Assembly: GCA_027451965.1 (NCBI GenBank) | Contig: DAIDHJ010000001.1 | Location: forward strand, 87,639 to 151,638 | Direction: 5' to 3' | DNA: 64,000 nt | Origin: Candidatus Adlerbacteria bacterium | GTDB taxonomy: Bacteria > Patescibacteriota > Minisyncoccia > Phycocordibacterales > SBAW01 | Notes under the pieces: model-generated | What the model saw: only the letters and a program-made list of their open reading frames with translations | Databases searched by the model: none | What the model was told of the DNA's origin: nothing | Made by a program: the position numbers and the translations under genes | Shown: in pieces, positions 1 through 64,000 of the stretch | How the letters are laid out: the number at the start of each line of letters is the position of its first letter | Position numbering within the stretch: the stretch's first letter is position 1

Positions 1-1
1 G

Positions 2-286
2 AGTTTCATTGAAGTATGCAAATGTGCTGGATGGGGGGATGTCGGCTATATCAATCGCTGGACCATGGAGATTACGAATAATTCCATGCACTATTACATT
101 CCTTTGGTTGTCGGGAGGCGCATCGCGCAAATCATCTTTTTTGAAACCGGACCTATTTTGGCATCAGATTATGCAAAAGCCGGAAAATACCAATCAACTG
201 GTTCAATTACTTCCCTTAAAAAAAGTTGGAAACCGGAAATGATGCTCCCTCGTCTCTACCTTGATCGAGATATACGTAAAAGATAG
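2..286 (+). CDS. dcd: dCTP deaminase / dUTPase-superfamily protein, C-terminal fragment (5' end lies outside the window)
   Basis: In frame with ORF 65..286 and open back to position 2: ...CAGWGDVGYINRWTMEITNNSMHYYIPLVVGRRIAQIIFFETGPI. The GWGD...TLEIxN...G.RIAQ.IF pattern is typical of the dCTP deaminase C-terminus. A thymidylate-synthase-like gene follows. Confidence 0.5.
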   Translation, partial: SFIEVCKCAGWGDVGYINRWTMEITNNSMHYYIPLVVGRRIAQIIFFETGPILASDYAKAGKYQSTGSITSLKKSWKPEMMLPRLYLDRDIRKR

Positions 287-321
287 TATAGCGTCAGACT
301 TACTGTGAAAGGGATATAACT

Positions 322-1698
322 ATGGAATTTTCCAACCTGGCACATGTACAAAAACCATTGCCGCATGGCGGGAGGGTACTTGTACTTGATACCGGGGCTC
401 TTATCGGAGCAGAGGCAGAGGCGATGCTCCAGGCGCTTCACTCTCGTTCAATCGGCGGGGTCAGGTCCCATCTAGAAAAACTAGAGAAAAAAGGACCTGC
501 CAACTTCATGGAAACCTATTACGTTGGGTATGGAGATAAGTCGATCGGCGATTGCGGAAGCACGACAATCTTCATCGAAGGGGTGTCCATGCTGGTTGCG
601 AAAGCGATTCAGGATTCACAGCTCTACAACGGACAAGAATCCTCGACTCGCTACATCGACTTTTCCAACCAACCATTTCTTAATCCCGCAGCATCTGCAG
701 CAGGAGAACAGATCCTGGAAGAGCTTCGAGCATTCCATCTGGAAGGTCTCGAAACAATGAAGGCGATCTTGGCAGAACGCCATCCCCGACAGGAACAGGA
801 GGAAGAGAAAGTGTGGCAAAAAGCCATCAATGCGCGAGCATTCGATGTCATGCGCAGTTTTCTTCCTGCCGGAGCAGTGACCAACCTTGCGTGGCACACC
901 GAACTGCGCCATGCAGCCGACCATCTCATGCGATTACGGCACCATCCGCTTGCGGAAGTGCGCACGGTAGCGGAAGCCATACAAACGGCGCTCGATGAAA
1001 AATATCCCAGTTCTTTCAAACAGAAGCGATACGAACAAACAGAATCATATGTCGAAGACTGTATGCGCTCGTACTACTTCAATTTCACCGCAGAAGAAGC
1101 GCGGCGCGTTTCTGCTGAAGAGATTGCGGTAGAACACGACGGTCTCGATCATGATCTGCTGCAGACCTACCGCACTGTATTTTCAGCACGGCCGTTCAAA
1201 GCGGAGCCGCCGAAGTATGCAGCGGAGTGCGGGAGCATGCGGTTTGCATTCTTCTTGGATTTCGGATCATTCCGCGATCTGCAGCGGCATCGGGCAGTGG
1301 TGCAGCGCATGCCGCTGCTCACTGACGCTTGGGGATTTGAGGCATGGTATCTCGCACAAATGCCGGAGGCACTGCAAGAAAAAGCCATCTCGGTGCTGGA
1401 AAAGCATCGCATGGATATACAAAAATTGCAGCTGTCTGCAGAGCTTCAGCAGTACTACCTGCCCATGGGATACCGCGTAGCATGCCGCATCACTGGAGAC
1501 TTGCCTGCCCTGCTCTGGCTTGTTGAACTGCGTTCGGGAACCGCCGTACATCCAACCTTGCGCACCGTCGCTCAAGCAATAGGAGTGAAAGTGCAGGACG
1601 CGTGCAAGCCGATCGACATTGCAGTGCACATCAATACAGAAGAAGATCGTTTCAACATCAAACGAGGGCTGCACGATATCGTGGAGAAAACCCCGTAA
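322..1698 (+). CDS. ThyX-like (flavin-dependent thymidylate synthase family) protein, unusually long (458 aa)
   Basis: First half: ...IFIEGVSMLVAKAIQDS...QESSTRY resembles the ThyX IEGxSR...RHR...SQRY block but RHR is replaced. Second half: FGSFRDLQRHR has the RHR motif, and ITGDLPALLWLVELRSGTAVHPTLRTVAQAI resembles the ThyX C-terminal NxRxLxHFxxLR...AQxEIR block. Sits after dcd. Followed by a rho-independent terminator. Confidence 0.45.
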   Translation: MEFSNLAHVQKPLPHGGRVLVLDTGALIGAEAEAMLQALHSRSIGGVRSHLEKLEKKGPANFMETYYVGYGDKSIGDCGSTTIFIEGVSMLVAKAIQDSQLYNGQESSTRYIDFSNQPFLNPAASAAGEQILEELRAFHLEGLETMKAILAERHPRQEQEEEKVWQKAINARAFDVMRSFLPAGAVTNLAWHTELRHAADHLMRLRHHPLAEVRTVAEAIQTALDEKYPSSFKQKRYEQTESYVEDCMRSYYFNFTAEEARRVSAEEIAVEHDGLDHDLLQTYRTVFSARPFKAEPPKYAAECGSMRFAFFLDFGSFRDLQRHRAVVQRMPLLTDAWGFEAWYLAQMPEALQEKAISVLEKHRMDIQKLQLSAELQQYYLPMGYRVACRITGDLPALLWLVELRSGTAVHPTLRTVAQAIGVKVQDACKPIDIAVHINTEEDRFNIKRGLHDIVEKTP

Positions 1699-1700
1699 TC

Positions 1701-1730
1701 AAAAACCGCTCCTTTCGGAGCGGTTTTTTT
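1701..1730. terminator. bidirectional rho-independent terminator between convergent thyX-like and rplK
   Basis: aaaaaccgctcc-tttc-ggagcggttttttt: perfect GC-rich hairpin flanked by A-run and T-run. Confidence 0.7.
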
Positions 1731-2151
1731 ATTTAATGTCTACTCCCATGGAGCGCGCCGATCCTGCAACAATTTTCATCGCGGTTTCAATGTCTGCTGC
1801 ATTGAGATCACGCATTTTCTTCTCTGCGATTTCTCGCAATTTTTCCTTGGAAAGGGTTCCGATCTTTGAAAGATTTGGTTTTCCAGAACCTTTTTCTTTA
1901 CCGAGAGCTTTCAAAATAAGAGAGGAAGCGGGAGGAGTTTTGAGTACGAAATCGTAGGTGCGATCCTGATACACACTGATCTGTGCGGGAATCAAATCCC
2001 CTTTCATGTCCTGTGTCGCCTCATTGAAGCGCTTCACGAATTCTCCGATGTTGATTCCTGCAGGACCCAACACCTGACCCATGGCAGGAGTAAGTACCGC
2101 AGCGCCGCCGGGAGCAATAATTTTTATGGTTTTCGTTACTGTTTTTGCCAT
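1729..2151 (-). CDS. rplK: 50S ribosomal protein L11
   Basis: MAKTVTKTIKI...PAGINIGEFVKRFN...LKTPPAS is the canonical L11 sequence; 140 aa. Confidence 0.9.
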   Translation of the reverse strand: MAKTVTKTIKIIAPGGAAVLTPAMGQVLGPAGINIGEFVKRFNEATQDMKGDLIPAQISVYQDRTYDFVLKTPPASSLILKALGKEKGSGKPNLSKIGTLSKEKLREIAEKKMRDLNAADIETAMKIVAGSARSMGVDIK

Positions 2152-2167
2152 ACGCGACTAGAGTACC

Positions 2168-2719
2168 TTATATACGCTTTACTTGCAAAAAGTCGAGTTC
2201 AACGGGCGTCTCGCGGCCGAACATGGCTACCAATACTTTGACCTTTCCCCGCGTATGGTCGACTTCTCCAACTTTTCCATCCAAATCCTTGAATGGACCG
2301 TCTACAATGACCACGGAATCTCCCGCTGCAAGATCAATCGCATGACGCACAGATCCTTCCGCTTCATGCATGCGTCCAAGCAGCTCATCAACCTCAGACT
2401 GTTTGAGTGGGACTGCGTTGACTCCGCTTCCTACGAAACCGGTAACGCGTGGCGTATTGCGCACCACATGCCATGATTGATCATCAACAATCATTTCCAC
2501 GAGCACGTATCCTGGATAAATCTTTTCTTCTTCTTCCACACGACGACCGCCTTTGATTTTCACGGTGCGTTCCGTTGGCACTACTACATTGAAAATTTTA
2601 TTCTGCAAGCCAAGCGATTCAATACGTTGACGCAGATTACGCGCTACCGCATTTTCATATCCGGCATACGTATGGATGGCATACCATGCCCTTCCGACGC
2701 TGGTGTCTTGTTTTGACAT
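2168..2719 (-). CDS. nusG: transcription termination/antitermination factor NusG
   Basis: WYAIHTYAGYENAV...KOW-like C-terminus GDSVVIVDGPFKDLDGKVGEVD...KVLVAMFGRETPVELDFLQV. Start chosen at internal MSKQ (2719); the longer ORF to 2797 would overlap secE. Confidence 0.85.
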   Translation of the reverse strand: MSKQDTSVGRAWYAIHTYAGYENAVARNLRQRIESLGLQNKIFNVVVPTERTVKIKGGRRVEEEEKIYPGYVLVEMIVDDQSWHVVRNTPRVTGFVGSGVNAVPLKQSEVDELLGRMHEAEGSVRHAIDLAAGDSVVIVDGPFKDLDGKVGEVDHTRGKVKVLVAMFGRETPVELDFLQVKRI

Positions 2720-2729
2720 AACAGTAACT

Positions 2730-2900
2730 TTAGAGAATATGCTGCACAATTCCGGTGAAGAGATAATCGAATGCGCCAAGATATGCCGCTGTGACAAGTG
2801 TCACAACGATGACTACCACTGTATAGACAATGGTCTGGCGGCGATTCGGCCAATTTACGTGGCGAAATTCTCCCCGTACTTCGCGTAAATAATTAAACAT
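2730..2900 (-). CDS. secE: preprotein translocase subunit SecE (56 aa; below the ORF-track size cutoff, found by manual translation)
   Basis: The reverse strand translates to MFNYLREVRGEFRHVNWPNRRQTIVYTVVVIVVTLVTAAYLGAFDYLFTGIVQHIL: classic SecE with VxxELxKVxWPxxxE-like N-terminus and a single TM. It lies immediately upstream of nusG-rplK. Confidence 0.7.
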   Translation of the reverse strand: MFNYLREVRGEFRHVNWPNRRQTIVYTVVVIVVTLVTAAYLGAFDYLFTGIVQHIL

Positions 2901-2914
2901 AGATGTTTCCTAAG

Positions 2915-2938
2915 AAAAAAGGCCTTTTTCCGGCCTTT
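2915..2938 (-). terminator. rho-independent terminator for the upstream SIMPL gene, insulating it from secE-nusG-rplK
   Basis: On the minus strand: aaaggcc-ggaaaaa-ggcc(tttttt), a GGCC/GGCC stem followed by a T-run. Confidence 0.45.
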
Positions 2939-2980
2939 ATTCGTTATAATATTACCGCAGAACAGTGGATAGTCAAGATG

Positions 2981-3778
2981 TTAGCGGATCTCGTACGTGA
3001 TGCTGACATCATCAGTAACGGTAGTTTGTCCTGGGGAAATAACTGGTGCAGAAGCGCTTGCCGCCATGGTGCGGACGCCTTCCATAATAGGAAGCGGGTT
3101 GCCTCCATTGAGATTTTCATTGAATGAGACTACGCGTACCAAAGACACACCGAGCTGCTGAGCTAGCGATGTCGCTTTCTGTTTTGCATTGGCAATTGCA
3201 TTGCTGCGTGCCATATCCTGGACTTCATTCGGATCATTGAACGTCATAGTAAGACTGCTGACTTCGGAAGCTCCTTGTTGTCCTACTCCCGAAAGCAAAT
3301 CCCCTGCCTTGGAGATATCACGAACTTTTACTGTGGTAGTTTGTCGTACTTCATATCCCGTGAGCACTTGCTTGCTCGGAGGACAGGGGATGTTTGCTAG
3401 AGCCGGGCAAACACCTCCTTGTTCATACGAGTATTGGGGTTGTATTGAATAATCGCTTGTTTGAATGTCGTTGGCACTCACTCCCGCTTGCACTAAGTAG
3501 TTGGTCACTGCATTTATTTTTGTTGCAGCATCTTGCTGCGCCGCTGCGACCGTAGGTTTGTCGGATACAACAGAAAACGTAAAGGTTGCGATATCCGGAG
3601 CTTTGAATGCTTCGCCGTGTCCGGAAACAACGATCGTATTGGTTGGCGTAATACCGGTTCCTATGTAGCGCAATCCCATTGTTGCGGCAATTGCCTGCAC
3701 TGCAAGAAACACACCAAGTAATATCAATACTACAAATAGAGCAATACGGATTTTTTTTCCTTCAAATAGTTGTTCCAT
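2981..3778 (-). CDS. SIMPL/DUF541 domain periplasmic protein (26-kDa periplasmic immunogenic protein family), N-terminal TM anchor
   Basis: N-terminal TM IALFVVLILLGVFLAVQAIA. Body ...VVSGHGEAFKAPDIATFTFSVVS...AKQKATSLAQQLGVSLVRVVSFNE is typical of DUF541. Confidence 0.65.
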   Translation of the reverse strand: MEQLFEGKKIRIALFVVLILLGVFLAVQAIAATMGLRYIGTGITPTNTIVVSGHGEAFKAPDIATFTFSVVSDKPTVAAAQQDAATKINAVTNYLVQAGVSANDIQTSDYSIQPQYSYEQGGVCPALANIPCPPSKQVLTGYEVRQTTTVKVRDISKAGDLLSGVGQQGASEVSSLTMTFNDPNEVQDMARSNAIANAKQKATSLAQQLGVSLVRVVSFNENLNGGNPLPIMEGVRTMAASASAPVISPGQTTVTDDVSITYEIR

Positions 3779-3892
3779 AAGACATCTTTAGATGCTAATA
3801 TCACTATTTTACTCTATTTTCTCTCCCCTTTGCATATCTTATACATACAAAAATCTCTTATAAGTGATTTTATATAGAACTTCTTTGTTAAG

Positions 3893-4258
3893 ATGGAGAT
3901 GAATCGCATGATCAAGATTAAGCGCGCATATGAGAAAGCTTCAAGTAAGGATGGCTATCGTATTTTGGTAGATCGTTTATGGCCTCGCGGCGTTTCGAAG
4001 AAACTACTCCATTTATATCGCTGGGAGAAAGACCTTGCTCCATCGACCATGCTGCGAAAATGGTTTAATCATGATCCAAAGAAATGGGCAGGATTCAAAC
4101 GAAAATATCTCACCGAGTTACGAAAAAAGGCGCCGTTGATAAAAGAACTGCGAGCTTTGAGCAGAGGGCATACAGTCACTTTGGTGTACGGAGCAAAAGA
4201 TGATGAACACAATGAAGCTGTAATATTGGCTCAAGTAGCAGGAACTAATAAAAAATAA
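3893..4258 (+). CDS. DUF488 family protein (YeaO-like)
   Basis: IKIKRAYEKASSKDGYRILVDRLWPRGVSKK matches the DUF488 signature (RxYE..DG.RxLVDRLWPRG). The start may be the internal MIKIK at 3908. Confidence 0.6.
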   Translation: MEMNRMIKIKRAYEKASSKDGYRILVDRLWPRGVSKKLLHLYRWEKDLAPSTMLRKWFNHDPKKWAGFKRKYLTELRKKAPLIKELRALSRGHTVTLVYGAKDDEHNEAVILAQVAGTNKK

Positions 4259-4325
4259 TCTGGACCGAAAGGGCGAAACTAATCGAACCATCGATTGTCT
4301 CGGGGCTCTATCGGATTCGGATATC

Positions 4326-5753
4326 CTATGCTGAATCAATCTGTTTTTTTACAAACTCACGATTTAGCCAGAAACAACGTTTTGTCGCTTCGGCTCCATT
4401 AGGCAGAGGCAGGGTGTCGGATGCATCTCGTCCATGTGGTCGCACGTGTACGACATCGCTTCCCGATTTCTTAGGTAAAGAGTCGACATCGCTTTTCTTA
4501 ATCGCTATCACGGCTTCATGCCATACGCGTTGTACTTCTCCCTCTAAAATGTCATGGGGTATTGTCCAGAAAAAGACCTTGTATAAACGTCTGGAGTCTC
4601 CAACCTTGCAGTCATCATCACATTTATAAACAACGAAAAGAAATTGCTTCTGCAACTGATTCTTGAATGTACTTTCGAGTTTTTCGTCGTCTGCTCCCGC
4701 GCCCCAATCTTCTTGGATGAGTTCGAGGAATTTGAACGCTGGGAACGACATATCTTCCTTCGGCATGCCATCTCCGCGTAATTGGACCGTTTTCATTGCT
4801 ATCTCGGCCTTTTCAAACTCTTCGATTTTTTTGCCCTTTACCCCTATCATGCGACGCGCGAGCATCGCATAGAAATCCTTAGATTCAGGATTTAGACCAT
4901 CTCCAATCTTTTGCTGAATCTCTTTTACTGATTTTCCGAGAAACGGAGAGAAACGGTCGAGAATCTCCTGTTCGAAGGTCTTTCGACGTAAGGCCGATGA
5001 ATCCTTTACAGCCGCTTCGTACTCCCCAGCCGCGATTGTTGGTTCCAACATTTGTCGGAGCAAGACCGTCATATATCCGGCTTTGAAAGAGAAAGCGCGC
5101 GGCTTGGCTGCTGGCCCGCCGCTAGCTTGCGTCCGGGTCACAGAAGAATCAGCGGCTTTGGTGCATGCCGCTAGATACTGTGTGTCCCCCTCGGAGAGTT
5201 CGTGAGCTTTGCCTGCACGAATCTTCTCGACGATAGTCCGCCAATCGTTTTCAATTATGTTTCGGTCCCGCTCGGGCAACTCTTTGAAATCGAGCAATTG
5301 CGCAACAAGGACCGGATGGTCGACCATGGCTCTCTCATCTTTATGCTCATAAGAAACTAGCATGATTCTAGCGTTCTTCCGCAAGAACGAGCTGGCATCG
5401 AAATCGGCTGCTTCAGCTTCTTTTGAATAGTTGATGATGTTTAAGACTAATCGTTCCTTTGCCGAATAATCTCCGTTCCTGAGATGTTTTAGAGGAGTCG
5501 ATTTGAGTTCGACTCGGGCTTCCGGAAAATCCGGAAGAGACTCGTTCGGAGGAGTGATTCCGTAGTAGTACCTTTCCAAAATAGTCCCGAAGGAGCCGCG
5601 AGACCGACCACCTATGCGCATCTCTAGCAGCGCGTCAGGAATAGGCAGGATGCCCGGCGTCGTTCGCAAGGTCTTATGGAGCAGCCTCTTGCCATAACGC
5701 TCTATATCTGTCGGACTAGATTGATCGTATTGAGCCTGCATGGTAGGATCCAT
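4326..5753 (-). CDS. type II restriction endonuclease, Sau3AI/MutH family (predicted GATC-specific)
   Basis: GSFGTILERYYYGITPPNESLPDFPEARVELKSTPLK matches the MutH/Sau3AI catalytic block (GxxGxxLE...PDF...ELK). The ~475-aa size fits the two-domain Sau3AI family. It is divergent from an adjacent C5-MTase plus vsr. Start chosen at MDPTMQ (5753); the ORF is open to 5894. Confidence 0.55.
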   Translation of the reverse strand: MDPTMQAQYDQSSPTDIERYGKRLLHKTLRTTPGILPIPDALLEMRIGGRSRGSFGTILERYYYGITPPNESLPDFPEARVELKSTPLKHLRNGDYSAKERLVLNIINYSKEAEAADFDASSFLRKNARIMLVSYEHKDERAMVDHPVLVAQLLDFKELPERDRNIIENDWRTIVEKIRAGKAHELSEGDTQYLAACTKAADSSVTRTQASGGPAAKPRAFSFKAGYMTVLLRQMLEPTIAAGEYEAAVKDSSALRRKTFEQEILDRFSPFLGKSVKEIQQKIGDGLNPESKDFYAMLARRMIGVKGKKIEEFEKAEIAMKTVQLRGDGMPKEDMSFPAFKFLELIQEDWGAGADDEKLESTFKNQLQKQFLFVVYKCDDDCKVGDSRRLYKVFFWTIPHDILEGEVQRVWHEAVIAIKKSDVDSLPKKSGSDVVHVRPHGRDASDTLPLPNGAEATKRCFWLNREFVKKQIDSA

Positions 5754-5768
5754 ATAATCAAAGAGTAC

Positions 5769-7043
5769 ATGAAAAAAGCAATGGGTGATAGCAAAAAAAA
5801 GATAAGAGTAATCGAACTTTTTGCAGGCGTCGGCGGATTCAGAGTCGGCCTCGAAAGGGCATCGAAGCGCTTCGAGACTGTCTGGTTTAACCAATGGGAA
5901 CCTGGAAAATCAGCAGCTTCGCAGCATGCATGGAAAATTTATTGCACGGCCTTCGGTGAGGATATTGAAAGTGCTCGAAATAAACATACAAATACAGATA
6001 TCCATCAGGTTGAGATTGATGCAATTCCCAATCACGATCTCCTCGTCGGAGGATTCCCATGTCAGGACTACTCGGTAGCACGCGTGCTGAGCCAAGCGGC
6101 CGGGCTCATCGGCAAAAAAGGGGTCTTGTGGTGGGACATCTATCGCATCCTAAAAGATAAGAAAGCTCGTGCACCTTCGTATCTCATTCTTGAGAACGTC
6201 GACAGGCTTCTTAAATCTCCCGTGTCACAGCGAGGACGCGACTTCGCAGTCATGCTCGGATCACTGGCGGAACGTGGTTATGCAGTCGAATGGCGGGTAA
6301 TTAATGCTGCAGATTATGGAATGCCGCAAAGGCGCAGGCGCGTTTATATTCTTGGATACAAAAAAGGCACGCCGCAGTTCGAATCCGTCAAACGAAACCC
6401 GGAACGATGGCTTATGCGCGACGGTGTAATGCCCAAAGCCTTTCCTGTTGAAGCCATAGCTGAAGAAAAGATTCGTTCAATCATCATCGGACCCGCTGAA
6501 GAAGCATCTAAAAAGTTCAATAAAGGCGGTAGGCAAACGCCATTTGAAAATGCTGGAGTTATGGTGGGTGGCAAAGCTTTCACAGTCAAGACAATCCCCA
6601 ATACAGAGAAGACTATGACTCTGGGAGATGTCCTCGCCAACGATTCAGAAGTGTCCACTGAGTTTTACATTCCGAAGCGTCAGCTTGCCCTGTGGAAACA
6701 ATTGAAGGACGGAAAACGAGAGATGAGACGAAGTAAGTCCGGCTTCGAATACGAATACGCCGAAGGACCTGTGGCATTCCCGGACGCACTTAATAAACCA
6801 TCTCGAACGATTGTTACCGGCGAGGGAGGTTCTACACCTTCACGATTCAAACACGTGGTCCAGACGCGTGATGGAAGACTCCGTCGGCTGATACCCAAAG
6901 AACTTGAGCGGCTGAATATGTTCCCCGAGAACCATACCGCGGGAGCATCGGATACGGCGAGAGCATTCTTTATGGGGAACGCTTTGGTAGTAGGTATAGT
7001 CACGCGACTCGGAAAGGAGTTGCTGAAAAGGATAGATGGCTGA
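5769..7043 (+). CDS. DNA (cytosine-5)-methyltransferase
   Basis: Motif I IRVIELFAGVGGF; motif IV GGFPCQDYS; motif VI ILENV; ~425 aa. Start at MKKAMG (5769) rather than the ORF-track 5676, which would overlap the R gene. Confidence 0.85.
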   Translation: MKKAMGDSKKKIRVIELFAGVGGFRVGLERASKRFETVWFNQWEPGKSAASQHAWKIYCTAFGEDIESARNKHTNTDIHQVEIDAIPNHDLLVGGFPCQDYSVARVLSQAAGLIGKKGVLWWDIYRILKDKKARAPSYLILENVDRLLKSPVSQRGRDFAVMLGSLAERGYAVEWRVINAADYGMPQRRRRVYILGYKKGTPQFESVKRNPERWLMRDGVMPKAFPVEAIAEEKIRSIIIGPAEEASKKFNKGGRQTPFENAGVMVGGKAFTVKTIPNTEKTMTLGDVLANDSEVSTEFYIPKRQLALWKQLKDGKREMRRSKSGFEYEYAEGPVAFPDALNKPSRTIVTGEGGSTPSRFKHVVQTRDGRLRRLIPKELERLNMFPENHTAGASDTARAFFMGNALVVGIVTRLGKELLKRIDG

Positions 7044-7449
7044 CATATTCACAAAAGAAAAACGGAGCGAGATAATGTCGCGAATCCGTCCGAAAGGAAC
7101 CAAACTGGAACTGCTTGTTTTTAGCCACCTTCGCAAAGAGAAAATACATTTTCAGAAGCACTACCGAAGCGCAGTGGGCAGTCCAGATATAGCTGTACCG
7201 AGCAAGAAGCTTGCCGTTTTTATCGATGGCGACTTCTGGCATGGATGGCGGTTCTCACAATGGGAGCAGAAGCTTCCGCAGGAGTACTGGCGTGGCAAGA
7301 TTAGGGCGAATATCGACAGAGACCGGAGGACATTTGCAAAGCTTCGTCGACACGGCTGGAAGGTTTTGCGTGTGTGGGAACATGACCTGTCTAAATCCAA
7401 GCGAACCCTTACGCTCACTAAAATCGCGAAGTTTCTAACTACTTCTTGA
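7036..7449 (+). CDS. vsr: very-short-patch-repair endonuclease Vsr
   Basis: EKRSEIMSRIRPKGTKLEL...PDIAV...KLAVFIDGDFWHGW...RD is the Vsr family signature (TxPE...PDIV...AIFVDGCFWH). It overlaps the MTase stop by 8 nt. Confidence 0.8.
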   Translation: MADIFTKEKRSEIMSRIRPKGTKLELLVFSHLRKEKIHFQKHYRSAVGSPDIAVPSKKLAVFIDGDFWHGWRFSQWEQKLPQEYWRGKIRANIDRDRRTFAKLRRHGWKVLRVWEHDLSKSKRTLTLTKIAKFLTTS

Positions 7450-7654
7450 CTACCAGAGAACTTGTTTCCACCCACCCCGCAACGTCATAACAGCTGCGTT
7501 GGATATGGTCTTCTTTTCGTCCTCTGTAAGTTCTTCCGAAACTTTGTTCGCCGAATTTGCCGAATCCTGGAGCGATTTCAGAATGCGAACTGCAAGCAAC
7601 ACCAGCGTCCGCGGAATTCACCGCAGGAGAACTGCTCCAATTAAACACTTTCTT

Positions 7655-7728
7655 GGGCGATCGCCGGGAATCGAACCCGGATCGGGAGGACCACAATCTC
7701 CAGTGTTGACCATTACACCACGATCGCC
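7655..7728 (-). tRNA. tRNA-His (anticodon GTG) with genomically encoded G-1; CCA not encoded
   Basis: The reverse complement GGCGATCGTGGTGTAATGGTCAACACTGGAGATTGTGGTCCTCCCGATCCGGGTTCGATTCCCGGCGATCGCCC folds as a cloverleaf: acceptor GCGATCG/CGATCGC, T-arm CCGGG-TTCGATT-CCCGG, anticodon loop TTGTGGT, extra 5' G. Confidence 0.8.
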
Positions 7729-7777
7729 ATATAAACGCCCTTATATATACCATTTCTTTCCACTTGAGAAAAGAAAT

Positions 7778-8134
7778 TTAGGATATAGATACTTTTTCTA
7801 ATAATTCCTTATCTGCTTGTGAATCTTCGAAAAAATTCATCTGCAGACTGGGAATGTAAATGTGTAAACTACCTGATTTCTGTTGCATGGAATTATTCCC
7901 TGCTATATGCGGCACAGTAGGACGCTCAAAAAATAAGCGAGGAGCTCGTGCAGTGAGCACCTTGCCATTTTTTATTTCAAAAAACATTCCATGTATAGCA
8001 AAGACCCATCCGAATGATTTTCCATGATCGTGTTTGCGGGTACGCGCTTCCGATTCCCACACAATCCACACCACATCCATCCAACGAAACAAGCGGAACA
8101 GAATAGTTCGCTTGTATGCATTGATTTGCCACAT
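7778..8134 (-). CDS. hypothetical protein (118 aa) between tRNA-His and tRNA-Leu
   Basis: ORF only; no recognisable motif and no clear SD sequence. It could be non-coding. Confidence 0.25.
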   Translation of the reverse strand: MWQINAYKRTILFRLFRWMDVVWIVWESEARTRKHDHGKSFGWVFAIHGMFFEIKNGKVLTARAPRLFFERPTVPHIAGNNSMQQKSGSLHIYIPSLQMNFFEDSQADKELLEKVSIS

Positions 8135-8158
8135 ATGTACTAACTATACCCAATTCTG

Positions 8159-8240
8159 TGCCCAGGAGAGGACTCGAACCTCCAAGCCTTGCGGCATATG
8201 CACCTCAAGCATACGCGTATACCAATTCCGCCACCTGGGC
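8159..8240 (-). tRNA. tRNA-Leu (anticodon GAG), class II with long variable arm
   Basis: Reverse complement GCCCAGGTGGCGGAATTGGTATACGCGTATGCTTGAGGTGCATATGCCGCAAGGCTTGGAGGTTCGAGTCCTCTCCTGGGCA. Anticodon stem TATGC/GCATA, loop TTGAGGT, 13-nt variable arm. Confidence 0.8.
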
Positions 8241-8250
8241 ATGAAACCTA

Positions 8251-8685
8251 TTATGCAGCAACTTCAGTTTCTTGTTGAGCGGCTGCATCTGGTACCTCTG
8301 TCACCGCCTGCTCATCTGTGTTCGCTGCTATGGTTTGTGATTTACGCATGGCACGCTTTACATCACGTGCAGCCTTGCGTCGAATGAAATACAGTTTTGC
8401 GCGGCGAGTATAGGCGCGGCGCAACAGTTCAATAGAATCTATAGAAGGAGAATAGAGTGGAAAAATTTTCTCCACCCCAACGCCGCTTGCTACCTTTCGA
8501 ACAGTAAATGTAGCTCCCGGTTCTGTGCCATGCTTTACCGCAAGCACCAACCCTTCAAATGCTTGGCGTCGTGCCTTTCCTTTTTCAATCACTTTTTGCC
8601 ACACACGAACCGTGTCCCCCGCTCGGATGCCAAGCTGGGCTCGTTCTTTCGTATTTATTGGTGTATGGACGACGGACGATTTCAC
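8251..8685 (-). CDS. rplS: 50S ribosomal protein L19
   Basis: GDTVRVWQKVIEKGKARRQAFEGLVLAVKHGTEPGATFTVRKVASGVGVEKIFPLYSPSIDSIELLRRAYTRRAKLYFIRR is the canonical L19 core. Confidence 0.85.
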   Translation of the reverse strand: MKSSVVHTPINTKERAQLGIRAGDTVRVWQKVIEKGKARRQAFEGLVLAVKHGTEPGATFTVRKVASGVGVEKIFPLYSPSIDSIELLRRAYTRRAKLYFIRRKAARDVKRAMRKSQTIAANTDEQAVTEVPDAAAQQETEVAA

Positions 8686-9425
8686 TTCGACAAGCTAACA
8701 CGATTCTCACCCTCATGCAACGCATTGGCCGCCTCTAAAAATTCCTTTGGGAGAGGCGCTTCAATAGAAATTGTTTTACCTGTCACCGGATGAGAGAAGC
8801 TGAGAGCATATGCATGCAAGGCCAAACGCGTAAATCCTAATAAGAAAGGCCGGCGCGGAGCATAGAGCATATCTCCAATGATTGGATGCTGAACAGCGGA
8901 GAAATGAACTCTGATTTGATGCGTTCGTCCCGTCTTGGGAAAGACTTCTACATAACTTGCTTGTGGGGAACGTTCGATCACTCGATATAGCGTGATCGCT
9001 TCACGCATGATTCCATGCGGCGTGCGTGCAGAACGAGGTGCAATGCCGTTGCGTCCGCTGCCAATCGGTTTATCAATAATTCCCCGCTCATCCTTAAGTG
9101 CACCGTGCACAAACGCTCGATATACCTTTCGAATCATCCTTTCTTTGAACTGTTCTTTCAGGTGCGCAAATGCCTCGGGAGTACGCGCGACTACCATAAC
9201 GCCAGATGTCTCTCTATCGAGACGATGCACAATTCCCGGACGTTCAATAACTGTGCCGTTGAGAAGTGTTTGAGGTTCTCCCACATGTGCAAGTTCTGGA
9301 TAGCGCTTGAGAAGCCAGTCCGTGAGAAGTGGGTATGCATGCTTTCCATCACCATGTACCGCCAATCCACTTGGTTTATTGAGTACAATCACCGCTTCGT
9401 CCTCGTACAGGACTGTTGGTTCCAT
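8682..9425 (-). CDS. RluA-family 23S rRNA/tRNA pseudouridine synthase
   Basis: VHRLDRETSGVMVVART (HRLD..TSG catalytic motif). The start is reassigned to MEPTVLYEDE (9425) because the longer ORF runs into tRNA-Val. Confidence 0.8.
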   Translation of the reverse strand: MEPTVLYEDEAVIVLNKPSGLAVHGDGKHAYPLLTDWLLKRYPELAHVGEPQTLLNGTVIERPGIVHRLDRETSGVMVVARTPEAFAHLKEQFKERMIRKVYRAFVHGALKDERGIIDKPIGSGRNGIAPRSARTPHGIMREAITLYRVIERSPQASYVEVFPKTGRTHQIRVHFSAVQHPIIGDMLYAPRRPFLLGFTRLALHAYALSFSHPVTGKTISIEAPLPKEFLEAANALHEGENRVSLSK

Positions 9426-9427
9426 GG

Positions 9428-9500
9428 TGCACGCTGAGGGACTCGAACCCCCGACCCACTCGGTGTAAACGAGTTGCTCTACCAACTGAGCTAAGCGTGC
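9428..9500 (-). tRNA. tRNA-Val (anticodon TAC)
   Basis: Reverse complement GCACGCTTAGCTCAGTTGGTAGAGCAACTCGTTTACACCGAGTGGGTCGGGGGTTCGAGTCCCTCAGCGTGCA. Anticodon loop TTTACAC. Confidence 0.85.
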
Positions 9501-9627
9501 GTCTGAGTCAGTGTAGCAAACTGGAGCACGAAACACGAGTTGGTCATATATTGACAGCTATTTAGTATGTATAGTACATAGGAAAAGGAATTCATTACCG
9601 TTTTCTGTAACTTAAGGAAGGAACCAA

Positions 9628-9849
9628 TTGTCTCGCCGCCCCCTGAAATCCGATAAATTTTTCCTGCTCCCAGCCAGATCGCGCGGTCCGCACAAAGGAA
9701 AGCGGGCATTGGGAGTCAATCGTATATACGAAGGAGATACCACTGCCATTACCGTGCAAGATTTGTTCGACTTCCTTAAGAAAGAAGCTATAGCACCTTC
9801 CGATGTAACTCTTCAAGCGGGATTTACCGCCTGGATAAAAGAGAAATAA
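9628..9849 (+). CDS. small hypothetical protein (73 aa) with SD sequence and its own terminator
   Basis: AAGGAAGG lies 8 nt upstream of a TTG start. Terminator hairpin at 9861-9887. No recognisable domain. Confidence 0.4.
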   Translation: MSRRPLKSDKFFLLPARSRGPHKGKRALGVNRIYEGDTTAITVQDLFDFLKKEAIAPSDVTLQAGFTAWIKEK

Positions 9850-9860
9850 GCAGTTCAGGG

Positions 9861-9887
9861 GAAGCTCGAGAAATCGAGCTTCTTTTT
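9861..9887 (+). terminator. rho-independent terminator
   Basis: gaagctcga-gaaa-tcgagcttc followed by ttttt. Confidence 0.65.
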
Positions 9888-9944
9888 CTATCAAACGTTC
9901 ACCTATGATTTAAGAAACTTTCTTTAGAGTAAGGAGCATATATA

Positions 9945-11486
9945 ATGTCGACTATGCCTACCAATGCCGCCTCAGAAGGCGGTCAAAATATTTGGGTCGT
10001 TATGGGAGCGCTTATGTTAGCGCTTCTTTTAGCTGCTCTGGACCAAACGATTGTTTCAACCGCTCTTCCAAAAATCGCCAGCGATTTTAATGCGCTGAAT
10101 GAATTGTCGTGGGTGGTGACTGCGTATCTCATCACGAGCGCCGTCTCTACTCCTCTCTATGGGAAAGTGAGCGATTTACTCGGTCGAAAACGAGTATTAA
10201 TGGCTGCGATCATTATTTTTCTCAGTGGATCCATACTTGCGGGACTCTCTCAAAACATTAGTGAGCTTATCGCCTTTCGCGGCTTGCAAGGGTTAGGTGG
10301 CGGAGGACTTATGACCTTGGTATTTGCCGCCATCGGTGACATTCTGCCTCCCAGGGAACGAGGGAGATACCAAGGATTGTTTGGAGGAGTATTCGGACTT
10401 TCAAGTGTCATTGGACCTTTATTAGGAGGCTTATTTACCGATACCCTATCGTGGCGTTGGATTTTTTATATCAACATTCCGCTCGGCCTACTAGCCTTAC
10501 TCGCCATTGCGTTCTACTTTCATACGTCAGTGCAACACCGCAAACACAGTATTGATTATGCAGGAGTGGTAACACTATCAATCAGCGTCGTATCTCTTTT
10601 ACTCCTTACTGTATGGGGAGGAAGCACATATGCATGGAATACTCCCCAGATTATTGGATTAGGAATATTAGGACTACTCAGTGCGGGAATATTTGTGCTG
10701 GTTGAGCGCAGCGCAAAAGAACCGCTGATGCCGTTGTCCTTGTTTCGCAACAGCATCTTCCGTGTCTCTTCCTTACTTTCACTGGTTTCTGGTCTCGCTA
10801 TGTTTGCAGCAATTATTTATCTCCCCGAATACCAGCAGGTAGCGCGCGGGTATTCGGCGACACAGTCAGGACTTCTTCTGCTTCCCCTTGTATTTGGCAT
10901 GCTTGCCGCATCTATTATGTCTGGACGATGGATCTCGCGCACAGGACACTATCGCATATACCCTATTATTGGTAGTGCTATAACCATACTCGGTCTCTGG
11001 CTCTTCAGTCATATAACCCTTCATACGTCTCAATGGATCCTCTCTTTATGGATGATCATTATCGGTATCGGTATCGGATCGTTCATGCAGGTAATGACAC
11101 TTGCGGTGCAAAACTCAACGGATCGCCAACATCTCGGCACTGCAACATCGATCGTAATATTTTTCCGCAGCATGGGCAGCTCATTTGGCACTGCTATTTT
11201 CGGAGCTATCCTCACTGACCGACTGGCTGCCCATCTTGCACAGCAATTTAGTGGTACAACAACTCTCGGCACACAAGTATTTAACGGTGGTATTGCACAA
11301 ATACAGTCACTGCCCATAGCCGTGCAAGGAAAGGTCCTGGAAGCATTCACTCAATCCTTCCGCGAAATTTTTCTCTGGGCGATTCCGTTTGTGATTGTCG
11401 CTTTTGTAATCGCATTCTTCTTACAAGAAAAACCATTACAAGGACGTACGCAGGAAGTCGCACGAGGAGAGGTGTTTGAAATGTAA
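9945..11486 (+). CDS. MFS transporter, DHA2 (EmrB/QacA-like, 14-TMS) family
   Basis: 513 aa, about 14 predicted TM helices. Contains the MFS motif [13 protein letters not shown]. Confidence 0.8.
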
Positions 11487-11529
11487 TAAAAATCCGTGCT
11501 ACCGTTATAGACGGAAGGAGGTGGATAAC

Positions 11530-11757
11530 ATGATCCACCGTATACTTGTGGCGGGAAACAAGGAGTTGCCTCCGCTCAAACAGCAGGTTGCGCATTTAAG
11601 ACAGCGCGTCCACCTACTGAAACGAGGGGGCGTGGTGCTCTTGAGCATCGCGTGCTTTCTCGCTACCGCAGCCGGTTTCCTCATCACTCGAGCGATTATG
11701 GAAGCAATGCTCCTGTGGTTTTGGATCTGGATTCTCCAAATCACATACAGGACATAG
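11530..11757 (+). CDS. small hypothetical membrane protein (~75 aa)
   Basis: MIHRILVAG...VVLLSIACFLATAAGFLI is hydrophobic. It ends just before a strong terminator. Low confidence. Confidence 0.3.
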   Translation: MIHRILVAGNKELPPLKQQVAHLRQRVHLLKRGGVVLLSIACFLATAAGFLITRAIMEAMLLWFWIWILQITYRT

Positions 11758-11784
11758 CCCGCAAATGCGGGCTATTTTCTTTTG
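11756..11784 (+). terminator. rho-independent terminator
   Basis: agcccgcaaatgcgggct followed by attttcttttg. Confidence 0.65.
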
Positions 11785-11820
11785 CGTGAATGACCGTATA
11801 CGTTCTGGTATGATGCATCT

Positions 11821-12438
11821 ATGAAATGGTTCTGGTGGGTAGGCAGCATCATTATTGTAATCGTTTTGATATTTAGCATAAGCAAATTATTTAGCGGTAC
11901 TCCTACCGCAGTGCAAACGATCTCAGATCCCAGCACCCTTCCTGGATTGGAAACAGGGACTGTTCCCTGGGCACCAGAAATTGATCATCTTGCCGCTCGA
12001 CTAAAAGCTATTGGTCTTCCTGCACTTCCACAAGAAGGTACTGCGATGCATATACATCAGCACCTGGATATTTTCATCCACGGAGCTACGGTGCCAGTAC
12101 CAGCTGACATTGGCATCAATGCCAATGCAGGATTCATTTCTCCTATCCATACGCACGATGGCACAGGGATTATGCATGTCGAATCTCCGACAGTAACCAC
12201 TTATACGCTTGGACAATTCTTTGATATTTGGGGAGTGAAATTCACCGCTCAGTGCATCGGCGGATACTGCAACAACAGCACAAACAATCTGAAGGTATAT
12301 GTAAATGGATCACTGTACGCCGGAGATCCTCGACAGATTGTTCTGCAAAATCACGAGGAAATAGCAATTGTGTACGGCACCACAAAGGAAATGCCGAACC
12401 CGGTTCCTGGAACATACGCATTTCCGGCAGGATACTAA
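11821..12438 (+). CDS. hypothetical membrane-anchored extracytoplasmic protein (205 aa)
   Basis: N-terminal TM WFWWVGSIIIVIVLIF followed by a His/Gly-rich soluble domain (HIHQHLDIFIHG...IHTHDGTG) and a Cys pair (CIGGYC). Possibly metal-binding. No family assignable. Confidence 0.45.
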   Translation: MKWFWWVGSIIIVIVLIFSISKLFSGTPTAVQTISDPSTLPGLETGTVPWAPEIDHLAARLKAIGLPALPQEGTAMHIHQHLDIFIHGATVPVPADIGINANAGFISPIHTHDGTGIMHVESPTVTTYTLGQFFDIWGVKFTAQCIGGYCNNSTNNLKVYVNGSLYAGDPRQIVLQNHEEIAIVYGTTKEMPNPVPGTYAFPAGY

Positions 12439-12948
12439 CTATCGAGGTATTTCCACCGGACACACAGCACCGGCGACGACTTTTTTTGCACTAAAATACA
12501 GTCCTATAAAAGTAATACATAGGGCAGTTATCACAATGTAAAGCTGGTTTGCGAGAATGAAAGAGGTACTTCCTACGCCAAGACCTACAAATCCCAATAT
12601 GAATCCGATGCCGCAACCGCAGGATGTAAGCAGTACACTGCCGAGAAATGCGGCGATGATACCAGTTCCGCCGCTTCCAATTATGCGCTGTCGTATGAGA
12701 AAGATGTTCAATGCAAGAAGAATGCCGGACAGAAGTGCGAATAACGAAAGAAACAGATAGTTTTCTGTACGCATAAGATGTAGTTCAAAGGAAAACGTAT
12801 CTGCCGGAATAAACCACGTAGGTATAAGAAGCGGTAGTATAAAAAATCCGGCACTTGCTCCTGCTGCAATGTACCAGTAACTCCCGTGAGAAAATACAGT
12901 CCTGAATGCTTGCAATATAGGTACAAAACAGTCGTGCAAGAAACGCAT
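12439..12948 (-). CDS. hypothetical polytopic membrane protein (169 aa, ~5 TM, SCGCG motif)
   Basis: Hydropathy only; no recognisable family motif. Confidence 0.4.
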   Translation of the reverse strand: MRFLHDCFVPILQAFRTVFSHGSYWYIAAGASAGFFILPLLIPTWFIPADTFSFELHLMRTENYLFLSLFALLSGILLALNIFLIRQRIIGSGGTGIIAAFLGSVLLTSCGCGIGFILGFVGLGVGSTSFILANQLYIVITALCITFIGLYFSAKKVVAGAVCPVEIPR

Positions 12949-12967
12949 CGTTTAAGTATATCGTAAC

Positions 12968-13042
12968 TGGTGCCCCTGGAGGGAATCGAACCCCCATTAA
13001 GAGCTTAGAAGTCTCCGGTTCTATCCATTGAACTACAGGGGC
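12968..13042 (-). tRNA. tRNA-Arg (anticodon TCT), CCA encoded
   Basis: Reverse complement GCCCCTGTAGTTCAATGGATAGAACCGGAGACTTCTAAGCTCTTAATGGGGGTTCGATTCCCTCCAGGGGCACCA. Anticodon loop CTTCTAA. Confidence 0.8.
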
Positions 13043-13641
13043 AGGTGGTACAGGTGCACAATACCATAGATTAGTATGATGGAAACAATCGCAATACCAA
13101 TGACTAATAGATATTCTTTCAGAGTATCGAATACTCTTCTACCATATCGCCCGGCAAGATACAGAACGATAGCGAGACGCATGGTTTGTCCCACAAAATA
13201 CCCTAACGCATAGGGAATAAAATGCACTCCTAAAAACCCTGCCGTATAGATAAACACTTTCTGCGGGATAGGGATGATGAACGGTATGAGCGCCATTACC
13301 AAAAATGTATGACCATGAAGGAGTTGTCGTGCATACACGAATGCCGTCTGTAAATGGTAAAACCGGATAAGTGGAACACCCACTGCTTGAAACAGGGCAT
13401 TTCCAATTACGTATCCGACCATTGCGCCACCCAGGGCGCCAAGTGATGTGACGATGAGGTACTGCCACCATCGTGCCGGCCGAGCAACCATAAGTGCAAT
13501 GAGATACAACTCTGTCGGTATAGGAGAAATAAATCCGTCAAAAAAGGAGACAAGTCCGAGCCACACCAATGCATAGTGCGTTTCCGAGTGATTTTCGAAC
13601 CACTGCCACAATCGATCGTGAAAACGAATACGTTCTTCCAT
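13033..13641 (-). CDS. DedA/YqaA-family (SNARE-associated) membrane protein
   Basis: ...LGLVSFFDGFISPIPTELYLIALMV... plus a G-rich TM core typical of DedA/YqaA; 202 aa. The last ~10 nt overlap the tRNA-Arg 5' end. Confidence 0.7.
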   Translation of the reverse strand: MEERIRFHDRLWQWFENHSETHYALVWLGLVSFFDGFISPIPTELYLIALMVARPARWWQYLIVTSLGALGGAMVGYVIGNALFQAVGVPLIRFYHLQTAFVYARQLLHGHTFLVMALIPFIIPIPQKVFIYTAGFLGVHFIPYALGYFVGQTMRLAIVLYLAGRYGRRVFDTLKEYLLVIGIAIVSIILIYGIVHLYHLPL

Positions 13642-13654
13642 ATGTACTTAGTTA

Positions 13655-13990
13655 TTACCGAACACCTGCGCCTGGAGTCACATTTGCTTCCAGCAAGGAG
13701 AATGAGCCGTCCTCTGCGGTTGCCGCAAGAACCATACCCTTACTTTCAAGACCACGTATAGTGCGAGGTTCCAGATTGTATACAAACGCAAGCTTCTTTC
13801 CGACCAAGACCGCTGGATCAGGAAAATACAGCGCGATACCAGAAACAACTTGTCGTTCTTCAGAGCCAAAGTCGACCGAAAGGCGGAGTAATTTCTCCGT
13901 ATCCGGAACCCGCTCAGCAAGTTTTACCTCGCCGATACGAATTTCGACTTTTTTGAATTCATCGATGGAGATGAGGTCCATAGGGCTCAT
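13655..13990 (-). CDS. tRNA-binding protein (Trbp111/CsaA, EMAP/MetRS C-terminal-like OB domain)
   Basis: ISIDEFKKVEIRIGEVKLAERVPDTEKLLRLSVDFGSEERQVVSGIA...LEPRTIRGLESKGMVLAA is the canonical Trbp111 domain. Confidence 0.75.
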   Translation of the reverse strand: MSPMDLISIDEFKKVEIRIGEVKLAERVPDTEKLLRLSVDFGSEERQVVSGIALYFPDPAVLVGKKLAFVYNLEPRTIRGLESKGMVLAATAEDGSFSLLEANVTPGAGVR

Positions 13991-14385
13991 TCTATACCAG
14001 GGCGTGCTTTCTGACGATCAAGGTAGCTTTGCAGAATGAGAGCCGCCGCGGATGCGTCGATATGCTCTTTTGGTGTCTCGCCCTCTTTCCGAGCTTGCAC
14101 TGTAGTAAAGAACTCTGGCTCATACACGACCTCATACCCCTTAGCTTCAAGCTGCTGACGCAGCATTGCTATATGTTCCATAACCGGATTTGTTGCACCT
14201 TGAAAGTTTCGTGATTCTCCGAGCACGATCGTTTCTATGTGTTCGTCTTGTACAATGGCGCTAATTTCATCAACCACAGTAGATCCTGCCTGCAGAGTAG
14301 TAAGAGGAAACGCAACTGAACCAGTATCATCAGAAATTGCAATACCGATGCGTTTGGTGCCGCAATCAATCCCGAGATATTTCAT
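13987..14385 (-). CDS. ruvX: Holliday junction resolvase-like YqgF/RuvX
   Basis: MKYLGIDCGTKRIGIAISDDTGSVAFPLTTL... The start is set at MKYLGID because the longer ORF overlaps tRNA-Ser. Confidence 0.8.
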   Translation of the reverse strand: MKYLGIDCGTKRIGIAISDDTGSVAFPLTTLQAGSTVVDEISAIVQDEHIETIVLGESRNFQGATNPVMEHIAMLRQQLEAKGYEVVYEPEFFTTVQARKEGETPKEHIDASAAALILQSYLDRQKARPGIE

Positions 14386-14433
14386 TGATTCAGCATAGCG
14401 AAGAACTGCAAAAAAGTGTATGGTGTTTCCATT

Positions 14434-14518
14434 GGAGGGGTGGCTGAGTGGTCTAAAGCACCGGTCTTGAAAACCGGCGTGCCGCAAGGTACCGTGAGTT
14501 CGAATCTCACCCCCTCCG
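14434..14518 (+). tRNA. tRNA-Ser (anticodon TGA), class II
   Basis: GGAGGGGTGGCTGAGTGGTCTAAAGCACCGGTCTTGAAAACCGGCGTGCCGCAAGGTACCGTGAGTTCGAATCTCACCCCCTCCG. Anticodon stem CCGGT/ACCGG, loop CTTGAAA, long variable arm. Confidence 0.85.
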
Positions 14519-14601
14519 CTTAGAACTCAAGTACGTGCTATGCTACGCAGTACTATTCCCTTCTTTTCGTGAAAGAATAAGGCTCCCCTTCCGTCTATAG
14601 T

Positions 14602-15123
14602 ATGGAGAACGTCAAAGTTGAATTTCAAAATGCATTTGAGAAATATAGCGATGAGCTATTCAGACACTGTCTGCTCCGCATCTCAGATCGTGAACGGGCC
14701 CTTGAACTTACGCAAGAGATGTTCCTCAAAACCTGGGAGTATGTATCGAAAGGAAACATGATTCGGGAGTATCGGCCGTTTTTCTACCGCACTCTGCATA
14801 ATCTCATCATCGATGAGTATCGGAAGCATAAAATGCAGTCATTGGAGGCTATGGTAGAACAAACAGAAGGAGCAACCGTTGAAGCGCTCTTGCCAACGGA
14901 TGATACCAATACACTTGAAGCTGCTATGGACCGATTTGATGGCGCGCGCGCTCTGCGCTTATTGTCGCAATTGCCGGAACCATACTGCCATACACTCACC
15001 TTGCGCTATGTCGACGGTTTTTCTCCAAAAGAAATTTCCGAAATGACCCAGGAAAGCGAAAATGTTATTTCCGTACGCATCTATCGAGGTATAAAAAAAC
15101 TGCGCGAAATGCTTGAACAATAG
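14602..15123 (+). CDS. RNA polymerase sigma-70 factor, ECF subfamily
   Basis: Region 2 (LLRISDRERALELTQEMFLKTWEY) and region 4 (YCHTLTLRYVDGFSPKEISEMTQESENVISVRIYRGIKKLRE); 173 aa. Confidence 0.8.
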   Translation: MENVKVEFQNAFEKYSDELFRHCLLRISDRERALELTQEMFLKTWEYVSKGNMIREYRPFFYRTLHNLIIDEYRKHKMQSLEAMVEQTEGATVEALLPTDDTNTLEAAMDRFDGARALRLLSQLPEPYCHTLTLRYVDGFSPKEISEMTQESENVISVRIYRGIKKLREMLEQ

Positions 15124-15125
15124 TT

Positions 15126-16217
15126 ATGAAACCATTTTTTAAACAACTACATACTGAAGCAGAGCAGATCCGCCTCTCCGTCTCGGAAAAGCAGTCGATG
15201 CGATCTTCTCTTCATGCGGCTATGGGTATGCCTATAGCAAGCCCATATCGTATTTCCCTCTTTGCTCCGCGTATTATGATGCCCTTGTTTTTACTGCTTT
15301 TGGTGGTCGGAGGCGGCACTGCGTATGCCGCACAAGGATCGTTGCCTGGAAACCCCTTGTACGCAATAAAAATTCACGTGAATGAACCGGTGCAAACGGC
15401 ACTCGCATTTTCTCCGCAAGCAAAAGCGCAGATCAACGCGCAGTTAGCAGAACGCCGATTGCAAGAAGCTGAAATACTTGCACAACAAGGAAAACTGGAC
15501 GCAACAACCACTGCGCAATTAAAGAACAACTTTGATGCGCACATTGCTCAAGCTTCCACATTCACGCAAACGCTCCAACAACAAGACCCTGCCGCTGCGA
15601 CCGCTCTCACCGTAAAAGTAAATGCTGCAATCATCGAACATGGCGCAATTCTTACACAATTAGGTGATCAGAGTAAAAACTTGCAAACAAAACAGGACAG
15701 CGCTGAGTTGGATGCACACCTGCAATTGCTTAGCGACCAAACCGGAACTTCTACGGTAGCAACCACTACCATCTCGATTCCATCCGTCTCTCAAAACGAA
15801 TATGAACGTCATCGTATGCAAAAGTTTTCGAAAGAGGCAACCTCCTCCAATGCGTCCTCTACACTAGACACAAGCGCAAGACAAACCATTGCAATTCAAC
15901 TTGAGCAACAAGCGGCAGACAGTCTGGCAACCGTACAAGAACAAATGAGTACAGCGCAAAACGCACTTGATACAACAAGTACCATACAGCTCAATGCACA
16001 ATTGACGCTAATCAATACGCTTATGAGTAATGGGAGTGCGGCACTCAGTACCAATCAGCCAAATACCGCGATCATGTTGTTCAGCCAAGCACTCCATGAT
16101 CTTGCCGCATTGCACGTGTTTCTCAGTGCAGAACATGAATTAAGGCTCAACATTATGCCACCAGACAGCCGCGGAGAGAGTGATGGCGGAGACAATACTA
16201 TTCTTCCTTCGCTCTAA
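15126..16217 (+). CDS. putative anti-sigma factor / DUF5667-like membrane protein cotranscribed with the ECF sigma gene
   Basis: The start lies 2 nt after the sigma stop. One TM (MMPLFLLLLVVGGGTAYAA) then LPGNPLYAIKIHVNEPVQTA (LPGdxLYxxK motif) and a long Q/A/T-rich helical region. Assignment rests on context and one motif. Confidence 0.4.
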   Translation: MKPFFKQLHTEAEQIRLSVSEKQSMRSSLHAAMGMPIASPYRISLFAPRIMMPLFLLLLVVGGGTAYAAQGSLPGNPLYAIKIHVNEPVQTALAFSPQAKAQINAQLAERRLQEAEILAQQGKLDATTTAQLKNNFDAHIAQASTFTQTLQQQDPAAATALTVKVNAAIIEHGAILTQLGDQSKNLQTKQDSAELDAHLQLLSDQTGTSTVATTTISIPSVSQNEYERHRMQKFSKEATSSNASSTLDTSARQTIAIQLEQQAADSLATVQEQMSTAQNALDTTSTIQLNAQLTLINTLMSNGSAALSTNQPNTAIMLFSQALHDLAALHVFLSAEHELRLNIMPPDSRGESDGGDNTILPSL

Positions 16218-16361
16218 CAGCCTACACAATGTTTCGCTTCATAAGAATCTCATTCTTAATAGAGATCTAATCATGCATCTTCAACTATGGAGACGGTAAG
16301 ACGAATTTTTTACATCCGTCACCATAAGAAGGTCGCATTATCATCTTTATTAACACATAAT

Positions 16362-16979
16362 ATGAATACTCGTCTTAAGATCGCTACCCTGCTCGCTACT
16401 CCTCTGGCACTGCTCGCAATTGCTACACCTGTATTTGCGCAAACGCTGTACCGCCAGTTGGATATTGGATCTAGTGGCTCGGATGTCTCCGCGCTGCAAA
16501 CATTTCTTGCACAAGATTCAAGCATATATCCGCAGGGTTTGGTTACCGGTTATTACGGACAACTAACTGCCGCTGCAGTTGCCCGCTGGCAAACTAAAAA
16601 TGGTATTGCTGCAGTAGGTCACGTAGGTCCTATTACTCTCGCCGCTCTCCAAGCGAAAATGGGTGATACAGGAGGAGGTGTTTCTACCGGAACTGCTGCT
16701 CCTATATTGAGCCCTGAAATAGTATCAACTACTTCAACTTCGGCCACTTTCACCTGGGCAAGCAACGTATCTGCATATCCTCGTGTAATGTACGGAACTA
16801 CCTGGCCATTCCTCTACGCAACTGCCCCGAGCGTTACTGGTACCTATGGAACCGCACAGAGTGTCACTATTACTGGCCTGCAACCATCCACTACGTACTA
16901 CTATGTCCTTGAATCGAAAGATGCATCAGGAAACTATAGTTGGACAATTGGAAAACCGTTTACCACGCAGCACGCATAG
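16362..16979 (+). CDS. secreted protein with peptidoglycan-binding (PG_binding_1-like) and fibronectin-III-like domains
   Basis: Signal peptide MNTRLKIATLLATPLALLAIATPVFAQ. GSSGSDVSALQTFLAQ...GYYGQLTAAAVARWQTKNGIAAVGHVGPITLAAL is a PG-binding repeat. ...SATFTWASN...TITGLQPSTTYYYVLESKD is FN3-like. Confidence 0.55.
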   Translation: MNTRLKIATLLATPLALLAIATPVFAQTLYRQLDIGSSGSDVSALQTFLAQDSSIYPQGLVTGYYGQLTAAAVARWQTKNGIAAVGHVGPITLAALQAKMGDTGGGVSTGTAAPILSPEIVSTTSTSATFTWASNVSAYPRVMYGTTWPFLYATAPSVTGTYGTAQSVTITGLQPSTTYYYVLESKDASGNYSWTIGKPFTTQHA

Positions 16980-16999
16980 CGTATGGATCTCTATACAGA

Positions 17000-17025
17000 A
17001 AAACCCACCATATGGTGGGTTTTTC
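17000..17025. terminator. bidirectional rho-independent terminator between convergent genes
   Basis: aaaacccaccatatggtgggttttt. Confidence 0.65.
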
Positions 17026-17466
17026 TTATTTTACAAAACTTGCCTTATCGTCCGCATCCAGAAAATCAAACAATGTAGCGTCCGGAGAAAGTCCTACGGA
17101 TACCGCGCTTTCTGAAAGCCATTTCTTTTTCTCGGGCGTTTCATTGGCATAATTGTTTGCTGCTGCCTGTTGCGACCACGCAGCGATCTCTTCATCAGTT
17201 TTTGGAACACCTTGAGTTTTTACCCACGCAGCGATCTCTTCATCACTTGCCCCTGTTTCTACGTATGCCTTGAATGCATCGCCGGTAATGCCCTTGAAGC
17301 TAAAGAGTTGATTATCGAGAGGACAATCAAAGTGATATTCCCCTGTGTTTCCCCATAACAATGCACGACACTTATCGATAGTACGCGCGATAATAGCGAA
17401 TCCTCCTATTATCTCGTGCGGAGAACGCGGCGCTTCCTTTGTAAGATCTTTTCCTATTCCTTGCAT
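17026..17466 (-). CDS. hypothetical protein (146 aa)
   Basis: No confident family; possibly DUF5069-like from the YHFDCPLD motif. Bracketed by a terminator and a divergent promoter region. Confidence 0.4.
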   Translation of the reverse strand: MQGIGKDLTKEAPRSPHEIIGGFAIIARTIDKCRALLWGNTGEYHFDCPLDNQLFSFKGITGDAFKAYVETGASDEEIAAWVKTQGVPKTDEEIAAWSQQAAANNYANETPEKKKWLSESAVSVGLSPDATLFDFLDADDKASFVK

Positions 17467-17552
17467 ACGTAATGAATATCAATGAATAACGGATCAATTA
17501 TAGAATAACTGCTACAAAGAAGAAACGGAAGGAGTATACTGAATGGAGCATC

Positions 17553-18020
17553 ATGCCACAGCAGGAATCTCCTATCTCATGGAATGTGCTCAGTCATGAG
17601 CATCGAGAACGCACCGCCGATTGGTATTGGACGCTCGGCACACTTGCAGTTGTCGGTGCGGTTGTTTCTATTTTCTTCAGCAATATCCTTCTGGCATGCA
17701 TTCTCCTTATCGGCGCCGGTTCAATAGGATTTCTTGCAGCCAGAGGCCCACGGGAACATGCCGTACGCATCGATGAAAAAGGAATTCATATTGACGGAAC
17801 CGTGTATCCGTACAAATCATTGGAATCGTTTAGCATTCACGAAGACACCACTCCTCCCTATCTTGTATTAAGCATTCACAGCTTTATCACTCCACGCCTA
17901 CTCCTCTCCTTGGAAGGCATGTCTGCAGAAACCGTGCGAGACCGATTAAGCCTACAAGTAAAAGAAATTGAATCGCAGCCGCACCTCATGGATAGTCTCG
18001 CTGAAATCTTCGGGTTGTGA
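17553..18020 (+). CDS. hypothetical membrane protein (155 aa, two N-terminal TM helices)
   Basis: Hydropathy only. Confidence 0.4.
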   Translation: MPQQESPISWNVLSHEHRERTADWYWTLGTLAVVGAVVSIFFSNILLACILLIGAGSIGFLAARGPREHAVRIDEKGIHIDGTVYPYKSLESFSIHEDTTPPYLVLSIHSFITPRLLLSLEGMSAETVRDRLSLQVKEIESQPHLMDSLAEIFGL

Positions 18021-18034
18021 TACAACCTATATAC

Positions 18035-18106
18035 CCTCTCGTAGTTCAATGGATAGAACGCAAGCTTGCGGAGCTTGTAATGTAGGTTCGATTCCTACCG
18101 AGAGGA
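18035..18106 (+). tRNA. tRNA-Arg with anticodon GCG (unusual for bacteria)
   Basis: CCTCTCGTAGTTCAATGGATAGAACGCAAGCTTGCGGAGCTTGTAATGTAGGTTCGATTCCTACCGAGAGGA. Perfect anticodon stem CAAGC/GCTTG, loop TTGCGGA giving anticodon GCG with G37. Confidence 0.6.
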
Positions 18107-18115
18107 CTTGCGTGA

Positions 18116-18187
18116 GTCCCCGTAGCTCAACGGATAGAGCGTAGGCCTCCGAAGCCTGAGATCGAGGTTCGATTCCTCGCGGGGGCA
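18116..18187 (+). tRNA. tRNA-Arg (anticodon CCG)
   Basis: GTCCCCGTAGCTCAACGGATAGAGCGTAGGCCTCCGAAGCCTGAGATCGAGGTTCGATTCCTCGCGGGGGCA. Anticodon stem TAGGC/GCCTG, loop CTCCGAA. Confidence 0.75.
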
Positions 18188-18263
18188 CTCAATATTGCTT
18201 TTTATAAAAAATGTGCTATTATTTTGATAGCATTTTTGTACTTTCACTATCGCAGGAGGATGA

Positions 18264-18989
18264 ATGATCACTGCTGGCGAGCAGGTGTGGCAGAAAGATT
18301 CTGCCGGCCTTACCGAGCAACTCGCTCAAGCATACACGCTTGAGACCGAAGGAAAACTACTGGAAGCGTATCTGCTTCGCACAACCGCATTCTACTCTCA
18401 TTACGCTTCGCAATTGCTCCACAATCCAATTCGCGCGCTATATGAATTTTCACAGGCAAAACAGTATGCGCGCGCCACTCTCGGCATCATCGAGAAAAAA
18501 GGATTCGATGCCCTGTCTGACGGGCAATGCGACGTGCTGGCCACGGTGCTCATACGCCGATGGCTGTGGGTGCGTCCCACGAAAAACGATCTGTTTTATG
18601 CACCAATTCTCTGGGAATTTGGACAGCGAAAAAATCCACTCCCTCATTCCGCAGCACTCATGCACCTTGGCATGGCAGAGACCTACTACCTAGAACGAGA
18701 GTTCGATGCCTGTAAAGAAGAGATCGCTGCTGCTTTGCATTTGCAGACGCGGGTACAAGCAGAGATCAATCGCACCCTGGCATATCGGCAATTTTCTCGC
18801 GTACTGCGCAGAGCCGCACTGCTCAGCTACAAACTGGGCGACCACGACCACGCAACCGAACTCATCGCAGAAGCAAGGAGATTCGCCCTTCACTATGCGC
18901 ATGGCAGTCGAGACCAGCTCTACAAAATCAATGCAGAATGGAAGCGAAGAACTCTGCCGCCCTTCCTTCAACTGCTCCTTCCTCACTAA
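18264..18989 (+). CDS. hypothetical cytoplasmic protein (241 aa, helical; possibly TPR-like)
   Basis: No recognisable motif. Confidence 0.4.
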   Translation: MITAGEQVWQKDSAGLTEQLAQAYTLETEGKLLEAYLLRTTAFYSHYASQLLHNPIRALYEFSQAKQYARATLGIIEKKGFDALSDGQCDVLATVLIRRWLWVRPTKNDLFYAPILWEFGQRKNPLPHSAALMHLGMAETYYLEREFDACKEEIAAALHLQTRVQAEINRTLAYRQFSRVLRRAALLSYKLGDHDHATELIAEARRFALHYAHGSRDQLYKINAEWKRRTLPPFLQLLLPH

Positions 18990-19026
18990 CAAAACGCCTC
19001 GCGATAATCGCGAGGCGTTTTACTGT

Positions 19027-19272
19027 TTATGCGCTTTTGAGCATCCGTGCCACCTTTGCTTTACGGCGAGCTGCCGTATGCTTTTTGATAACACCTGTCT
19101 TTGCAGCCTTATCAATCGCCTTATATGCAGCGGCGAGGACTTTGGTATCCCCTTTTGCCGCAAGACGCACTTGTTTGAAAGCAGAGCGCACCGCTTTCTT
19201 CCGAAGGTCATTCATCGCCTTTTTTCGCTTTGCCTGGCGCAATGCCTTCTTTGCTGATTTGGTGATTGCCAT
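19027..19272 (-). CDS. rpsT: 30S ribosomal protein S20
   Basis: MAITKSAKKALRQAKRKKAMNDLRKKAVRSAFKQV...AAYKAIDKAAKTGVIKKHTAARRKAKVARML. Confidence 0.85.
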   Translation of the reverse strand: MAITKSAKKALRQAKRKKAMNDLRKKAVRSAFKQVRLAAKGDTKVLAAAYKAIDKAAKTGVIKKHTAARRKAKVARMLKSA

Positions 19273-19296
19273 GTCGGGATAGTACTCTATTCATAT

Positions 19297-19881
19297 ATGA
19301 TAGGCAAGTTAACTGGCAGCATCATAGGAACCACCACAGAGGGGGCAGTGCTTGTAGACGTAAATGGCGTGGGATATGCGGTGCGTGTTCCGCTGCTCAT
19401 ACGAGATGGGCTCCAAGGCGCTTCTACGCCTGTTTCGTTCTTTATTCACACCGCTGTTCGGGATGATGCAATCGATTTATATGGATTCCTTACCAATGAA
19501 GAGCTGTCGTTTTTCAAACAGCTCACGAGCGTATCGGGTATCGGACCGAAAACTGCGCTCAGTATCCTCAATGTCGCAGAAGTGGAACATTTGAGACATG
19601 CGATCGCGCGAGGAGATACAAGTACGCTTACTAAAGTGTTCGGTATCGGCAAAAAAAGTGCTGAGCGCATCGTGGTAGAACTGCGCGACAAACTTTCTCA
19701 TGGAACAGAAACCGCAGCAGATGATGCCGCGGTCATAGAGGCACTCCTTGCACTGGGCTATCGCATAGAGGAAGTACGGCAGGCACTCAAAATACTGCTG
19801 CAAAACGCGGAACAACCGCAGAATGTATCAGAGCGCGTATCCGCAACCTTAAAAATCCTTGGTACCCGTCATACGGTATGA
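19297..19881 (+). CDS. ruvA: Holliday junction DNA helicase subunit RuvA
   Basis: MIGKLTGSIIG...VLVDVNGVGYAVRVP...LYGFLTNEELSFFKQLTSVSGIGPKTALSILN...FGIGKKSAERIVVELRDK (OB fold plus two HhH motifs). Confidence 0.85.
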   Translation: MIGKLTGSIIGTTTEGAVLVDVNGVGYAVRVPLLIRDGLQGASTPVSFFIHTAVRDDAIDLYGFLTNEELSFFKQLTSVSGIGPKTALSILNVAEVEHLRHAIARGDTSTLTKVFGIGKKSAERIVVELRDKLSHGTETAADDAAVIEALLALGYRIEEVRQALKILLQNAEQPQNVSERVSATLKILGTRHTV

Positions 19882-21110
19882 AACGCCTGATACCAAAACC
19901 GCTGTTGCGTGCATACCATTTTTTTCTTGCATACTTTGGCGCATGGCGATACGGCAATCCTTCCAAGCAACTCACGGTAATTGGCATTACGGGAACAAAA
20001 GGAAAATCCACCACTACTGAACTGGTAGCTGCTGTGCTGACCGAAGCGGGATATACCGTTGCGGTTGCTAGTACCATCCGTTTTGCCATTGGCGCGCATA
20101 GCGAACGCAATTTGTTCAAAATGACCATGCCCGGACGATTTTTCTTGCAACAGTTTCTGCGCAAGGCAGTCGACGCAGGCGCGACCCATGCGGTTATAGA
20201 AATGACCTCGGAAGGCGCTGTGCAATTCCGTCACCGCGGTATCGACATGAATGCGCTTATTTTCACCAACCTTGCACCGGAACATTTGGAATCCCACGGC
20301 AGCATGGAACGCTACGTTGCCGCTAAACTTTCAATCGCTGAAGCGCTTTCCCGCTCACCAAAACGACCGCGTATTATTGTCGCCAACGCTGATGACACAT
20401 ACGGTGCTGCATTCCTTAATATAGATGCGGATATACATGCGCCGTTTTCACTCAAAGATGCTGAACCATATACCGCAGATGATACCAGTGTGCGGTTTGT
20501 ATGGCGTGGAATGCTCATCACCATGCCGCTTCCCGGCGTGTTTAACCTCAAGAACGCACTTGCCGCACTGACTCTCGGGGAAGCACTCGACATACCCATA
20601 ACAACCATGAAAAAAGCTCTGGAACATATGACCGCAGTTGCGGGGCGCGCCGAACGAGTAGAAAAAGGCCAACCGTTCAGTGTAATCATCGATTATGCGC
20701 ATACGCCAGATTCACTGAAGGCGCTCTATGAAACCTATGCGAACCATCGGATCATCGGCGTGCTGGGATCAACCGGCGGTGGGCGTGATACCTGGAAGCG
20801 CAAAGAAATGGGAGCGCTGGCAGAATCATTTTGTGCTGTAGCCATTCTAGCGAATGAAGATCCGTATGATGAGGATCCGCAGCATATCCTTGCTGATCTT
20901 GCAGAGGGATTCACAACAAAAAAACCACGCATCATTCTGGATCGCAGAGATGCCATTCGCGCAGCATTAGAAGAAGCACAACCAGGAGATGCGGTGCTTA
21001 TCACCGGAAAAGGCACCGATCCATACATCATGGGGCCTCATGGAAGCAAAGAAGTGTGGAGTGACAAAGCAGTAGCCGAAGAGGAGCTAGCGAAATTGGG
21101 CTATACTTAA
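19878..21110 (+). CDS. Mur ligase family protein (MurE/MurF-like central and C-terminal domains; no canonical N-terminal domain)
   Basis: P-loop GITGTKGKSTT sits only ~37 aa from the N-terminus. DYAHTPDSL and the GGGRDTWKR...GDAVLITGKG C-terminal domain are typical of Mur ligases. Confidence 0.55.
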   Translation: MKRLIPKPLLRAYHFFLAYFGAWRYGNPSKQLTVIGITGTKGKSTTTELVAAVLTEAGYTVAVASTIRFAIGAHSERNLFKMTMPGRFFLQQFLRKAVDAGATHAVIEMTSEGAVQFRHRGIDMNALIFTNLAPEHLESHGSMERYVAAKLSIAEALSRSPKRPRIIVANADDTYGAAFLNIDADIHAPFSLKDAEPYTADDTSVRFVWRGMLITMPLPGVFNLKNALAALTLGEALDIPITTMKKALEHMTAVAGRAERVEKGQPFSVIIDYAHTPDSLKALYETYANHRIIGVLGSTGGGRDTWKRKEMGALAESFCAVAILANEDPYDEDPQHILADLAEGFTTKKPRIILDRRDAIRAALEEAQPGDAVLITGKGTDPYIMGPHGSKEVWSDKAVAEEELAKLGYT

Positions 21111-21113
21111 CAT

Positions 21114-21353
21114 ATGGCCGAAGAAAAGGAAAAAGGACATGATCCGATGAAAGACCTCATCTTCGTTGTAAGCACGCTTGGCATACTCATTCTCATATGG
21201 TTCATGATGGGCGGACCCTCGCATGTAGATATAAGACACCGTGGCATTTTCCTTAATCCCCCTCCCCCGGTCGGCAACGGCGCTTCATACGGACCGCAAA
21301 TCGGCAGTTCCACAAATACGAACCCTCCGTACCATTATCAGTATCAATACTAA
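21114..21353 (+). CDS. small hypothetical membrane protein (79 aa)
   Basis: Starts 4 nt after the Mur ligase stop. One TM (LIFVVSTLGILILIWFMMG). Confidence 0.35.
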   Translation: MAEEKEKGHDPMKDLIFVVSTLGILILIWFMMGGPSHVDIRHRGIFLNPPPPVGNGASYGPQIGSSTNTNPPYHYQYQY

Positions 21354-21358
21354 TTATT

Positions 21359-21760
21359 ATGTTAAACGTATTTCCGCAGTTGCTTGTCTTTAACTTCTTT
21401 GCACCCACCTTGCTGCGCATTGTTGCGGCAGGAACATTTTTCTATCTTGCCTTTTTCCATTTCAGCAACCGCAAGGCAGTGGCACAGGAACTTTCCCTAT
21501 TTCCACATGCAGCAGCAAACACCATGGCAGGTATTTTTGCACTGGTTGAATGCGCGGTTGCCATACTGCTGCTCCTTGGACTTTGGACGCAAATTGCGGC
21601 ACTTATTGGTTTCATCATCTGTCTCAAGATAGTGCTTATCCGCAAAGGATTGCGCCATATTTCCCCACTATCTCATCTCTCCTACCTGCTGCTTGCGACT
21701 ATTTGCCTCTCATTGCTTTGCACAGGCGCCGGAGCAATAGCGTTTGATATTCCCCTCTAG
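21359..21760 (+). CDS. DoxX-family membrane protein
   Basis: 133 aa, 4 TM, RIVAAGTFFYLAFFHF...ALVECAVAILLLLGLWTQIAAL pattern typical of DoxX. Confidence 0.5.
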   Translation: MLNVFPQLLVFNFFAPTLLRIVAAGTFFYLAFFHFSNRKAVAQELSLFPHAAANTMAGIFALVECAVAILLLLGLWTQIAALIGFIICLKIVLIRKGLRHISPLSHLSYLLLATICLSLLCTGAGAIAFDIPL

Positions 21761-22232
21761 CGTGAAGAAGTGCGTTCTCATCCTTCATAACATTCGCAGT
21801 GTCCATAATGTGGGATCGATATTTCGCACCGCGGATGCCGCGGGCGTATCGCATATCATTCTTTCCGGCTATACACCGGCACCGATAGATCGGTTCGGAA
21901 GAGCGCGGACTGATTTTATAAAAGTATCGCTAGGCGCCGAGAAGACTATTCCCTGGTCGCAGGTGCCTACGCCGACCAAAGCACTTACCCGATTACAAAA
22001 AGAAGGATATACCTTAATCGCACTTGAGCAGCATGCACGCGCGGCACCGCTCTTTTCATACGTACCACCAGCCTCAATTGCTCTAGTGCTTGGCAATGAA
22101 GTGCGCGGCGTTTCACCTCAATTGCTGCGCCGTATGGATGGAGTCGTTGAAATACCTATGCACGGCAAGAAAGAATCACTCAATGTATCCGTTGCCGCGG
22201 GCATTGCGCTCTTTGCGCTGCTCCACCGTTAA
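21744..22232 (+). CDS. SpoU/TrmH-family RNA 2'-O-methyltransferase
   Basis: LILHNIRSVHNVGSIFRTADAAGV... LVLGNEVRGVS... IPMHGKKESLNVSVAAGIALF are SPOUT motifs. Confidence 0.75.
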   Translation: MIFPSSVKKCVLILHNIRSVHNVGSIFRTADAAGVSHIILSGYTPAPIDRFGRARTDFIKVSLGAEKTIPWSQVPTPTKALTRLQKEGYTLIALEQHARAAPLFSYVPPASIALVLGNEVRGVSPQLLRRMDGVVEIPMHGKKESLNVSVAAGIALFALLHR

Positions 22233-22375
22233 AACTGGAAAGAACGAATAAAAAAAATAGGCGATCGCTGTTGCAATGATAAAGCATCATGGCAAGGGCA
22301 TAGATCGGCGTCTTCATGTCACCATCAGTGACTCTTTTGCATCATGAGAGGCACAAGAGTTATCAGCATAAATGT

Positions 22376-22612
22376 ATGCGTATGAAAATACTTCTTACCT
22401 GTAGAGGGTGCGGTTATGAGGAGTGGAGTACTTCTGAAAAAACATTTATCAATAAGGTCATCATGTGGAATCATGTGAAAAAAGCGCATCCAGGCATGGC
22501 AGAACGACTCATGCGCACCTATGATGTGCTTCCGAATGATTTTTTTCACATCGAATCCTCGGAGCGTGCTGCGCGTATGCCGTTTAATGCTTCCGTACTG
22601 AGAGAAGTTTAG
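22376..22612 (+). CDS. DUF1059-like small protein
   Basis: MRMKILLTCRGCGYEEWSTSEKTFINKVIMWNHVKKAHPGMAE resembles the DUF1059 pattern MKxxxCxxCGxE...E..V..H.K.AHGM. The competing antisense ORF 22325..22651 was considered less likely. Confidence 0.4.
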   Translation: MRMKILLTCRGCGYEEWSTSEKTFINKVIMWNHVKKAHPGMAERLMRTYDVLPNDFFHIESSERAARMPFNASVLREV

Positions 22613-22811
22613 AGGAACCATGATGTCCGTTACAAATACGCACCTGCGCAACGGGCACCTGAAAGTATTCAGCTACTAATGTTCTGATGCGCTGGTTTGC
22701 TTCATTACGAACAGCTTTTTCGCGAACAAATAGTTCCATATGCGTTGCATGCGAGATTACTCGCTCTTTTTTTGCACTCGTATGCACACGTACCTGCACA
22801 TAGGTGATCAT
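22584..22811 (-). CDS. DUF167 (YggU/UPF0235) family protein
   Basis: VQVRVHTSAKKERVI...ELFVREKAVRNEANQRIRTLVAEYFQVPVAQVRICNGHHGSSKLLSV matches the DUF167 core (P.A..N.ANxxLxxxLAxxFxVxxxxVxIxxGxxSRxK). Confidence 0.6.
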   Translation of the reverse strand: MITYVQVRVHTSAKKERVISHATHMELFVREKAVRNEANQRIRTLVAEYFQVPVAQVRICNGHHGSSKLLSVRKH

Positions 22812-22838
22812 TTGATTATATATAATATAATCCCCAAC

Positions 22839-22856
22839 TCGTATCTAAGGATACGA
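22839..22856. promoter_or_regulatory. palindromic operator-like site upstream of the ZIP zinc transporter gene (candidate Zur/metalloregulator box)
   Basis: tcgtatc-taag-gatacga is a perfect 7-bp inverted repeat in the zupT/DUF167 divergent promoter region. It is reminiscent of Zur half-sites TCGTAAT/ATTACGA. A TATAAT -10 hexamer lies nearby at 22821-22826. Confidence 0.25.
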
Positions 22857-22920
22857 AAATAAAAATAGACGATAAAGCAGAGGTAGAATACTATAGTACG
22901 CATTTAGAGAAATTATACGT

Positions 22921-23649
22921 ATGACACCATTACTTCTTGGTTGTGCCGCATTTTGTTCCACCATGCTCGGTGGAACACTCGCCTTGCGATTGCGAGATAA
23001 ACTGCACCTTATTCTCGGATTCAGCGCCGGCGCAGTCGTTGCCGTGGCTTTTTTCGATCTTATACCGGAGGCACTCTCACTGGGCAGCAAGACACATTCC
23101 CTTGAAACGGTAATGTCCTTTGTCGCGTTGGGATTCATCCTTTACCTGCTGATGGATCGCCTTATCTTGCTGCATAACCATGCGCACGAGCAGGAAGAAG
23201 ATGAGCACTCGGTAGAATCCCGAGGCCATGTACGTGCCGGATCGCTCTCTGTGCACTCCTTCTTGGACGGAGTGGGTATTGGATTGGCATTTCAAGTGTC
23301 TGTCGTGGTGGGCGCAGTAGTAGCCGCTGCCGTGCTGGCGCATGATTTTAGCGATGGCATTAATACGGTTAATGTAGTAGTGCGCCACGGCGGAGAGCGC
23401 AGCAAAGCGCTGCGTTGGCTATTGGTAGATGCCATCGCGCCAGTAATCGGAGTGCTGGTGACACTCTTCTTTTCCATTTCATCAGATGCGCTTGGACTCC
23501 TCCTTGCGCTGTTCGGCGGATTCTTTCTCTACATCGGCGCTTCCGACCTTATTCCGGAAAGCCATCACCAGCATCCAAAATTCCTTACCACAGCTATGAC
23601 TGTGGTTGGCGCTCTGGTACTCTATATTGCGATTCACTTTGCGGGATAA
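22921..23649 (+). CDS. zupT: ZIP-family zinc/metal transporter (ZupT-like)
   Basis: HSFLDGVGIGLAF and AHDFSDG metal-binding TM motifs, His-rich loop HNHAHEQEEDEH, ~8 TM. Confidence 0.8.
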   Translation: MTPLLLGCAAFCSTMLGGTLALRLRDKLHLILGFSAGAVVAVAFFDLIPEALSLGSKTHSLETVMSFVALGFILYLLMDRLILLHNHAHEQEEDEHSVESRGHVRAGSLSVHSFLDGVGIGLAFQVSVVVGAVVAAAVLAHDFSDGINTVNVVVRHGGERSKALRWLLVDAIAPVIGVLVTLFFSISSDALGLLLALFGGFFLYIGASDLIPESHHQHPKFLTTAMTVVGALVLYIAIHFAG

Positions 23650-23794
23650 ATTTAAAAAGTGGTCCCCTGAGTATAACGCTTTTATAACCCTTCTATCAGA
23701 TCAGTTGTATATAGAGAAAATTACAGAGCAGTTGCTATTTATTAGAGACTTATCGAGATAAGTTCTACTTTATATACTATCTAGATTACTAACA

Positions 23795-25033
23795 TTAATG
23801 GTGCCCGCTAGATCCAATCCAAATAATAAAGACTAGATATACAATAAAAATAACAAGAGTTACAAATCCACCTATCATTCCTCTACCTGATTTTCCCGAT
23901 TGTCGCGAAAGAGTAGTAACTCCACCATAAGTCGTATCTGTAAAAGTATCCTTGTCGTTGATAATTGCTTGCGAAAAAAGAGAGTTGCTGTGGGTATGTA
24001 CGCTACTATTCTTTTTCATTGCAGTGCCTATTGCCAATACTTCAATGAGCCCGCCCCCAAGGTCATATAGGTATATTTTTGTACCCACAACATCATCTGC
24101 ACCAATAGTAGCTGCTTCTGCTTTTATCTTCGAGATCGATTTTTCTCTTGCTTCATAGACAAGTTTGGTAAGTTCAGGTATCTCTCCTTGGCGAAAGGAT
24201 TTGAAAAAAGAAGTAACTCCTCCAATAAAACCAAGGGAGTACACAGATGTGCCCATAAGCAGTTTAAGAGGTGCGTATCCTTTTTTGGTCATACTCCATA
24301 ATTCTTGATTTAGAAGATCAGAAGTTACAGGAATATTTTTATATTCAGCAGGCAGATCTGCATTATAGGAGGCGGTGCCAATCATGATCATTTCTTGCAT
24401 TCCATATCCAGCCCCAGCGATAGGCATAATTTGAGTACGAATATTTACTATCGAATTTGCGCCCGCTTCTTTAGCTTCAGCAACTAAACGCTCAAGTGCT
24501 GCGTTTCTTGTGGTTGTGAAAATCTCTGTAAATTGAGGAACTTCGCCTCGTCGCCACTGGCGGAACCACCCCATAATGCCGCGTGCAAGTCCAATCGAAT
24601 AAGCAATGTTACCAAATACAAAACGAAGAGGACTATACCCCGCATCAATCTGACAATAAAGTTCTTGCCCATCTGAAGATGAAGAAAAAGATTGTGTTGA
24701 TTGAGTACTGTGAAGTACAGAGCCAATAGAAAGAAACTCTATACGATCTCCATTACTAATAATTTCGGTAGTAACACCACTTACGCCAACACCATTTACT
24801 TGCTTGACTTCTCCTTCCAAACGAGTAATTGCCGCTTGGCGACCTTCTGTAAGGAGAGAGGTGAGTTGGGTAATTTCTCCTCCAATAATTCCTCGGGCAC
24901 CCGATCCAATTGCACGCCCAAAACCTAACGCATGCACACTATTCCCAACCACTATATCTCCTGGAGTAAATCCAAGGTCATCAAGGCAAAATATTTCGTT
25001 ACCTGAAAGACCAGTTACATGAGAGTCATTCAT
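23795..25033 (-). CDS. membrane-anchored protein with three tandem YbjQ/UPF0145 (putative heavy-metal-binding) domains
   Basis: Three ~110-aa repeats each carrying the UPF0145 pattern (G.E.....LGF..G..V...A.G....G......L...R..A..RL..EA...GA..VV), then a C-terminal TM LVIFIVYLVFIIWI. Confidence 0.55.
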   Translation of the reverse strand: MNDSHVTGLSGNEIFCLDDLGFTPGDIVVGNSVHALGFGRAIGSGARGIIGGEITQLTSLLTEGRQAAITRLEGEVKQVNGVGVSGVTTEIISNGDRIEFLSIGSVLHSTQSTQSFSSSSDGQELYCQIDAGYSPLRFVFGNIAYSIGLARGIMGWFRQWRRGEVPQFTEIFTTTRNAALERLVAEAKEAGANSIVNIRTQIMPIAGAGYGMQEMIMIGTASYNADLPAEYKNIPVTSDLLNQELWSMTKKGYAPLKLLMGTSVYSLGFIGGVTSFFKSFRQGEIPELTKLVYEAREKSISKIKAEAATIGADDVVGTKIYLYDLGGGLIEVLAIGTAMKKNSSVHTHSNSLFSQAIINDKDTFTDTTYGGVTTLSRQSGKSGRGMIGGFVTLVIFIVYLVFIIWIGSSGHH

Positions 25034-25105
25034 AATAAAAATTCTAACACTGCATTCAAATAGAACCTATCTATCCACCCGAACAGAATACTAATATACG
25101 ATTAG

Positions 25106-25178
25106 TCCGCCCAGCAGGATTCGAACCTGCGACCATCTCCTTAAAAGGGAGCTGCTCTACCAACTGAGCTATGGGCGG
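25106..25178 (-). tRNA. tRNA-Lys (anticodon TTT)
   Basis: Reverse complement CCGCCCATAGCTCAGTTGGTAGAGCAGCTCCCTTTTAAGGAGATGGTCGCAGGTTCGAATCCTGCTGGGCGGA. Anticodon loop CTTTTAA. C1-G72 base pair. Confidence 0.75.
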
Positions 25179-25225
25179 TTACTCGCGACTATAGCAAAAA
25201 AACGCTCCGATTTGTAGTAAACCGC

Positions 25226-25858
25226 TCACTTCCCCAGTGAGAGGACGAATCGCTCCAGCTGCAGAGACAGATCTCCCAATCCTCGATGCGCATCGTGATA
25301 CATAACTATCAAAGCGCGAGAAAGCTCCTGCAGTTCTTTTTTCGTATACACTTTTTGTGATTTTGCACTCATGTCACGCACTTTCCAATGGAGCACACCG
25401 ATGATGTTTTCCGGCTGAATCCCCTCGCGAAATGCTCTGGCCAACAAAAGCCATGCATGCTTTCTATCACGACTGCCGAATGCATTGGCCAGTGCAAATA
25501 TATTGAATGTTTCTTCTTTTTTCTTTTCTTCCAGTGTATGTATTTCTACAGCTGTTTTTTGCAGCTTTGTAAGCGGTTTTTTGAGCAATTTACTTTCTTC
25601 AAATACGAACGTATGGGGAGAAGTACGGAATACATCCAGCAAATCAAATATCGTTTCGCTGTACTCAGCATCAGAAATCGCATCAGTGAGCAAGTAATAG
25701 TGAGTATCGCCCAGCAATGAAGGAGTGGATGCTATTATGCCAAGTTCTTCTGCGTTCATATGTTCCCATTGCAATTCTTGCACGGATTTTTTCTTCAGAA
25801 GCTTTCTCCGAAGATCGCCGCGTGCCCCTATATCACTGCCCACAATGACGTACATCAT
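25226..25858 (-). CDS. holA: DNA polymerase III delta subunit-like (HolA), short form
   Basis: LLARAFREGIQPENIIGVLHWKVRDM resembles the delta C-terminal helical domain. The start overlaps the polA stop by 4 nt. 211 aa is short, hence moderate confidence. Confidence 0.45.
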   Translation of the reverse strand: MMYVIVGSDIGARGDLRRKLLKKKSVQELQWEHMNAEELGIIASTPSLLGDTHYYLLTDAISDAEYSETIFDLLDVFRTSPHTFVFEESKLLKKPLTKLQKTAVEIHTLEEKKKEETFNIFALANAFGSRDRKHAWLLLARAFREGIQPENIIGVLHWKVRDMSAKSQKVYTKKELQELSRALIVMYHDAHRGLGDLSLQLERFVLSLGK

Positions 25859-28197
25859 AATTTGTGCATATCTCCCCAATTCTTTCCTTTCTTCCCTTCC
25901 GCAAGGAACGGTATGTTGCGACGCTCTGCTGCCGGTAACACCTCTTCCATAATCTCCTTGATCGCCTTGGCACATCTATCCACTTGATCATCTGGCACTT
26001 CATAGACCAGTTCGTCATGCACCTGCAACAGCAAGTGCACCTGCGTATCGAGCTCATGCTCCTGCAACCACGCGGCAATGCGCACCATCGCAAGCTTGAT
26101 GATATCCGCTTGTGTTCCTTGTAGCGGCGCATTGATCGCCATGCGTTCCGCGCTGGCACGGATATAGGGGATGGCGGAATGAATACCCTCAAAGTAGCGA
26201 CGGCGGCCGAAATAGGTCGTCGTATACCCGTACTTTGCGGCATGCGCTTTCACGTCTTCTATATATGCCGCCAGTTGCGGAAATGCGGCGAAGTATTCGT
26301 TATAAAATTCCTGCGCTTCTATCCGGCTCGTACCCAGTGCTTCCCGCAAGCTGGTAACGCCCATGCCATAGAGAATGCCGAAGTTGATAATCTTGGCACG
26401 GCGACGCTGTTCGTACGTCACTGCCGAAGGGTCCACGCCAAATACTTTTGCCGCTACTTCCGCATGGACATCACGGCCATGTACAAAAATATCGGTCAGT
26501 CCTTCATCTCCGGAAAGAAACGCGGCGATGCGCAATTCAATCTGCGAATAATCGAATGACACGAGATGCATACCCGTATCAGCAATAAACGCGTAGCGAA
26601 TCGCGCGACCAAGTTCTGTTTTGATAGGAATATTTTGGAGATTGGGATTTTGTGACGCGAGGCGTCCGGTGGTAGTACCCGTCTGAATAAAAGAGGTATG
26701 CAGCCGGTCATGCGCATCCAACAATGTAGGGATGTTATCGATATACGTCGACAGGAGTTTTTGGAGTTCACGATATGCCAAAATATCAGGCACGATTGGG
26801 TGCAGTTCACGCAATTTTTCAAGTTCTGATTCTCGTGTGGAGCGCGCGCCGCTGCTGGTCTTCTTCTGATTCTTTACGGAGAGTCCTAGCGTATCGAACA
26901 GTATCTCGCCAAGCTGTTTTGGAGAATTGATATTAAATGTTTTTCCCGCTGCGACGTATATGCGCTCAGCAATCGTATCCAGCTCTTTGTGGTACTGCTC
27001 GGACAATGTTTTGAGAAATGCGCGATCGATCTTTATTCCCCGCTCATGCATTTCCTCGAGGATAGGTATGAGCGGCAGTTCTATCTGCTGGTACACCACC
27101 TCCAGATGGTTCTCCTTGATCTGCTCTTCAAGGTGCTCTAGCGCAGTTGCGAATACTTTTGATTTTCCTGCGCGATAAATATCTTCAAGGTTCGGTGTGG
27201 TCACGCTGGAATCAAGCACCCATACGGCGAGCGCCGCTTTTTCAAATGCCTCCTTCGGAATCCCTGTCTCCTCTTCTTCCTGCTCCATGGGCGGTGCACC
27301 GAACAATTCTCGCACGCGCGGAATGAGGGAACGGAAATCGAACTCTGCCAGCATATCGAGCACTCGGGTTACATCTGCCGCCTCCTTCCATGTTTTTGCA
27401 GGAAGTGAGAATGCAATGGGTACATCGGTATGAATCTGGGCAAGTTCTTTCGACAGCCGGGCCATATGCTCTCCCTCGCGCAGCTTTTCGAGTATTCCGG
27501 GCTTAACCTTGAGCATTTCCGGATCCTTTTTCAGGAGTTCGTACACCCTTTCAAGCGTGCCGTGTTCTGCGATAAGTGCGGTGGCAGTTTTATCTCCGAT
27601 CCCTTTCACTCCCGGAATGTTATCTGAAGGATCGCCACGCAGTCCTTTGTAGTCCGGCACAAACTCTGGTTTGAATCCATATCGCGCCACTACCGCATCT
27701 TCGTCATACAAGACCGTCTCTGAAAGTCCTTTACGCGGGGTAAATACCTGCACGTGGGTACCCTCTACGAGTTGCATCGTGTCCATGTCTCCGGATGCAA
27801 TGATGACTGATACCGTTTTATCTTTTTTGAGTTTCTCGACAATAGTGCCGATGACATCATCCGCCTCGAACTCTTCTTTTTCGTACCAAGGAATACCGAG
27901 TGCGGCGAGCACATCGCGTGAGCGGATAAGTTGCGACACGAGCGCATCTTCTGTTTTCGGTCTTCCCGCTTTGTACCCCTCATACACCAGATGTCGATAG
28001 GTCGGCTTCGGAAGATCGTATGCCGCAACCACATAGTCCGGCTTGAGATCAGTAATGATTTTCACCAGCATGGAAATGAGCCCGTAGAGCGCTCCCGTGG
28101 GCTCACCTTTGGAGGAGGAGAAGTCAGGGAGCGCGTGGTATGCTCGATGCAAAATGGCATGCATATCAAGCAGAACGAGCTTCTTAGGAGTTGCCAT
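25855..28197 (-). CDS. polA: DNA polymerase I (5'-3' exonuclease, degenerate 3'-5' exo, polymerase domains)
   Basis: N-terminal LVLLDMHAILHRAYHAL...GFKPEFVPDYKGLRGDPSDNIPGVKGIGDKTA (5' nuclease). Pol motifs ...DYSQIELR..., RRRAKIINFGILYGM, VHDELVYE. Confidence 0.9.
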   Translation of the reverse strand: MATPKKLVLLDMHAILHRAYHALPDFSSSKGEPTGALYGLISMLVKIITDLKPDYVVAAYDLPKPTYRHLVYEGYKAGRPKTEDALVSQLIRSRDVLAALGIPWYEKEEFEADDVIGTIVEKLKKDKTVSVIIASGDMDTMQLVEGTHVQVFTPRKGLSETVLYDEDAVVARYGFKPEFVPDYKGLRGDPSDNIPGVKGIGDKTATALIAEHGTLERVYELLKKDPEMLKVKPGILEKLREGEHMARLSKELAQIHTDVPIAFSLPAKTWKEAADVTRVLDMLAEFDFRSLIPRVRELFGAPPMEQEEEETGIPKEAFEKAALAVWVLDSSVTTPNLEDIYRAGKSKVFATALEHLEEQIKENHLEVVYQQIELPLIPILEEMHERGIKIDRAFLKTLSEQYHKELDTIAERIYVAAGKTFNINSPKQLGEILFDTLGLSVKNQKKTSSGARSTRESELEKLRELHPIVPDILAYRELQKLLSTYIDNIPTLLDAHDRLHTSFIQTGTTTGRLASQNPNLQNIPIKTELGRAIRYAFIADTGMHLVSFDYSQIELRIAAFLSGDEGLTDIFVHGRDVHAEVAAKVFGVDPSAVTYEQRRRAKIINFGILYGMGVTSLREALGTSRIEAQEFYNEYFAAFPQLAAYIEDVKAHAAKYGYTTTYFGRRRYFEGIHSAIPYIRASAERMAINAPLQGTQADIIKLAMVRIAAWLQEHELDTQVHLLLQVHDELVYEVPDDQVDRCAKAIKEIMEEVLPAAERRNIPFLAEGKKGKNWGDMHKL

Positions 28198-28312
28198 ATA
28201 TAAGAGTATGGTAGCACACCGACCACGCACGATACTTGACAATAAAATTAATTCATGGTACCTTTAGATTAATTGAGTTACTGTGTAACTCAGTACCTGT
28301 AAGGAGGTACCT

Positions 28313-28489
28313 GTGAAAAAGTTCTTTCAGAAAGCTTGGGTGCAACTGCTCGTACTGGTCATCATCAGCATAATCGCCGGATTTTCGGTAACATTCCCCC
28401 CTGAACATAACCCCCCTTATCATCCTTGCGGATTCCGCAACGGAGTTATGGTGCAGTATCATCCCAACGCAACATGTCCGCCACAATGA
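28313..28489 (+). CDS. small hydrophobic Cys/His/Pro-containing protein (58 aa), GTG start
   Basis: Perfect SD AAGGAGG lies 5 nt upstream of GTG. Product MKKFFQKAWVQLLVLVIISIIAGFSVTFPPEHNPPYHPCGFRNGVMVQYHPNATCPPQ: one TM plus a C/H-rich tail. Followed directly by a strong terminator. Confidence 0.45.
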   Translation: MKKFFQKAWVQLLVLVIISIIAGFSVTFPPEHNPPYHPCGFRNGVMVQYHPNATCPPQ

Positions 28490-28524
28490 GTAAAAGCGTC
28501 GTGAGAGTATCACGACGCTTTTTG
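28490..28524. terminator. bidirectional rho-independent terminator (small ORF / tsaE)
   Basis: aaaagcgtcgtga-gagta-tcacgacgcttttt. Confidence 0.65.
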
Positions 28525-28956
28525 TATTTCTATCATACGCACTGTTTCCTCTCCTTGGATGTGTGCCAACTGTATCTCAACGTCAGGGCGCGGCAACATC
28601 CCAACAAGCCGCTCCGGCCATTCAATACATACCAACACGGACGGATCAGATAAAAACGACTGCGGGTTGAGCGCAGAAAACTCTTCTGGGGTATCGAGTC
28701 GATACGCATCAATATGGACCAAAGTACGAAACTGATGAAACGTGATCGGATATGACTTCATGAGTACGTAGGTAGGGCTTTGTACTGCACTAGAAACACC
28801 TAGCGTGCGGGCAAGCGCTTGCACGAAGGTAGTTTTTCCCGCACCTAGATTTCCTTGAAGGGTAAGTATAGTCGCTGCTGTTTTGTGTTGTGAAACACAA
28901 TGCACAAGCACTTCACTGACCAATCGATCCATATCGGAGAGCGTGATGCGCTGCAT
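28510..28956 (-). CDS. tsaE: tRNA threonylcarbamoyladenosine biosynthesis ATPase TsaE (YjeE)
   Basis: LQGNLGAGKTTFVQALARTLGV...SPTYVLMKSY...HIDAYRL (P-loop plus TsaE signature). Start at MQRITL. Confidence 0.8.
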   Translation of the reverse strand: MQRITLSDMDRLVSEVLVHCVSQHKTAATILTLQGNLGAGKTTFVQALARTLGVSSAVQSPTYVLMKSYPITFHQFRTLVHIDAYRLDTPEEFSALNPQSFLSDPSVLVCIEWPERLVGMLPRPDVEIQLAHIQGEETVRMIEIQKAS

Positions 28957-28993
28957 AACAATCAGTGTAGCAAAAGCGTTGTAGAATAGAACA

Positions 28994-30676
28994 ATGCCGG
29001 TCTTTGCTGATGAAGAAAAAGAGAAGCGCATCGAATTTTTGCGCAAACAGGAAGAAGAGGAGGTGGTACAGATACTTTCCCATAAATATGGCGTCGAGTA
29101 CGTCGATCTTTCCCTCATCGCCATCAACAATGACGCGCTCCGATTGCTCACGGAGGCCGAATCGCGGGATGCGCAGGTTGCCGTGTTCGCACGGGTCGGC
29201 AAACGGGTGAGTCTCGCAGTGCGATCCCCCGAACATCCCAAAACAAAACTGATCATGCAAAAACTCACCGAACTGGGCTACACCACGGTGGTATTCATGG
29301 CATCCGAAGCAAGCCTCAAGCGCGCTTATGATCGCTATGCGGAACTTTCCTATGCCACTGAAAGCAAGGCTGGAGTGTTCGAAATTTCTCCGCAAGAGAT
29401 CGAGGAACTGCTCAGCAAAGTGCAGAACTTGCCCGACATTGAAGCTCTGATCACTGAAACGGTAAGCATACAAAAAACATATCGCATCACCCGTATCTTG
29501 GAAGTGATATTGGCAGGAGCGCTCGCCACTGATGCTTCGGATATTCACTTTGAACCGGAAGAAACGGAGGTGCGTTTGCGCTACCGTCTTGATGGTGTGC
29601 TCGTCGATATTCTTACCTTTGATCAAGATACGTACCGTCTCGCCCTATCGCGTCTCAAACTGCTGTCTGGACTCAAACTCAACATTACCAACGAAGCACA
29701 GGACGGCCGTTTCAGCATCAAAGTGAAAGGACAGGAAATTGAAATTCGCAGTTCTGTTCTCCCAGGCAATTATGGAGAGACTATGGTGCTGCGTATTCTC
29801 AACCCAGACTCCATCAGCGTGCCGCTCGAACAGCTCGGCATGCATGAGAAGCTACGCGCACTTATTGAAAAGGAGATTGAGCGTCCCAACGGCATGATTC
29901 TTACTACCGGACCGACCGGCAGCGGCAAGACAACCACCTTGTATGCTTTTTTGCGCAAGGTGAACAAACCAGGAACCAAGGTCATCACCATCGAAGATCC
30001 GGTCGAGTATCACTTGCAAGGTATCGTACAAACTCAGGTTGATAAGAAGAGTTATTCGTTTGCAGAAGGGTTACGCTCCATTTTGCGGCAGGACCCAGAT
30101 ATCATCATGGTCGGTGAAATCCGCGATGAGGAAGTGGCAGCGACAGCGATTAATGCCGCACTTACCGGACATCTCGTATTCTCGACGCTCCATACCAATG
30201 ATGCAGCCGGGTCTTTTCCGCGCCTCATTGATTTGGGCGTATCAGAGAAAGTACTAAGTTCCGCAGTCAACGTGTCCATGGCGCAGCGCTTGGTGCGCAA
30301 GCTCTGCACTGCCTGTAAAAAAGGACGGGCTGCAACGCCTGAAGAACAAGTCACCATCAAACGGATACTCGGAAGCGTCGTTGATACCGCTCTGGTTCCC
30401 CCGCAGATAACGACGGTATGGGATGCAAATCCGGATGGATGCAGTGCATGCCATAACCGAGGATACAAGGGTCGTATCGGCATCTTTGAAGCGATCTACA
30501 TGGATCAAATGATCGAAGAGGTTTTGCGCACAAAGCCAAGCGAACGAGAAGTAGCGAATGCGGCAAAGCCGCAGGGAATCCCGACCATGGTGCAGGACGG
30601 TATTATGAAAGTAGTGACCGGCGTGACATCGCTGGAGGAATTGCGGCGCGTGGTAGACATCGACGCCACTGTTTAG
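28994..30676 (+). CDS. pilB: type IV pilus / type II secretion assembly ATPase (PilB/GspE family)
   Basis: N-terminal GSPII_E N-domain. Walker A TTGPTGSGKTTTLYA, Asp box, Walker B IIMVGEIRD, His box, tetracysteine CTACKK...CSACHNRGYKGR. Confidence 0.85.
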   Translation: MPVFADEEKEKRIEFLRKQEEEEVVQILSHKYGVEYVDLSLIAINNDALRLLTEAESRDAQVAVFARVGKRVSLAVRSPEHPKTKLIMQKLTELGYTTVVFMASEASLKRAYDRYAELSYATESKAGVFEISPQEIEELLSKVQNLPDIEALITETVSIQKTYRITRILEVILAGALATDASDIHFEPEETEVRLRYRLDGVLVDILTFDQDTYRLALSRLKLLSGLKLNITNEAQDGRFSIKVKGQEIEIRSSVLPGNYGETMVLRILNPDSISVPLEQLGMHEKLRALIEKEIERPNGMILTTGPTGSGKTTTLYAFLRKVNKPGTKVITIEDPVEYHLQGIVQTQVDKKSYSFAEGLRSILRQDPDIIMVGEIRDEEVAATAINAALTGHLVFSTLHTNDAAGSFPRLIDLGVSEKVLSSAVNVSMAQRLVRKLCTACKKGRAATPEEQVTIKRILGSVVDTALVPPQITTVWDANPDGCSACHNRGYKGRIGIFEAIYMDQMIEEVLRTKPSEREVANAAKPQGIPTMVQDGIMKVVTGVTSLEELRRVVDIDATV

Positions 30677-30946
30677 TCAACATTGCGCCTTACTCCCTGT
30701 GCGGTAGAGTAGGCGTAGTTGGAAAGAGTACACCGCCAAGCAATGCCAATCTTCGATTAATCGAAGAAGCGGATAACAAGCCTGAGGATAGTTCTCGCAG
30801 CACTTGTATAAAAAACAAGAAGCCAGAACGTCCTTGGTAAGGATCCAGGACCCTCCCGGGCGGCATTGCTTGAAGGTGCACTCTCTCTAACTGAGAACAC
30901 TCCCCTACGGGAGTGACTGGTAAGAGCATAGCATAGTACCTATCAT

Positions 30947-31924
30947 ATGTCAAGCGAGGCCATGGCCGACAGTTTTGAGCAAAGCTTGCGTCCTTCCTCA
31001 TGGGAAGAATACGTCGGTCAGGAAAGCATCAAACGAAATTTGCATATTTTACTCTCCGCTGCAAAAGAACGCGGTACTTCTCCGGAACATGTGCTGTTTT
31101 ATGGACCTCCCGGGCTCGGTAAAACCACCCTTGCCCACCTTATTGCCCGAGAACTCGGCGCCACCGTACGCGCTACGTCAGGCCCGGCGATTGAACGAGT
31201 CGGCGATTTGGCAGCCCTGCTTTCCAATCTCACCCCGGGAGATATTTTGTTTATTGATGAGATCCACCGCCTGTCTCGAGCGATTGAAGAGGTGCTCTAT
31301 CCGGCAATGGAGTCCGGCTCACTTAACATCATTATCGGTAAAGGGCCGTCTGCACGCACTTTGGAGCTGCCGCTTCCTCCTTTCACGCTTGTTGCCGCAA
31401 CCACACGTGTTGCTGATTTGTCTGCACCGCTTCGCTCCCGCTTCTCAGGAGGCACGTTTCGTCTAGAGTTTTATTCCGAAGATGATATTGCGCGCATCAT
31501 TCGCCGCTCTGCCGCTATTCTTGGTATCGCTATTGATGCAGAAGCAGTCGCAGAAATCGCAAAACGAAGCCGTGCCACACCGCGCACGTCAAACTATCTG
31601 CTCAAGCGAGCGCGCGATTACGCACAAATCAAACGCACGCCTCTTACCAAAGAAACAGCCGCTGAAGCTCTTGGCATGCTTGAGGTAGATGCGCTTGGTC
31701 TCACGCCGCTGGATCGGAAACTGCTAGCGGTGCTCATTGAGCGTTTCGATGGAGGTCCCGCTGGCGTGAATGCGCTTGCTGCGGCACTATCTGAAGAGCC
31801 GCTTACTATTTCCGAAGTCCATGAACCATTCTTATTACAACTCGGCCTCATTGAACGCACGCCGCGCGGACGAATTGCAACACCAAAGGCATATGCTCAT
31901 TTAGGGAAACCCTCTCGCGACTAA
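30947..31924 (+). CDS. ruvB: Holliday junction DNA helicase RuvB
   Basis: [19 protein letters not shown]...[20 protein letters not shown]...LFIDEIHRL (AAA+ motifs). Confidence 0.9.
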
Positions 31925-31951
31925 ATCGCTGTTGTAGTACACTCACTTCGT

Positions 31952-32479
31952 ATGTCAGGCCACAGCAAATGGGCAAAAGTAAAACACCAGAAAGCAGTTA
32001 CTGATGCCCGCAAAAGCAAGGTATTTTCCAAACTGGTGCGATTTATTACCGTAGAGGCAAAAAAAGCCAAAGGAGATAAAAGCGCTCCTGGACTGCGTGC
32101 GGCTATAGAAAAAGCACGTGCAGCAAATATGCCTGCAGATAATATTGAACGCGCAATCGCCAAAGCTTCCGGAACAGAAGGAGAACTAGAAAGTGTCACC
32201 TATGAATCATATGGTCCGGGGGGCGTAGCGCTTGTTATCCAAGGATATACGGACAACCGCAATCGCACAGCCCAGGAGATAAAACACCTTCTGAGCAAGC
32301 ATGGAGCGACATTAGCAACGCCCGGTGCAGCGCTATGGGCATTTACCAAAACAGAGAACGGCCTCGAAGCGGCTACACCAATAGAACTTACGGATACAGA
32401 GCTTGAATCATTGGCGCAATTGGTGGATGAGTTGGAAGAGCACGACGATGTGAACGACGTATATACCAACGCAGCGTAA
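31952..32479 (+). CDS. yebC: YebC/PmpR-family transcriptional regulator (short form, 175 aa)
   Basis: MSGHSKWAKVKHQKAVTDARKSKVFSKLVRFITVEAKKAKGD...RAAIEKARAANMPADNIERAI is the canonical YebC N-terminus. Upstream of ruvC as in many bacteria. Confidence 0.75.
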   Translation: MSGHSKWAKVKHQKAVTDARKSKVFSKLVRFITVEAKKAKGDKSAPGLRAAIEKARAANMPADNIERAIAKASGTEGELESVTYESYGPGGVALVIQGYTDNRNRTAQEIKHLLSKHGATLATPGAALWAFTKTENGLEAATPIELTDTELESLAQLVDELEEHDDVNDVYTNAA

Positions 32480-32988
32480 TGAAACCGCAGATGAACAGAC
32501 GCGTGTTGGCGTGCGATCCAGGATTTGAACGCCTTGGTATTGCAGTGCTTGAAAAACAATCCGGGAAAGAAACCGTATTGTATTCGGATTGTCTGCGCAC
32601 CTCCCCTTCCATATCATTTCCGGAACGCCTGGCGCAGCTGGGCGCAGATATAGAAACACTTATTGCCACCTGGCAGCCTTCTTGTATGGCGCTTGAAGAT
32701 ATTTTTTTTGAAAAAAATGCCAAAACAGCAATGAGCGTTGCACAGGTACGCGGCATGCTTGCATACATTGCCGCAACACACGGTATGGAGGTGGAGAGTT
32801 ATACGCCATTGCAGGTAAAAGTTGCCATCACCGGATACGGCAAAAGCTCCAAAGAGCAGGTTGGTTCCATGGTAGTGCGGCTCGTATCGCTCCCCACCCG
32901 TCAGCGCCTTGATGATGAGATGGATGCCATTGCGGTGGGCCTTACTGCCCTGGCATCTGCCAGATATCCACATACAGGAAAAGAGTGA
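32479..32988 (+). CDS. ruvC: crossover junction endodeoxyribonuclease RuvC
   Basis: RVLACDPGFERLGIAVLE... and DAIAVGLT acidic catalytic residues; 169 aa. Confidence 0.85.
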   Translation: MKPQMNRRVLACDPGFERLGIAVLEKQSGKETVLYSDCLRTSPSISFPERLAQLGADIETLIATWQPSCMALEDIFFEKNAKTAMSVAQVRGMLAYIAATHGMEVESYTPLQVKVAITGYGKSSKEQVGSMVVRLVSLPTRQRLDDEMDAIAVGLTALASARYPHTGKE

Positions 32989-33055
32989 GTTGCAAAAAGA
33001 AGAGAGTATTGGTACAACACCAGCATTAGTGGATCACTAAGTAATGCAATTAAGA

Positions 33056-33187
33056 TATGGATGAAGAATTTGATGTCCGTAGTGAACTGAACGAAGACGA
33101 AGAAGATACAGGTCTTCCGGAAGGCATAGGAGAGGACGAAGAGCTCGACGACGAAGAGCTCGACGACGAAGACGAAGAAGCGTAATA
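33056..33187 (+). CDS. very acidic 43-aa peptide (MDEEFDVRSELNEDEEDTGLPEGIGEDEELDDEELDDEDEEA)
   Basis: ATG ORF ending 2 nt before a strong terminator. Contains a 15-nt tandem repeat gaagagctcgacgac. May be non-coding. Confidence 0.3.
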
Positions 33188-33188
33188 C

Positions 33189-33220
33189 AAAAAATCCCCA
33201 TTGCATGGGGATTTTTTATT
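33189..33220. terminator. bidirectional rho-independent terminator (acidic peptide ORF / tyrS)
   Basis: aaaaaatccccat-tgca-tggggattttttatt. Confidence 0.7.
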
Positions 33221-34424
33221 TGATCAAAAAGCGTATAAAACGATGTTTGCCTATACGGTAGGTGCTCTCTATTGAAACTACCGCATGCGCATCCGTAATT
33301 TTTTCTCCTGTCTCGACGCACTGTACTGCCCCTTGTTCCACCAGCCGGGTAAATTCCGATCGAGAAGCAACAAGCCCGTGATCTTGTAGTAGTGTCGCAA
33401 GCAACGCACCAGCAGGCGCTGATACGGTAACAATATCCTCAGGTATACCCCCTTCGCTAAATGCAGTTATGAAATGTTGCTGGGCTTTTTCTGCCGCTGC
33501 TTTACTGTGATAGAGCATGGTGATTTCATATGCCAAACGCATCTTCGCTTCTTTCGGATGCCCTGTGCAAATCTGCCGTATCTCTTCCAACGGCATGCGG
33601 GTACATAGCTCAAAGTATGTGGACACCTGTGCATCCGCAATACTCATGAGTTTCCCATACATGTCCTGCGCAGCGGCAGTGAGTGGTATCGTATTCCCCC
33701 AACTAGAACTCATCTTCCTTCCGTCGAGCCCTATGAGAAGCGGTCCCATAACAATATCTTGCGCGGGCAATCCTATTTTTTCCTGCATAGTGCGTCCTGC
33801 CAACAGGTTAAATTTTTGATCAATACCCCCTACTTCTACATCAGCACGTATAGCGACGCTGTCGTACCCTTGCATGAGCGGATACAATACTTCCCGCAGA
33901 GAAACGCGTTTCCCTGCATCAAGGCGCCGTTTGATGTTTTCACGAGCAATGAAATCAGCGACAGAAAAGAGGTCCGCATGCTCGCAGATGGCACTGTACG
34001 TCAATCCTTCAAGCCATTCTGTGTTGTAATGCACTTCCGTTTGTTTGAGATCAAGCAACTTACCTATTTGTTCCACGTATGTCTTTTTATTCGTTCGGAC
34101 ATGCTCCTCAGAAAGCATGGGGCGTTCACTGTCCTTGTCGGATGTATCGCCAATAAGCGCGGTAAAATCGCCGACAATCAGCACAATTTGATGCCCTAAC
34201 TCCTGAAAATCTCGCAGTTTGAGGAGGGGGACCGCTCGGCCCAAATGAAGATCGGGAGAAGTGGGATCGACACCGAACTTAATCCGCAGCCGTTTTCCTG
34301 AGAGAAGTTTTGCACGCAATACATCCTTAACGATCGCTTCGGTAACGCCGCGAGAAAGCACTGCCTCCACTTTTTCCGGGTCAGTTACTATCCCTTTTTT
34401 GTGAAATAGCGCCATATCCACCAC
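33216..34424 (-). CDS. tyrS: tyrosyl-tRNA synthetase
   Basis: FGVDPTSPDLHLGRAVPLLKLRDFQELGHQIVLIVGDFTALIGDTS (TyrRS HIGH region), KMSSS (KMSKS variant), C-terminal S4-like domain; 402 aa. Confidence 0.8.
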   Translation of the reverse strand: MVDMALFHKKGIVTDPEKVEAVLSRGVTEAIVKDVLRAKLLSGKRLRIKFGVDPTSPDLHLGRAVPLLKLRDFQELGHQIVLIVGDFTALIGDTSDKDSERPMLSEEHVRTNKKTYVEQIGKLLDLKQTEVHYNTEWLEGLTYSAICEHADLFSVADFIARENIKRRLDAGKRVSLREVLYPLMQGYDSVAIRADVEVGGIDQKFNLLAGRTMQEKIGLPAQDIVMGPLLIGLDGRKMSSSWGNTIPLTAAAQDMYGKLMSIADAQVSTYFELCTRMPLEEIRQICTGHPKEAKMRLAYEITMLYHSKAAAEKAQQHFITAFSEGGIPEDIVTVSAPAGALLATLLQDHGLVASRSEFTRLVEQGAVQCVETGEKITDAHAVVSIESTYRIGKHRFIRFLIK

Positions 34425-34450
34425 TCTAACACAGGTGTATACTGAAGTTC

Positions 34451-36595
34451 ATGCGGCCTAAAAACCGTCTGCTCCGTACAATAAAAAAACGAGGTGGTCC
34501 GTGGATCATATGGGTACTCGGCATCCTGTTCCTGCTCATGGGAGGGGTTCTCCTATGGGCCTCTACACTGCAAATTCCTGATCTTTCTTCGCTCGAAAAC
34601 CGCGTGGTGGAACAATCGGTCAATATCTATGACCGTACTGGAACCATTTTGCTTTACAACCTCAACAACAATGCTCAACGCATCGTAGTACCGCTCTCGG
34701 CTATATCTCCTAATATTCAGGAAGCGACTATTGCAATGGAAGATCCGACGTTTTACCAAAATATTGGTATTCAACCCAGTGCCATTGCACGAGCTGCACT
34801 TGCTGACCTATTTCACCTTGCCCCAGTGCAAGGAGGGTCAACTATCACCCAACAGGTGGTAAAAGAGACATTGCTTACCAACAACAAAAGCATCACTCGA
34901 AAACTCAAGGAATTAGTATTAGCACTGAAACTGACTCGCACACTACCTAAAGACAAAATTCTTGAAATTTATCTCAATCAAACACCGTACGGAGGAAATA
35001 TATATGGAGTAGAACAGGCATCGGAAACATTCTTCAATGAACACGCTAGTGATGTTGATTTGGCTCAAGCGGCGTACTTGGAAGCGGTGCTTGCTGCTCC
35101 CACCTATTACTCTCCTTACGGAAACCATAAAGCAGATTTGGACGCGCGTAAAAATATTGTGCTCCAAAAAATGTTTGAACATGGCTACATTACCCAAGCG
35201 CAACTCGCTCAAGCACAACAGGAAGTGGTTACTTTTCAACCACAACATGAAACTGGCATTACTGCCCCGCATTTTGTGTTTTATGTAGAGCAGTATCTGG
35301 AAAGTAAATATGGAGCCGCGGCACTGCAACAAGGAGGGTGGAAAGTGATTACCACGCTTGATGCGGATCTGCAGACGCAAGCAGAAGCAACAGTGAAAAA
35401 GTGGGCCTTGTCTAATGCACAGACATACAATGCATCCAATGCAGGACTTATTGCTATCGATCCGAATACTGGACAGATTCTTGCTATGGTTGGTTCACGC
35501 GACTATTTTGATACGTCAGTAGATGGTAACTACAATGTGACCCTTGCCCTGCGTCAGCCGGGATCTACTTTCAAACCGTTTGTATATGCTGAAGCATTTA
35601 TGAAAGGATATACCCCTGATACAGTGCTTTTTGACGTACCTACTCAATTCTCAACCACCTGTGCCGCAAACAACTTCAGTAATGATAACGGGTGTTATGC
35701 TCCAGTTAATTACGACGGGCAGTTTGATGGACCGATGACACTACGGGATGCACTCGCACAATCGCGCAATGTTCCTTCGGTAAAATTGTTCTATCTTGCC
35801 GGACTCAATGATTCACTTGAATTGGCAAAAAGTATGGGTATCTCCACGCTTGGCGACCCGAGTCAGTACGGCCTCACTTTGGTATTGGGCGGCGGTGATG
35901 TAACTCTTTTGGATATGACAAGTGCATATGGCACATTTGCAACGAATGGAACCCATTATGAACCGGTGTCGGTGTTAAAAATTGAAGATCAGAATGGAAA
36001 TGTTATAGAAGATAATACACAGCCGGTTGGTACGAAAGTACTTCCGAATAGTGCAGCGGAGGAAATTAACAGCATACTATCCGACTATAATGCTCGCGCT
36101 CCTCTAGGAGAAAATGATTTTCTGAGTTTTCCTGGACATGATGTTGCAGTGAAAACAGGTACCACTAACGATTTTCGTGATGCGTGGACCATAGGATACA
36201 CCCCGAATGTGGTTATTGGTGTATGGGCAGGAAATAATAACAATGCTCCTATGTCCAAAAAAGTATCTGGTTTTATCGTTGGTCCTATGTGGCACGAGAT
36301 TATGAACTATGAAATAAATCGTGTTCCTAATATACCCTTCACTAATAGTGATATTCCTCCCGATCCACAAAAACCGATTTTGCAAGGAAATTGGCAGATT
36401 CCTGGCAACGACGGAAATATCCATAACATTCTATATTGGGTGGATAGAAACAATCCAACCGGTCCTCCTCCTTCCAATCCTTACAATGATCCGGAATTTC
36501 AATTATGGGATCCTCCGGTAGTACAGTGGGCGCAACAGCATGGTTTCATGCCAGGATTTCAACAAAACAGCGCTACTACTTCACCGCTTCCTTAG
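34451..36595 (+). CDS. penicillin-binding protein 1A (bifunctional GT51 transglycosylase/transpeptidase)
   Basis: N-terminal TM. GT51 motifs IAMEDPTFYQNIG, GGSTITQQ, RKLKE. TPase motifs STFKP, SRN, KTGTT. Confidence 0.85.
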   Translation: MRPKNRLLRTIKKRGGPWIIWVLGILFLLMGGVLLWASTLQIPDLSSLENRVVEQSVNIYDRTGTILLYNLNNNAQRIVVPLSAISPNIQEATIAMEDPTFYQNIGIQPSAIARAALADLFHLAPVQGGSTITQQVVKETLLTNNKSITRKLKELVLALKLTRTLPKDKILEIYLNQTPYGGNIYGVEQASETFFNEHASDVDLAQAAYLEAVLAAPTYYSPYGNHKADLDARKNIVLQKMFEHGYITQAQLAQAQQEVVTFQPQHETGITAPHFVFYVEQYLESKYGAAALQQGGWKVITTLDADLQTQAEATVKKWALSNAQTYNASNAGLIAIDPNTGQILAMVGSRDYFDTSVDGNYNVTLALRQPGSTFKPFVYAEAFMKGYTPDTVLFDVPTQFSTTCAANNFSNDNGCYAPVNYDGQFDGPMTLRDALAQSRNVPSVKLFYLAGLNDSLELAKSMGISTLGDPSQYGLTLVLGGGDVTLLDMTSAYGTFATNGTHYEPVSVLKIEDQNGNVIEDNTQPVGTKVLPNSAAEEINSILSDYNARAPLGENDFLSFPGHDVAVKTGTTNDFRDAWTIGYTPNVVIGVWAGNNNNAPMSKKVSGFIVGPMWHEIMNYEINRVPNIPFTNSDIPPDPQKPILQGNWQIPGNDGNIHNILYWVDRNNPTGPPPSNPYNDPEFQLWDPPVVQWAQQHGFMPGFQQNSATTSPLP

Positions 36596-37689
36596 CGATT
36601 CATCGGCATTACTAAATAGAGAAACGATTCGTCGGAAGCATCTTTCATAACAATTGCTTTTCCGGTACCGTTTGCATGGATACGTACGCTTTCTCCAGCA
36701 ATAGACTGCAGGCTATCAGCGACATACCGTCCATTAAAAGACATGGAAATTGCTTCTCCGGCAATAGTTGCTCGTAGTGTGGAGATTTGTTCTCCTACAT
36801 CAGGATTATGGGAAGAGAGTACGAGTGTCTTTTTTGCCGGTTCTACTGCAAGAATGATATGAAAAAACTTATCACTAAATACGGAGAGTGATTTAAGTGC
36901 TTGTGATAGATCCTCTCGCAATACCACTACTTCCGTAGTGAATGATTTTGGAATAATTTGCTGGTAGTTAGGAAAAGATCCATCAATAAGCCTGCTGGTA
37001 AAATAGGTATTGTTTATGTGCGCGGAAATCTGATTTTCGTTGTAATACACATCCACATCTCCATTGTGCGTTTCTAATAGGCGAATAAATTCCATTGCAT
37101 TCCGTGCAGGAAACAGTAACCGAGGAACACTTCCTCTTGAGCGTAAAAGGATTGTTTTTTCCGCTAGGCGAAATGAATCAGTTGCCGCTACGGTGAGTTT
37201 TCCTGCTTCTGCAGAGAGCAACACGCTTTGTAATTCTGGTTTTATGGATGACGTGGAAGCACAATATCCAACGCTCCGTATCGCTTTTATAAGATCAATA
37301 CTTTTTACACTAAAACTGGTTGATGCGGCAACTCGAGGAAGGGTTGGAAAATCCTCCGGCGGGAGAGTTTTTATTGAAGCCACCATATGATCTGTTTCAA
37401 CTTGTATTGTGTGATCCTTAAGAAACACTGATACTTGTTTTCCTTTTAAAGTGGAAAGGAAACTTGAAAGAGTGTGTGCAGGAACCGCAGCTATACCTTC
37501 CTGCAGCACCTTTGCCGGCACTGTGATTTCAATTCCGCATTCAAGATTTGTCGCACGTAGTAATAATCGCCCTTGTTCGGCAATAAGAAGTATGGTGGCG
37601 AGTACTGGCAGATTTGGACGCTTATCAGTAAATCGAGTACTAGTTGCTACTGCTGTATTGAGTTGTTCCACAGTCGTTTCAAATTTCAT
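36592..37689 (-). CDS. dnaN: DNA polymerase III beta sliding clamp
   Basis: MKFETTVEQLNTAV...TILLIAEQGRLLLRATNLE... Three-domain beta-clamp pattern, 365 aa, directly downstream of dnaA. Confidence 0.85.
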   Translation of the reverse strand: MKFETTVEQLNTAVATSTRFTDKRPNLPVLATILLIAEQGRLLLRATNLECGIEITVPAKVLQEGIAAVPAHTLSSFLSTLKGKQVSVFLKDHTIQVETDHMVASIKTLPPEDFPTLPRVAASTSFSVKSIDLIKAIRSVGYCASTSSIKPELQSVLLSAEAGKLTVAATDSFRLAEKTILLRSRGSVPRLLFPARNAMEFIRLLETHNGDVDVYYNENQISAHINNTYFTSRLIDGSFPNYQQIIPKSFTTEVVVLREDLSQALKSLSVFSDKFFHIILAVEPAKKTLVLSSHNPDVGEQISTLRATIAGEAISMSFNGRYVADSLQSIAGESVRIHANGTGKAIVMKDASDESFLYLVMPMNR

Positions 37690-37887
37690 AGGTGTATATA
37701 TTCTTGTATATAAAATCTATTACTAATACTAGTAGTGTGGATTGGTGGATATATCTTCTTTCTTGTTTGTTTTCTTATACATATTATTCAATATAGTATT
37801 GGGAATAATTTGTGCGATATGTAGATAAGATGAGTTTTGTATGAATGATGAAATAGTTATACTCATGTTCTCTACTCTCTGTACACA
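37690..37887. promoter_or_regulatory. oriC-type region: AT-rich dnaA-dnaN intergenic spacer with DnaA boxes
   Basis: AT-rich (tatatattcttgtatataaaatctattactaatactagtag). DnaA-box matches on the reverse strand: tgtggattg (37736-44), ggtggatat (37744-52) and tgtagataa (37820-28, reverse complement TTATCTACA). Confidence 0.55.
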
Positions 37888-39228
37888 TCATTTCAACATA
37901 AGACGAATCTGATTCACCTCTTGGTTGAGTACGCTGTCGGAAAGTAGTTCTGATTTTATTTTTTCACATGAGTGAATGACTGTAGTATGATCTCTTCCTC
38001 CTAATTTTTCCCCTATAGCAGGAAATGAGATATGAAAATCTTCTCGAAGGAGATACATAATTACCTGCCGTGGACGCACTACTTCTTTCCGTCGTGTTTT
38101 CTCATAAATACTATTTTCTTCAGTATTGTAAAAATTGGCGACAATTTTTACCACTTCCGGGACAGAAATAGCTTTTTTTGTGGCTCCCGCAGCGCTTCTC
38201 AGAATATTTTTGGTGTCTGCCAGTGTAAGTGGTCCTTCACGCATTTCAAACTGAATAAGTAAGAGATTTAATGCCCCTTCAAGTTCCCGAACATTTCCTT
38301 CAATAGTGCTCGCCAAGTAATCGAGAATATCATCTGATAGTACTACCCCGTGCGCAGCCGCTTTTGCCCGCACAATAGCCAAACGTGATTGATGGTCGGG
38401 AGGGGTGATGGAAACAATCATGCCGGCACTAAGACGCGATTTTATACGGTCTTCCAATTGTTGAATCACATTTGGATGTTGATCGGAAGTGAATATAAGC
38501 TGCTTGTTTCCATCATGGAGGTAGTTGAACAAGTGAAAAAATTCTTCCTTGATTTTATCTCTACCGGCAAGGAACTGTACGTCGTCCATGATAAGCAAAT
38601 CATACTGTCGATAGTGTTCTTTAAAACTCTGCACTTTTCCACTCTGGAGCGCAGATACATAATCCATAGAGAACTTCTCCGAAGTGACATAAAAGATTTT
38701 CCGATCAGGAGTGTGTACGCGAAAATGGTTTCCGATTGCTTGAATAAGGTGTGTTTTTCCGAGTCCGGTCGGTCCGTACACAAGTAGTGGATTGTATGCA
38801 ATACCTGGTTTACGTATCACTGCTTGTGCAGCGGCGTGTGCTAATTCGTTGAATGGTCCTACTACGAACGTAGAGAGTATAAAACGAGGGTTTAAATTGG
38901 TTTTAGTATGTACTGATTCAAGTGGAAGTTCTGCTGGTGCTGAAGTGGTGGTAATAACTTCTTCCACAGCTTTTTTTGGATTGCGGGAGATGACATATTC
39001 AACCGAACGAATATTCTCCGAATGGCTGCGCAATGAACGCAAAATATCCTTATGAAATTTCCGCAACAGCCAATCTCTGGCAAATTGGCTCGGCACGCCG
39101 AGATACACCGTATTGTCTTCTATGCGAACGATGTGAGTGTCTCGGAACCACGTATTGAAATTGGGAGGAGAAATACTGAGTTCAAGCTCAACCAGTGTGT
39201 TTTCCCAAAGTTCTTTCGTGGTGGTCAT
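37888..39228 (-). CDS. dnaA: chromosomal replication initiator protein DnaA
   Basis: Walker A GPTGLGKTHL, Walker B LLIMDDVQF, sensor and box motifs, C-terminal DNA-binding domain ...LGGRDHTTVIHSCEKI. Confidence 0.9.
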   Translation of the reverse strand: MTTTKELWENTLVELELSISPPNFNTWFRDTHIVRIEDNTVYLGVPSQFARDWLLRKFHKDILRSLRSHSENIRSVEYVISRNPKKAVEEVITTTSAPAELPLESVHTKTNLNPRFILSTFVVGPFNELAHAAAQAVIRKPGIAYNPLLVYGPTGLGKTHLIQAIGNHFRVHTPDRKIFYVTSEKFSMDYVSALQSGKVQSFKEHYRQYDLLIMDDVQFLAGRDKIKEEFFHLFNYLHDGNKQLIFTSDQHPNVIQQLEDRIKSRLSAGMIVSITPPDHQSRLAIVRAKAAAHGVVLSDDILDYLASTIEGNVRELEGALNLLLIQFEMREGPLTLADTKNILRSAAGATKKAISVPEVVKIVANFYNTEENSIYEKTRRKEVVRPRQVIMYLLREDFHISFPAIGEKLGGRDHTTVIHSCEKIKSELLSDSVLNQEVNQIRLMLK

Positions 39229-39329
39229 AAGGTCTCACTAGGATAGGCGAGTGCACAGTGGGTGTCAAAAGAGCTGAAAATGTGGAGAACGTGTGGAGAA
39301 GTTGTTGAGAAGTCATTCCTGAGGTATAT

Positions 39330-39358
39330 TGAGCACTGTTCGTCCGCTTGATACAATT
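39330..39358 (+). promoter_or_regulatory. candidate sigma-70 promoter for rpmH-rnpA-yidC-jag (TTGAGC-17-TACAAT)
   Basis: ttgagc (39330-35), 17-nt spacer, tacaat (39353-58), ~9 nt before the rpmH ATG, so a near-leaderless mRNA. Two TGTGGAGAA DnaA-box-like repeats lie at 39281-39300 just upstream. Confidence 0.4.
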
Positions 39359-39366
39359 ATCTCTTC

Positions 39367-39513
39367 ATGTCACAAACCTATCAGCCAAAAAAACGCAAAC
39401 GAGCAAAAACGCACGGTTTTCTTGTGCGCACCAAGACTCCAGGAGGCCGTAATGTGCTTCTTCGCCGCCGTCGTAAAGGCCGAGTGCGTCTCGCAGTGAA
39501 GCGCAGTCGCTAA
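39367..39513 (+). CDS. rpmH: 50S ribosomal protein L34 (48 aa; below the ORF-track cutoff)
   Basis: [48 protein letters not shown] is near-universal L34. Confidence 0.9.
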
Positions 39514-39520
39514 AAGCGGT

Positions 39521-39844
39521 ATGCTCCCCTCTTCCCGCCGTTTGCGCGCCAGCGAAGTGCGGGTCATTATTGCTACAGGGCGCAGTATTCGAGGAGAATA
39601 CCTGTCGGCGAAATATCGCCTCGCGTCTGGACCGTTCCGCAGTGCCATTGTGGTATCAAAAAAGCTTGCGAAAACAGCAGTGATGCGAAATAGGTTGCGC
39701 CGGTGGACATACAACGCCCTTACACAGCAACCATTTCCCAAAGGTATAGAGGTGGTTATTTTTATACAAAAGAAACCAACCATCGCACCAGTATCTGCAC
39801 TTGTCCGCGATCTCACACATCTATGTTCCAAACTATCCTCGTAG
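39521..39844 (+). CDS. rnpA: ribonuclease P protein component
   Basis: Basic 107-aa protein with RNRLRRW (RNR motif), immediately after rpmH. Confidence 0.75.
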   Translation: MLPSSRRLRASEVRVIIATGRSIRGEYLSAKYRLASGPFRSAIVVSKKLAKTAVMRNRLRRWTYNALTQQPFPKGIEVVIFIQKKPTIAPVSALVRDLTHLCSKLSS

Positions 39845-40539
39845 CACCCCTCTATAACAGTTTTATTTTCCTTGTGGACCTTACCCATGGAAACGTAGGG
39901 TGGGCAATCATCCTGCTTACGCTATGCATACGCGTGCTGTTTTATGGGGCTTTTACTGCATCTATAAAAACACAAATGGGGATGCAAGAAGTCCAAGGAG
40001 AGCTTGCTGACATCAATGAAACCTACAAAGATAATTCTGAAGAACGTGCAAAACGCACGATGGAGCTGTTTAAAGAGAAAAAAATACGACCATTTGCCGG
40101 TTTGTTAGCACTGATTGTACAAATTCCAGTATTTCTAGCACTTTACTTCGCACTGTTCCGGGAAGGGTTGCCGCACATTGCGACACAACTACTCTATCCA
40201 TTTGTGCATATCCCCACCACCATCACCACGGTATTTATAGGAATTCCTTTGCTTGTGCCGCATAACCTCATGCTTGCGGGCATAGTCGCCATTACGCAAT
40301 ACATTGCCATCCATTTTTCCTTGGCGCGTACTGCTTCTGTATCCCACCATCTTTCCAAAGAGCAGGAAATGGCACAGAGCATGCAGCGGGTAACCATGTT
40401 GTACACCATGCCGCTCATTCTCGGGTTTTTGAGCTATTCATTTCCTGCAGCGGTAGGCCTTTATTTTGCAACAGGAAATATTGTTTCTATCGTGCAAGAA
40501 TTGATCATTCGCCGACAGTTGGTGAAGAAATCGGCATAA
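39823..40539 (+). CDS. yidC: membrane protein insertase YidC (short, Gram-positive/CPR type)
   Basis: ...NVGWAIILLTLCIRVLFYGAFTASIKTQMGMQEVQGELADINETYKDN...AKRTMELFKEKKIRPFAGLLALIVQIPVFLALY is the YidC core. Start chosen at MFQTIL. Confidence 0.8.
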   Translation: MFQTILVAPLYNSFIFLVDLTHGNVGWAIILLTLCIRVLFYGAFTASIKTQMGMQEVQGELADINETYKDNSEERAKRTMELFKEKKIRPFAGLLALIVQIPVFLALYFALFREGLPHIATQLLYPFVHIPTTITTVFIGIPLLVPHNLMLAGIVAITQYIAIHFSLARTASVSHHLSKEQEMAQSMQRVTMLYTMPLILGFLSYSFPAAVGLYFATGNIVSIVQELIIRRQLVKKSA

Positions 40540-40558
40540 TCTTGAAAGCCCCTCCCCT

Positions 40559-41038
40559 TTGCGGTATGGTGGCTACATGGACGACTCCTTGGTACAACTT
40601 ATTACCGAATTACTTGAGAAACTTGATGTACAAGTAGAACACATCGCTCTTGCTCCAGGAACACGAAAGATAATCGCAATCACTTCTCCTGAATCAAAAC
40701 GGCTCATCGGTCCGCATGGAGAACATTTACGTTCTCTTGCTGCACTTGCACGGCGGCTAGCAGAAACTAAATTTGGTCCGGAAATAAATTTTAGTATCGA
40801 TGTAAATGGCTACTATGAGCGGCAGATGGAACAAGTGCGCAGCAATGCTCGCATGCTCGCTCAGCGCGCTCGATTGTTTAAGTACGATATTGAAATGAGC
40901 CCCATGTCCCCGTATGAACGGTTGGTCATTCACGAACTGTTTGCTGAAGATCCGGAAATCGAAACGCGCTCGGAGGGAACGGGGAAATTCCGTCATGTAG
41001 TGCTCCATTATCGCGGCAGTCAGCAGACTACTGTGTAA
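40559..41038 (+). CDS. jag: Jag/KhpB-like RNA-binding protein (KH + R3H domains)
   Basis: C-terminal R3H: YERLVIHELFAEDPEIETRSEGTGKFRHVVL. Position after yidC. Confidence 0.7.
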   Translation: MRYGGYMDDSLVQLITELLEKLDVQVEHIALAPGTRKIIAITSPESKRLIGPHGEHLRSLAALARRLAETKFGPEINFSIDVNGYYERQMEQVRSNARMLAQRARLFKYDIEMSPMSPYERLVIHELFAEDPEIETRSEGTGKFRHVVLHYRGSQQTTV

Positions 41039-42248
41039 GGCGGACCCCCCAAAGGCTCCTATCTCCTCGGGAGATGTACATGAGATAGCGATCATCAGGA
41101 GAAATAGTTAATTGAGTGATACTTGTCTGTGAGCCCCCGTCTTGTCCTGGTACGGCGATCGCACTGCTCGTATTCCCATTAGAAAAATCTATCCCTTCAA
41201 TATAATCAGGTATATTTACAATACCTTGATGCCACGCGTCCAAATAACTAGCATCTACGTTTTGGGTTGGCATAGCACAATATAATCGGTAAGTGACCAG
41301 AGCATCCCATACACATTTTTCAGGGAAAACATCAAATACAGATACATCTCCTCCGCTATGCAGTAGGTGTACGTAACTCAAATTTACCCCATTGGAGCGA
41401 GTTTGGTATAGAATTTCACTTAAATCTTTATTTGCCAGCGCAGTAAGCCCATCCCCATACAGCAGTGGAACAATAGCACCACTTTTTACGCCTACTTCAA
41501 ATACTATTCCTGGAGTATCTGCTGCTGATTTTGTTTGAAGGATGATCATTTGTGGTGTTGGCCAGGAAATCAGTAATTGAGTGAAGGGTATGGAAAAAAG
41601 TTCTCGAGGGTTATGACCATCAACAGCGGCAACATATCCATTTACACCTCCCGATTGATTTTTTAGTAAGTAAGAAATGCTTCCTCCATCAGGAGAAACA
41701 GCTAATCCAAGTATATTATCAGGAAGAAACTGCACCTCTTTTGGGGATGATGGAGTAGTGGAGGTTGAAAGAGTGAACCCTAAGTAAATAGTTTTTATTG
41801 TATTGGTAGTGTCTACATACTGGAGCAATACCGCATTGCCTCCTTGGGCCCATACTGCCTTTTGTGCACCGGGAATAGTTACATCGGAAATAGTTTCTGG
41901 TGCAACACCCGACATATCAAGCGGTACATCAGATACATGCCCAGTATCCTGCATGATAAAACGAGCTATGGTAGTAGTTGGATTGTTTTGTTGAATAAAT
42001 ACTGCACTAGTGACTGGTCCTGGGGATATATTAAAAATTTTTTCGTTTGAATTACTACTTTCTGTAGTTTGACTAGTTAAAGTATTCCCATTTCCAGAAG
42101 AAAAAGTAGTATTTCCTGCACTCGGAAATCCGAACGAGCTAGTAGAAACTGGAAACGGAGCACTGGATCTGAAGAATAGAAACCACATCCCTGCACCCAA
42201 TAAAATGATGATTGCTCCAATACTCAAAAATATAATACGACGTGACAT
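41028..42248 (-). CDS. secreted/membrane-anchored hypothetical protein, beta-propeller-like (last gene of the T4SS-like operon)
   Basis: N-terminal TM IIFLSIGAIIILLGAGMWFLFF. Repetitive S/T/G-rich beta-strand segments with DGxxxxY-type repeats. Confidence 0.45.
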   Translation of the reverse strand: MSRRIIFLSIGAIIILLGAGMWFLFFRSSAPFPVSTSSFGFPSAGNTTFSSGNGNTLTSQTTESSNSNEKIFNISPGPVTSAVFIQQNNPTTTIARFIMQDTGHVSDVPLDMSGVAPETISDVTIPGAQKAVWAQGGNAVLLQYVDTTNTIKTIYLGFTLSTSTTPSSPKEVQFLPDNILGLAVSPDGGSISYLLKNQSGGVNGYVAAVDGHNPRELFSIPFTQLLISWPTPQMIILQTKSAADTPGIVFEVGVKSGAIVPLLYGDGLTALANKDLSEILYQTRSNGVNLSYVHLLHSGGDVSVFDVFPEKCVWDALVTYRLYCAMPTQNVDASYLDAWHQGIVNIPDYIEGIDFSNGNTSSAIAVPGQDGGSQTSITQLTISPDDRYLMYISRGDRSLWGVRLTQ

Positions 42249-42251
42249 AGA

Positions 42252-43157
42252 TTATTGATTGTATCCGCAAACCCACCATTGCATTGAATTGCTATTTGAT
42301 CCATAAAGATTTAAACCACCATTAGGATCAGGAACCGCAATACAGGCATTATATTGGATGGTAGTTGGACTTGTGAATTTTTTATTCCACTGTGAACAAT
42401 TCTGTGTTGGATCATCAGATTGACCAAAACTACCGTGATATGCCAGTTGACACTCCTGTCTATCAGCTTCCAATTCTCCCATAGCAAGAGATTTTAAATC
42501 CACAGGATTTTCTGGAGGACAAACCGTCCCCTGACGCTCAACCCAATAACATTTCTGATTTAGTGCTATTTGTTGTTCAATATACGTATTATTTCCATCA
42601 TTACATATCGTTGTAACGCCATATTCGTTGCAAGTAGTTTTTTGATTTGCTGTTGAAGTGGTATTTGAACCAACAGTAGGAAGAGAAAGACTAATTGTGA
42701 CTAAACCTGGATTAATTTTATTAAGAATGATATATGCTCCTAGTAATAACAATAGTCCAAATAATGCTGCTTGTATTCTACTTTTTGCCTGAGCTTTTTT
42801 CCCTCCTATTTCAGAAGTCATGTAACTAATTCCATAGAACACAAGTACGAGTACCGCAAAAACTACACCAAAAGCTAAAATTAATTTAAAAAATCCATTT
42901 ACTAGTGTTGGAAAATCTGATGGGTTTCCTAGTTTACTCTGCGCTCCATAAGTAAATGGAAGTGGTTCAAGAGGGGTGTATTGTAATGGTGCAACAGCAT
43001 TTCCAGAGTTGGGATTTTGTGTGGGTAGAGTTCCAGGAGGGACAGGTTTGGGAGTAGGAGATGGTGCGGGATTAGAAATAGGAGCAGCTGCATATACCGT
43101 ATATGTTGAACTTACAAATATTATCGAAACAATACTCAGTAATAAAAATTTATTCAT
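42252..43157 (-). CDS. VirB2/TrbC-like pilin-domain protein with Pro-rich N-terminal and Cys-rich C-terminal extensions
   Basis: Signal peptide, PxP-rich linker, then two hydrophobic helices separated by a short basic loop (FFKLILAFGVVFAVLVLVFYGISYM - TSEIGGKKAQAKSRIQ - AALFGLLLLLGAYIIL), which is the VirB2/TrbC topology. A ~150-aa domain with 10 Cys follows. Confidence 0.4.
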   Translation of the reverse strand: MNKFLLLSIVSIIFVSSTYTVYAAAPISNPAPSPTPKPVPPGTLPTQNPNSGNAVAPLQYTPLEPLPFTYGAQSKLGNPSDFPTLVNGFFKLILAFGVVFAVLVLVFYGISYMTSEIGGKKAQAKSRIQAALFGLLLLLGAYIILNKINPGLVTISLSLPTVGSNTTSTANQKTTCNEYGVTTICNDGNNTYIEQQIALNQKCYWVERQGTVCPPENPVDLKSLAMGELEADRQECQLAYHGSFGQSDDPTQNCSQWNKKFTSPTTIQYNACIAVPDPNGGLNLYGSNSNSMQWWVCGYNQ

Positions 43158-43160
43158 ATC

Positions 43161-44177
43161 TTAAAAAGAAAGTGATGATTGTTGGCCGAATAGTAATTGC
43201 AAAGCCGTATTTGCTGATTGTAGTATTTGATCACTGTTAGTGTTTTGAATACTGAGTCCCACCGTTGCCTCTCCGGAGGCATTATTCCCATTTTTTCGCA
43301 AGGTTAAGATACCCTTATTACTATCGGGTCCAGAAACATCCTGACCATTTACTGTCCATTGATAAGTAAGGGTATTATTTCCCTGTGCATCAGTGGCAAA
43401 ATAGTATGGTTCTGCTTGTAAAGTCATCTCATTTCCTTGAAATGGAGCACTATTCACTAATCCGGTATCAAAAAGTTCTCCTCGTAATGGGTCTCGTATA
43501 TAGAATAGTAACTGCGGCGAAGTTGCTGGAATAGTTATATCTCCCTCACCTACTTGTGTGCCATTATAATACACAGCAACAGATACCTCTTCACTACTTT
43601 GTAATTGATCTCCTTGGAAGGTAAATGTAGTTTTTCCTAACCCAGACTGTTCAGGTACTAATGTTCCATGCAAACTCCACTGAAAAGAGAGTGCTTTAGA
43701 AGAAAGAAAAAATTTATTAACTACAATTTCTGGAAATGCTACTACTGTTACTGTAGATCCAGGACTATATAGAGATAGACCTTTGTAAAATATAGGCACC
43801 GAGGTATTTGCTTCCCACACAAGATTTGTTAATGAAGGAGAAATAATAAATGTATGAGTGAATGTTCCTTCACTAGGAGAATTAATTGTTACTGTAATAA
43901 TATTCTCACTTCCCAATGCTCCTGCGGTAAACGTAAAAGAACTGTCTCCTATTCCAGAACTTAGTATTTTATTATCCTGACTCCAGGTAATAGATGCATT
44001 ACCTAAAAAAGAACCAACACCAGTTGCTGTTATCTCTATAGATTGATTTGGTCCAGGATTCTGCGGAGTTACACTATATTCTATAGGCGCAGGTTGAGTA
44101 GAGTTAGTGACTTGTGCAAGCACCGGCGTTGCCATACTAAAAGTGAATATGAGTAAAAAGGATAGTAATATCCTCAT
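43161..44177 (-). CDS. secreted hypothetical protein with repeated Ig/FN3-like beta domains
   Basis: Signal peptide MRILLSFLLIFTFSMATPVLAQ. Repeated SxTxxxNG/QW motifs. No enzyme motifs. Confidence 0.4.
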   Translation of the reverse strand: MRILLSFLLIFTFSMATPVLAQVTNSTQPAPIEYSVTPQNPGPNQSIEITATGVGSFLGNASITWSQDNKILSSGIGDSSFTFTAGALGSENIITVTINSPSEGTFTHTFIISPSLTNLVWEANTSVPIFYKGLSLYSPGSTVTVVAFPEIVVNKFFLSSKALSFQWSLHGTLVPEQSGLGKTTFTFQGDQLQSSEEVSVAVYYNGTQVGEGDITIPATSPQLLFYIRDPLRGELFDTGLVNSAPFQGNEMTLQAEPYYFATDAQGNNTLTYQWTVNGQDVSGPDSNKGILTLRKNGNNASGEATVGLSIQNTNSDQILQSANTALQLLFGQQSSLSF

Positions 44178-44185
44178 ACTACCTA

Positions 44186-44914
44186 TTATGCAGCATATTT
44201 TTCAGTTCCAGGAGTAATGCCATCAATATTTCTTTTAGACTGTTTATAGCGTGTTCCAAGTACTACATTATTACTTGGAGTAGATGTTTCCTTTTTTCTA
44301 TTTTGATTCATACTTTGCGCGGCAGCTTTAGAAGCTCCAATAGCCGCTCCTGCAGCTATTACTTCTGGCCCCCCTTCTACTCCCTTTATTGCACCAGCAA
44401 CAGCACCTTTTAGTATCTCTGGAGCAGCCTTTTTTAGGTTTTTCGTAGCTTTTTTTACAACAAGACGGAATACCATAACACTCCAAAGAGGCGCAACATC
44501 TGAAAAGGGAATTATCTTAGCAAGATAAAATGGCATAACAATCATTCCGTCAAACATACCGCTTATGGCGAAAAGTAATACTATAAATCCTGTTCCAATA
44601 CTTAGACTGATGGCTATGTTAACAATCATTCCGAGAAATATGGCTATAGGAGTTGCCGCTGGGGCGAGAAGTGGGTCAAGTAAAGAGCCAAGAATACCCC
44701 CAACCGCTGCTCCAGCAGTAGTGCAAGTAGTAAGAATTGTACCCCCAAAATGAGCACAAATCTTCCACCCAAGAAGCCCCCCTGTACTCGCACCGCCCAA
44801 AGTTCCTGTAAATGCTCCTATAAATCCGAAAAAAACTTCAAGCCCTAATTGAACCAGATCAAGAAATAGTGCAATAAAAAAATACGGAAGTGATCGAATA
44901 ATTAAACCTTTCAT
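44186..44914 (-). CDS. Gly-rich polytopic membrane protein of the T4SS-like operon
   Basis: About 4 TM helices rich in G/A. Its start overlaps the VirB4 stop by 4 nt. Confidence 0.4.
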   Translation of the reverse strand: MKGLIIRSLPYFFIALFLDLVQLGLEVFFGFIGAFTGTLGGASTGGLLGWKICAHFGGTILTTCTTAGAAVGGILGSLLDPLLAPAATPIAIFLGMIVNIAISLSIGTGFIVLLFAISGMFDGMIVMPFYLAKIIPFSDVAPLWSVMVFRLVVKKATKNLKKAAPEILKGAVAGAIKGVEGGPEVIAAGAAIGASKAAAQSMNQNRKKETSTPSNNVVLGTRYKQSKRNIDGITPGTEKYAA

Positions 44915-46743
44915 ATCTTTGAGGAAGTAGTAATAGCTGCATCTGCGCGTTTATTTCTTAGTGCAAGTATTTGTGAAGGATCTGAAGTAATAATCTGATC
45001 TTCAGTGTATGAAGCTATGATTTTAATAGCAACATGTTTCAATCCGGCAAAGAAAATTCCTTCACCAACATCACTTTCAAGTAGTAAGTATTTCTCTTCA
45101 TCAGAAAGGTTGAATGTTTTCTGTAAATTATCAATAGTGGTCGGTGATTGTTTAAGAAGTAATTGTAGAGAGGAATTGGTAATCATGGGTAATCCATACG
45201 GGCTTTTTAAAAAGTCATCAACATCTTGCGTGATAGTAGCAAGACCGAGATAATATTTTCTTCCTCGTTTTGCCATACCGTATAAGAAAGAAGCAGTATC
45301 TTCAGATTTCATCATCCACCATGCCTCATCAATAACGAGTAGTCGTTTTTTAAGATCTTTACGAACTGCATTCCATATGTAGTGCGTAATGATATACATC
45401 GCAACCGGTTTAAGATCATCTTCCATATCACGCACAGAAAAAACGACAAATTTCTTGTTTATATCAACATTTGTTGATTTATTTATGAATCCAGACCAAG
45501 TGCCTTGTGTGTATTTTGATAATCTTTGTACCAGAGATTCGCTTCCTTCAATACTGCGTAACACCATTTCAAAATCTGAAAGTAATGGTGGTTCAATCTG
45601 TGTGAAGTCTGATTCAATAGTTATATCTTTCAGTGCGTACGTTTCGGTAATAGCTTTATCAATAATCGCATCTTCTTCTGGAGAAAGACCGCCAAGCATG
45701 ATTCGGAATAAACCAACCAGTGAAACGATATTACTACGTAGTATATCTGCAGAACTCTCATCTTCTCTTGGATGCGGTAAATCAAAAGGGTTTATATGAT
45801 CTTCTGAATTAAGAGAAATATTGAAGTATCTTCCACCGACTGCTTGTGAAAGAAATTCGTATTCTCGTTCTGGGTCTATAACAATAACTTCCGTATCAAA
45901 CATTAATGTGCGCAATATTTCTAATTTAGTCGCATATGATTTTCCTGACCCTGATTTTGCAAAAATAACAGAGTTATAGTTCTCCAAACTAAAACGATCA
46001 AATAGTATGAGTGATGCATTATGTCTATTTACTCCATATAAAATTCCTTTATCAGAAGTAAGATCGAATGATACAAAAGGAAACACTGAAGAAAGTGGAG
46101 ATGAGTTAAGTTTCGTTTGTATAGCAAGTTCATTACTTGCAATGGGAATTACACTACGAAATCCCTGCTCTTGTTGAAATAAAGCTGGTTTTACATATAC
46201 CAATCGAGATTCAAGCATAGATTTAATTTCACTCTCTGCCTTATCAAGCTCTTCAGTTGTGGAAGCATAGATAGTGATATAAATACTTACATTGAAAATA
46301 CGTTCCTGAGCTTGTTGGAGTTGATCTCGTAGATTTTCAAGATCTTGATATGCAGTATCGAGTATTGGATCTCGTACCAATCCTTTTTCTTCCCTGGTCA
46401 TTATTTGACTCTGCACCTCAGCTACTTTTTTCTGAAATTTCTTAAGAATATCTGCAGAATCTATTGGTTCAACAAAAATAGAAATATCCAGTACTCGGTC
46501 CAAGTTAATTACCGGAGCGAACCAACTATCAGTAAGTGTTCTTGGATATGACATAACAAAAAATGTTCTAGCAATTTTGTCTCCCAGATTAATTTCTCGA
46601 GGAGTTATTTTTAATGCTGAAGGAGCAATAATGTCTTGTAATTCAAGCACGCCTTGTTTGTATATTTGTTCAGGAAGTATTGGTGTAACTACCGGTGCAG
46701 TAGTTGGAGATGATTTATTTTTTAAAAAATCAAACAGTGCCAT
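44911..46743 (-). CDS. virB4: VirB4/TrbE/CagE-family type IV secretion ATPase (C-terminal ATPase domain, 610 aa)
   Basis: Walker A VIFAKSGSGKSY, Walker B LLVIDEAWWMM, downstream LGLATITQDVDDF motif. Confidence 0.8.
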   Translation of the reverse strand: MALFDFLKNKSSPTTAPVVTPILPEQIYKQGVLELQDIIAPSALKITPREINLGDKIARTFFVMSYPRTLTDSWFAPVINLDRVLDISIFVEPIDSADILKKFQKKVAEVQSQIMTREEKGLVRDPILDTAYQDLENLRDQLQQAQERIFNVSIYITIYASTTEELDKAESEIKSMLESRLVYVKPALFQQEQGFRSVIPIASNELAIQTKLNSSPLSSVFPFVSFDLTSDKGILYGVNRHNASLILFDRFSLENYNSVIFAKSGSGKSYATKLEILRTLMFDTEVIVIDPEREYEFLSQAVGGRYFNISLNSEDHINPFDLPHPREDESSADILRSNIVSLVGLFRIMLGGLSPEEDAIIDKAITETYALKDITIESDFTQIEPPLLSDFEMVLRSIEGSESLVQRLSKYTQGTWSGFINKSTNVDINKKFVVFSVRDMEDDLKPVAMYIITHYIWNAVRKDLKKRLLVIDEAWWMMKSEDTASFLYGMAKRGRKYYLGLATITQDVDDFLKSPYGLPMITNSSLQLLLKQSPTTIDNLQKTFNLSDEEKYLLLESDVGEGIFFAGLKHVAIKIIASYTEDQIITSDPSQILALRNKRADAAITTSSKI

Positions 46744-46744
46744 A

Positions 46745-47395
46745 TTATTTTTGCACTATAGCTTGTAATGGTTTTTCTAGTTCTCCTGGATTGAATAATT
46801 TATAAAATAATTCAATCATTTCTTCTGTGCCCAATGCCACAACACGCACACCGGTACGTACCAACCCTTGTTCAATAACAGAAATTCTCTGTTCTAATTG
46901 TGTTTGATACTGTTCAAATTGTTCATCAGTTAGTGTAATAGTTGCATTTGTTCCTGGAATAAGTGTATTTAGACTATTAAGTATATTTCCTTTAGCAATA
47001 AACGGAGGATCGTATGGTACTACGATGAAGAAATTTTTTGCCATGATATTGGCACGTTCTGTGAAATCTTTAATAAAAGTTATATATTCTCGTATCTGAA
47101 TTTTCATTAAATCATCCAATTCTGCGGCATACCGCTCTTCCAACAATGCAACATATGGGCGTATATCCAAATCTCTGGATTCAATAAAAAACTGTACTGG
47201 AAACTCTAATGAATTCAGAAAATTCTGAAATTGAGCAATAATAGCTTGTTGTTCATCAGTACTTTTTAAAGAAAGATTAATGGAAGAAGCCATAAGCAAG
47301 GAGCGCAATTGTCCATTTTTAAGGATTACAATACCATCCCGCACTTCTTTAATAGGGACAAAATTTTGAGTTGCTTGTGCTGTTACTGTGGCCAT
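46745..47395 (-). CDS. VirB4 N-terminal (CagE_TrbE_VirB-like) domain encoded as a separate 216-aa ORF
   Basis: ...IVILKNGQLRSLLMASSINLSLKSTDEQQAIIAQFQNFLNSLEFPVQFFIESRDLD resembles the N-terminal domain of VirB4/TraE/PrgJ proteins. Its stop is 2 nt before the ATPase ORF start. Confidence 0.45.
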   Translation of the reverse strand: MATVTAQATQNFVPIKEVRDGIVILKNGQLRSLLMASSINLSLKSTDEQQAIIAQFQNFLNSLEFPVQFFIESRDLDIRPYVALLEERYAAELDDLMKIQIREYITFIKDFTERANIMAKNFFIVVPYDPPFIAKGNILNSLNTLIPGTNATITLTDEQFEQYQTQLEQRISVIEQGLVRTGVRVVALGTEEMIELFYKLFNPGELEKPLQAIVQK

Positions 47396-47397
47396 AT

Positions 47398-47838
47398 TTA
47401 TATTTTAAAATCCTTGGAATCACTCTCTTCTTGTAGTGCTTTTGTTTGATCTTTTATATTGAGTGACCAAGATAATTCTTTGAGTTTATTTTGTGAAAGT
47501 TTCGGAACTTCCACTGAGGAAGGAGCTATCATTTTTGTCCCTTTTTTTGTAACAGTTTGTTCTCGTTGTTTCCACAAATATAACTTTACTCCCAGCGCAT
47601 AGGTGAATGCATGTTCTAAGGTATTAATGAGTGGTTGCTCGTTTATTTTATAGAATGCAAGTGCAACAGACAGTGTTACAACTGGAATTGCAGCAGGAAT
47701 AGCGATATATAGTGGTAGTAAGGTAAAAAAAACAAGACACAATCCCCCGCCGCCAGCCAGGTAAATAAACTGTTTTAAGGTAAGGGGACCAAATATCTTA
47801 TCCTCTACCTCGATAAACTGAGGAACTTGATACTGCAC
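47398..47838 (-). CDS. PrgI-family (VirB3-like) small membrane protein
   Basis: MQYQVPQFIEVEDKIFGPLTLKQFIYLAGGGG followed by a hydrophobic hairpin: the PrgI/VirB3-analog pattern immediately upstream of VirB4. Confidence 0.55.
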   Translation of the reverse strand: MQYQVPQFIEVEDKIFGPLTLKQFIYLAGGGGLCLVFFTLLPLYIAIPAAIPVVTLSVALAFYKINEQPLINTLEHAFTYALGVKLYLWKQREQTVTKKGTKMIAPSSVEVPKLSQNKLKELSWSLNIKDQTKALQEESDSKDFKI

Positions 47839-47860
47839 AGTATTAAGTATATCGCAGATT

Positions 47861-48427
47861 CTACTCTATTGGTTCTCGATACGGGTCAGTTTTGTAGGCT
47901 GATTCAGGATGTGTTTGTGGAGGTGTAAGCTCTTGTGATACAGGAGAATCAATTTTAGGTAACCGTTGCGTAACTGGTGTTGAGAGAGCTGTATCCACAC
48001 TCAGTGGCAATGTTGTATGTACAGGTTGTTCTTCAGAATTAGGATTAATAACAGTATTCGAGCTAGTTATAGTCGGTGCTGTTTCTATAGAATGTACCTG
48101 TTCTTGTGGAATACTATTTTCCATATCCTTACGAATCTTGCTGAGCAATAATTCATCTACATCTTTCGCTATAGACGCGGCCGTATCTGGAGCAACCTCC
48201 AAACTTTCAGCAATATTTGAATTAAAATCCTCGGGTTCTATAAAACCTAATATGAAAGAAACCACTTCATGTTCCAAATTACCCAATTGATCAAGATGCA
48301 GTCCGTGTTTCTCACCTATTTTTGTAAGAATATCTCCCATCTCTTCACTGTAGATGAATTCTTGTGTTGTTTTTGGTAATGCGTGCAAACGAGCAACTGC
48401 ATCTTCAGATGAATATATGCTTGTCAT
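47861..48427 (-). CDS. hypothetical soluble protein of the T4SS-like operon
   Basis: No TM, no motif. Start set at MTSIYSS to avoid overlap with the VirB6-like gene. Confidence 0.35.
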   Translation of the reverse strand: MTSIYSSEDAVARLHALPKTTQEFIYSEEMGDILTKIGEKHGLHLDQLGNLEHEVVSFILGFIEPEDFNSNIAESLEVAPDTAASIAKDVDELLLSKIRKDMENSIPQEQVHSIETAPTITSSNTVINPNSEEQPVHTTLPLSVDTALSTPVTQRLPKIDSPVSQELTPPQTHPESAYKTDPYREPIE

Positions 48428-48446
48428 ATAAATATATAGTACTATA

Positions 48447-50819
48447 TTACGCTTCTTTCTTTTTAATAATATCCATTTGTCCTTCTTGTGTTTCTCCGGT
48501 AAGACGGGAGATATGCGTTGGCGTTTCTCGGACTGTTTTTTCAAGATTTTTTAGTGCGCTATGTATTTGTTGTGCTGTATCAAGATCTATCTTTGCTGCG
48601 AATGTCTTTTCTTTGTCCTTAGAATTCTTTGCTTGTGTAAGGGCAAACTTATATCCATCAACATTGCTTTGTGATTTAGAGAGTGCATCACTCACTGTTT
48701 TTGCGGTAAGTCGAGATCCATTTTTAATTTCTAATGGAAGTTTATCAAGCGGAAGTTTCAATGTTGTTTGCAATTCATCCAATTTCTTAAGAAGTTTATC
48801 TCCTGTATTTATTGAAGCCTCTACCGAATTTGATTTTATTTGTTGCGGCAAATTTGCAAGCGCTTGCTCAACAGCTGCACGCTCTGGAAGTATATTTTTC
48901 CATTGTTCATTTTCTGCTAGCCACTTTTGAGATTCTTTTATCCATTGCTCTTTAATATCTTCTGGTATTGGCAAAGATTTAGAGTGGAGGTCTTTTCGGA
49001 TAAGAGATCTTTGCATTATCTCTTTACTACGTTGTTTTCGAGCTTCAGTTTGAGCTTCAATCTGAGCATCAAGTTGAGCACGTTTTGTTTCCAATGCCTC
49101 CTTGCTTTTATTACTCCAAATACTTGTAACTTGTTCTTTTGTATCTTTTCGTATATTGTCATTTTCTTCAATACTACTTTTCTTTTGTTGTTTGGTAATA
49201 ATGGGAGCAATTGTTTGAAGTGGTTTATCTATTGTTACCATTCTTGCAAGCGTTTCTATCTCCTTCGTTTTCATATTTGTGATTCGGTTGGCATCTTTTT
49301 GATCAACTTTTTGGTTGTTAGTTAGAGCTTCGTGTACTCGTGTAACCGCTTTTTTATTTTCAGCATCACGGAAATTCTGATTTTCTTCCACGTTTCGTTT
49401 ATATGTACGGTTTAGGAATGAGTTTCTTGATTCAAGACCAAGAACATTCTTATCCATAGCAGCCCTTGTAGTTTTTTCTCGGATTGTATGGCCGAGTTTT
49501 GTATTTCCAAAAGAGGACAATCTGAATTTCTCATCCACTTTCTGTAATCCTAGACCTACACTGCCGTGATATACTTCATTTGCTCCACTTTTTGCCACAC
49601 CAACTGCAGCTCTCGGTATCATTGTGGACCATTTTTGGACTTGTCCGGTAACACTGCCAGCAATTTTATGTGCAAATTTGTTTCCTTCAGCAGCGATAAC
49701 GTCCACTGACTGTAGACCGAAAAATAGCATTGCCATCACGATACCTAATCGTATAACTAATGCTGCAATACCAATAAATAATCCTTGATTTGGATTCCCA
49801 AATATTTGTGTAGCAATATCTCCCTTAAGACCATTACTCATGTTTGTCGCCGTTTCTACTAAAATGTAAAACATGAAAAGAAATGCAGCGGGGTAAATAG
49901 AAAACTCTATAAGTGCTTTTTGCCAGCGATCATACAAAGAGGAACCCTTACTAAGGGCACGTGCTGCAAACGCAAGAGGTGCAAGAATTAATACAAACCA
50001 AAGCACAATTGTACGCATAAGAAACTTAACTCCTGCAGTAGTAAATGCAAATATCAAAATCCAATATGCAGCAGCCACTGCTATAAATAAAGTAGAGAGT
50101 GTAATAATCTCAGTGACTGTACCAAATGCACTAAATCCTAACTTGTCTTTCCAGCTTTGGAAGGCAGTGTTATCAAACATATGCTGTAATCCAATTTCAT
50201 TCATGATTGGTTCAGTAAGATCTTTTGTTCCGGCACTTGAGAAACCGCCTATACCTCCTAACACTGATGTTAAATTAGAGGCAGCTCCCCCTTCTGTTTC
50301 AAACGCTGGAGCTGAAATGACATTATAAAATTCGATTCCAAGAATATTTCCCACATCAATAACGACGCGGGTAATCAGGAAGCTAAAATTCACCAAAAGT
50401 GCCATCACAATAAGCATTGAAAGCATGCGCATAGTGCCACCAGTCTCAGCTTCAAATAGGATTGTTATGGCTATGTAAATCAGAATAAAAAGAAAAGCCA
50501 TATTGGCTATACTCAATGCCGTTTGCCACCCAGTTGAAAGAAAATCAATAGCGTATCCGCTACTGCTTAAACTCAGTTTTACAATAAGGTCAAATACATA
50601 CGCAATAATAAATGCAGCATCTGCAGATAGTGCGGGAATGATATAAACTAATCCGGTAATACAAGTGCCGAGATCTGTACAAAAGTTATCTGGTATTAAA
50701 CTACCTGTGGTATATGTACCTGCGCCATACGTAATTGCAGGAGCAAAAGAAGCTATTACTACAATAGCTATCATGCATAAAATTAAAATTTTACTGTATG
50801 ATTTATGTGCCAAATGCAT
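48447..50819 (-). CDS. VirB6/TrbL-like polytopic membrane protein with ~350-aa charged coiled-coil C-terminal extension
   Basis: About 8 TM helices in the first 440 aa (VirB6/TrbL architecture), then K/E/Q-rich helical sequence. Confidence 0.55.
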   Translation of the reverse strand: MHLAHKSYSKILILCMIAIVVIASFAPAITYGAGTYTTGSLIPDNFCTDLGTCITGLVYIIPALSADAAFIIAYVFDLIVKLSLSSSGYAIDFLSTGWQTALSIANMAFLFILIYIAITILFEAETGGTMRMLSMLIVMALLVNFSFLITRVVIDVGNILGIEFYNVISAPAFETEGGAASNLTSVLGGIGGFSSAGTKDLTEPIMNEIGLQHMFDNTAFQSWKDKLGFSAFGTVTEIITLSTLFIAVAAAYWILIFAFTTAGVKFLMRTIVLWFVLILAPLAFAARALSKGSSLYDRWQKALIEFSIYPAAFLFMFYILVETATNMSNGLKGDIATQIFGNPNQGLFIGIAALVIRLGIVMAMLFFGLQSVDVIAAEGNKFAHKIAGSVTGQVQKWSTMIPRAAVGVAKSGANEVYHGSVGLGLQKVDEKFRLSSFGNTKLGHTIREKTTRAAMDKNVLGLESRNSFLNRTYKRNVEENQNFRDAENKKAVTRVHEALTNNQKVDQKDANRITNMKTKEIETLARMVTIDKPLQTIAPIITKQQKKSSIEENDNIRKDTKEQVTSIWSNKSKEALETKRAQLDAQIEAQTEARKQRSKEIMQRSLIRKDLHSKSLPIPEDIKEQWIKESQKWLAENEQWKNILPERAAVEQALANLPQQIKSNSVEASINTGDKLLKKLDELQTTLKLPLDKLPLEIKNGSRLTAKTVSDALSKSQSNVDGYKFALTQAKNSKDKEKTFAAKIDLDTAQQIHSALKNLEKTVRETPTHISRLTGETQEGQMDIIKKKEA

Positions 50820-53103
50820 AACATTGTTGCAGCTGCGTGCTTGTATCTTGGTTTATGGTTGCAAGCTGTGATTGTAATGTGGTGCGATTCTGTTGCGCGG
50901 TAGTCAAATCAGTAACCGTAATGAGTGATCCGTTAGATTGATCTGTGGTATAGGTTGTTTGTACCGTTTGCACGTCAGATGCTGAGTTTGCATTTAGTAC
51001 CTGTGTTTGTAATTGTTGCAATAGTGCAATAGCGCTATTAGCAATAGTTATTTGATTATTATCTGCATCTACTTGTTCTTGAAGGGAGGTAATTTGCGCT
51101 TCAGTACTTGAAGCATTTGCTGCTGCTTGTGCTTGTTTATCAGCTGAAAATGCAGTTGAAGTAGCAGCTGATCCCCAACAATTTGCAAGTGTTTGTAGTT
51201 GTGCTTGTGTATTTTGTATATCTTGAATAGATCCTTGTTCTATATATCCATATTGCTGTGCCGTATTTGTATCTCCCTGCATTTGTGTCAGTAGTTGTTG
51301 AGCAAGGTCTGCCCCTGGTTGTGTTCCTCCGCCTGTGGAAGACGGTCCTCCTCCAGAAAGATTAGAAACACCCCCTTGGAGAGCAGTTTGGATAAGTTGA
51401 TTCATAAGTGCACTGATAATCTGATCAAAATCTTGTGCTGCATTTAATTGATCAATCGGCGCACCAAGTGTTTTGCTAAGCTGGTTAGCAATAACAGTGC
51501 CTGGGGTAGTGACTGTACAATGGCACCCAACGGGACATACAGTGCCAACATTGGAACTTTTTGTTCCTTGTTGTTGATTCGCACAACTATTTACTTGGTA
51601 AATACTCAAGAATCCTTCCGGAGAAATACTTTGTGAAAGCTTCTGATCTGCTTGCGAAATAGCTCCTTGTAATCCCGAGCTTAATTGAATATATGCACCA
51701 AAGGGATTGTTAAGTGGTGCATTGGTAAGTGAAATAAGTGCAGGCCATCCTCCAGCAGAAAAATCGCCATGTAAGAAGTTAGTTATATTAGACGTTACCT
51801 GGTTTAAGGTACAAGAATTGGTGCTAGTAGGAGGAGCTTGGCTTGTGGCATAGCTTTGTGCAACTGCTATTTTTACTTGCAATGCAAATGGACTACATAG
51901 GAATGAGAAGTTACTGCTCTGTAAATACGCACCAGCGGCCTGATTAGCTGCATCAGCAAATATCTGCTGGTAATCTTGAACAAAGGTAGGAGAACCATGG
52001 AATCCACTGTTTATCCAATTCACCGTATTTGCAGTAATTTGATTGAGAATGGTTCTGGCAAGATAACGTGCCATGCAGCTCAAAAATTGATTACCAGCAA
52101 CAGTGTTTTGCTGCGCAGTATTTTGTGCTGCATTAGCAGCGGTAATTCCAGCTGCTAGTTCAAGAGGAACATCAGATACATGAACCCCTAATGCTGCATT
52201 TGCTGTTGCCGATGCGCCTACTGATGTTCCCGCTGCCCCTCCTAAAGAATCTGCAGTTGCTTGTTCCTGTACAAGGAGTGAGCATGCAGCTGCAGTAATG
52301 CCTGCATCAAGTAGTGTGCTCGTAATACCCCCTCCTGTATTTCCTCCGCCTCCAGTGATAGTTCCAGGGTTAGGGTTGAATATATTTCCTGAACCGGTTG
52401 GGCTTGAACTACTCACACCATTGATAGGTGTGGGGTTGAATGGATTTCCACCGCCAGGAATCCACACACCTCCTATTGGAGTAGTGGTTGCCGGATTTCC
52501 TCCATTAGGACATTCTGCACATGCGCTTCCTTGTGCACAGGTTTGTGTAGTGATGTGGCATGACCCATCTGTGTTTTGCGTGCCATCAGTACATGTTTGT
52601 GTTCCATCATTTCCACAGGAACAAGAAAAACTACAAGTGCCTCCAACAGGGGTTGTGGTAGTGCCTGGTCCAGTTATTCCAGTACCTCCTGTTCCTGGTG
52701 GTGATCCGCCAGTACCTCCCGGATACCCTCCACTACCTGAATAGACAGGATACGTATATTGTCCACCTGTATAGGTGCCGTTTTGTGAAGATCCAACACC
52801 AGTATTGTTATGGTTGATAAAACCAGTAAAAGTATTGAATAGCGAACCAAGACCAGTTAAAACACCAGAAGTTCCATACGCTAGTGGATTTCCAGATCCA
52901 CCAGAACCTTGATTTTGGGTTACCCCAACATTTGATGTATTTACACCAGTAGTAGTACTAGTGCTGCTAGTTTGTTGCTGTTGTCCAAGATACCAAAGCC
53001 ATAAAAAAAGCAGTACTGCTGCAATTAGTAGCGCTCCAATGAGTATCCAAATAATGCGTTTAACGGTTGGGTTCATGGTGTAGGAGGCAAGAATACATTC
53101 CAC
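50803..53103 (-). CDS. 766-aa N-terminally anchored Gly/Thr/Asn-rich protein with a Cys-rich module
   Basis: TM IIWILIGALLIAAVLLFLWLWYL. GGTGG/NTGGG low-complexity regions. Cys module GGTCSFSCSCGNDGTQTCTDGTQNTDGSCHITTQTCAQGSACAECPNGG. C-terminal Q/T/A-rich helical region. Confidence 0.45.
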   Translation of the reverse strand: MECILASYTMNPTVKRIIWILIGALLIAAVLLFLWLWYLGQQQQTSSTSTTTGVNTSNVGVTQNQGSGGSGNPLAYGTSGVLTGLGSLFNTFTGFINHNNTGVGSSQNGTYTGGQYTYPVYSGSGGYPGGTGGSPPGTGGTGITGPGTTTTPVGGTCSFSCSCGNDGTQTCTDGTQNTDGSCHITTQTCAQGSACAECPNGGNPATTTPIGGVWIPGGGNPFNPTPINGVSSSSPTGSGNIFNPNPGTITGGGGNTGGGITSTLLDAGITAAACSLLVQEQATADSLGGAAGTSVGASATANAALGVHVSDVPLELAAGITAANAAQNTAQQNTVAGNQFLSCMARYLARTILNQITANTVNWINSGFHGSPTFVQDYQQIFADAANQAAGAYLQSSNFSFLCSPFALQVKIAVAQSYATSQAPPTSTNSCTLNQVTSNITNFLHGDFSAGGWPALISLTNAPLNNPFGAYIQLSSGLQGAISQADQKLSQSISPEGFLSIYQVNSCANQQQGTKSSNVGTVCPVGCHCTVTTPGTVIANQLSKTLGAPIDQLNAAQDFDQIISALMNQLIQTALQGGVSNLSGGGPSSTGGGTQPGADLAQQLLTQMQGDTNTAQQYGYIEQGSIQDIQNTQAQLQTLANCWGSAATSTAFSADKQAQAAANASSTEAQITSLQEQVDADNNQITIANSAIALLQQLQTQVLNANSASDVQTVQTTYTTDQSNGSLITVTDLTTAQQNRTTLQSQLATINQDTSTQLQQCYAFGT

Positions 53104-53963
53104 ACATTTCCTGGCTCAGTACTCTTAAAAAGTATACCGTCTCCTTGAAATTGTTGAGCAATATTTGTGAACACTCGATTTTCTTCTGAGATCAGAGAAC
53201 TAAATTGATTGAGTGATATCATTCCTCGTAATGGATCACTCAGTAGGGTTTCCATGCCGACAATATTTTCTGCAGCTCCTTCAAAATCATTCACGATTAT
53301 CAAATGAAGCGGTACCACTGTTTGTGGTACTGGAACTTTAAGTAAGGCTTGTGCTAATGTTTTGTATTGTTTTGCAAGTGGAGGAAGCGCTTGTAGTGCT
53401 TTTGGATCATTGTTATCTGCTGCATTTCCAACCGCTTCAAGTACGGCGAAAGAATTTGCGCCTGTATATTGCTGCATAATTGTCATCACTTCGTTTCCAT
53501 ATGCATGCAAGTTTGCATTTGAACTGCTTACTATAGTGAGATCTTGTTGTGTGTAGGTTACTGAAGCACTTTTAGGGATTTGAGCAGTTGCATCAGCAAG
53601 AATGGCTTGCTGTGTAGGAGTATCATTACCAAGTCCTTGTGATTGTGCGTTAGTAAGTTCAATCAGGAGAGTTCGTCCTACTGTATCCGTCAAATTAGCT
53701 GTCTGCGCTTCTTTAAGAATTTGATTTATATCTGACTGACTTACTGGTTGTGGAAGGCTAGAAGAAGCATTTTGTGCCTGTATAGTAGCAAGTGTGTCTT
53801 GCCAAGAACTTGTATCAGTAGGAGTATTTGCCACTCCAATATTTCCTGCTGTTTGCGGTTCGGTAATACGCTGAGCAGCGTACACTAACCCAGTAGCCAA
53901 AAGGAGTGAGCCGACAATCAAAATAAATTGTGTACTGGGTAAATAACGCTGAAATGACTTCAC
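53073..53963 (-). CDS. N-terminally anchored hypothetical protein, first gene of the T4SS-like operon (VirB8-like topology, unproven)
   Basis: Short cytoplasmic N-terminus, one TM (FILIVGSLLLATGLVYAA), ~260-aa extracytoplasmic domain. Confidence 0.4.
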   Translation of the reverse strand: MKSFQRYLPSTQFILIVGSLLLATGLVYAAQRITEPQTAGNIGVANTPTDTSSWQDTLATIQAQNASSSLPQPVSQSDINQILKEAQTANLTDTVGRTLLIELTNAQSQGLGNDTPTQQAILADATAQIPKSASVTYTQQDLTIVSSSNANLHAYGNEVMTIMQQYTGANSFAVLEAVGNAADNNDPKALQALPPLAKQYKTLAQALLKVPVPQTVVPLHLIIVNDFEGAAENIVGMETLLSDPLRGMISLNQFSSLISEENRVFTNIAQQFQGDGILFKSTEPGNVWNVFLPPTP

Positions 53964-53986
53964 TTCTTTAGTATACTATTAAAAGT

Positions 53987-54346
53987 ATGCGATTCCCTTC
54001 TTATTTTTTTCTCTCCCTCATATTGGTAGTCGTTCTGATGGTGCCAACCTATACATTTGCTGCATTTGGTTTTTCATTTGGGGGTAAAATTACTTCTCCG
54101 CCCTTACCATGCGCTAATATACCCGGTGCATTCCAAATGATGGTACTCAACGAGCTTTTGGTGCCAGTACCTATATCGGTTATTTGGGCCCCTCCGCCAC
54201 TTACTCTGACTTTTCTTGCTGGACCCCCGACTCATGTAGGGCAAACAGTACTAGGTGCTGCATCACTTACTCCTACTACCTGTGTTGTGGCTGGTATTCC
54301 TCTGCCGGGATTTCTTATGCAAATTGTTGGAACCAGTGTCTTGTAG
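53987..54346 (+). CDS. small secreted hydrophobic Pro-rich protein (119 aa), divergent from the T4SS-like operon
   Basis: Signal peptide plus two hydrophobic segments. It overlaps the ksgA 3' end on the other strand; coding status uncertain. Confidence 0.3.
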   Translation: MRFPSYFFLSLILVVVLMVPTYTFAAFGFSFGGKITSPPLPCANIPGAFQMMVLNELLVPVPISVIWAPPPLTLTFLAGPPTHVGQTVLGAASLTPTTCVVAGIPLPGFLMQIVGTSVL

Positions 54347-55111
54347 TGCAAGCGCAAGCCACTGCTCCAGTGAGATATCTTCTGCACGTGCCTGTTGTGG
54401 AATACCATCTGCTTGTAATGCTTCTGATACCTTTTCTCCAAATATCATTTCTATATTTCGTTTTAATAATTTTCGTTTTTTTCCGAATCCTGCATGTACT
54501 AGTGTAAAGAAGTGTTCCTCATGCGCTCTGTTGCTGAATCGTTTTCGCGAAATATCAGTAATACTTAGTATCGCCGAATCTACCTTAGGTGGCGGTGTGA
54601 ATGCTCCGCGTGGAACACTAGAAACGATATGCGGAATGCCATATGCTTTTACAGAAAGGGACAGAATACTTTCTTTTGTATCTCGAACAATTCGCCGCGC
54701 TACTTCTTTTTGTAATAGAAATACAATTTGTGTTGGTTGGTGTTTTGCAGTGAGAAACAGTTTCAGTAATGCTCCAGAGATATAGTAAGGAATATTTGCA
54801 ATTACTTTATATGACTGAGGAAGTTTCAGATCTGCAAGCCGTACTTCCAATATATCGGCTTCAATAATACGAAATTGTTTTTTTTGTATCTCTTTACTAA
54901 ATATAGTAGTGAGCGTAGGTATCAATCGCCGATCTTTTTCAATCGCTATGACATGAGCGCCTCGAGCAAGCAACTCCTTAGTCAACACACCTTCTCCTGG
55001 ACCGATTTCAATCACAGTATCTCCAGGGGCTACCGCACCTGCGTCAGCGATTACACGTACGTAATGTGACGAATGAAGGAAATGCTGTCCGAGCGATTTT
55101 TTCTTGTACAT
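54263..55111 (-). CDS. rsmA: 16S rRNA (adenine1518/1519-N6)-dimethyltransferase
   Basis: LGQHFL..., SAM motif VIEIGPGEGVLTKEL, NIPYYIS. Confidence 0.85.
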   Translation of the reverse strand: MYKKKSLGQHFLHSSHYVRVIADAGAVAPGDTVIEIGPGEGVLTKELLARGAHVIAIEKDRRLIPTLTTIFSKEIQKKQFRIIEADILEVRLADLKLPQSYKVIANIPYYISGALLKLFLTAKHQPTQIVFLLQKEVARRIVRDTKESILSLSVKAYGIPHIVSSVPRGAFTPPPKVDSAILSITDISRKRFSNRAHEEHFFTLVHAGFGKKRKLLKRNIEMIFGEKVSEALQADGIPQQARAEDISLEQWLALALQDTGSNNLHKKSRQRNTSHNTGSRSK

Positions 55112-55114
55112 AGT

Positions 55115-57010
55115 TTAATCGATATAAATATCCTCCTCATTGTTTTTATTCGGTTGCTGGTAGTACAGGAGTGCTTCTGGTATGTCGGAGAGAAATTGCG
55201 ATGGTTCCGTAGCGAGCATGGTACCGAATACTGTACGGTATGCGGCATAGGACAAGAATACCTGTTTTTGCGCTCTGGTGAGAGCTACGTACATCAACCT
55301 CCGCTCCTCTTCTTTGTCGTCAGGACGCTCCCCTTCCTTTTCATACGGAAACAACCCTTCTTCAAGGCCGGTGATAAATACATACGGAAATTCAAGACCT
55401 TTTGCTGCATGTACGGTCATGAGACGCACTGCGTTTGTTTCCTCCTTCAATTCATCCTGATCGCTGGCAAGTGCCGCCGCATCCAAAAACAGTTCCAAGC
55501 CTTCTTGTGGCGGATAGTGGTCATATCGCGCTGCCAATGAGACAAGTTCACGTATGTTCTCCAGGCGCTCCTGTCCTTCAATCAGATCTTTTTTATAGAG
55601 CATTTCAAGTCCGGTGTGGGTGCAGACGAAGCGAACGAGCTGTGATGGAGTAAGTGTCTTTGTCGCATCGCCAATATGCGCAAGCAATGTACGCAGCTGC
55701 GCAATAGTAGTTTTGGTGCGTAAGGGCAGTGTATCTTCTTTTCCAGAAAGCAATTTCATGAGGGTGACCTTTCCAATACCGCGTGCTGGTGTGTTCGCAA
55801 TGCGAATTAAATCTTGTGAAGTGCCGCCAAGGCTTGCGCGGATATATGACAGCACGTCCTTCACCTCTTTGCGTTCAAAGAAGCGAGTTCCAAGGACTTG
55901 ATAAGGGATCCTCCGCTGCAAAAGAGCTTCTTCCAAGGCACGTGATTGAAAATTTGCCCGATACAGCACAGCGCACATATTCGGCGCTTTCCCTTCCTTG
56001 ATCAGAGTTGCAATTGTCTCGGCAACAAACCGCGCTTCATCTGTTTCAGTAACTGCTTGATACAGTGTGATACATTCTCCTACTCCGTTACGCGTATATA
56101 GGTTTTTTTCTGGTCGAAATGTATTCTTCGCAATTACTTCGTTTGCCGCGGCAAGAATTGTCTGTGTTGATCTATAGTTTTCCTCCAGCATGACCATTTT
56201 TGTATGCGGAAATGTTTGTTCAAATGCCAGGAGATTTTTTATCTGTGCGCCACGCCAGCTGTAAATCGTTTGATCAACATCTCCCACCACACAGATATGG
56301 TGCTCTTTCCCCACGAGTAGCTGCATCAAACGTGCTTGCACGCTATTTGTATCTTGGTATTCATCGACATGTATGTAACGCCAACGATGTTGATATGCAC
56401 TGCGTACGGAAGGATGTTCTTCAAGTAATCGTACAGCGTAATACAACAAATCATCAAAATCGACCGCTACCTCTTTTCGCAAGGTATCCGCATATCTACG
56501 CCATACTGTCGCTGTGGTGTGGTCATAACTATGTTCTGTGTGCTCAGCAAATTGCTCGACCGATATTCCCTCCCCTTTCTGTCGGGAGATGCGTCCTAAC
56601 ACTGCACGTGGTTCCATTTCTTCCAGCGCTCCAACTTCTTTAAGTGCTTCCTTCACGGCGCGCAGAGAGTCATTTCGGTCATAAATCGACGGCCGGCGAG
56701 GAAATCCAAGCAGGCGTGCATGCTCTTTGATCATAAGTAGTCCTAATGAATGAAACGTGGAGACAAAGGGCGTTTCTGCTATACCCTGTTCTTTCAAAAG
56801 CAGTGCATGGATGCGTTCTCGCATTTCTGCCGCCGCCTTATTCGTAAAGGTAATCGCTAGTATCTCTCGAGGATCAATTCCTTGCTGCACAATTCGCAAA
56901 ATTCTATGAGCAATGACGCGTGTTTTTCCCGCTCCTGCTCCGGCAAGGACCAATAGCGGACCTTCCGTGGTCATCACTGCTTCTTTTTGTGCATCATTAA
57001 GCGTATCCAT
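55115..57010 (-). CDS. pcrA: ATP-dependent DNA helicase PcrA/UvrD
   Basis: LNDAQKEAVMTTEGPLLVLAGAGAGKTRVIAHRI (motif I), DEYQDTN (II), and remaining SF1 motifs; 631 aa. Confidence 0.9.
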   Translation of the reverse strand: MDTLNDAQKEAVMTTEGPLLVLAGAGAGKTRVIAHRILRIVQQGIDPREILAITFTNKAAAEMRERIHALLLKEQGIAETPFVSTFHSLGLLMIKEHARLLGFPRRPSIYDRNDSLRAVKEALKEVGALEEMEPRAVLGRISRQKGEGISVEQFAEHTEHSYDHTTATVWRRYADTLRKEVAVDFDDLLYYAVRLLEEHPSVRSAYQHRWRYIHVDEYQDTNSVQARLMQLLVGKEHHICVVGDVDQTIYSWRGAQIKNLLAFEQTFPHTKMVMLEENYRSTQTILAAANEVIAKNTFRPEKNLYTRNGVGECITLYQAVTETDEARFVAETIATLIKEGKAPNMCAVLYRANFQSRALEEALLQRRIPYQVLGTRFFERKEVKDVLSYIRASLGGTSQDLIRIANTPARGIGKVTLMKLLSGKEDTLPLRTKTTIAQLRTLLAHIGDATKTLTPSQLVRFVCTHTGLEMLYKKDLIEGQERLENIRELVSLAARYDHYPPQEGLELFLDAAALASDQDELKEETNAVRLMTVHAAKGLEFPYVFITGLEEGLFPYEKEGERPDDKEEERRLMYVALTRAQKQVFLSYAAYRTVFGTMLATEPSQFLSDIPEALLYYQQPNKNNEEDIYID

Positions 57011-57058
57011 CCTCCTACTCTACAACTTAACGCTATCCACAGCTGTCAAACGGTGAAG

Positions 57059-57086
57059 TTGACTCCCTTAGGTGCTTCGATATAGT
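57059..57086 (+). promoter_or_regulatory. candidate sigma-70 promoter TTGACT-16-TATAGT
   Basis: ttgact (57059-64), 16-nt spacer, tatagt (57081-86), upstream of the M23 peptidase gene. Confidence 0.4.
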
Positions 57087-57115
57087 GGAATAGTACCGTA
57101 CGATAGAGGATAAAT

Positions 57116-57140
57116 ATGGCTTAGTTAAGCCATTTTTTTC
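57116..57140 (+). terminator. terminator-like hairpin plus T-run in the M23 peptidase leader (possible attenuator)
   Basis: atggctta-gt-taagccat followed by ttttttt, only ~30 nt downstream of the promoter. Confidence 0.35.
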
Positions 57141-57377
57141 TGAAAACATGAAATTCCTGTTAAGAAAACGCTTATAGCATCTCACAAAACACCCCCTTTT
57201 CCGACGGTTGAGCCGTTTTTCTCGAAAAAGGCAAAAAAAGCATTATTTTACACTCTTTTTATCGGAGCAGCTTCCCTCTCGTTCCTTATTCCTGTTCTGG
57301 CAGAAGCAGATATCTTTTCGGCTACCGATGTTGTTCCTTTTTCCGATGCTTCCAGTGGTAGTTATAACTCTCAAGAC

Positions 57378-58322
57378 TTGCCACTTCCCGTTCCAGCAGT
57401 TAATACCGATCCTACCGTCGCAACCTCTGATACCTCCATTGTAGTATCAGACGGCTCTGCACTGCTTGCGCAAGCAGGTCCTGATGGTACACAGGCAGAC
57501 ATTGCAGAGCATCCAACCTCTTCGCAAATTAGCGTATACACCGTGCATTCTGGGGATACGCTTTCGAGCATTGCCAAGCTGTTCAATGTTTCAGTAAACA
57601 CGATTCGATGGGCAAACGATATTAAAGGAAACCAAATTCATGATGGTGAAACGTTGGTTATTCTGCCAATCACCGGAATACTGCATACGGTTACAAAAGG
57701 AGACACGCTAGCTTCTCTAGCAAAAACATATGGTTCGAATGCGCATGATATTGCCCAATACAACAATCTTGTAGATGGCCAAGCGCTTGCCGCTGGAGAT
57801 ACTATTATCATTCCTGATGGAGAACTGAGCGCGTTTTCCAGCGGTTCTACTGGAACAACGAGCGGTGGTAAATGGAATGTCATGCTACAGCGAGCGCGTA
57901 ACGGCGAAACAACTGCCCCTGTGCATGGTACCGGCGGCCCTGATCTTGCAAACTATTTTATTTGGCCACTTGCTGGCGGACATCTCACACAAGGGTTACA
58001 TGGATTTAATGCAGTAGATATCGGAGCACCAAAAGGAACTCCTATTTATGCAGCAGCAGCTGGCACGGTCATCATTGCGCGCGACAATGGCGGATGGAAT
58101 GGAGGATATGGAAATTATGTGGTTATTCAGCACCCGAATGGTGTTGAAACGCTGTATGCCCATGCAAGTAAAGTATTTGTCTCGGCTGGCGACACAGTCT
58201 CCCAAGGACAACAAATTGCTGCAGTAGGAAGGACAGGCGAGGCAACTGGAACACACCTTCATTTTGAAGTGCGCGGTGCGCAAAATCCATTTGGAGATCT
58301 CGCGCTTGGTCAGTCTGAATAA
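57378..58322 (+). CDS. LysM (x2) + M23 family peptidoglycan endopeptidase
   Basis: LysM YTVHSGDTLSSIAKLFNVSVNTIRWAND and HTVTKGDTLASLAKTYGSNAHDIAQYNNL. M23 HxxxD, YGNYVVIQHPNGVETLYAHAS, GTHLHFEV. The reading frame is open upstream to 57144 and encodes a signal-peptide-like KKALFYTLFIGAASLSFLIPVLAEA with no ATG/GTG/TTG, so the true start is unresolved. Confidence 0.75.
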   Translation: MPLPVPAVNTDPTVATSDTSIVVSDGSALLAQAGPDGTQADIAEHPTSSQISVYTVHSGDTLSSIAKLFNVSVNTIRWANDIKGNQIHDGETLVILPITGILHTVTKGDTLASLAKTYGSNAHDIAQYNNLVDGQALAAGDTIIIPDGELSAFSSGSTGTTSGGKWNVMLQRARNGETTAPVHGTGGPDLANYFIWPLAGGHLTQGLHGFNAVDIGAPKGTPIYAAAAGTVIIARDNGGWNGGYGNYVVIQHPNGVETLYAHASKVFVSAGDTVSQGQQIAAVGRTGEATGTHLHFEVRGAQNPFGDLALGQSE

Positions 58323-58333
58323 TGTTTAGTGGC

Positions 58334-58696
58334 TTATCCGTGTAGTACGCAGGTACGCGCTGCAGGTTGCACATCCAAACGCTCTGCCTCAATAGAGACA
58401 CCGCATATCTCGCACGTTCCATACGTCCCTTCCTCTATGCGTGCAAGCGCGTGCACAATATCTTCTCGTCGCGCTTGCAGTACATCAAGCTCATCCTGTT
58501 GCTCCTCATACTCTTCTACTCGGTCGGCAAGTTCGTCAGGCTCTGTTGCACTAGTATCTATGCTTTGCAGGCGTACTTTCCATGATTCAGTTTCAGTATC
58601 GTATATACCGAGCTCTGCTAATTCTCTTTCTACCGTGGCTAGTTCTGCAAGCAGCAGTTCTTTTGTATGCGATGTGTCCATGCTGAAAGTATACAC
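58334..58696 (-). CDS. DksA/TraR-family C4-type zinc-finger protein
   Basis: C-terminal GTYGTCEICGVSIEAERLDVQPAARTCVLH (CxxC...CxxH), coiled-coil N-terminus. Confidence 0.7.
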   Translation of the reverse strand: MYTFSMDTSHTKELLLAELATVERELAELGIYDTETESWKVRLQSIDTSATEPDELADRVEEYEEQQDELDVLQARREDIVHALARIEEGTYGTCEICGVSIEAERLDVQPAARTCVLHG

Positions 58697-59772
58697 TACT
58701 GGGTTACAGGGGCTTTGGTAAGCCGAGTAATAATCTGATGCAGTGTATCATTCGACGTGGTAATGACTAAGGTGTGCGCGTCTAAGAACGTCCACAACAG
58801 TGATGGATTCCCGGCGCTATCTACAATCTCTCTCACATCATGGTTTTGCAGTATGCCGTCTACGAATGGACTTTGTAGTACTGCCTGTGCAGTCGTGGTA
58901 CTTTGCTGTGTCGAAGCAGTCGTCGTCCCAAACAGTGGCGAAAGATCCTGTTGCATAGTCGGTTCCCAGGCGAGCATACCGGCATATGCTTGCGTATATG
59001 AATCAATAGTAAAAATCAAAAATGGTTCATTGTTTGGATACGCATATACGCCGAGTACAAATGACGGTTGCAGGGTATCTATGAGTGTTTGCGGTGCATT
59101 AGGGGCAATAATGGAGAGAAATGTTTGTGCATCCATAGCCTGCTGTCCTACAGCATCAGTAGTTACCAACAGTCGCTCTACGAGCCCAAGCGGAAGAGAG
59201 AGATGTGCACTTGCCTGAGTTAAAGTGCCAAGAGCGTCCGTTGCAGAGGTTGACGTAGCAAGTACCACCGCTTCTGTGGTATCAACAGAGATAATAGGTG
59301 TTGACGGTTGTGTTGGTGTGGGAACACTGCGTCCAGTCATGATGGCATAGAGAATTAATCCTGCAGCAGCGCTCAAAATAAGTACACCAAGCACCAGCAA
59401 GGCAGCTGTTTTTATAAACGAGGTTGCAGTGCCCGCAGTAAGCGGCTGCTGCGCGCGTCGGTTCGCTTCTGCAGCCGCAATGCTTACCACAGAAACATTA
59501 TTGCGCTCCACTGCTGCCTGAATATCCCCTTGATAGGTTTCGAGTGGTTTCACTCCTTCAACTGCGGGAGTAACTGGTTCGGGTATATCGGGTAGTTTTG
59601 GTGCGGTCGCCTGAAATGGTGTCTGTTGGTCCGCAAGTACCTCTGCCGCGTCAACACGATCTGCGCTTTGCGACGTGTGCACCTCCTTCTTTGGAAGCAG
59701 GATGGCGTCAAGGTCTATAGGTTGCCTAGTTTCCTTCTTCGGTTCTTCGTGGTTGTTCTGGTTTGGTTCCAT
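58696..59772 (-). CDS. hypothetical membrane-anchored protein (358 aa)
   Basis: One central TM (LLVLGVLILSAAAGLILYAIM). No motif. Confidence 0.4.
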   Translation of the reverse strand: MEPNQNNHEEPKKETRQPIDLDAILLPKKEVHTSQSADRVDAAEVLADQQTPFQATAPKLPDIPEPVTPAVEGVKPLETYQGDIQAAVERNNVSVVSIAAAEANRRAQQPLTAGTATSFIKTAALLVLGVLILSAAAGLILYAIMTGRSVPTPTQPSTPIISVDTTEAVVLATSTSATDALGTLTQASAHLSLPLGLVERLLVTTDAVGQQAMDAQTFLSIIAPNAPQTLIDTLQPSFVLGVYAYPNNEPFLIFTIDSYTQAYAGMLAWEPTMQQDLSPLFGTTTASTQQSTTTAQAVLQSPFVDGILQNHDVREIVDSAGNPSLLWTFLDAHTLVITTSNDTLHQIITRLTKAPVTQ

Positions 59773-61903
59773 GTGTGGGTTGAATGCCTTTTTTACGCAA
59801 GAAATCTGGATCTACCGCTTTAATGGAGAGATTCACGCGGCCTTTTTCGTCTATCTCTTTAATCATAACGCGTACTTGTTCTCCGATCGAAAGCACATCG
59901 CTGGGACGAGTAACGCGAAACGGTGCGATTTCAGATACATGGACAAGTCCTTCCCCGTCTTTCCCGGGACCGATACGTACAAACGCGCCAAAATCCATGA
60001 GACGGGTTACTTCCCCGTCATACACTTCTCCCGGCTTGTATTCTTTTACCAGCGCTTCTATGAGTGTTTTTGCTTTTTGTGCAGAGCCGTTTTTCCCGGT
60101 AATGAACACTGCACCGTCATCTTCAATGGTGATATCTTCTACGCCGGATGCATCTTTAATGCCGTTAATGGTCTTGCCTCCGCCGCCAATCACCAAGCCG
60201 ATTTGATCCGGACGAACGGTAAGAGTAACGATTTCAGGGGCACGAGGAGAAATATGAGCACGCGGTGCCGTGATTTCCTGTTCAATGCGATCAAGGATCT
60301 GCATGCGTGCTTTCTGTGCAGCATGAAGTGCTTCAGTAAGTATGGAGAGCGGCACGCCATCCAATTTAATATCAAGCTGAATGGCAGTGATCCCTTTGCG
60401 TGTACCAGCTACCTTGAAATCCATGTCACCAAACTCATCCTCTGGTCCTTGAATATCTGTCAGCACCTTGTAGTTCGTTTCTGATTGCATCATGAGTCCC
60501 ATAGCAATGCCGGCAACGGGGCTACTGATAGGTACACCGCCATCCATAAGCGCCAGAGTGGATGCGCATACGGAACCCATAGAAGTGGAACCATTGCTTG
60601 CCATGCATTCAGATACCAACCGTATGGTATAAGGAAACTGCTCTTTTGAAGGAATTACCGGATATAGTGCTTTTTCAGCAAGCGCTCCGTGACCGATCAT
60701 GCGTCGATTCAATCCTCCCATGCGCCCTGTTTCTCCCGAAGAAAATGGAGGAAAATTGTAGTGATGCATGAACCGCTTCTTTACTTCGTGTGCTTCCATC
60801 GTATCGATAATCTGAGAATCTTCAGGCCCTCCTAAGGTAAGGGCGGTGAACACATGGGTGCCGCCTCGATAGAAAATACCTGATCCATGAAGTACCGGAG
60901 ACATGCCGCCGGCTTTTGCAAAAAGCGGGCGCAATTCATCAAATGCTCGATTGTCAGCACGTTTTTTTTCCTGAACGGCACCCTGGTGAATGATGTTGTC
61001 CACCTGTGTCTCAAAAAACGTTTTTGCAACGGAGGAAGCAAGAGCCGGTTCTGTTTGAGCAGCTACAGCCACCCACTCTTTTTCCACCGTGTGAATGGCA
61101 TCTTTTCCAGGAATGCCGCAAAACACCGCATCTCGGAGTTTTTCTGCAAAGTTATCTGCAAACTGTTGCGTAAGGGTTGCGGGCAATGTAGGCGCTTCTA
61201 CTGCTCGCTTCGTTTTTCCGATTTCCTCTACAATGTGTTGTTGAAACTGAAGTAACTTGTCATGTTCGACAATTGCTTGCGCAAATCCTTCTGCAACTGC
61301 AGCTTCATCAAGCTCTGCTGCTGCTACTTCAATCATGTTGATCGTTCGATCTTTTCCGCAGGCAAGCACATCGAGTACCGTGTCAGGGTTCTCTCGTTGT
61401 GCGTAGGTAGGGTTCACCGTAAACGTACCGTCTCGGTGTTTTCCAATGCGCACTGCAGCTACCGGTCCATTCCAAGGAATATCGGAAGTGGCAAGTGCAA
61501 GAGAAGCTGCATTCACCGCGATAGCATCTGGATCATCCTCATCGAGGGCAAGGATGGTGATGATTACCTGGACCTCATTGCGCAGGTACTGGGGAAACAA
61601 AGGACGGATGGTTCTGTCCACCACTCTGCCGGAAAGAATCGCTTCTTCAGAAGGACGACTTTCACGGCGCATGAATCGAGAGCCTAAAATGGCTCCTGCA
61701 GCATAAAATCGCTCTTCATAATCGACAGTGAGCGGAAAATAATCAATATCATCGCGTACTCTGGTGCTCATCACCGCAGTGGCAAGCACGGCAGTGTTGC
61801 CGTATCGCAGAATCACCGATCCGTTTGCTTGCTCTGCGAGATCGGTAAATTCTGCGGTCAATGTTTTACCGCCAATCTCCGTGGAGAACGTTTTACTGTG
61901 CAT
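59726..61903 (-). CDS. pnp: polyribonucleotide nucleotidyltransferase (PNPase)
   Basis: Two RNase PH domains, KH (GPGGKTINGIKDASG) and S1 (GEVYDGEVTRLMDFGAFVRIG); 725 aa. Confidence 0.9.
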   Translation of the reverse strand: MHSKTFSTEIGGKTLTAEFTDLAEQANGSVILRYGNTAVLATAVMSTRVRDDIDYFPLTVDYEERFYAAGAILGSRFMRRESRPSEEAILSGRVVDRTIRPLFPQYLRNEVQVIITILALDEDDPDAIAVNAASLALATSDIPWNGPVAAVRIGKHRDGTFTVNPTYAQRENPDTVLDVLACGKDRTINMIEVAAAELDEAAVAEGFAQAIVEHDKLLQFQQHIVEEIGKTKRAVEAPTLPATLTQQFADNFAEKLRDAVFCGIPGKDAIHTVEKEWVAVAAQTEPALASSVAKTFFETQVDNIIHQGAVQEKKRADNRAFDELRPLFAKAGGMSPVLHGSGIFYRGGTHVFTALTLGGPEDSQIIDTMEAHEVKKRFMHHYNFPPFSSGETGRMGGLNRRMIGHGALAEKALYPVIPSKEQFPYTIRLVSECMASNGSTSMGSVCASTLALMDGGVPISSPVAGIAMGLMMQSETNYKVLTDIQGPEDEFGDMDFKVAGTRKGITAIQLDIKLDGVPLSILTEALHAAQKARMQILDRIEQEITAPRAHISPRAPEIVTLTVRPDQIGLVIGGGGKTINGIKDASGVEDITIEDDGAVFITGKNGSAQKAKTLIEALVKEYKPGEVYDGEVTRLMDFGAFVRIGPGKDGEGLVHVSEIAPFRVTRPSDVLSIGEQVRVMIKEIDEKGRVNLSIKAVDPDFLRKKGIQPTHGTKPEQPRRTEEGN

Positions 61904-62038
61904 GGATTTTCAATGTTAGGTCTCCGGATTTTAGACTTCAAATGCTATTTGAAATCTACCTATCCGAAGGCCGACGAATAATATAAAACTGTAGCAAACC
62001 ACTCTCATCGGAGCAAACAGTACGGTATACTACCTGAT

Positions 62039-62266
62039 ATGAAAACAGTACTTACTTGGGGTTCTGTAGTGCTTGGTATATTTTTTATCGGGCTTGCTGT
62101 GTATTATTGGCGCACACCCGCAGGGTTACTCCCCTCTTACTTGCCTGGCTACCTTGCCGGTTCTGCGCACGCGCATTTTAAACACGGTCTCGCGTCACTT
62201 ATTCTCGGCCTCTTTCTCTTTATCGTTGCCTGGTTCAATAGCGCACCGAAAAAATCAGTGCAATAG
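62039..62266 (+). CDS. small hypothetical membrane protein (75 aa, 2 TM)
   Basis: Hydropathy only. Confidence 0.35.
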   Translation: MKTVLTWGSVVLGIFFIGLAVYYWRTPAGLLPSYLPGYLAGSAHAHFKHGLASLILGLFLFIVAWFNSAPKKSVQ

Positions 62267-63109
62267 TGATACGCAAATCGTAATAAGACCGACCGCTGCA
62301 CAGTAATACGCAAAAGGGATGAGCGTATGCGTTTTAAAGTAGCGAGTTAAAAATCGCACGGAAACATATGCACCGAGTGCGGCAGCCCCGGCACCGACCA
62401 CAAATATCATCATATTCACCGCTTCTCCTGAAAGCGCTAGTTCCGGTATTTTTAATACGCCAGCAGCGAAGATAATGGGTGTTGCAAGCAAAAATGCATA
62501 ACGAGCTGCATCTTCATGTGAGAGTCCAACCATAAGACTTCCTGCAAGAGTGGCGCCTGTACGTGAAAATCCAGGCAGAAGTGCCAAGCACTGCACCAAT
62601 CCAATTTTGATTGCCTCTATCCAAGAGAGATGAGCTACTCGTTCGTAACTATGACTCTCTTGGATTGGTCTACGATGTATAAACCACTCAGCTATGTACA
62701 GCACAATACCATTTCCGATAAGGAAGTATCCAGCGTACAACGGTATTGCAAAAAGCATAGAAAATTGTTTTTCAAACAAAATACCTAGAATTCCTACTGG
62801 TACAGAACTGACGATCAGTAACCACCCGATACGTGCATAGGTGTCATCTTGCCGTATTTCCCGTGTGCGAAGTGAACGTCCTAATCCTTGCAGAATTAAT
62901 TTCCAATCAGCAAAGAAAAAGAGAAAGAGCACAAGCGCGGTGGCAATATGAGTGACGACGATAAAAGTGATGAATACAGGGTCTTGTTGATCAAGATGCC
63001 ATCCTACCAGACTAGGAATGATAACGCTGTGTCCAAGGCTTGATATAGGAAACAGTTCGCTGATGCCTTGCACGAGCCCCAATATGAGCGCTTGAAAGAC
63101 AGAAAGCAT
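62255..63109 (-). CDS. uppP: undecaprenyl-diphosphatase
   Basis: MLSVFQALILGLVQGISELFPISSLGHS... and PGFSRTGATLAG: the BacA/UppP signature. Confidence 0.85.
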   Translation of the reverse strand: MLSVFQALILGLVQGISELFPISSLGHSVIIPSLVGWHLDQQDPVFITFIVVTHIATALVLFLFFFADWKLILQGLGRSLRTREIRQDDTYARIGWLLIVSSVPVGILGILFEKQFSMLFAIPLYAGYFLIGNGIVLYIAEWFIHRRPIQESHSYERVAHLSWIEAIKIGLVQCLALLPGFSRTGATLAGSLMVGLSHEDAARYAFLLATPIIFAAGVLKIPELALSGEAVNMMIFVVGAGAAALGAYVSVRFLTRYFKTHTLIPFAYYCAAVGLITICVSLLH

Positions 63110-63116
63110 GCTGTTT

Positions 63117-63746
63117 TTAATTTTCTCCCGACATTTTTATAGCTGGATCTTCACCATCTTCATACGTATCGGCCGACTCATCAGGAAGAGATGTATCTTC
63201 TTTTGTGCCGGAGGAGAATCCAGGCATCCAGTGCCCATGTCTGCCAATGAGGTAATTGCGCGGATTGTCACAAATATCGATAAAATCGTCCGCCGCTTCC
63301 CGCAAACTAGTAGAAGATGATTTTCCAAACGCAATTACTTCCACCTGACAGCCGTGCGTGTACCTGAGGTACTCCACTAAGGGTACAAAATCTCCGTCCC
63401 CCGTTGCGAGGATAATGGTGTCGAGTTTTTGAGCCATAGCAATAGCATCGATAGCCATGCCAATATCCCAGTCCGCTTTTTTTGCACCGCCGGCAAAAAT
63501 CCGAATATCTTTCACTTTGGTTTCAATACCTAACTTATTGAGTGCTTCAAAAAACCCTTTTTCTTCCTCAGATTCCGTGCGGATAACATAGGCAACTGCA
63601 CGAATAAGCGTGCGTCCTGCCAATGCTTCCTTGACCACCTGGCCGAAATTTACCCTTGCTTTATAAAGATTTTTTGCACTATGGTACAAGTTTTGCGTAT
63701 CGATAAAAATACCGACTCGCTGACTCTTATGTTTTATGATTGCCAT
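63117..63746 (-). CDS. NYN-domain (LabA-like/DUF88, PIN-like) protein
   Basis: RVGIFIDTQNLYHSAKNLY...DIGMAIDAIAMA...DTIILATGDGDFVPLVEYLR are NYN acidic motifs. Confidence 0.7.
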   Translation of the reverse strand: MAIIKHKSQRVGIFIDTQNLYHSAKNLYKARVNFGQVVKEALAGRTLIRAVAYVIRTESEEEKGFFEALNKLGIETKVKDIRIFAGGAKKADWDIGMAIDAIAMAQKLDTIILATGDGDFVPLVEYLRYTHGCQVEVIAFGKSSSTSLREAADDFIDICDNPRNYLIGRHGHWMPGFSSGTKEDTSLPDESADTYEDGEDPAIKMSGEN

Positions 63747-63850
63747 AGAAAATTACAAACACAGACTATAAAAATAAAAATACCTGCGTACTCAAGCAGT
63801 ATACCGCAGCATTGTGCAGATACGATGTAGACCCATCCGTAGAAGGTTTA

Positions 63851-64000
63851 CTTCTTCAAACTCAGCTTCTTAACGATAGCGTTATAGCGTTTTTTGTCGC
63901 TATGCTCGAGATACTTCAAATGTGAACGGCGGTCTGCCACCATTTGGAGAAGTCCACGGCGAGAGTGCTTATCTTTCGCGTGCTTCTTGAGATGGTTTGC
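63851..64000 (-). CDS. rpsO: 30S ribosomal protein S15, C-terminal fragment (window edge)
   Basis: The reverse strand translates ...LKKHAKDKHSRRGLLQMVADRRSHLKYLEHSDKKRYNAIVKKLSLKK*, which is the S15 C-terminus. Confidence 0.8.

Follow-up and report, generated by a model that had tools for sequence, protein, structure and literature searches.

The window analyzed here, a 64,000-nucleotide stretch to whose positions all coordinates below refer, carries a double-length ThyX gene, preceded by the end of a dcd gene and followed by rplK on the opposite strand:

2 to 286, plus strand: 3′-terminal part of dcd (dCTP deaminase), with its final 94 codons and stop (PF22769, TIGR02274)
307 to 314, plus strand: Shine-Dalgarno-like GAAAGGGA, 7 nt 5′ of the ATG at 322 (read from the sequence)
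322 to 1698, plus strand: double-length ThyX gene (ORF; two PF02511 stretches; AF2 model; Foldseek ThyX matches)
1701 to 1728, no strand assigned: GC-rich hairpin between an A-run and a T-run (12-bp stem, 6 GC pairs, T-tail)
1729 to 2151, minus strand: rplK, the neighbor 3′ of thyX

The thyX ORF begins with ATG, encodes 458 aa plus a stop codon, and contains no internal stop; its homologs begin at the aligned Met. The hairpin is likely a bidirectional intrinsic terminator between thyX and rplK. The 5′ part of dcd lies beyond the window start, leaving a coding remnant (positions 2 to 283) for the C-terminal 94 aa. This fragment scored 32 bits with PF22769 (DCD; cutoff 27; E = 1.6e-7) and also matched TIGR02274 (E = 3.4e-6), where it stayed under the cutoff because the window contains no more than a part of the gene. 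On a contig 99.5% identical to the window locus (L006), the fragment corresponds to residues 131 to 224 of a 224-aa Dcd, with 95/95 positions identical (94 residues plus the stop).

A protein of this length could in principle result from an assembly error or frameshift joining two adjacent thyX genes, and the sequence-only reading had named a frameshift separating two genes as a finding that would overturn it. We rejected the two-gene reading, since the gene is one intact ORF and is conserved as a single ORF, of about 430 to 500 aa, in >3,000 database relatives. The same architecture recurs in thousands of independent assemblies, and a 100%-identical protein has been recorded on a 548-kb NCBI contig. 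Nothing was found in favor of an artifact; a few half-length entries (P0192, 248 aa; P0265, 280 aa) may be contig-end fragments. We consider an artifact extremely improbable.

We then compared each half of the protein with ThyX. The whole protein scored 73.9 bits against PF02511 (Thy1; gathering score 24.8), and each half separately exceeded the gathering score (aa 1 to 250, 51.2 bits, E = 1.8e-13; aa 251 to 458, 27.6 bits, E = 3.1e-6), well beyond chance and as expected from the earlier claim that the protein is a double-length ThyX. Alignment to Thermotoga maritima ThyX (TmThyX; the reference sequence used was 100% identical to 1KQ4/1O26) delimited the following segments:

352 to 1038, plus strand: N-terminal ThyX-fold half, aa 11 to 239 (hhalign to TmThyX 3 to 212, E = 6.8e-6; Pfam 51.2 bits)
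1039 to 1149, plus strand: variable interdomain linker and start of the C-half, aa 240 to 276 (mean column conservation 0.27)
1150 to 1650, plus strand: C-terminal ThyX-fold half, aa 277 to 443 (hhalign to TmThyX 41 to 213, E = 1.2e-4; Pfam 27.6 bits)

Mean column conservation was 0.64 in the N-half and 0.53 in the C-half, against the low value in the linker. A first half devoid of ThyX-fold similarity would have undermined the original proposal; both the Pfam match and the hhalign alignment of that half place it within the fold. The full-length AF2 model (pLDDT 89.2, pTM 0.89) returned only ThyX structures as top PDB matches in Foldseek. A model of aa 246 to 458 alone (pLDDT 90.5) gave 150 PDB matches at E ≤ 1e-3, and the best 50 of these 150 were all ThyX (E = 3e-6; TM 0.5 to 0.6 over 170 to 200 columns). 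Both halves are predicted to have the ThyX alpha/beta fold, the C-half by its own model and the N-half by its full-length hhalign alignment. Sequence identity in the Foldseek matches to solved ThyX was ∼15%. Searches of all PDB chains with the protein (phmmer) and with a 35-sequence family profile found no ThyX, and the score against the NCBIfam thyX equivalog TIGR02170 (38.2 bits) missed the threshold of 87.9. Given this shortfall and the failure to recover any PDB ThyX by sequence, the family lies far from the characterized enzymes.

The ThyX signature is divided between the two halves, as the sequence-only reading had claimed. Its motif strings were all present: IEGVS (aa 85 to 89), AIQDS (95 to 99), and ESSTRY (106 to 111) in the first half, where RHR is replaced, and FRDLQRHR (317 to 324) and the C-terminal LP...LR...AQ block ITGDLPALLWLVELRSG...TLRTVAQAI (aa 390 to 420) in the second, where SxRY is missing. 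The relevant positions are as follows:

613 to 621, plus strand: D98-S99-Q100, degenerate RHR position of the N-half (gapless hhalign alignment to Tm R78-H79-R80)
637 to 654, plus strand: E106-S-S108-T-R110-Y111, retained E-x-S-x-R-Y loop of the N-half (Tm E86/S88/R90/Y91)
1273 to 1293, plus strand: R318-D319-L-Q-R322-H323-R324, retained RHR motif of the C-half with the preceding R/D (Tm R74, Q75, R78 to R80)
1309 to 1323, plus strand: M330-P331-L-L333-T334, degenerate E-x-S-x-R-Y loop position of the C-half (alignment to TmThyX)
1531 to 1551, plus strand: R404...H410, retained C-half equivalents of Tm R174 and H178 (100% conserved)
1645 to 1680, plus strand: C-terminal tail D-R-F-x-x-x-R448-G449-x-x-D-I453 (R448, G449, and I453 at least 97% conserved)

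The RHR codons are CGG CAT CGG (1285 to 1293), and P331-L-L333 occupies the SxR position of the second half. Consequently RHRxxxxxxxS(xR) is contiguous on neither half and is present only as a two-half composite. The division is uneven: the N-half, with an LP...LR...HP block at its own C terminus, is an almost complete ThyX in which chiefly RHR and Q75 are missing; the C-half has lost R147 and R165 as well. The C-terminal tail was modeled with low confidence (pLDDT 53 to 66 across the last 20 residues).

Canonical ThyX is a homotetramer with four active sites, each built by three subunits. Subunit A holds FAD through RHR and contacts dUMP through R174, subunit B reaches the FAD phosphates with T55/S and R165, and subunit C covers dUMP and the flavin with the E86-S88-R90-Y91 loop. 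R147 probably lies on the subunit that donates S88/R90, judging from the Tm structure and from the conservation pattern. In the published assignment (PMC6514825), subunit A contributes RHR and Arg199 (R174), subunit B contributes Ser71 and Arg190 (T55 and R165), and subunit C contributes Gln103, Ser105, Arg107, and Tyr108 (E86, S88, R90, and Y91). A further published structure (PMC3498832) has Gln75 and Arg182 on one monomer (A), with Ser88 and Gln89 on another (B); R174 shares a monomer with Q75/RHR in the published structures (PMC6514825, PMC3498832).

We examined the split across 377 relatives that were 35 to 99% identical. None had RHR in the N-half (0/377) and none had S-x-R in the C-half (0/377), whereas the retained counterparts were ∼100% conserved; the complementary motif loss proposed for this one protein therefore extends to the family. 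In the C-half, R318, D319 (Q75; Mtb E92), R322, and R324 were invariant, as were R404 (R174) and H410 (H178), and H323 was present in 90% (Q in 10%). In the N-half, S108 and R110 were each 100% conserved, E106 99%, Y111 97%, S74 (T55) 100%, R178 (R147) 98%, and R196 (R165) 92%. Together, C-half and N-half account for every FAD- and dUMP-contacting residue of the canonical site (R78, H79, R80, R174, H178 / T55, R165 / E86, S88, R90, Y91, R147) at 89 to 100% conservation. The complementary positions had changed: the N-half RHR position read D (91%) followed by two variable residues and was never R..R, and its R174 equivalent was R in only 58%. In the C-half, the S88/R90/Y91 positions were P (97%), L (82%), and T (75%), the R147 position was Q (98%), and the R165 position was P (76%). 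The N-half nevertheless retained H208 (H178) in 92%, although H178 is an A-type residue.

These patterns suggest an assembly for the protein. The C-half, keeping only A-type residues, would be the equivalent of the flavin-holding subunit, and the N-half, keeping only B- and C-type residues, would contribute the dUMP/lid loop (role C) as well as the contacts to the FAD phosphates (role B). Since A-type residues are confined to one half and B/C-type residues to the other, and since each C-half site requires two N-halves, two chains would associate as a pseudo-tetramer N, C, N′, C′. Each complete site would consist of one C-half and both N-halves, giving two such sites per dimer and one FAD per 458-aa chain; the two remaining pockets would be permanently dead. 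The complete sites would catalyze dUMP + CH2-H4folate + NAD(P)H → dTMP. Overall, we think it probable that the 458-aa protein is a functional ThyX of two strongly diverged, fused domains whose dimer mimics the tetramer, with two complete and two dead sites; we infer dimerization, subunit geometry, half-of-sites stoichiometry, and enzymatic activity from the sequence.

Alternatively, one half alone could be the enzyme and the other a catalytically irrelevant scaffold or regulatory pseudo-domain, with either an active oligomer of N-halves or a C-half that serves only for dimerization. The N-half is indeed the more conserved and more complete of the two (32 versus 17 positions at least 95% conserved; Pfam 51 versus 28 bits). 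However, it never has the RHR needed to hold FAD, and the C-half equivalents of RHR, R174, and H178 are ∼100% conserved down to 35% identity (H323, 90%), which would be unexpected in a scaffold. We therefore regard a one-half enzyme as very unlikely.

The pockets that would be dead deserve separate consideration, given that their residues are themselves highly conserved (D98, 91%; P331, 97%; Q377, 98%), a hint that they are not simply decaying. All four pockets of the pseudo-tetramer might be competent if K94, D98, R42, and R448 (tail) or Q328/R329 replaced RHR and S-x-R. Such a replacement would account for the conservation of S41/R42 (100%), K94 (99%), R448 (at least 97%), D98, and P331, and Q328 and R329 are invariant among closer relatives. 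Yet conservation of the latter two is only about 60% across the family at large, the second pocket type jointly lacks RHR, the S88/R90/Y91 loop, R147, and R165, and the substitutes (Pro, Leu, Thr, Gln, Asp) are unable to make equivalent contacts; we doubt strongly that four sites are active. It is also unlikely, in our judgment, that D98, P331, and Q377 form with the invariant R448-G449 tail a new flavin-free binding site, which might be allosteric (e.g., sensing dTTP, dUMP, or dCTP) or might dock NAD(P)H/folate. Were that so, the protein would be an asymmetric ThyX with specialized pocket types, never described for flavin-dependent thymidylate synthases.

Genomic context bears on whether the two complete sites would make thymidylate. 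SHMT supplies CH2-H4folate, Tmk consumes dTMP, and the products of Dcd and dCMP deaminase are dUMP or dUTP. In close relatives, including one 99% identical (P0001), SHMT and Tmk are followed by Dcd and then thyX. SHMT was encoded within 4 kb of thyX in 29 of 80 species loci, and Tmk and Dcd in 23/80 each. ThyX was also found fused to Dcd (P0043) and to dCMP deaminase (P0459, P0465, P0474), two unrelated dUMP-supplying deaminases. The probable role in thymidylate synthesis is thus supported by conserved SHMT, Tmk, and Dcd neighbors and by deaminase fusions; the original argument from the upstream dcd alone, whose 3′ end proved correctly identified, is broadened by clustering in many species. 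Within the 64-kb window, Pfam searches of 40 large ORFs and tblastn detected no thyA, folA, or second thyX.

These associations also weigh against a ThyX-derived paralog with another substrate or chemistry, for example, (hydroxy)methylation of UMP, dCMP, or another nucleotide, as in the ThyX-like enzymes of nucleoside-antibiotic pathways. A different chemistry would fit the score below the TIGR02170 cutoff, the great distance from all solved ThyX, and the unusual conserved features (D319 for Q75, the C-terminal tail, the "dead" pocket residues). It is harder to reconcile with a composite site that keeps all canonical dUMP- and flavin-contacting residues, with the clustering and fusions just described, and with a near-universal single-copy gene that adjoins rplK-nusG-secE in >590 Patescibacteria genomes. 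We give such a paralog little credence.

The family occurs in >590 Patescibacteria species genomes and is already annotated as ThyX in databases; the best 80 genome loci and the named database matches were all from Patescibacteria. Searches of representative sequences, of clusters, and of species genomes, together with a database search using a profile built from the 22 most divergent members, returned only Patescibacteria or evidently mislabeled MAGs and no named relatives from Chloroflexi, Chlamydia, or cyanobacteria. The double-length form is apparently the standard ThyX of Patescibacteria (CPR) and not peculiar to the source genome. Aligned with each other, the halves gave an hhalign E value of 0.08, over the C-terminal helix block only; they are thus not demonstrably each other's closest relatives, and tandem duplication and paralog fusion are both compatible with the data. 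In the literature searched on tandem or duplicated, Chlamydia, Trichodesmium, or CPR ThyX, we found no description of complementary motif degeneration, only a 2009 remark on duplication. In a family known and annotated as ThyX, the complementary split is apparently undescribed.

Many bacteria have no thymidylate synthase other than ThyX, a drug target whose three-subunit active site has been difficult to dissect in a homotetramer. The double-length protein would be a natural single-chain "heterotetramer," with flavin-holding and substrate-lid functions on separately mutable domains, and could offer a ready system for studying half-of-sites behavior, subunit roles, and flavin stoichiometry. In evolutionary terms, it is a clean, deeply conserved case of an oligomeric enzyme that was duplicated or fused and whose parts then degenerated in complementary fashion. 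For annotation, the family scores under the NCBIfam thyX cutoff and escapes sequence searches against solved ThyX, so that strict HMM-based metabolic reconstructions could mistakenly record the reduced genomes of Patescibacteria as lacking dTMP synthesis.

We compared the family with the canonical ThyX/FDTS enzymes of T. maritima (TM0449; 1O26/1KQ4), M. tuberculosis (Rv2754c; 2AF6/3GWC), PBCV-1 (A674R; 2CFA/4FZB), and H. pylori (3N3Y). Like these, it has the fold in both halves, the Pfam family, the combined FAD and dUMP contacts, and a context of SHMT, dUMP supply, and Tmk. Unlike in them, each chain comprises two fused domains, neither of which has a complete RHRxxxxxxxSxRY, and two rather than four active sites are predicted per four-domain particle; the family also scores below the TIGR02170 cutoff and is not detected by sequence search against PDB ThyX. 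The ThyX of Chlamydia (CT632) is also about twice the normal length and is enzymatically active, and Liu and Yang reportedly described "distinctive ThyX motifs" in Trichodesmium ThyX (J Bacteriol, 2004). Herpesvirus-type monomeric dUTPases, in which a duplicated, fused dUTPase fold shows complementary motif loss and fewer sites per particle, offer an analogy: they are likewise a duplicated oligomeric nucleotide enzyme with intersubunit sites, but with unrelated fold and chemistry, and are not members of the family. The heterotetramers of Leduc and colleagues were reportedly made in the laboratory by mixing point mutants of a single gene. Valas and Bourne (2009, PMC3224940) mentioned a ThyX with an internally duplicated domain, which they called uncharacterized, in Chloroflexi "and a few other species"; it shares the internal duplication. 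That paper contains no motif analysis, and the Chloroflexi proteins may or may not belong to the Patescibacteria family. Mixed heterotetramers placed the ThyX site at a three-monomer interface, according to the passages that cite the work (Leduc et al. 2004 PNAS, as cited in PMC9931769 and PMC5954106). As in those engineered heterotetramers, separate subunits would give separate essential residues to one site, so that the double-length ThyX may be viewed as their natural, hard-wired version; unlike in them, the division is built into a single polypeptide and maintained throughout a large radiation.

The double-length ThyX (flavin-dependent thymidylate synthase) is read in the window as one ORF, and every sequence string quoted for it in the sequence-only reading was found at the position given there. 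It is separated from the convergent rplK by a hairpin:

2 to 283: dCTP deaminase gene (dcd), 3' part encoding the last 94 residues (PF22769 match)
Upstream of the ATG at 322, + strand: ribosome-binding site, GAAAGGGA
322 to 1698, + strand: double thyX, 458 aa, ATG start
1701 to 1728: strong hairpin and T-run, between double thyX and rplK

A full Dcd of 224 aa, whose C-terminal end is identical to the window fragment, is encoded on a contig 99.5% identical over the shared 2 kb.

The proposal that both halves are ThyX-like was confirmed with the Pfam Thy1 model (PF02511). The full protein scored 73.9 bits, and each half exceeded the gathering score of 24.8 bits separately (residues 1 to 250, 51.2 bits, E = 1.8 × 10−13; residues 251 to 458, 27.6 bits, E = 3.1 × 10−6). 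The score against the NCBIfam thyX equivalog was 38.2 bits, below the cutoff of 87.9, and sequence searches of the PDB with the window protein or a 35-member family profile matched no ThyX chain. Judged by sequence, the protein is remote from characterized ThyX enzymes. For the full-length AlphaFold2 model (pLDDT 89.2, pTM 0.89), a Foldseek search of the PDB ranked only ThyX structures at the top (from Thermotoga, Mycobacterium, Thermus, and chlorella virus). Residues 246 to 458 modeled alone (pLDDT 90.5) gave 150 PDB matches at E ≤ 1 × 10−3; all 50 matches listed were ThyX, with TM-scores of 0.5 to 0.6 across 170 to 200 aligned columns, so the C-half is predicted to be a complete ThyX fold, not a fragment.

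Each half was then mapped to Thermotoga maritima ThyX (TmThyX; the sequence used matches the 1KQ4/1O26 chain at 100% identity) with hhalign, using a profile of 250 family members per half against a profile of canonical ThyX relatives. N-half residues 11 to 239 aligned with TmThyX 3 to 212 (E = 6.8 × 10−6), gapless around the ThyX signature, and C-half residues 277 to 443 aligned with TmThyX 41 to 213 (E = 1.2 × 10−4). Conservation was scored in 377 full-length relatives (35 to 99% identity to the window protein); a 250-sequence subset was concordant.

Equivalents of TmThyX residues in the two halves (percent conservation, n = 377)
R78/H79/R80 (RHR): replaced by D98/S99/Q100 in N-half; kept as R322/H323/R324 in C-half (R322 and R324, 100%; H323, 90%, remainder Q)
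R74: kept as R318 in C-half (100%)
Q75: A95 in N-half; D319 in C-half, listed as kept (100%)
R174: kept as R404 in C-half (100%)
H178: kept as H410 in C-half (100%)
E86/S88/R90/Y91: kept as E106/S108/R110/Y111 in N-half (99, 100, 100, and 97%); lost in C-half (M330/P331/L333/T334)
R147: kept as R178 in N-half (98%); lost in C-half (Q377)
R165: kept as R196 in N-half (92%); lost in C-half (P395)
T55: S74 in N-half, listed as kept (100%)
E144: D175 in N-half, listed as kept
H53: D72 in N-half, listed as kept (His in most relatives)

In none of the 377 relatives does the N-half have both RHR arginines or the C-half S..R at the matching positions. The complementary motif loss first noticed in the window protein is thus borne out and common to the family. 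The Tm R174 equivalent in the N-half is relaxed (Arg in just 58% of the 377). Positions conserved at ≥95% number 32 in the N-half and 17 in the C-half; these alignments indicate that purifying selection acts on both halves while the linker varies freely.

Three further features of the protein and its relatives were observed. D72 (535 to 537) lies at the position of Tm H53, the folate/flavin-stacking histidine, which is His in 83% of the family and in canonical ThyX; Asp also occurs there in 17 to 25% of relatives, and the PDB contains Tm H53D mutant structures (4KAR/4KAS). The C-terminal tail (1645 to 1680; aa 442 to 453), of pattern D-R-F-x-x-x-R-G-x-x-D-I with R448, G449, and I453 ≥97% conserved, is modeled at low confidence (pLDDT about 50 to 66), matches nothing in the canonical ThyX alignment, and may be an arm reaching into a pocket. 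Half-length relatives comprise the N-half only (P0192, P0193, and P0232) or the C-half only (P0158 and P0265); these may be contig-end fragments or true split genes, one per half, and in the latter case would inform the origin of the fusion.

In M. tuberculosis and H. pylori structures, each ThyX active site is built from three subunits (PMC6514825). The RHR of subunit A contacts the FAD phosphates, ribityl, and isoalloxazine, and its Arg199 (Tm R174) contacts dUMP; Ser71 and Arg190 of subunit B (Tm T55 and R165) contact the FAD phosphates; and Gln103, Ser105, Arg107, and Tyr108 of subunit C (Tm E86, S88, R90, and Y91) contact dUMP and flavin (PMC6514825). In a chlorella virus structure, Gln75 and Arg182 come from one monomer and Ser88 and Gln89 from the other (PMC3498832). 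Matched to these roles, the residues retained in the C-half are exactly those of subunit A, and those retained in the N-half exactly those of subunits B and C. Because B and C are separate subunits of the D2 tetramer, two N-halves would be needed per C-half. In the simplest assembly, two chains would dimerize into a pseudo-tetramer (N, C, N', C') with two complete sites, the other two pockets lacking the RHR, S/R/Y loop, R147, and R165 together. Here we take R147 to belong with the S88/R90 subunit, from its conservation pattern and the Tm structure. The original observation and its interpretation stand, refined by the asymmetry of the halves, the three-subunit roles, and the family-wide scope.

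A role in thymidylate synthesis, previously suggested from the upstream dcd, is supported by gene neighborhoods and fusions. In close relatives, SHMT and thymidylate kinase (Tmk) genes lie on one strand and dcd then double thyX on the other, followed by rplK-nusG-secE-SIMPL; the window has the downstream part of this arrangement. Within 4 kb of the gene in 80 species-representative genomes (single-seed tblastn), SHMT was found at 29 of 80 loci and Tmk and Dcd at 23 of 80 each, far above the ∼1% expected per gene in genomes of ∼1 Mb. Double ThyX is also fused to Dcd (704 aa, no stops in the read-through; P0043, L005 10001 to 12115) and to a cytidine/dCMP-deaminase domain (PF00383 and PF14437; about 615 aa; P0459, P0465, and P0474). 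That two unrelated (nonhomologous) dUMP-feeding enzymes are independent "Rosetta-stone" partners, together with SHMT/Tmk linkage, argues strongly for dUMP-to-dTMP as the predicted chemistry over a new substrate. Within the 64-kb window, neither thyA nor folA nor another thyX was found.

Other features of the window were as follows:

3893 to 4258, + strand: DUF488
4326 to 5894, − strand: MutH/Sau3AI-like endonuclease
5676 to 7043, + strand: C-5 cytosine methyltransferase
7036 to 7449, + strand: Vsr mismatch endonuclease
7655 to 7727: tRNA-His
36592 to 37689, − strand: dnaN
37888 to 39228, − strand: dnaA
39703 to 40539, + strand: yidC
42252 to 43157, − strand: T4SS-pilin-like protein
44911 to 46743, − strand: TraG/VirB4-like ATPase

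The small island at 3893 to 7727, whose end adjoins tRNA-His, breaks the relatives' synteny (SIMPL...DsbA-MscL-TerC...L19) and resembles an inserted restriction-modification module that carries its own very-short-patch repair. The region from 36592 to 40539, in which ∼470 bp separate dnaA from yidC, is probably that of the chromosomal replication origin. The minus-strand run at 41028 to 53963, where large ORFs of 406, 338, 790, 766, and 296 aa had no Pfam match, is likely a Patescibacteria type IV secretion/conjugation-like cluster. The longest ORF of an RluA-type pseudouridine synthase (8682 to 9536) overlaps tRNA-Val (9425 to 9500) on the same strand, so its true start codon is probably downstream of the listed one.

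The family is large, with >3,000 matches in a 90%-clustered database, 1,918 representatives at E ≤ 1 × 10−3 after 50% clustering (491 at E ≤ 1 × 10−30), and at least 590 species genomes. A few evidently mislabeled MAGs aside, informatively named matches were all Patescibacteria (Paceibacterota and Kaiser-, Adler-, Uhr-, Moran-, Magasanik-, Falkow-, and Peregrinibacteria). This Patescibacteria-type gene also occurs (51 to 56% identity) at seven loci (L014, L028, L047, L062, L063, L069, and L084) whose genome records bear the names Gammaproteobacteria, Burkholderiales, Bdellovibrionales, Woesearchaeota, or Pacearchaeota; these are probably mislabeled or contaminated MAGs.

An uncharacterized ThyX with a duplicated domain was noted in 2009 in Chloroflexi and a few other species (Valas and Bourne, PMC3224940). 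NCBI and JGI already annotate family proteins as FAD-dependent thymidylate synthase or ThyX, and among the papers searched, none was found on the complementary motif split or on ThyX in Patescibacteria. The ThyX of Chlamydia, roughly twice the usual length, is active, and in 2004 Liu and Yang reportedly noted "distinctive ThyX motifs" in Trichodesmium, so the split may be partly described already. Double ThyX is a variant of a known enzyme and not a new system: a tidy, testable example of complementary degeneration, with some consequences for annotating CPR genomes.

What the first reader, a model, noticed from the sequence alone, without database searches (positions are those of the whole stretch)
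4259..7740. Sau3AI/MutH-family restriction enzyme + C5-cytosine methyltransferase + Vsr cassette immediately 3' of tRNA-His, with a possible decayed tRNA-derived direct repeat at the far border
R (MutH/Sau3AI motif GSFGTILE...PDFPEARVELK), M (FAGVGG, PCQ, ENV) and vsr are contiguous. The class matches Sau3AI-type systems that recognise GATC and protect by m5C, and Vsr fits the T:G repair need created by 5mC deamination. The cassette sits directly downstream of the 3' end of tRNA-His (7655), the classical integration site for islands. At the opposite border (4271-4293) the sequence gggcga-aact-aatcgaacc resembles the tRNA-His 3' segment gggcga-tcgccggg-aatcgaacc (7655-7677). That could be a degenerate att repeat of a ~3.4-kb islet that has lost its integrase.
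Basis: partly seen in the sequence, partly recalled or inferred. Interest (0 to 1): 0.55.

Follow-up and report, generated by a model that had tools for sequence, protein, structure and literature searches.

The report
Strain-variable GATC restriction-modification-Vsr cassette beside tRNA-His
A small candidate-phylum (Parcubacteria) genome carries an intact-looking Sau3AI-type restriction enzyme, its cytosine-methylase partner and a Vsr repair nuclease. They form a 3.4-kb add-on between a conserved DUF488 gene and tRNA-His, which is an ordinary kind of mobile defence cassette and is missing from sister strains.

Summary
The gene calls are right. R (4326-5741, -) is a full-length Sau3AI-family endonuclease. 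M (5769-7043, +) is a C5-cytosine methyltransferase. Vsr (7036-7449, +) overlaps the end of M by 8 nt. tRNA-His (7655-7727, -) has its 3' end 205 nt beyond Vsr.

The cassette is an accessory insert.
- Three ~99%-identical contigs from other samples join window 3817 to 7654 through 40 unrelated bp. They lack DUF488, R, M and Vsr.
- In other Parcubacteria, DUF488 sits in the same L11-NusG-SecE-SIMPL neighbourhood and is followed by tRNA-His, with other cargo or none between.
- The closest cassette relatives (67-77% aa) lie in elements with large serine recombinases.
- The cassette has GATC at 0.25 of expectation, while the rest of the window has 0.96.

The proposed decayed tRNA-derived repeat at 4271-4293 is only suggestive (p about 0.001-0.07, depending on the scoring scheme). 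However, it lies where the closest DUF488 relative appears to have the tRNA-His 3' end. No integrase or integrase remnant was found.

This is a new member of a known kind and of modest interest. One side observation is worth noting: a single GATC at codon 6 of R, next to the predicted M promoter, is kept in all close relatives although GATC is otherwise purged.

The parts
3818..7653 (.). Strain-variable segment (3836 bp). Near-identical strains replace it with 40 bp (CTTGTCCGTAACTCCCTAATTAAATTTTTACTGAAAAATC).
   Evidence: L004, L013 and L018 align at ~99% up to window 3817 and resume at 7654. Both filled junctions are confirmed independently: the left by L001/L017 and L019, the right by L011.
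3908..4258 (+). DUF488 (YeaO-like) gene. It is the ancestral syntenic neighbour, not part of the R-M module. An alternative start lies at 3893.
   Evidence: Pfam PF22752/PF04343. Homologues at 75-77% aa lie in the same L11-NusG-SecE-SIMPL neighbourhood, followed by tRNA-His, in L136-L139. It has 3 GATC in 366 bp, unlike the cassette.
4259..4296 (.). Candidate decayed copy of 'trailer + tRNA-His 3' end' (TCTGG...GGGCGA..AATCGAACC..ATCG). It also contains the palindrome AATCGA-ACCA-TCGATT (4281-4296), between the convergent DUF488 and R genes.
   Evidence: Sequence. Significance tests give p = 0.001-0.07. In L141 (89% nt DUF488), the sequence TGGGCGA begins 3 nt after the DUF488 stop.
4326..5741 (-). 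R: Sau3AI-family type II restriction endonuclease. It has an N-terminal MutH-like catalytic domain and a C-terminal Sau3AI effector domain.
   Evidence: NF040973 equivalog scores 413 bits against a cutoff of 300. PF02976 E = 4e-27. PDB matches: 4pxg E = 1.7e-65, and the C-terminal-domain entries 7xm0 and 2reu at E = 6e-19 and 4e-18. Identical to P0001.
5723..5758 (+). Divergent control region. It holds the conserved GATC (5723-5726, codons 6-7 of R), a sigma70-like promoter for M (TTGAGC 5730-5735, 17 nt, TATAAT 5753-5758), and a second GATC at 5747 inside the promoter spacer.
   Evidence: Promoter scan. GATC conservation and codon analysis.
5769..7043 (+). M: C5-cytosine DNA methyltransferase, the partner of R.
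   Evidence: PF00145 E = 7e-62, TIGR00675 233 bits. It is 45-72% identical to the methylases next to Sau3AI-family R genes in most of the surveyed loci. It is 43.6% identical over 97% of its length to the M. hyorhinis dcm that lies beside a Sau3AI-family endonuclease.
7036..7449 (+). Vsr very-short-patch-repair endonuclease. It overlaps M by 8 nt, which suggests translational coupling.
   Evidence: TIGR00632 scores 109.7 against a cutoff of 97.85; PF03852 E = 8e-21. E. coli Vsr structure 1cw0 matches at E = 1.7e-15.
7450..7653 (.). 204-nt non-coding spacer, specific to the filled allele, between Vsr and the tRNA-His 3' end.
   Evidence: No Rfam hit. No nucleotide or translated similarity to any fetched locus or to the rest of the window. 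Absent from the empty-site contigs.
7655..7727 (-). tRNA-His (GTG). Its 3' end forms the fixed border of the variable slot.
   Evidence: ARAGORN. Rfam RF00005, 55.8 bits. Identical in filled and empty strains.

Best explanation
This is a three-gene Type II restriction-modification module of the Sau3AI kind. It sits in a 548-kb Parcubacteria (CPR) genome.

How the module works (inferred from family knowledge):
- R cuts unmethylated GATC. It uses a MutH-like PD-(D/E)XK domain (D...E-L-K motif present) and has a second, Sau3AI-type effector domain that in Sau3AI binds another GATC.
- M methylates C5 of the cytosine in GATC on the host's GATC sites (3.9 per kb in this window).
- Vsr, translationally coupled to M, nicks 5' of the T in T:G mismatches left by 5mC deamination, so that GAT5mC sites do not decay to GATT.
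- R and M are divergently transcribed from a 27-bp gap.

How it came to be here:
- The module (about 4259/4297-7653) is an accessory insertion into a variable slot between the conserved DUF488 gene and the 3' end of tRNA-His.
- It was most likely acquired horizontally from the pool of related cassettes that travel in serine-recombinase elements among Parcubacteria. It now has no recombinase of its own.
- Sister strains lack both the module and DUF488.

Shown here: gene identities, intact motifs, the insertion/absence polymorphism, cross-genus synteny, and GATC depletion of the cassette.
Inferred: GATC/m5C specificity, activity, Vsr target context, and the route of arrival.
For: Family identity:
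- R scores 413 bits against the NF040973 equivalog (cutoff 300). The MutH models score far below their cutoffs, 62 against 243.
- R aligns with the Sau3AI structure 4pxg over residues 50-448, and separately with the C-terminal-domain structures.
- M and Vsr pass their curated cutoffs.

Specificity:
- M homologues (45-72% identity) flank Sau3AI-family R genes in nearly all of 74 metagenome loci.
- One such homologue lies beside the M. hyorhinis Sau3AI-family gene.
- Mhy3 and M. hominis DCM2 are experimentally GAT5mC-specific (PMC4636357, PMC10305163).

Accessory status:
- Empty-site contigs L004, L013 and L018 are ~99% identical in the flanks.
- DUF488 is followed by tRNA-His without any R-M in L139 (420 bp apart), in L136-138 (MscL and a beta-lactamase-like gene between), and probably in L141 (3 nt apart).
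- The nearest cassettes, L060 (77%) and L061 (67%), have the same R<->M->Vsr layout inside elements with large serine recombinases. DNA homology is confined to 4366-7389.
- The cassette has 4 GATC in 3124 bp (O/E 0.25). That is fewer than any of 539 other windows of the same size (minimum 5). The host O/E is 0.96.
Against: - No enzymatic or methylome evidence exists, so activity and specificity rest on homology.
- GC content of the cassette (0.45-0.51) does not differ from the host.
- No integrase, recombinase fragment or clean direct repeats bound the insert.
- The strain-level indel removes DUF488 as well. The observed polymorphism is therefore not a simple excision or insertion of the 3.4-kb module and needs either two events or an allelic swap.
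- The Vsr lacks three residues aligned to the zinc ligands of E. coli Vsr. The residue roles come from my knowledge of the 1VSR/1CW0 literature.
Confidence: 0.8

Rival explanations
1. The module arrived by site-specific integration into the 3' end of tRNA-His. That left a decayed copy of the displaced tRNA 3' end at 4259-4296 (attL) and a restored tRNA at 7655-7727 (attR). The recombinase has since been lost, or it acted in trans.
For: - Collinear blocks TCTGG / GCGA / AATCGAACC / ATCG are shared with the 'trailer + tRNA-His 3' end'. Tests give p = 0.001-0.02 with the empty-site junction as query and p = 0.003-0.07 with the tRNA end alone.
- The remnant lies 2-12 nt after the DUF488 stop. That is where L141 (89% nt identical DUF488) shows TGGGCGA 3 nt after its stop.
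- Related cassettes ride with serine recombinases, one of them abutting tRNA-Gln.
Against: - About 1% of unrelated windows reach the same score.
- Similarity vanishes beyond ~31 nt.
- The 9-mer is half of a local palindrome that could simply be a terminator hairpin between convergent genes.
- Related cassette loci contain no tRNA-His-like att sequence.
- L061 has no tRNA-Gln repeat.
- No recombinase remnant exists in the island or in the 64-kb window.
Confidence: 0.45
2. The whole SIMPL-to-tRNA-His interval is a recombination-exchanged allele. The filled (DUF488 + R-M-Vsr) and empty (40 bp) versions segregate in the species and are swapped by homologous recombination in the conserved flanks. 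No integration event happened at this site in this lineage, and the tRNA resemblance at 4271-4293 is chance.
For: - The two alleles differ by a replacement (3836 bp against 40 bp) with no target duplication and no significant similarity between the 40-mer and the island ends.
- The flanks stay ~99% identical right up to both junctions. The nearest SNPs are at 3675 and 7745.
- Independent assemblies contain both alleles in the same study.
Against: - This does not explain how R-M-Vsr first came to lie between DUF488 and tRNA-His. It only moves the event to a donor.
- Cross-genus synteny still marks R-M-Vsr as the added part.
Confidence: 0.35
3. R-M-Vsr is ancestral at this locus, and the empty-site strains simply deleted it together with DUF488.
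For: - The empties also lack DUF488, which is ancestral by synteny, so they have certainly lost something.
- The cassette's GC content matches the host.
Against: - No related Parcubacteria locus has R-M genes between DUF488 and tRNA-His.
- The closest cassettes are in unrelated mobile contexts.
- GATC is purged from the cassette but not from the host.
- The exact R protein is recorded on a single contig.
Confidence: 0.12
4. R is a MutH-type mismatch-repair nickase working with a solitary methylase, not a restriction enzyme.
For: The Pfam MutH domain hit. Several database sources name homologues 'MutH'.
Against: - MutH equivalog models score 46-62 bits against cutoffs of 230-243, while the Sau3AI model passes.
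- The protein is twice the length of MutH and has the Sau3AI C-terminal domain.
- Its partner is a C5 methylase, not Dam.
Confidence: 0.02

Closest known systems
Sau3AI restriction-modification system of Staphylococcus aureus 3A (R.Sau3AI, PDB 4PXG/2REU/7XM0; M.Sau3AI, m5C at GATC)
   Same: R has the same two-domain architecture. It aligns over residues 50-448 with E = 1.7e-65 and passes the NCBIfam equivalog model. Its partner is likewise a C5 methyltransferase.
   Different: It comes from a CPR/Parcubacteria host. R and M are divergent with a 27-bp gap. A Vsr gene is coupled to M. I do not recall a Vsr in the S. aureus system, and this was not checked here. Cleavage and methylation were not tested.
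Mycoplasma Sau3AI-homologue systems: M. hominis MhoIII (Sau3AI homologue + DCM2) and M. hyorhinis Mhy3
   Same: M is 43.6% identical over 97% of its length to the M. hyorhinis dcm that lies next to a Sau3AI-family endonuclease. GAT5mC methylation was shown experimentally for Mhy3 and DCM2 (PMC4636357, PMC10305163).
   Different: In the mycoplasma locus, M and R are co-directional and the annotated region shows no Vsr. I did not verify that WP_014335567.1 is Mhy3 itself.
Vsr-associated m5C methyltransferase systems (E. coli Dcm-Vsr; Vsr homologues beside type II m5C R-M systems)
   Same: Vsr lies immediately downstream of the C5 methylase gene and overlaps it, as dcm-vsr does in E. coli (the E. 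coli comparison is from my knowledge). The family model passes its cutoff, and the structure 1CW0 matches at E = 1.7e-15.
   Different: The expected mismatch context would be GAT(T:G) rather than CT(A/T)GG. The residues aligned to three of the E. coli zinc ligands are D/W/F here. Only about 12 of ~60 Sau3AI-family loci surveyed carry a Vsr.
tRNA-adjacent genomic islets / integrative elements with large serine recombinases in CPR bacteria (L060, L061)
   Same: The three-gene R<->M->Vsr module is the same at 67-77% aa identity. GATC is depleted in those cassettes and in their carrier elements. L061 abuts the 3' end of a tRNA.
   Different: The window copy has no recombinase, AAA_25 or HTH_36 genes. 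It shares no DNA with those elements outside the three coding regions.

Membership tests
Sau3AI family type II restriction endonuclease (NCBIfam NF040973) | Full-length match above the curated equivalog cutoff | tested here: met
   413 bits against a cutoff of 300; residues 50-472 cover model positions 32-474 of 475.
Sau3AI family type II restriction endonuclease (NCBIfam NF040973) | N-terminal MutH-like PD-(D/E)XK catalytic domain with the D...E-x-K motif | tested here: met
   PF02976 E = 4e-27 over residues 64-170. PDFPEARVELK aligns with PDMAEAGVALK of the 4pxg chain.
Sau3AI family type II restriction endonuclease (NCBIfam NF040973) | C-terminal Sau3AI allosteric effector domain | tested here: met
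   Residues 250-448 align with the C-terminal-domain structures 7xm0 (E = 6e-19) and 2reu (E = 4e-18).
Sau3AI family type II restriction endonuclease (NCBIfam NF040973) | Cleaves GATC and is blocked by 5mC in GATC | not testable with these tools
   Needs enzyme assays or methylome data.
C5-cytosine DNA methyltransferase, GATC-specific (M.Sau3AI/Mhy3-like) | Conserved C5-MTase motifs (I FxGxG, IV PCQ, VI ENV, VIII QRR, X GNA) | tested here: met
   FAGVGG, FPCQ, ENV, QRRRR and GNA are present in the translation. PF00145 E = 7e-62, TIGR00675 233 bits.
C5-cytosine DNA methyltransferase, GATC-specific (M.Sau3AI/Mhy3-like) | Target-recognition region orthologous to experimentally GATC-specific enzymes | tested here: inconclusive
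   Full-length identity is 43.6% to the M. hyorhinis dcm beside a Sau3AI-family gene, and 45-72% to partners of Sau3AI-family R genes. No direct comparison with M.Sau3AI or a verified Mhy3 sequence was possible.
Vsr very short patch repair endonuclease (TIGR00632 / PF03852) | Family model above cutoff, with the catalytic Asp and the F-W-H segment conserved | tested here: met
   109.7 bits against a cutoff of 97.85. The alignment to 1cw0 keeps spD/rpD, FWH and the E(F/Y)W...N..RDRR segment.
Vsr very short patch repair endonuclease (TIGR00632 / PF03852) | Structural zinc site of E. coli Vsr (Cys66, His71, Cys73, Cys117; residue roles from my knowledge of the structure papers) | tested here: not met
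   The aligned positions read D, W and F in 'GDFWHGWRF' against 'GCFWHHHHC'. The fourth ligand was not aligned.
tRNA-integrated genomic island | Lies immediately 3' of a tRNA gene and is absent from the same site in close relatives | tested here: met
   The border lies 1 nt from the tRNA-His 3' end. Three ~99%-identical contigs lack 3818-7653. Related genera have DUF488-tRNA-His without R-M.
tRNA-integrated genomic island | Encodes an integrase or recombinase | tested here: not met
   Only DUF488, R, M and Vsr are present. tblastn with the L060 and L061 serine recombinases finds nothing in the 64-kb window. The spacer has no translated similarity to any fetched locus.
tRNA-integrated genomic island | Flanking direct repeat derived from the tRNA 3' end | tested here: inconclusive
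   A gapped resemblance at 4259-4296 gives p = 0.001-0.07 depending on query and scoring. The ungapped repeat finder did not report it.
tRNA-integrated genomic island | Compositional signature different from the host | tested here: inconclusive
   GC content is not distinct. GATC O/E is 0.25 in the cassette against 0.96 in the host, lower than all 539 comparison windows.

The most novel reading that the evidence does not exclude
The single GATC retained at codons 6-7 of R lies 4 nt upstream of the -35 of the predicted M promoter. A second GATC lies in that promoter's spacer. Together they could form a methylation-sensing switch: the cassette's own m5C mark would tune the divergent R and M promoters and time R expression after entry into a new host. 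This would allow a C-protein-less, recombinase-less 3-gene module to establish itself safely in tiny CPR genomes.
Probability: 0.15. Interest if true: 0.45.

Novelty: new member of a known kind. Interest (0 to 1): 0.25.

Why it matters
This is a clean, well-delimited example of strain-level gain or loss of a defence module in an ultra-small CPR genome. The variable slot next to a tRNA is fixed across genera. The locus could help in studying how Parcubacteria exchange defence genes and how m5C-based R-M systems pay the mutational cost of 5mC through Vsr. It adds no new type of system.

Tried and rejected
- Exact-protein look-ups of R (475 aa and P0001), DUF488 (121 aa) and Vsr found nothing. 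The source contig is apparently not in that index. Flanking L11, L19 and SIMPL proteins gave the informative contigs instead.
- The ungapped repeat search over 3700-8300 found only short chance-level families and no border repeats.
- The 40-bp empty-site filler has no significant similarity to the island or its ends: p = 0.94 for the whole island, 0.05 for the tRNA-proximal 60 nt, and 0.47 for the far end.
- The segment 4240-4340 scored above all null windows against the reverse complement of tRNA-Arg(CCG), 37 against a maximum of 32. The alignment is very gappy and runs into the R coding region, so I did not rely on it.
- The spacer 7450-7653 and both junction regions show no Rfam family and no nucleotide or translated homology to the 80 related loci or to the rest of the window.
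- I searched L061 for a tRNA-Gln-derived repeat, and L060-L135 for tRNA-His-like att sequences. Neither search found any.
- Distant relatives found through SIMPL (L020-L059) have different synteny, with housekeeping genes between tRNA-His and SIMPL. They were of little use for defining the insertion.
- The DUF488 literature search gave no functional link to R-M systems.

Full report
**What is there.** The region holds four genes and a tRNA.
- DUF488 (3908-4258, +; alternative start 3893) converges on R.
- R (4326-5741, -) diverges from M (5769-7043, +) across a 27-bp gap.
- Vsr (7036-7449, +) overlaps M by 8 nt.
- After a 204-nt spacer comes tRNA-His(GTG) at 7655-7727 on the minus strand, so its 3' end faces the cassette.
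- ARAGORN and Rfam agree on the tRNA.

**Identity of the proteins.**
- R passes the NCBIfam equivalog model for Sau3AI-family type II endonucleases (413 bits, cutoff 300). The MutH equivalogs score 46-62 bits against cutoffs of about 230-243.
- R aligns with the Sau3AI crystal-structure sequence 4pxg over residues 50-448 (E = 1.7e-65). Its C-terminal half separately matches the isolated Sau3AI C-terminal-domain entries 7xm0 and 2reu. The catalytic PD...E-L-K motif is intact.
- M is a complete C5-cytosine methyltransferase (PF00145 E = 7e-62; TIGR00675 233 bits).
- Vsr passes TIGR00632 (109.7 against 97.85) and matches E. coli Vsr 1cw0 (E = 1.7e-15). The catalytic Asp and the FWH segment are conserved, but the positions aligned to three E. 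coli zinc ligands read D/W/F.

**Specificity.** This is inferred, not shown.
- In 74 metagenome loci encoding relatives of R, a homologue of this M (45-72% identity over nearly full length) lies next to R in almost all. Vsr is present in about a dozen.
- The best annotated matches include the Mesomycoplasma hyorhinis dcm gene directly upstream of a (split) Sau3AI-family endonuclease, at 43.6% identity over 97% of M.
- M. hyorhinis Mhy3 was shown experimentally to be a GATC-specific m5C methylase (PMC4636357).
- The M. hominis DCM2/Sau3AI-homologue pair gives GAT5mC protection from Sau3AI (PMC10305163).

**Host.** The flanking genes are L11, NusG, SecE, SIMPL, L19 and many tRNAs. The best SIMPL relatives are from Candidatus Adlerbacteria and Paceibacterota, so the host is a Parcubacteria (CPR) bacterium. 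The exact R protein is recorded on one NCBI contig of 548,072 bp.

**Is it an island? Strain-level evidence.** Exact-protein look-ups with flanking core proteins retrieved contigs about 99% identical to the window from other samples.
- Three of them join window 3817 to window 7654 through 40 unrelated bp: L004 from GCA_021825025.1, L013 from GCA_021834085.1, and L018 from ERZ27236847. They lack 3818-7653, which contains DUF488, R, M, Vsr and the spacer.
- Both filled junctions are confirmed by independent assemblies. L001/L017 and L019 cross 3817/3818 into DUF488, and L011 crosses 7654/7653 into Vsr. The linkage is therefore not a misassembly.
- The right border is exactly at the tRNA 3' end.
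- The 40-mer has no significant similarity to either end of the segment, and no border repeats were found.

**Is it an island? Cross-genus evidence.** Homologues of the DUF488 protein (75-77% aa) in other Parcubacteria lie in the same L11-NusG-SecE-SIMPL neighbourhood, in the same orientation, and are followed by tRNA-His on the opposite strand.
- In L139 the two are 420 bp apart, with a small YdeI/OmdA-like gene between.
- In L136-L138 they are 1.6 kb apart, with MscL and a beta-lactamase-like gene between.
- In L141, whose DUF488 is 89% identical at the DNA level, the contig ends 'TAA ATT TGGGCGA'. The first seven bases of the tRNA-His end thus begin 3 nt after the stop codon.
- DUF488 is therefore an ancestral neighbour of tRNA-His, and the interval between them is a variable slot. 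R-M-Vsr is this strain's cargo. It also means the empty strains differ by more than the module.

**Where the module comes from.** The closest R proteins are P0002 (77%) and P0006 (67%).
- Their loci carry the same R<->M->Vsr arrangement inside elements that encode large serine recombinases, together with AAA_25 or HTH_36 genes.
- In L061 the recombinase gene abuts the 3' end of tRNA-Gln.
- L060 comes from an ENA sample (ERZ27237541) that also yielded contigs of this strain (L007, L015).
- DNA similarity to the window is confined to the three coding regions, 4366-7389.
- Across the wider family there is no general tRNA linkage.
- The window has no recombinase anywhere in its 64 kb.

**Compositional signal.** GC content is unremarkable, but GATC is not.
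- The cassette has 4 GATC sites in 3124 bp (O/E 0.25). That is fewer than any of 539 equal-sized windows elsewhere (minimum 5, median 12).
- The rest of the window has O/E 0.96. DUF488 has 3 sites in 366 bp.
- L060, L061 and their carrier elements are also depleted.
- This fits a module with a history on mobile DNA exposed to GATC restriction, residing in a host that has not adapted to it.

**The proposed att remnant.** The 6 + 9-nt resemblance is real as text.
- In unbiased local alignment, about 1% of other windows and 2% of shuffles match it.
- Semi-global tests give p = 0.003-0.07 for the terminal 24-31 nt of the tRNA, and no signal for 41 nt.
- With the empty-site 'trailer + tRNA end' as query, a shared TCTGG immediately after the DUF488 stop is added, and p falls to 0.001-0.02.
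- The location coincides with where L141 places the tRNA end.
- Against this, the 9-mer is half of a palindrome (AATCGA-ACCA-TCGATT, 4281-4296) between convergent genes. No att-like sequences occur in related elements.
- I rate the remnant as about even odds.

**Mechanism.** The steps below rest on family knowledge unless a call is cited.
- M methylates C5 of the cytosine in GATC.
- R cuts unmethylated GATC on incoming DNA, probably needing two sites through its effector domain, as Sau3AI does.
- Vsr is translationally coupled to M by the ATGGCTGA overlap. It starts short-patch repair of the T:G mismatches produced when GAT5mC deaminates.
- R and M are expressed from overlapping divergent promoters. 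A sigma70-like promoter for M (TTGAGC-17-TATAAT, 5730-5758) encloses the R start codon.

**Side observation.**
- The only GATC in the R genes of the window, L061 and L062 is GAT-CAA at codons 6-7. L060 shares it, alongside three other GATC sites, and L072 has a GATC at the same offset (+15).
- All 13 other Asp codons followed by a C-initial codon in the four close R genes (window, L060, L061, L062) use GAC.
- In the window this site lies 4 nt upstream of the -35 of the predicted M promoter, and a second GATC lies in the spacer.
- Self-methylation-dependent control is possible, but it was not tested.

**Verdict.** The att-repeat and lost-integrase details remain unproven. The strain polymorphism is larger than the module. 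This is a new member of a well-known kind of system, of modest interest.

Noticed in passing
window 5723-5758 (and L060 ~6367, L061 ~8016, L062 ~1668): A GATC at codons 6-7 of R (GAT CAA) is kept in all four close cassettes and in L072. The other 13 Asp codons followed by a C-initial codon in those four R genes all use GAC. The site lies 4 nt upstream of the -35 of the predicted M promoter, and a second GATC (GGATCC, 5746-5751) lies in the promoter spacer. This could be a methylation-sensitive control of R/M expression.
   Followed up: partly
proteins P0041 (611 aa), P0061 (637 aa), P0064 (638 aa): Some Sau3AI-family endonucleases in Pacebacteria/Parcubacteria carry an extra LexA-like Peptidase_S24 domain. 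In P0041 it is C-terminal (residues 489-608, E = 1.6e-19). A restriction enzyme fused to a self-cleaving SOS-type domain is unusual.
   Followed up: partly
L139 6340-6759; L136 6340-7969; L141 1068-1077: The interval between DUF488 and the tRNA-His 3' end carries different cargo in different Parcubacteria. L139 has a YdeI/OmdA-like 101-aa gene. L136-138 have MscL and a beta-lactamase-like gene. L141 apparently has nothing. The slot is a conserved variable site across genera.
   Followed up: partly
window 7036-7449 (Vsr residues ~64-73): The Vsr homologue has D, W and F at positions aligned to Cys66, His71 and Cys73 of E. coli Vsr. The structural zinc site therefore seems absent, while the catalytic and DNA-intercalating residues are kept.
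   Followed up: no
L136 9956-11189: A reverse transcriptase (RVT_1) next to a bAvd gene lies a few kb beyond the DUF488/tRNA-His locus in Parcubacteria bacterium 21-54-25. This pairing is the signature of a diversity-generating retroelement.
   Followed up: no
window 4151, 4170 and 7226 (ends of L001/L017, L019, L011): Independent metagenome assemblies of the filled allele all break inside the island, within DUF488 and within Vsr, and none spans R-M. This suggests strain heterogeneity or low coverage of the cassette in those samples.
   Followed up: no
window 7778-8134 (-): A 118-aa ORF lies between tRNA-His and tRNA-Leu. It has no Pfam or NCBIfam match, is conserved in all sister-strain contigs, and is called as a gene there.
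   Followed up: no

Follow-up and report, generated by a model that had tools for sequence, protein, structure and literature searches.

Introduction

The question raised by this locus is whether a row of genes lying beside dnaA in the genome of an Adlerbacteria bacterium encodes a type IV secretion system (T4SS) and, if it does, whether that system belongs to a conjugative element, a DNA-uptake machine, an adhesive organelle or an apparatus for exchange with a host cell. The genes, here named O11 to O1, are 11 consecutive minus-strand ORFs running from 53963 down to 41028 of the window (i.e., the whole stretch of 64,000 nucleotides that was analysed). Patescibacteria account for much of bacterial diversity. 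Few envelope machines are conserved among them; the T4SS is one of these, and it is essential in the one species tested. A chromosomal T4SS near the replication origin has been described in nearly all ultra-small Patescibacteria (McLean et al. 2020, PMC7427843; Wang et al. 2023, PMC10633639; Quinonero-Coronel et al. 2025, PMC12102498). For the Paceibacteria, a T4SS that has the component set described below, lacks a relaxase and lies next to dnaA/dnaN/rnpA/ksgA has been reported (Quinonero-Coronel et al. 2025, PMC12102498). In Southlakia the T4SS and its pilins were found by Tn-seq to be essential for epibiotic growth (Wang et al. 2023, PMC10633639), and a pilus conduit has been proposed (PMC12857230). 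Here we describe the organization, gene content, conservation and probable role of the locus.

Organization of the locus

In the ORF listing, the 11 ORFs form one tightly packed cassette (Table 1), and all of them are intact. Spacings at the junctions were computed with the internal ATG at 48427 as the start of O8 and with 53076 as the start of O10, which is where independent gene callers place the two starts in co-specific and sister contigs; the extremes are a 17-nt overlap and a 22-nt gap. The spacer between O6 and O5 is a single base (TAA-T-ATG), and O5 overlaps O4 by 4 nt. Scans for promoters and terminators gave no decisive signal. The cassette is bounded by ksgA/uvrD on one side and by jag/yidC/rnpA/dnaA on the other. 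The small secreted ORF that diverges from O11 has homologues at the equivalent site in 9 loci and is called as a gene in both the sister locus L082 and the co-specific contig L084. A first-pass annotation of the window had reported 11 packed minus-strand ORFs abutting jag; both statements held, the order recurring in the loci of other species and the flank being identified as jag, yidC, rnpA and dnaA.

Table 1. Features of the cassette and of its flanks (window coordinates; TM, transmembrane)
Feature	Description	Coordinates	Strand	Basis or remark
dnaA		37888-39228	-	Origin-proximal flank (37888..41038); same order beside cassette in related loci
rnpA		39521-39844	+	As for dnaA
yidC		39703-40539	+	As for dnaA
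jag/R3H		40559-41038	+	As for dnaA; convergent with O1
O1	N-terminal TM anchor and TolB-like (PD40) beta-propeller, 406 aa	41028..42248	-	Last cassette gene
O2	VirB2-like T4SS pilin, 301 aa	42252..43157	-	PF18895 match and topology
O3	Signal-peptide secreted protein of Ig-like beta repeats, 338 aa	43161..44177	-	Weak Ig_3/PKD matches
O4	Gly/Ala-rich polytopic membrane protein with basic C-terminal tail, 242 aa	44186..44914	-	Position and composition
O5	VirB4-type T4SS ATPase, CD1110 / MPF_FATA type, 610 aa	44911..46743	-	Profile matches and Walker motifs
O6	TrsD / TraC-like, homologous to VirB4 N-terminal domain, 216 aa	46745..47395	-	Profile matches
O7	PrgI/VirB3-family membrane hairpin protein, 146 aa	47398..47838	-	PF12666 match
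O8	Small acidic protein without TM segment	47861..48544	-	Likely start ATG 48427 (188 aa)
O9	Putative VirB6/TrbL-like ('extended VirB6') polytopic membrane protein, 790 aa	48447..50819	-	Orthologue matches
O10	766 aa (757 aa from start 53076)	50803..53103	-	Large uncharacterised family
O11	N-terminal TM helix and extracytoplasmic all-alpha domain, 296 aa	53073..53963	-	First cassette gene
Small ORF	Small secreted protein, 119 aa	53987-54346	+	Upstream flank (53987..55111); divergent from O11, 23-nt spacer
ksgA/rsmA		54263-55111	-	Conserved upstream flank; synteny in related loci

For comparison, 80 loci were fetched from other species, and presence as detected by tblastn is counted out of 81 loci.

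Secretion system components

O5 scores 395 bits against the NCBIfam profile of the CD1110-family VirB4 (NF045971, cutoff 325) and 93 bits against PF19044, and carries intact Walker A (AKSGSGKSY) and Walker B (VIDEAW) motifs. Regarding its homologues, the best 120 of 8,000 are 87-100% identical and about 590-650 aa long, and all of those among the 120 with a named source come from Patescibacteria (Paceibacterota, Adlerbacteria, Nomurabacteria, Minisyncoccia). In a comparison of identities, the closest VirB4 homologues are 75-100% identical, and those with a named organism are all from Patescibacteria or Patescibacteria MAGs. O6 matches the NCBIfam TrsD profile (1.3e-8) and aligns to positions 2-114 of the CD1110 VirB4 profile and to positions 101-233 of the VirB4_plasma profile; its orthologues match PF26593 (TraC-like). 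O6 is natively a separate gene and not the product of a frameshift that split VirB4, because the 120 listed VirB4 homologues fall within the length range given above.

O7 scores 40.8 bits against PF12666 (PrgI, cutoff 27); MQYQVPQFIEVEDKIFGPLTLKQF forms the start of its ORF (47398-47838), and the TM hairpin lies at residues 25-51. O9 has about eight hydrophobic segments within residues 1-365, followed by a Lys/Glu-rich hydrophilic C-terminal region of about 420 aa, and W98, N144-F-S146, N158 and R269 are invariant. O9 itself gave no direct Pfam match, and a profile search against the PDB returned coiled-coil noise only. PF04610 (TrbL/VirB6) is matched by 6 of its 43 positional orthologues (best E 6e-5), by way of which O9 may, weakly and transitively, be called VirB6-like.

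O2 is the only ORF of the window with a pilin domain. Its match to PF18895 (T4SS_pilin; E 8e-6, 26.3 bits) falls just under the cutoff of 26.6, the same family is flagged on the L082 orthologue, and weak matches to TrbC, Mbov_0395 and pLS20_p028 were also obtained. The protein consists of a signal peptide, a Pro-rich segment, a pilin domain (residues ~60-154) with two TM segments (residues 92-110 and 128-146) and a basic loop, and a Cys-rich C-terminal extension of 150 aa that varies between species. The pilin domain is conserved in more than 50 loci, whereas the extensions range from 0 to 300 aa.

A VirB4 with its N-terminal domain on a separate ORF, a PrgI/VirB3-like protein, a VirB6/TrbL-like protein and a VirB2/TrbC-like pilin had all been proposed in the first-pass annotation, with profile searches as the suggested check. 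These searches matched VirB4, TrsD, PrgI and the pilin, the last with the signal peptide and two TM segments that had been described. Regarding VirB6/TrbL, the polytopic topology with about eight segments stands, whereas a direct family match was not obtained and the link runs through the orthologues.

Uncharacterised proteins of the cassette

The remaining six proteins are secreted, membrane-associated or small and acidic. O1 has its TM segment at residues 5-23 and an invariant Cys pair (C312 and C324); its family profile matches TolB structures at 8e-6, PD40 is found in 4 of 45 orthologues, and it was detected in 68 of 81 loci. O3 (detected in 77 of 81) has its signal or TM segment at residues 3-21, W..NG motifs recur in its alignment, and among 43 orthologues BiPBP_C is matched by eight and Ig_3 by three. 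Neither O4 nor O8 matched a family in profile searches. O4 is conserved in position yet fast-evolving; an iterative profile search picks up 45 of the 69 ORFs that lie between VirB4 and O3 in related loci. O8 is helical in its N-terminal half and ends in a tail rich in Pro, Thr and Ser; tblastn matches were obtained in 51 of 81 loci, and the orthologues of L082 and L083 have 190 and 186 aa, respectively.

O10 begins with a TM anchor, a disordered Gly/Thr-rich linker and a small Cys-rich beta unit, and continues with a conserved helical core bearing a WINSGF..LCSPF motif and a C-terminal bundle of long helices. Its family comprises 6,073 representative clusters, and modules of lectin-like (F5/8-C) and Ig-like type are present in some orthologues. 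O11 was modelled by structure prediction (64 homologues) as an N-terminally anchored four-helix bundle. Membership of the VirB8 / PrgL / TraM family was rejected, since this model is all-alpha and lacks the NTF2-like alpha+beta fold; O11 is therefore predicted to resemble VirB8 in topology but not in fold. Inside the cassette, neither a protein with the VirB8 fold nor one of the VirB1 type was identified. Extracytoplasmic signatures of the cassette proteins are signal peptides or anchoring TM segments, Cys pairs that are conserved, and the TSP3, F5/8-C and Ig modules of orthologues. The roles of O1, O3, O4, O8, O10 and O11 are ones that we infer only from topology and position.

The earlier description of these proteins from composition (a beta-propeller, Ig-like repeats, a Gly-rich protein and a Gly/Thr/Cys-rich anchored protein) agrees with the present results. 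A protein of VirB8 topology had also been named; the N-terminal TM helix of O11 was confirmed, the VirB8 fold was not. The accessory proteins had been called novel, and they are uncharacterised but not rare, being syntenic across the class and, in the case of O10, part of the very large family given above.

Conservation and inheritance

The full cassette, with identical order and chromosomal position, is present in about 45 full-length loci of other Paceibacteria species, which share the layout uvrD-ksgA-(O11 to O1)-jag-yidC-rnpA-dnaA-dnaN; a synteny comparison with other Patescibacteria clusters had been suggested earlier, and this is its outcome. Since the gene order is kept in essentially every full-length locus among the 80 fetched, chance is excluded as the cause of the block. 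Median identity is 77% for VirB4 (80 species), 60% for TrsD and 50% for PrgI (O7, in 77 loci), as against 53% for DnaA, 49% for KsgA and 41% for DnaN. Judged by the medians of 77% and 53%, VirB4 is under stronger constraint than DnaA, and its conservation above DnaA across the class underlines how central the machine is. By per-gene identity, the nearest relative is the sister L082 for the operon genes and the flanks alike.

The GC and GC3 of the cassette are markedly below those of the flanks in the source genome and in the co-specific contig L084, which is 98% identical, belongs to the same species and repeats this step in composition. Of 42 related loci, 40 have a cassette that is no poorer in GC than the flanks. 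The GC trough had suggested that the cassette was replaced horizontally; this was rejected, operon and flanks sharing L082 as sister.

Among the 31 ORFs of the window that were scanned (the 11 of the operon and 20 other large ones), no relaxase, T4CP or integrase was found. Profile searches gave no VirB9/VirB10-like matches. (Note that a distal VirD4-like T4CP is common in Patescibacteria (PMC12102498).) A conjugative element, whether ICE or plasmid, was rejected, as neither a relaxase, a VirD4-type coupling protein or an integrase nor a replication module was found among the ORFs scanned and the site is invariant across species. The first-pass annotation had likewise seen no coupling protein, relaxase or integrase in the window and had doubted a canonical conjugative element; both views are upheld by the scan of the 31 ORFs and by the fixed position.

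A decayed ICE or plasmid remnant, from which relaxase, coupling protein and integrase have been lost, is extremely improbable. It would be in keeping with the low GC and GC3 of the cassette in the source genome and with the homology of VirB4, TrsD and PrgI to components of Gram-positive conjugative elements, but a remnant would have to be reconciled with a ksgA-jag/dnaA position and gene order that are identical in the full-length loci of other species, with 11 intact ORFs and a VirB4 conserved above DnaA, with a nearest relative common to operon and flanks, with the 40 of 42 related cassettes that are not GC-poorer, and with borders at which no integrase, repeats or tRNA were found. The cassette is very probably a chromosomal and vertically inherited T4SS of the Paceibacteria (Parcubacteria), representing a lineage-specific branch of the monoderm MPF_FATA machinery, and as such the locus illustrates the Paceibacteria version cleanly and in full.

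Proposed function

Contact-dependent exchange with a host cell, rather than conjugation, is the function that our analysis points to as most likely, because no relaxase or T4CP is linked to the cassette (among the window ORFs scanned) and the homologous system of Southlakia is essential for epibiotic growth independently of ComEC. VirB3, TrsD, VirB4 and the VirB6-like O9 would form a translocon in the cytoplasmic membrane together with a motor for pilin extraction. The pilin O2 would polymerise into a short pilus or conduit, with the basic loop lining its lumen and the variable, Cys-rich C-terminal extension exposed on the outside. The TolB-like propeller O1, the Ig-like O3, the helical O10 and the four-helix bundle O11 may constitute the wall-spanning, host-contacting part and may stand in for VirB8, an adhesin and possibly VirB1. 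Through such a machine, proteins might be exported or host molecules imported. The earlier suggestion of a stripped-down VirB4/VirB3/VirB6/pilin core, with which a small-genome and possibly episymbiotic bacterium could interact with its host, draws support from the homology tests, the fixed position and the lack of relaxase, T4CP and integrase among the window ORFs scanned.

An organelle for adhesion only, in which VirB4 assembles a VirB2-type filament plus adhesins and no substrate passes, is unlikely. The species-variable extracellular extension of O2, the lectin-like (F5/8-C) and Ig-like modules of O10 orthologues and the lack of a substrate-recruiting coupling protein among the window ORFs scanned would all suit it; however, VirB3 and the polytopic, putatively VirB6-like channel protein are kept under constraint, Patescibacteria already adhere via type IV pili (PMC10633639, PMC11623550), and the T4SSs Ptl and Brucella VirB secrete proteins even though they have no T4CP (PMC12102498).

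It is quite improbable that the VirB4/VirB6/pilin core is a competence machine of the ComB/Ced type, taking up DNA from the environment or the host to supply a genome unable to make nucleotides. Relaxase and T4CP are missing from the window ORFs scanned, as in ComB, and T4SS genes co-localise with comF/recG/radA in the class ABY1 (PMC12102498). The similarity of VirB4 to CedB (2e-10) and CedD (4e-3) is weak, and with 40 bits, where the CedB cutoff is 700, it is not a member; Ced / ComB membership was rejected on this score and on the lack of VirB9/VirB10-like matches. Furthermore, competence in Southlakia needs type IV pili and ComEC, and cells lacking comEC no longer transform yet are unimpaired in viability, in contrast to the essential T4SS (PMC10633639, PMC12857230). 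A separate PilB-type ATPase is encoded at 28994-30676 of the window, which fits a type IV pilus system.

A more far-reaching version of host exchange is conceivable but rather doubtful. O1, O3, O4, O8, O10 and O11 would then be a Paceibacteria-specific extracellular and wall-spanning module replacing VirB8, VirB1 and the Gram-positive adhesins, two hypervariable parts, the O2 extension and the swapped lectin/Ig modules of O10, would set the host range, the nearly invariant VirB4/TrsD motor would drive a contact-dependent import of host material, and the GC3 trough would reflect a recent exchange of the whole cassette between sister lineages. If this were true, the trough would be the mark of host-range switching via recombination between such lineages.

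Comparison with known systems

The cassette resembles the Gram-positive conjugative T4SSs of the pGO1/pSK41/pIP501 type (MPF_FATA) in its separate TrsD-like protein and in the order VirB3-TrsD-VirB4, and its best VirB4 profile is of the CD1110 type. In the plasmid systems of that type the gene order is TrsC-TrsD-TrsE. The cassette differs from them in being without a relaxase, a VirD4-type T4CP, a TrsG/VirB1 hydrolase and a VirB8-fold protein (among the window ORFs scanned), in keeping to a fixed chromosomal site instead of travelling on a mobile element, and in having a VirB2-like pilin, which the plasmid systems, to our knowledge, are generally said to lack.

With the T4SS of Southlakia epibionticum ML1 (SEML1_0006-0019, PMC10633639), the cassette shares monoderm-type subunits, VirB2-like pilins, a location at the chromosome start and a cluster without recognisable coupling protein or relaxase. 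In Southlakia (Saccharimonadia), however, six divergent pilins form an array and peptidase and lysozyme genes lie downstream of virB4, whereas the cassette encodes only one pilin, which is extended at its C-terminus, and contains no hydrolase, the nearest being a LysM-M23 peptidase 3.4 kb upstream. Essentiality of the T4SS is known only for Southlakia, i.e., for one Saccharimonadia species with a differing locus.

The cassette is an already published system, as its origin-proximal position, pilin, TrsD and missing relaxase have been described (PMC12102498, PMC10633639, PMC7427843), and the published picture is unchanged. Our additions are hints of fold or family for genes so far without annotation (O1 as a TolB-like propeller, O3 as Ig-like, O11 as a four-helix bundle and O10 as a member of a large family of helical, Cys-rich proteins), a protein in the position of VirB8 that is predicted not to be VirB8-like, a pilin with a variable, putatively displayed domain, and the size of the O10 family; these could guide structural or genetic work. 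The closest likeness is to the Paceibacteria form of the Patescibacteria-clade T4SS (PMC12102498). Both have VirB4, TrsD, PrgI/VirB3 and, close to virB4, a VirB2-like pilin, and O9 would answer to the VirB6-like protein of that form; both also lack a nearby relaxase or T4CP, have several unannotated neighbours and occupy a chromosomal site beside dnaA, dnaN, rnpA and ksgA. Nothing essential sets the cassette apart from that form, and the GC3 trough is specific to the source species.

Cassette organization

The first-pass annotation had described eleven packed minus-strand ORFs at 41028-53963, and all eleven (O11 being the first gene and O1 the last) were found consecutively; the Walker A and Walker B motifs and the PrgI-like N-terminus that it quoted were all seen in the ORFs. 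With the starts of O10 and O8 revised according to independent gene calls in the co-specific contig L084 (98% DNA identity) and the sister genome L082, the junctions range from a 17-nt overlap to a 22-nt gap; O6 and O5 are separated by a one-base spacer (TAA-T-ATG). The genes ksgA and uvrD lie directly upstream of the cassette. Because they share its strand, and because the O11 start lies 23 nt from a small divergent ORF, the transcript may start upstream of ksgA or within that ORF.

Features of the window (O1-O11 as in its ORF listing)
Feature	Position	Strand	Remark
MutH-type endonuclease domain protein	4326-5894	-	522 aa; overlaps methylase
C-5 cytosine DNA methylase	5676-7043	+	adjoins MutH-type ORF
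PilB/GspE-type T2SSE ATPase	28994-30676	+	MshEN N-terminal domain; 12 kb from cassette
RuvB	30947-31924		follows PilB-type ATPase
DnaA	37888-39228
O1	41028-42248	-	beta-propeller
O2	42252-43157	-	pilin
O3	43161-44177	-
O4	44186-44914	-	polytopic membrane protein
O5	44911-46743	-	VirB4
O6	46745-47395	-	TrsD
O7	47398-47838	-	PrgI/VirB3
O8	47861-48544	-	start ~48427 by gene calls in L084 and L082
O9	48447-50819	-	plausible VirB6
O10	50803-53103	-	start at 53076 by gene calls in L084 and L082
O11	53073-53963	-
ksgA and uvrD	53964-57010	-
Small ORF, 119 aa	53987-54346	+	divergent from O11, 23-nt spacer; overlaps ksgA 3' end
LysM-LysM-Peptidase_M23 hydrolase	57378-58322	+	3.4 kb upstream of cassette, past ksgA and uvrD

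Secretion system components

O5 belongs to the CD1110 family of VirB4 ATPases: it scores 395 bits with NF045971, whose cutoff is 325, and 93 bits with PF19044. O6 matches TrsD (1.3e-8) and aligns with N-terminal positions of VirB4 profiles, and its orthologues bear PF26593 (TraC-like). Since the 120 VirB4 homologues listed, which are 87-100% identical, are all ~590-650 aa long, the TrsD/VirB4 split is, judging by these lengths, native and not a frameshift. O7 is PrgI/VirB3 (PF12666, 40.8 bits against 27). O2 has the signal peptide, two TM helices and basic loop expected for a pilin, and matched the T4SS_pilin family with an E-value of 8e-6 (26.3 bits, cutoff 26.6). The profile searches bear out the earlier assignments of a VirB4 with a separate N-terminal-domain ORF, a PrgI/VirB3-like protein and a VirB2-like pilin. 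The VirB6/TrbL-like protein proposed at the same time is O9, which has approximately eight hydrophobic segments followed by a long hydrophilic tail; O9 itself had no direct Pfam or PDB match in profile searches, but six of 43 positional orthologues reached Pfam TrbL/VirB6, which makes a transitive assignment as VirB6 plausible.

Across the related loci (L002-L081) the O2-type pilin core of ~90 aa is conserved, while its C-terminal extension varies by species from 0 to ~300 aa; in the window it comprises 150 aa with 8 cysteines. Two pilin domains occur within one ORF at one locus, L017.

Accessory proteins

O1 combines an N-terminal anchor with the beta-propeller already recognized from the sequence: the family profile matches TolB structures (8e-6), 4 of 45 orthologues match PD40, and the family has an invariant Cys pair. 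O3 is predicted, with weak support, to be a secreted protein built of Ig-like repeats. The Gly/Ala-rich O4 evolves fast in sequence and keeps its position; an iterative search recovered 45 of the 69 ORFs between VirB4 and O3 in related loci. For O8, neither a TM segment (TM prediction) nor a family match (Pfam/NCBIfam-type profile searches) was found. O10 carries a TM anchor and a disordered linker rich in Gly and Thr; its other parts are a small beta unit rich in Cys, a conserved helical core and, predicted very confidently, a C-terminal bundle of long helices. It has no match among solved structures. Despite its size (6,073 representative clusters match the profile at E <= 1e-3), the O10 family has no name and no Pfam model. 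Some O10 orthologues lack the N-terminal region rich in Gly, Thr and Cys and have F5/8-type-C (discoidin) or bacterial Ig-like modules in its place. The cassette proteins show extracytoplasmic signatures, namely signal peptides or anchors and conserved cysteines, to which orthologues add TSP3, lectin and Ig modules.

Conservation and base composition

For comparison with the cassette, 80 loci were drawn from different species of Paceibacteria, among them Adler-, Nomura-, Kaiser-, Campbell-, Taylor- and Zambryskibacteria. The order uvrD-ksgA-[O11 O10 O9 O8 O7 O6 O5 (O4) O3 O2 O1]-jag-yidC-rnpA-dnaA-dnaN was retained in essentially all full-length loci (tblastn), and the sister contig L082 matches the cassette gene for gene. 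This constancy of order and site excludes a remnant of an integrative and conjugative element (ICE). Median identities (~80 species) were 77% for VirB4, 60% for TrsD and 50% for PrgI; DnaA, KsgA and DnaN gave 53%, 49% and 41%, and the accessory proteins 26-35%. VirB4 thus exceeds DnaA in conservation, with an identity plateau of ~88% among near relatives. By these medians, the ATPase is among the most constrained proteins of the region, whereas the surface parts evolve quickly. Per-gene identities gave the same nearest relative for operon genes and flanks, which indicates vertical descent, and gave no hint that the genes were acquired from a distant clade.

GC3 is 0.20-0.29 in all eleven cassette genes and 0.38-0.56 in most neighbors; the operon has a GC content of 0.386 versus 0.470 in the remainder of the window. 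There is no GC step at the cassette in the sister L082. Across 42 related loci, the GC content of the cassette exceeds that of its flanks by a small margin on average (median +0.019), with only two loci negative (lowest -0.009). In the 79%-identical contig L083, where only the operon was seen, operon GC3 is low too. Recombination with an unsampled low-GC sister may account for the low GC3, as may codon selection.

Neighboring genes

As reported initially, no relaxase, VirD4-type coupling protein, VirB9/10/11 or integrase was found among the 31 window ORFs scanned. The PilB/GspE-type ATPase is more in keeping with a type IV pilus system than with VirB11. M23- and LysM-domain proteins were counted as VirB1-like matches linked to virB4 in Paceibacteria (PMC12102498), and the hydrolase upstream could be the wall-opening enzyme of the secretion system. 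The 119-aa ORF encodes a clear signal peptide, has homologues at the equivalent site in nine related loci and is called as a gene in L082 and L084; its product is predicted to be a conserved small secreted protein adjoining the system. Together, the MutH-type protein and the methylase resemble a restriction-modification or Vsr-like system.

Proposed function and comparison with known systems

Strong constraint on the motor and a fixed chromosomal position characterize the cassette. VirB3, TrsD, VirB4 and the VirB6-like protein would make up the translocon in the membrane and the motor that dislocates pilin; O2 would polymerize with its variable C-terminal domain facing outside, and O1, O3, O10 and O11 would provide the wall-spanning and host-contact part. 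At the contact between epibiont and host, such a machine would exchange proteins or molecules of the host instead of conjugating DNA. A DNA-uptake machine is disfavored by the comEC result in Southlakia and by the poor CedB score of VirB4 (profile search). The original observation of the packed gene block is confirmed, and its reading as a T4SS-like operon that is not a canonical conjugative element is supported.

The cassette is a system that Quinonero-Coronel et al. 2025 (PMC12102498) have described, with the same features: they found VirB4, in a clade nested in MPF_FATA, in 2,417 of 3,035 Patescibacteria genomes, with TrsD as the commonest partner and PrgI/VirB3, VirB6 and VirB2-like pilins near virB4; VirB8 was hardly detectable beyond the class ABY1, relaxases were almost absent, T4CPs were usually distant, and the Paceibacteria neighborhood comprised dnaA, dnaN, rnpA, ksgA and rpmH. 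In Southlakia, the homologous cluster, which is without recognizable coupling and relaxase proteins, was, together with its pilins, essential for epibiotic growth by Tn-seq (Wang et al. 2023, PMC10633639). T4SSs had already been noted in Saccharibacteria (McLean et al. 2020, PMC7427843), and a 2025 review, which regards these systems as without parallel among monoderm T4SSs, speculated on a pilus conduit for host exchange (PMC12857230). Given these descriptions, and with the VirB4 sequence of the window present in NCBI and ENA, the cassette is a correctly identified, already known system, to which the present analysis adds provisional annotations for the accessory subunits, as well as the compositional anomaly.
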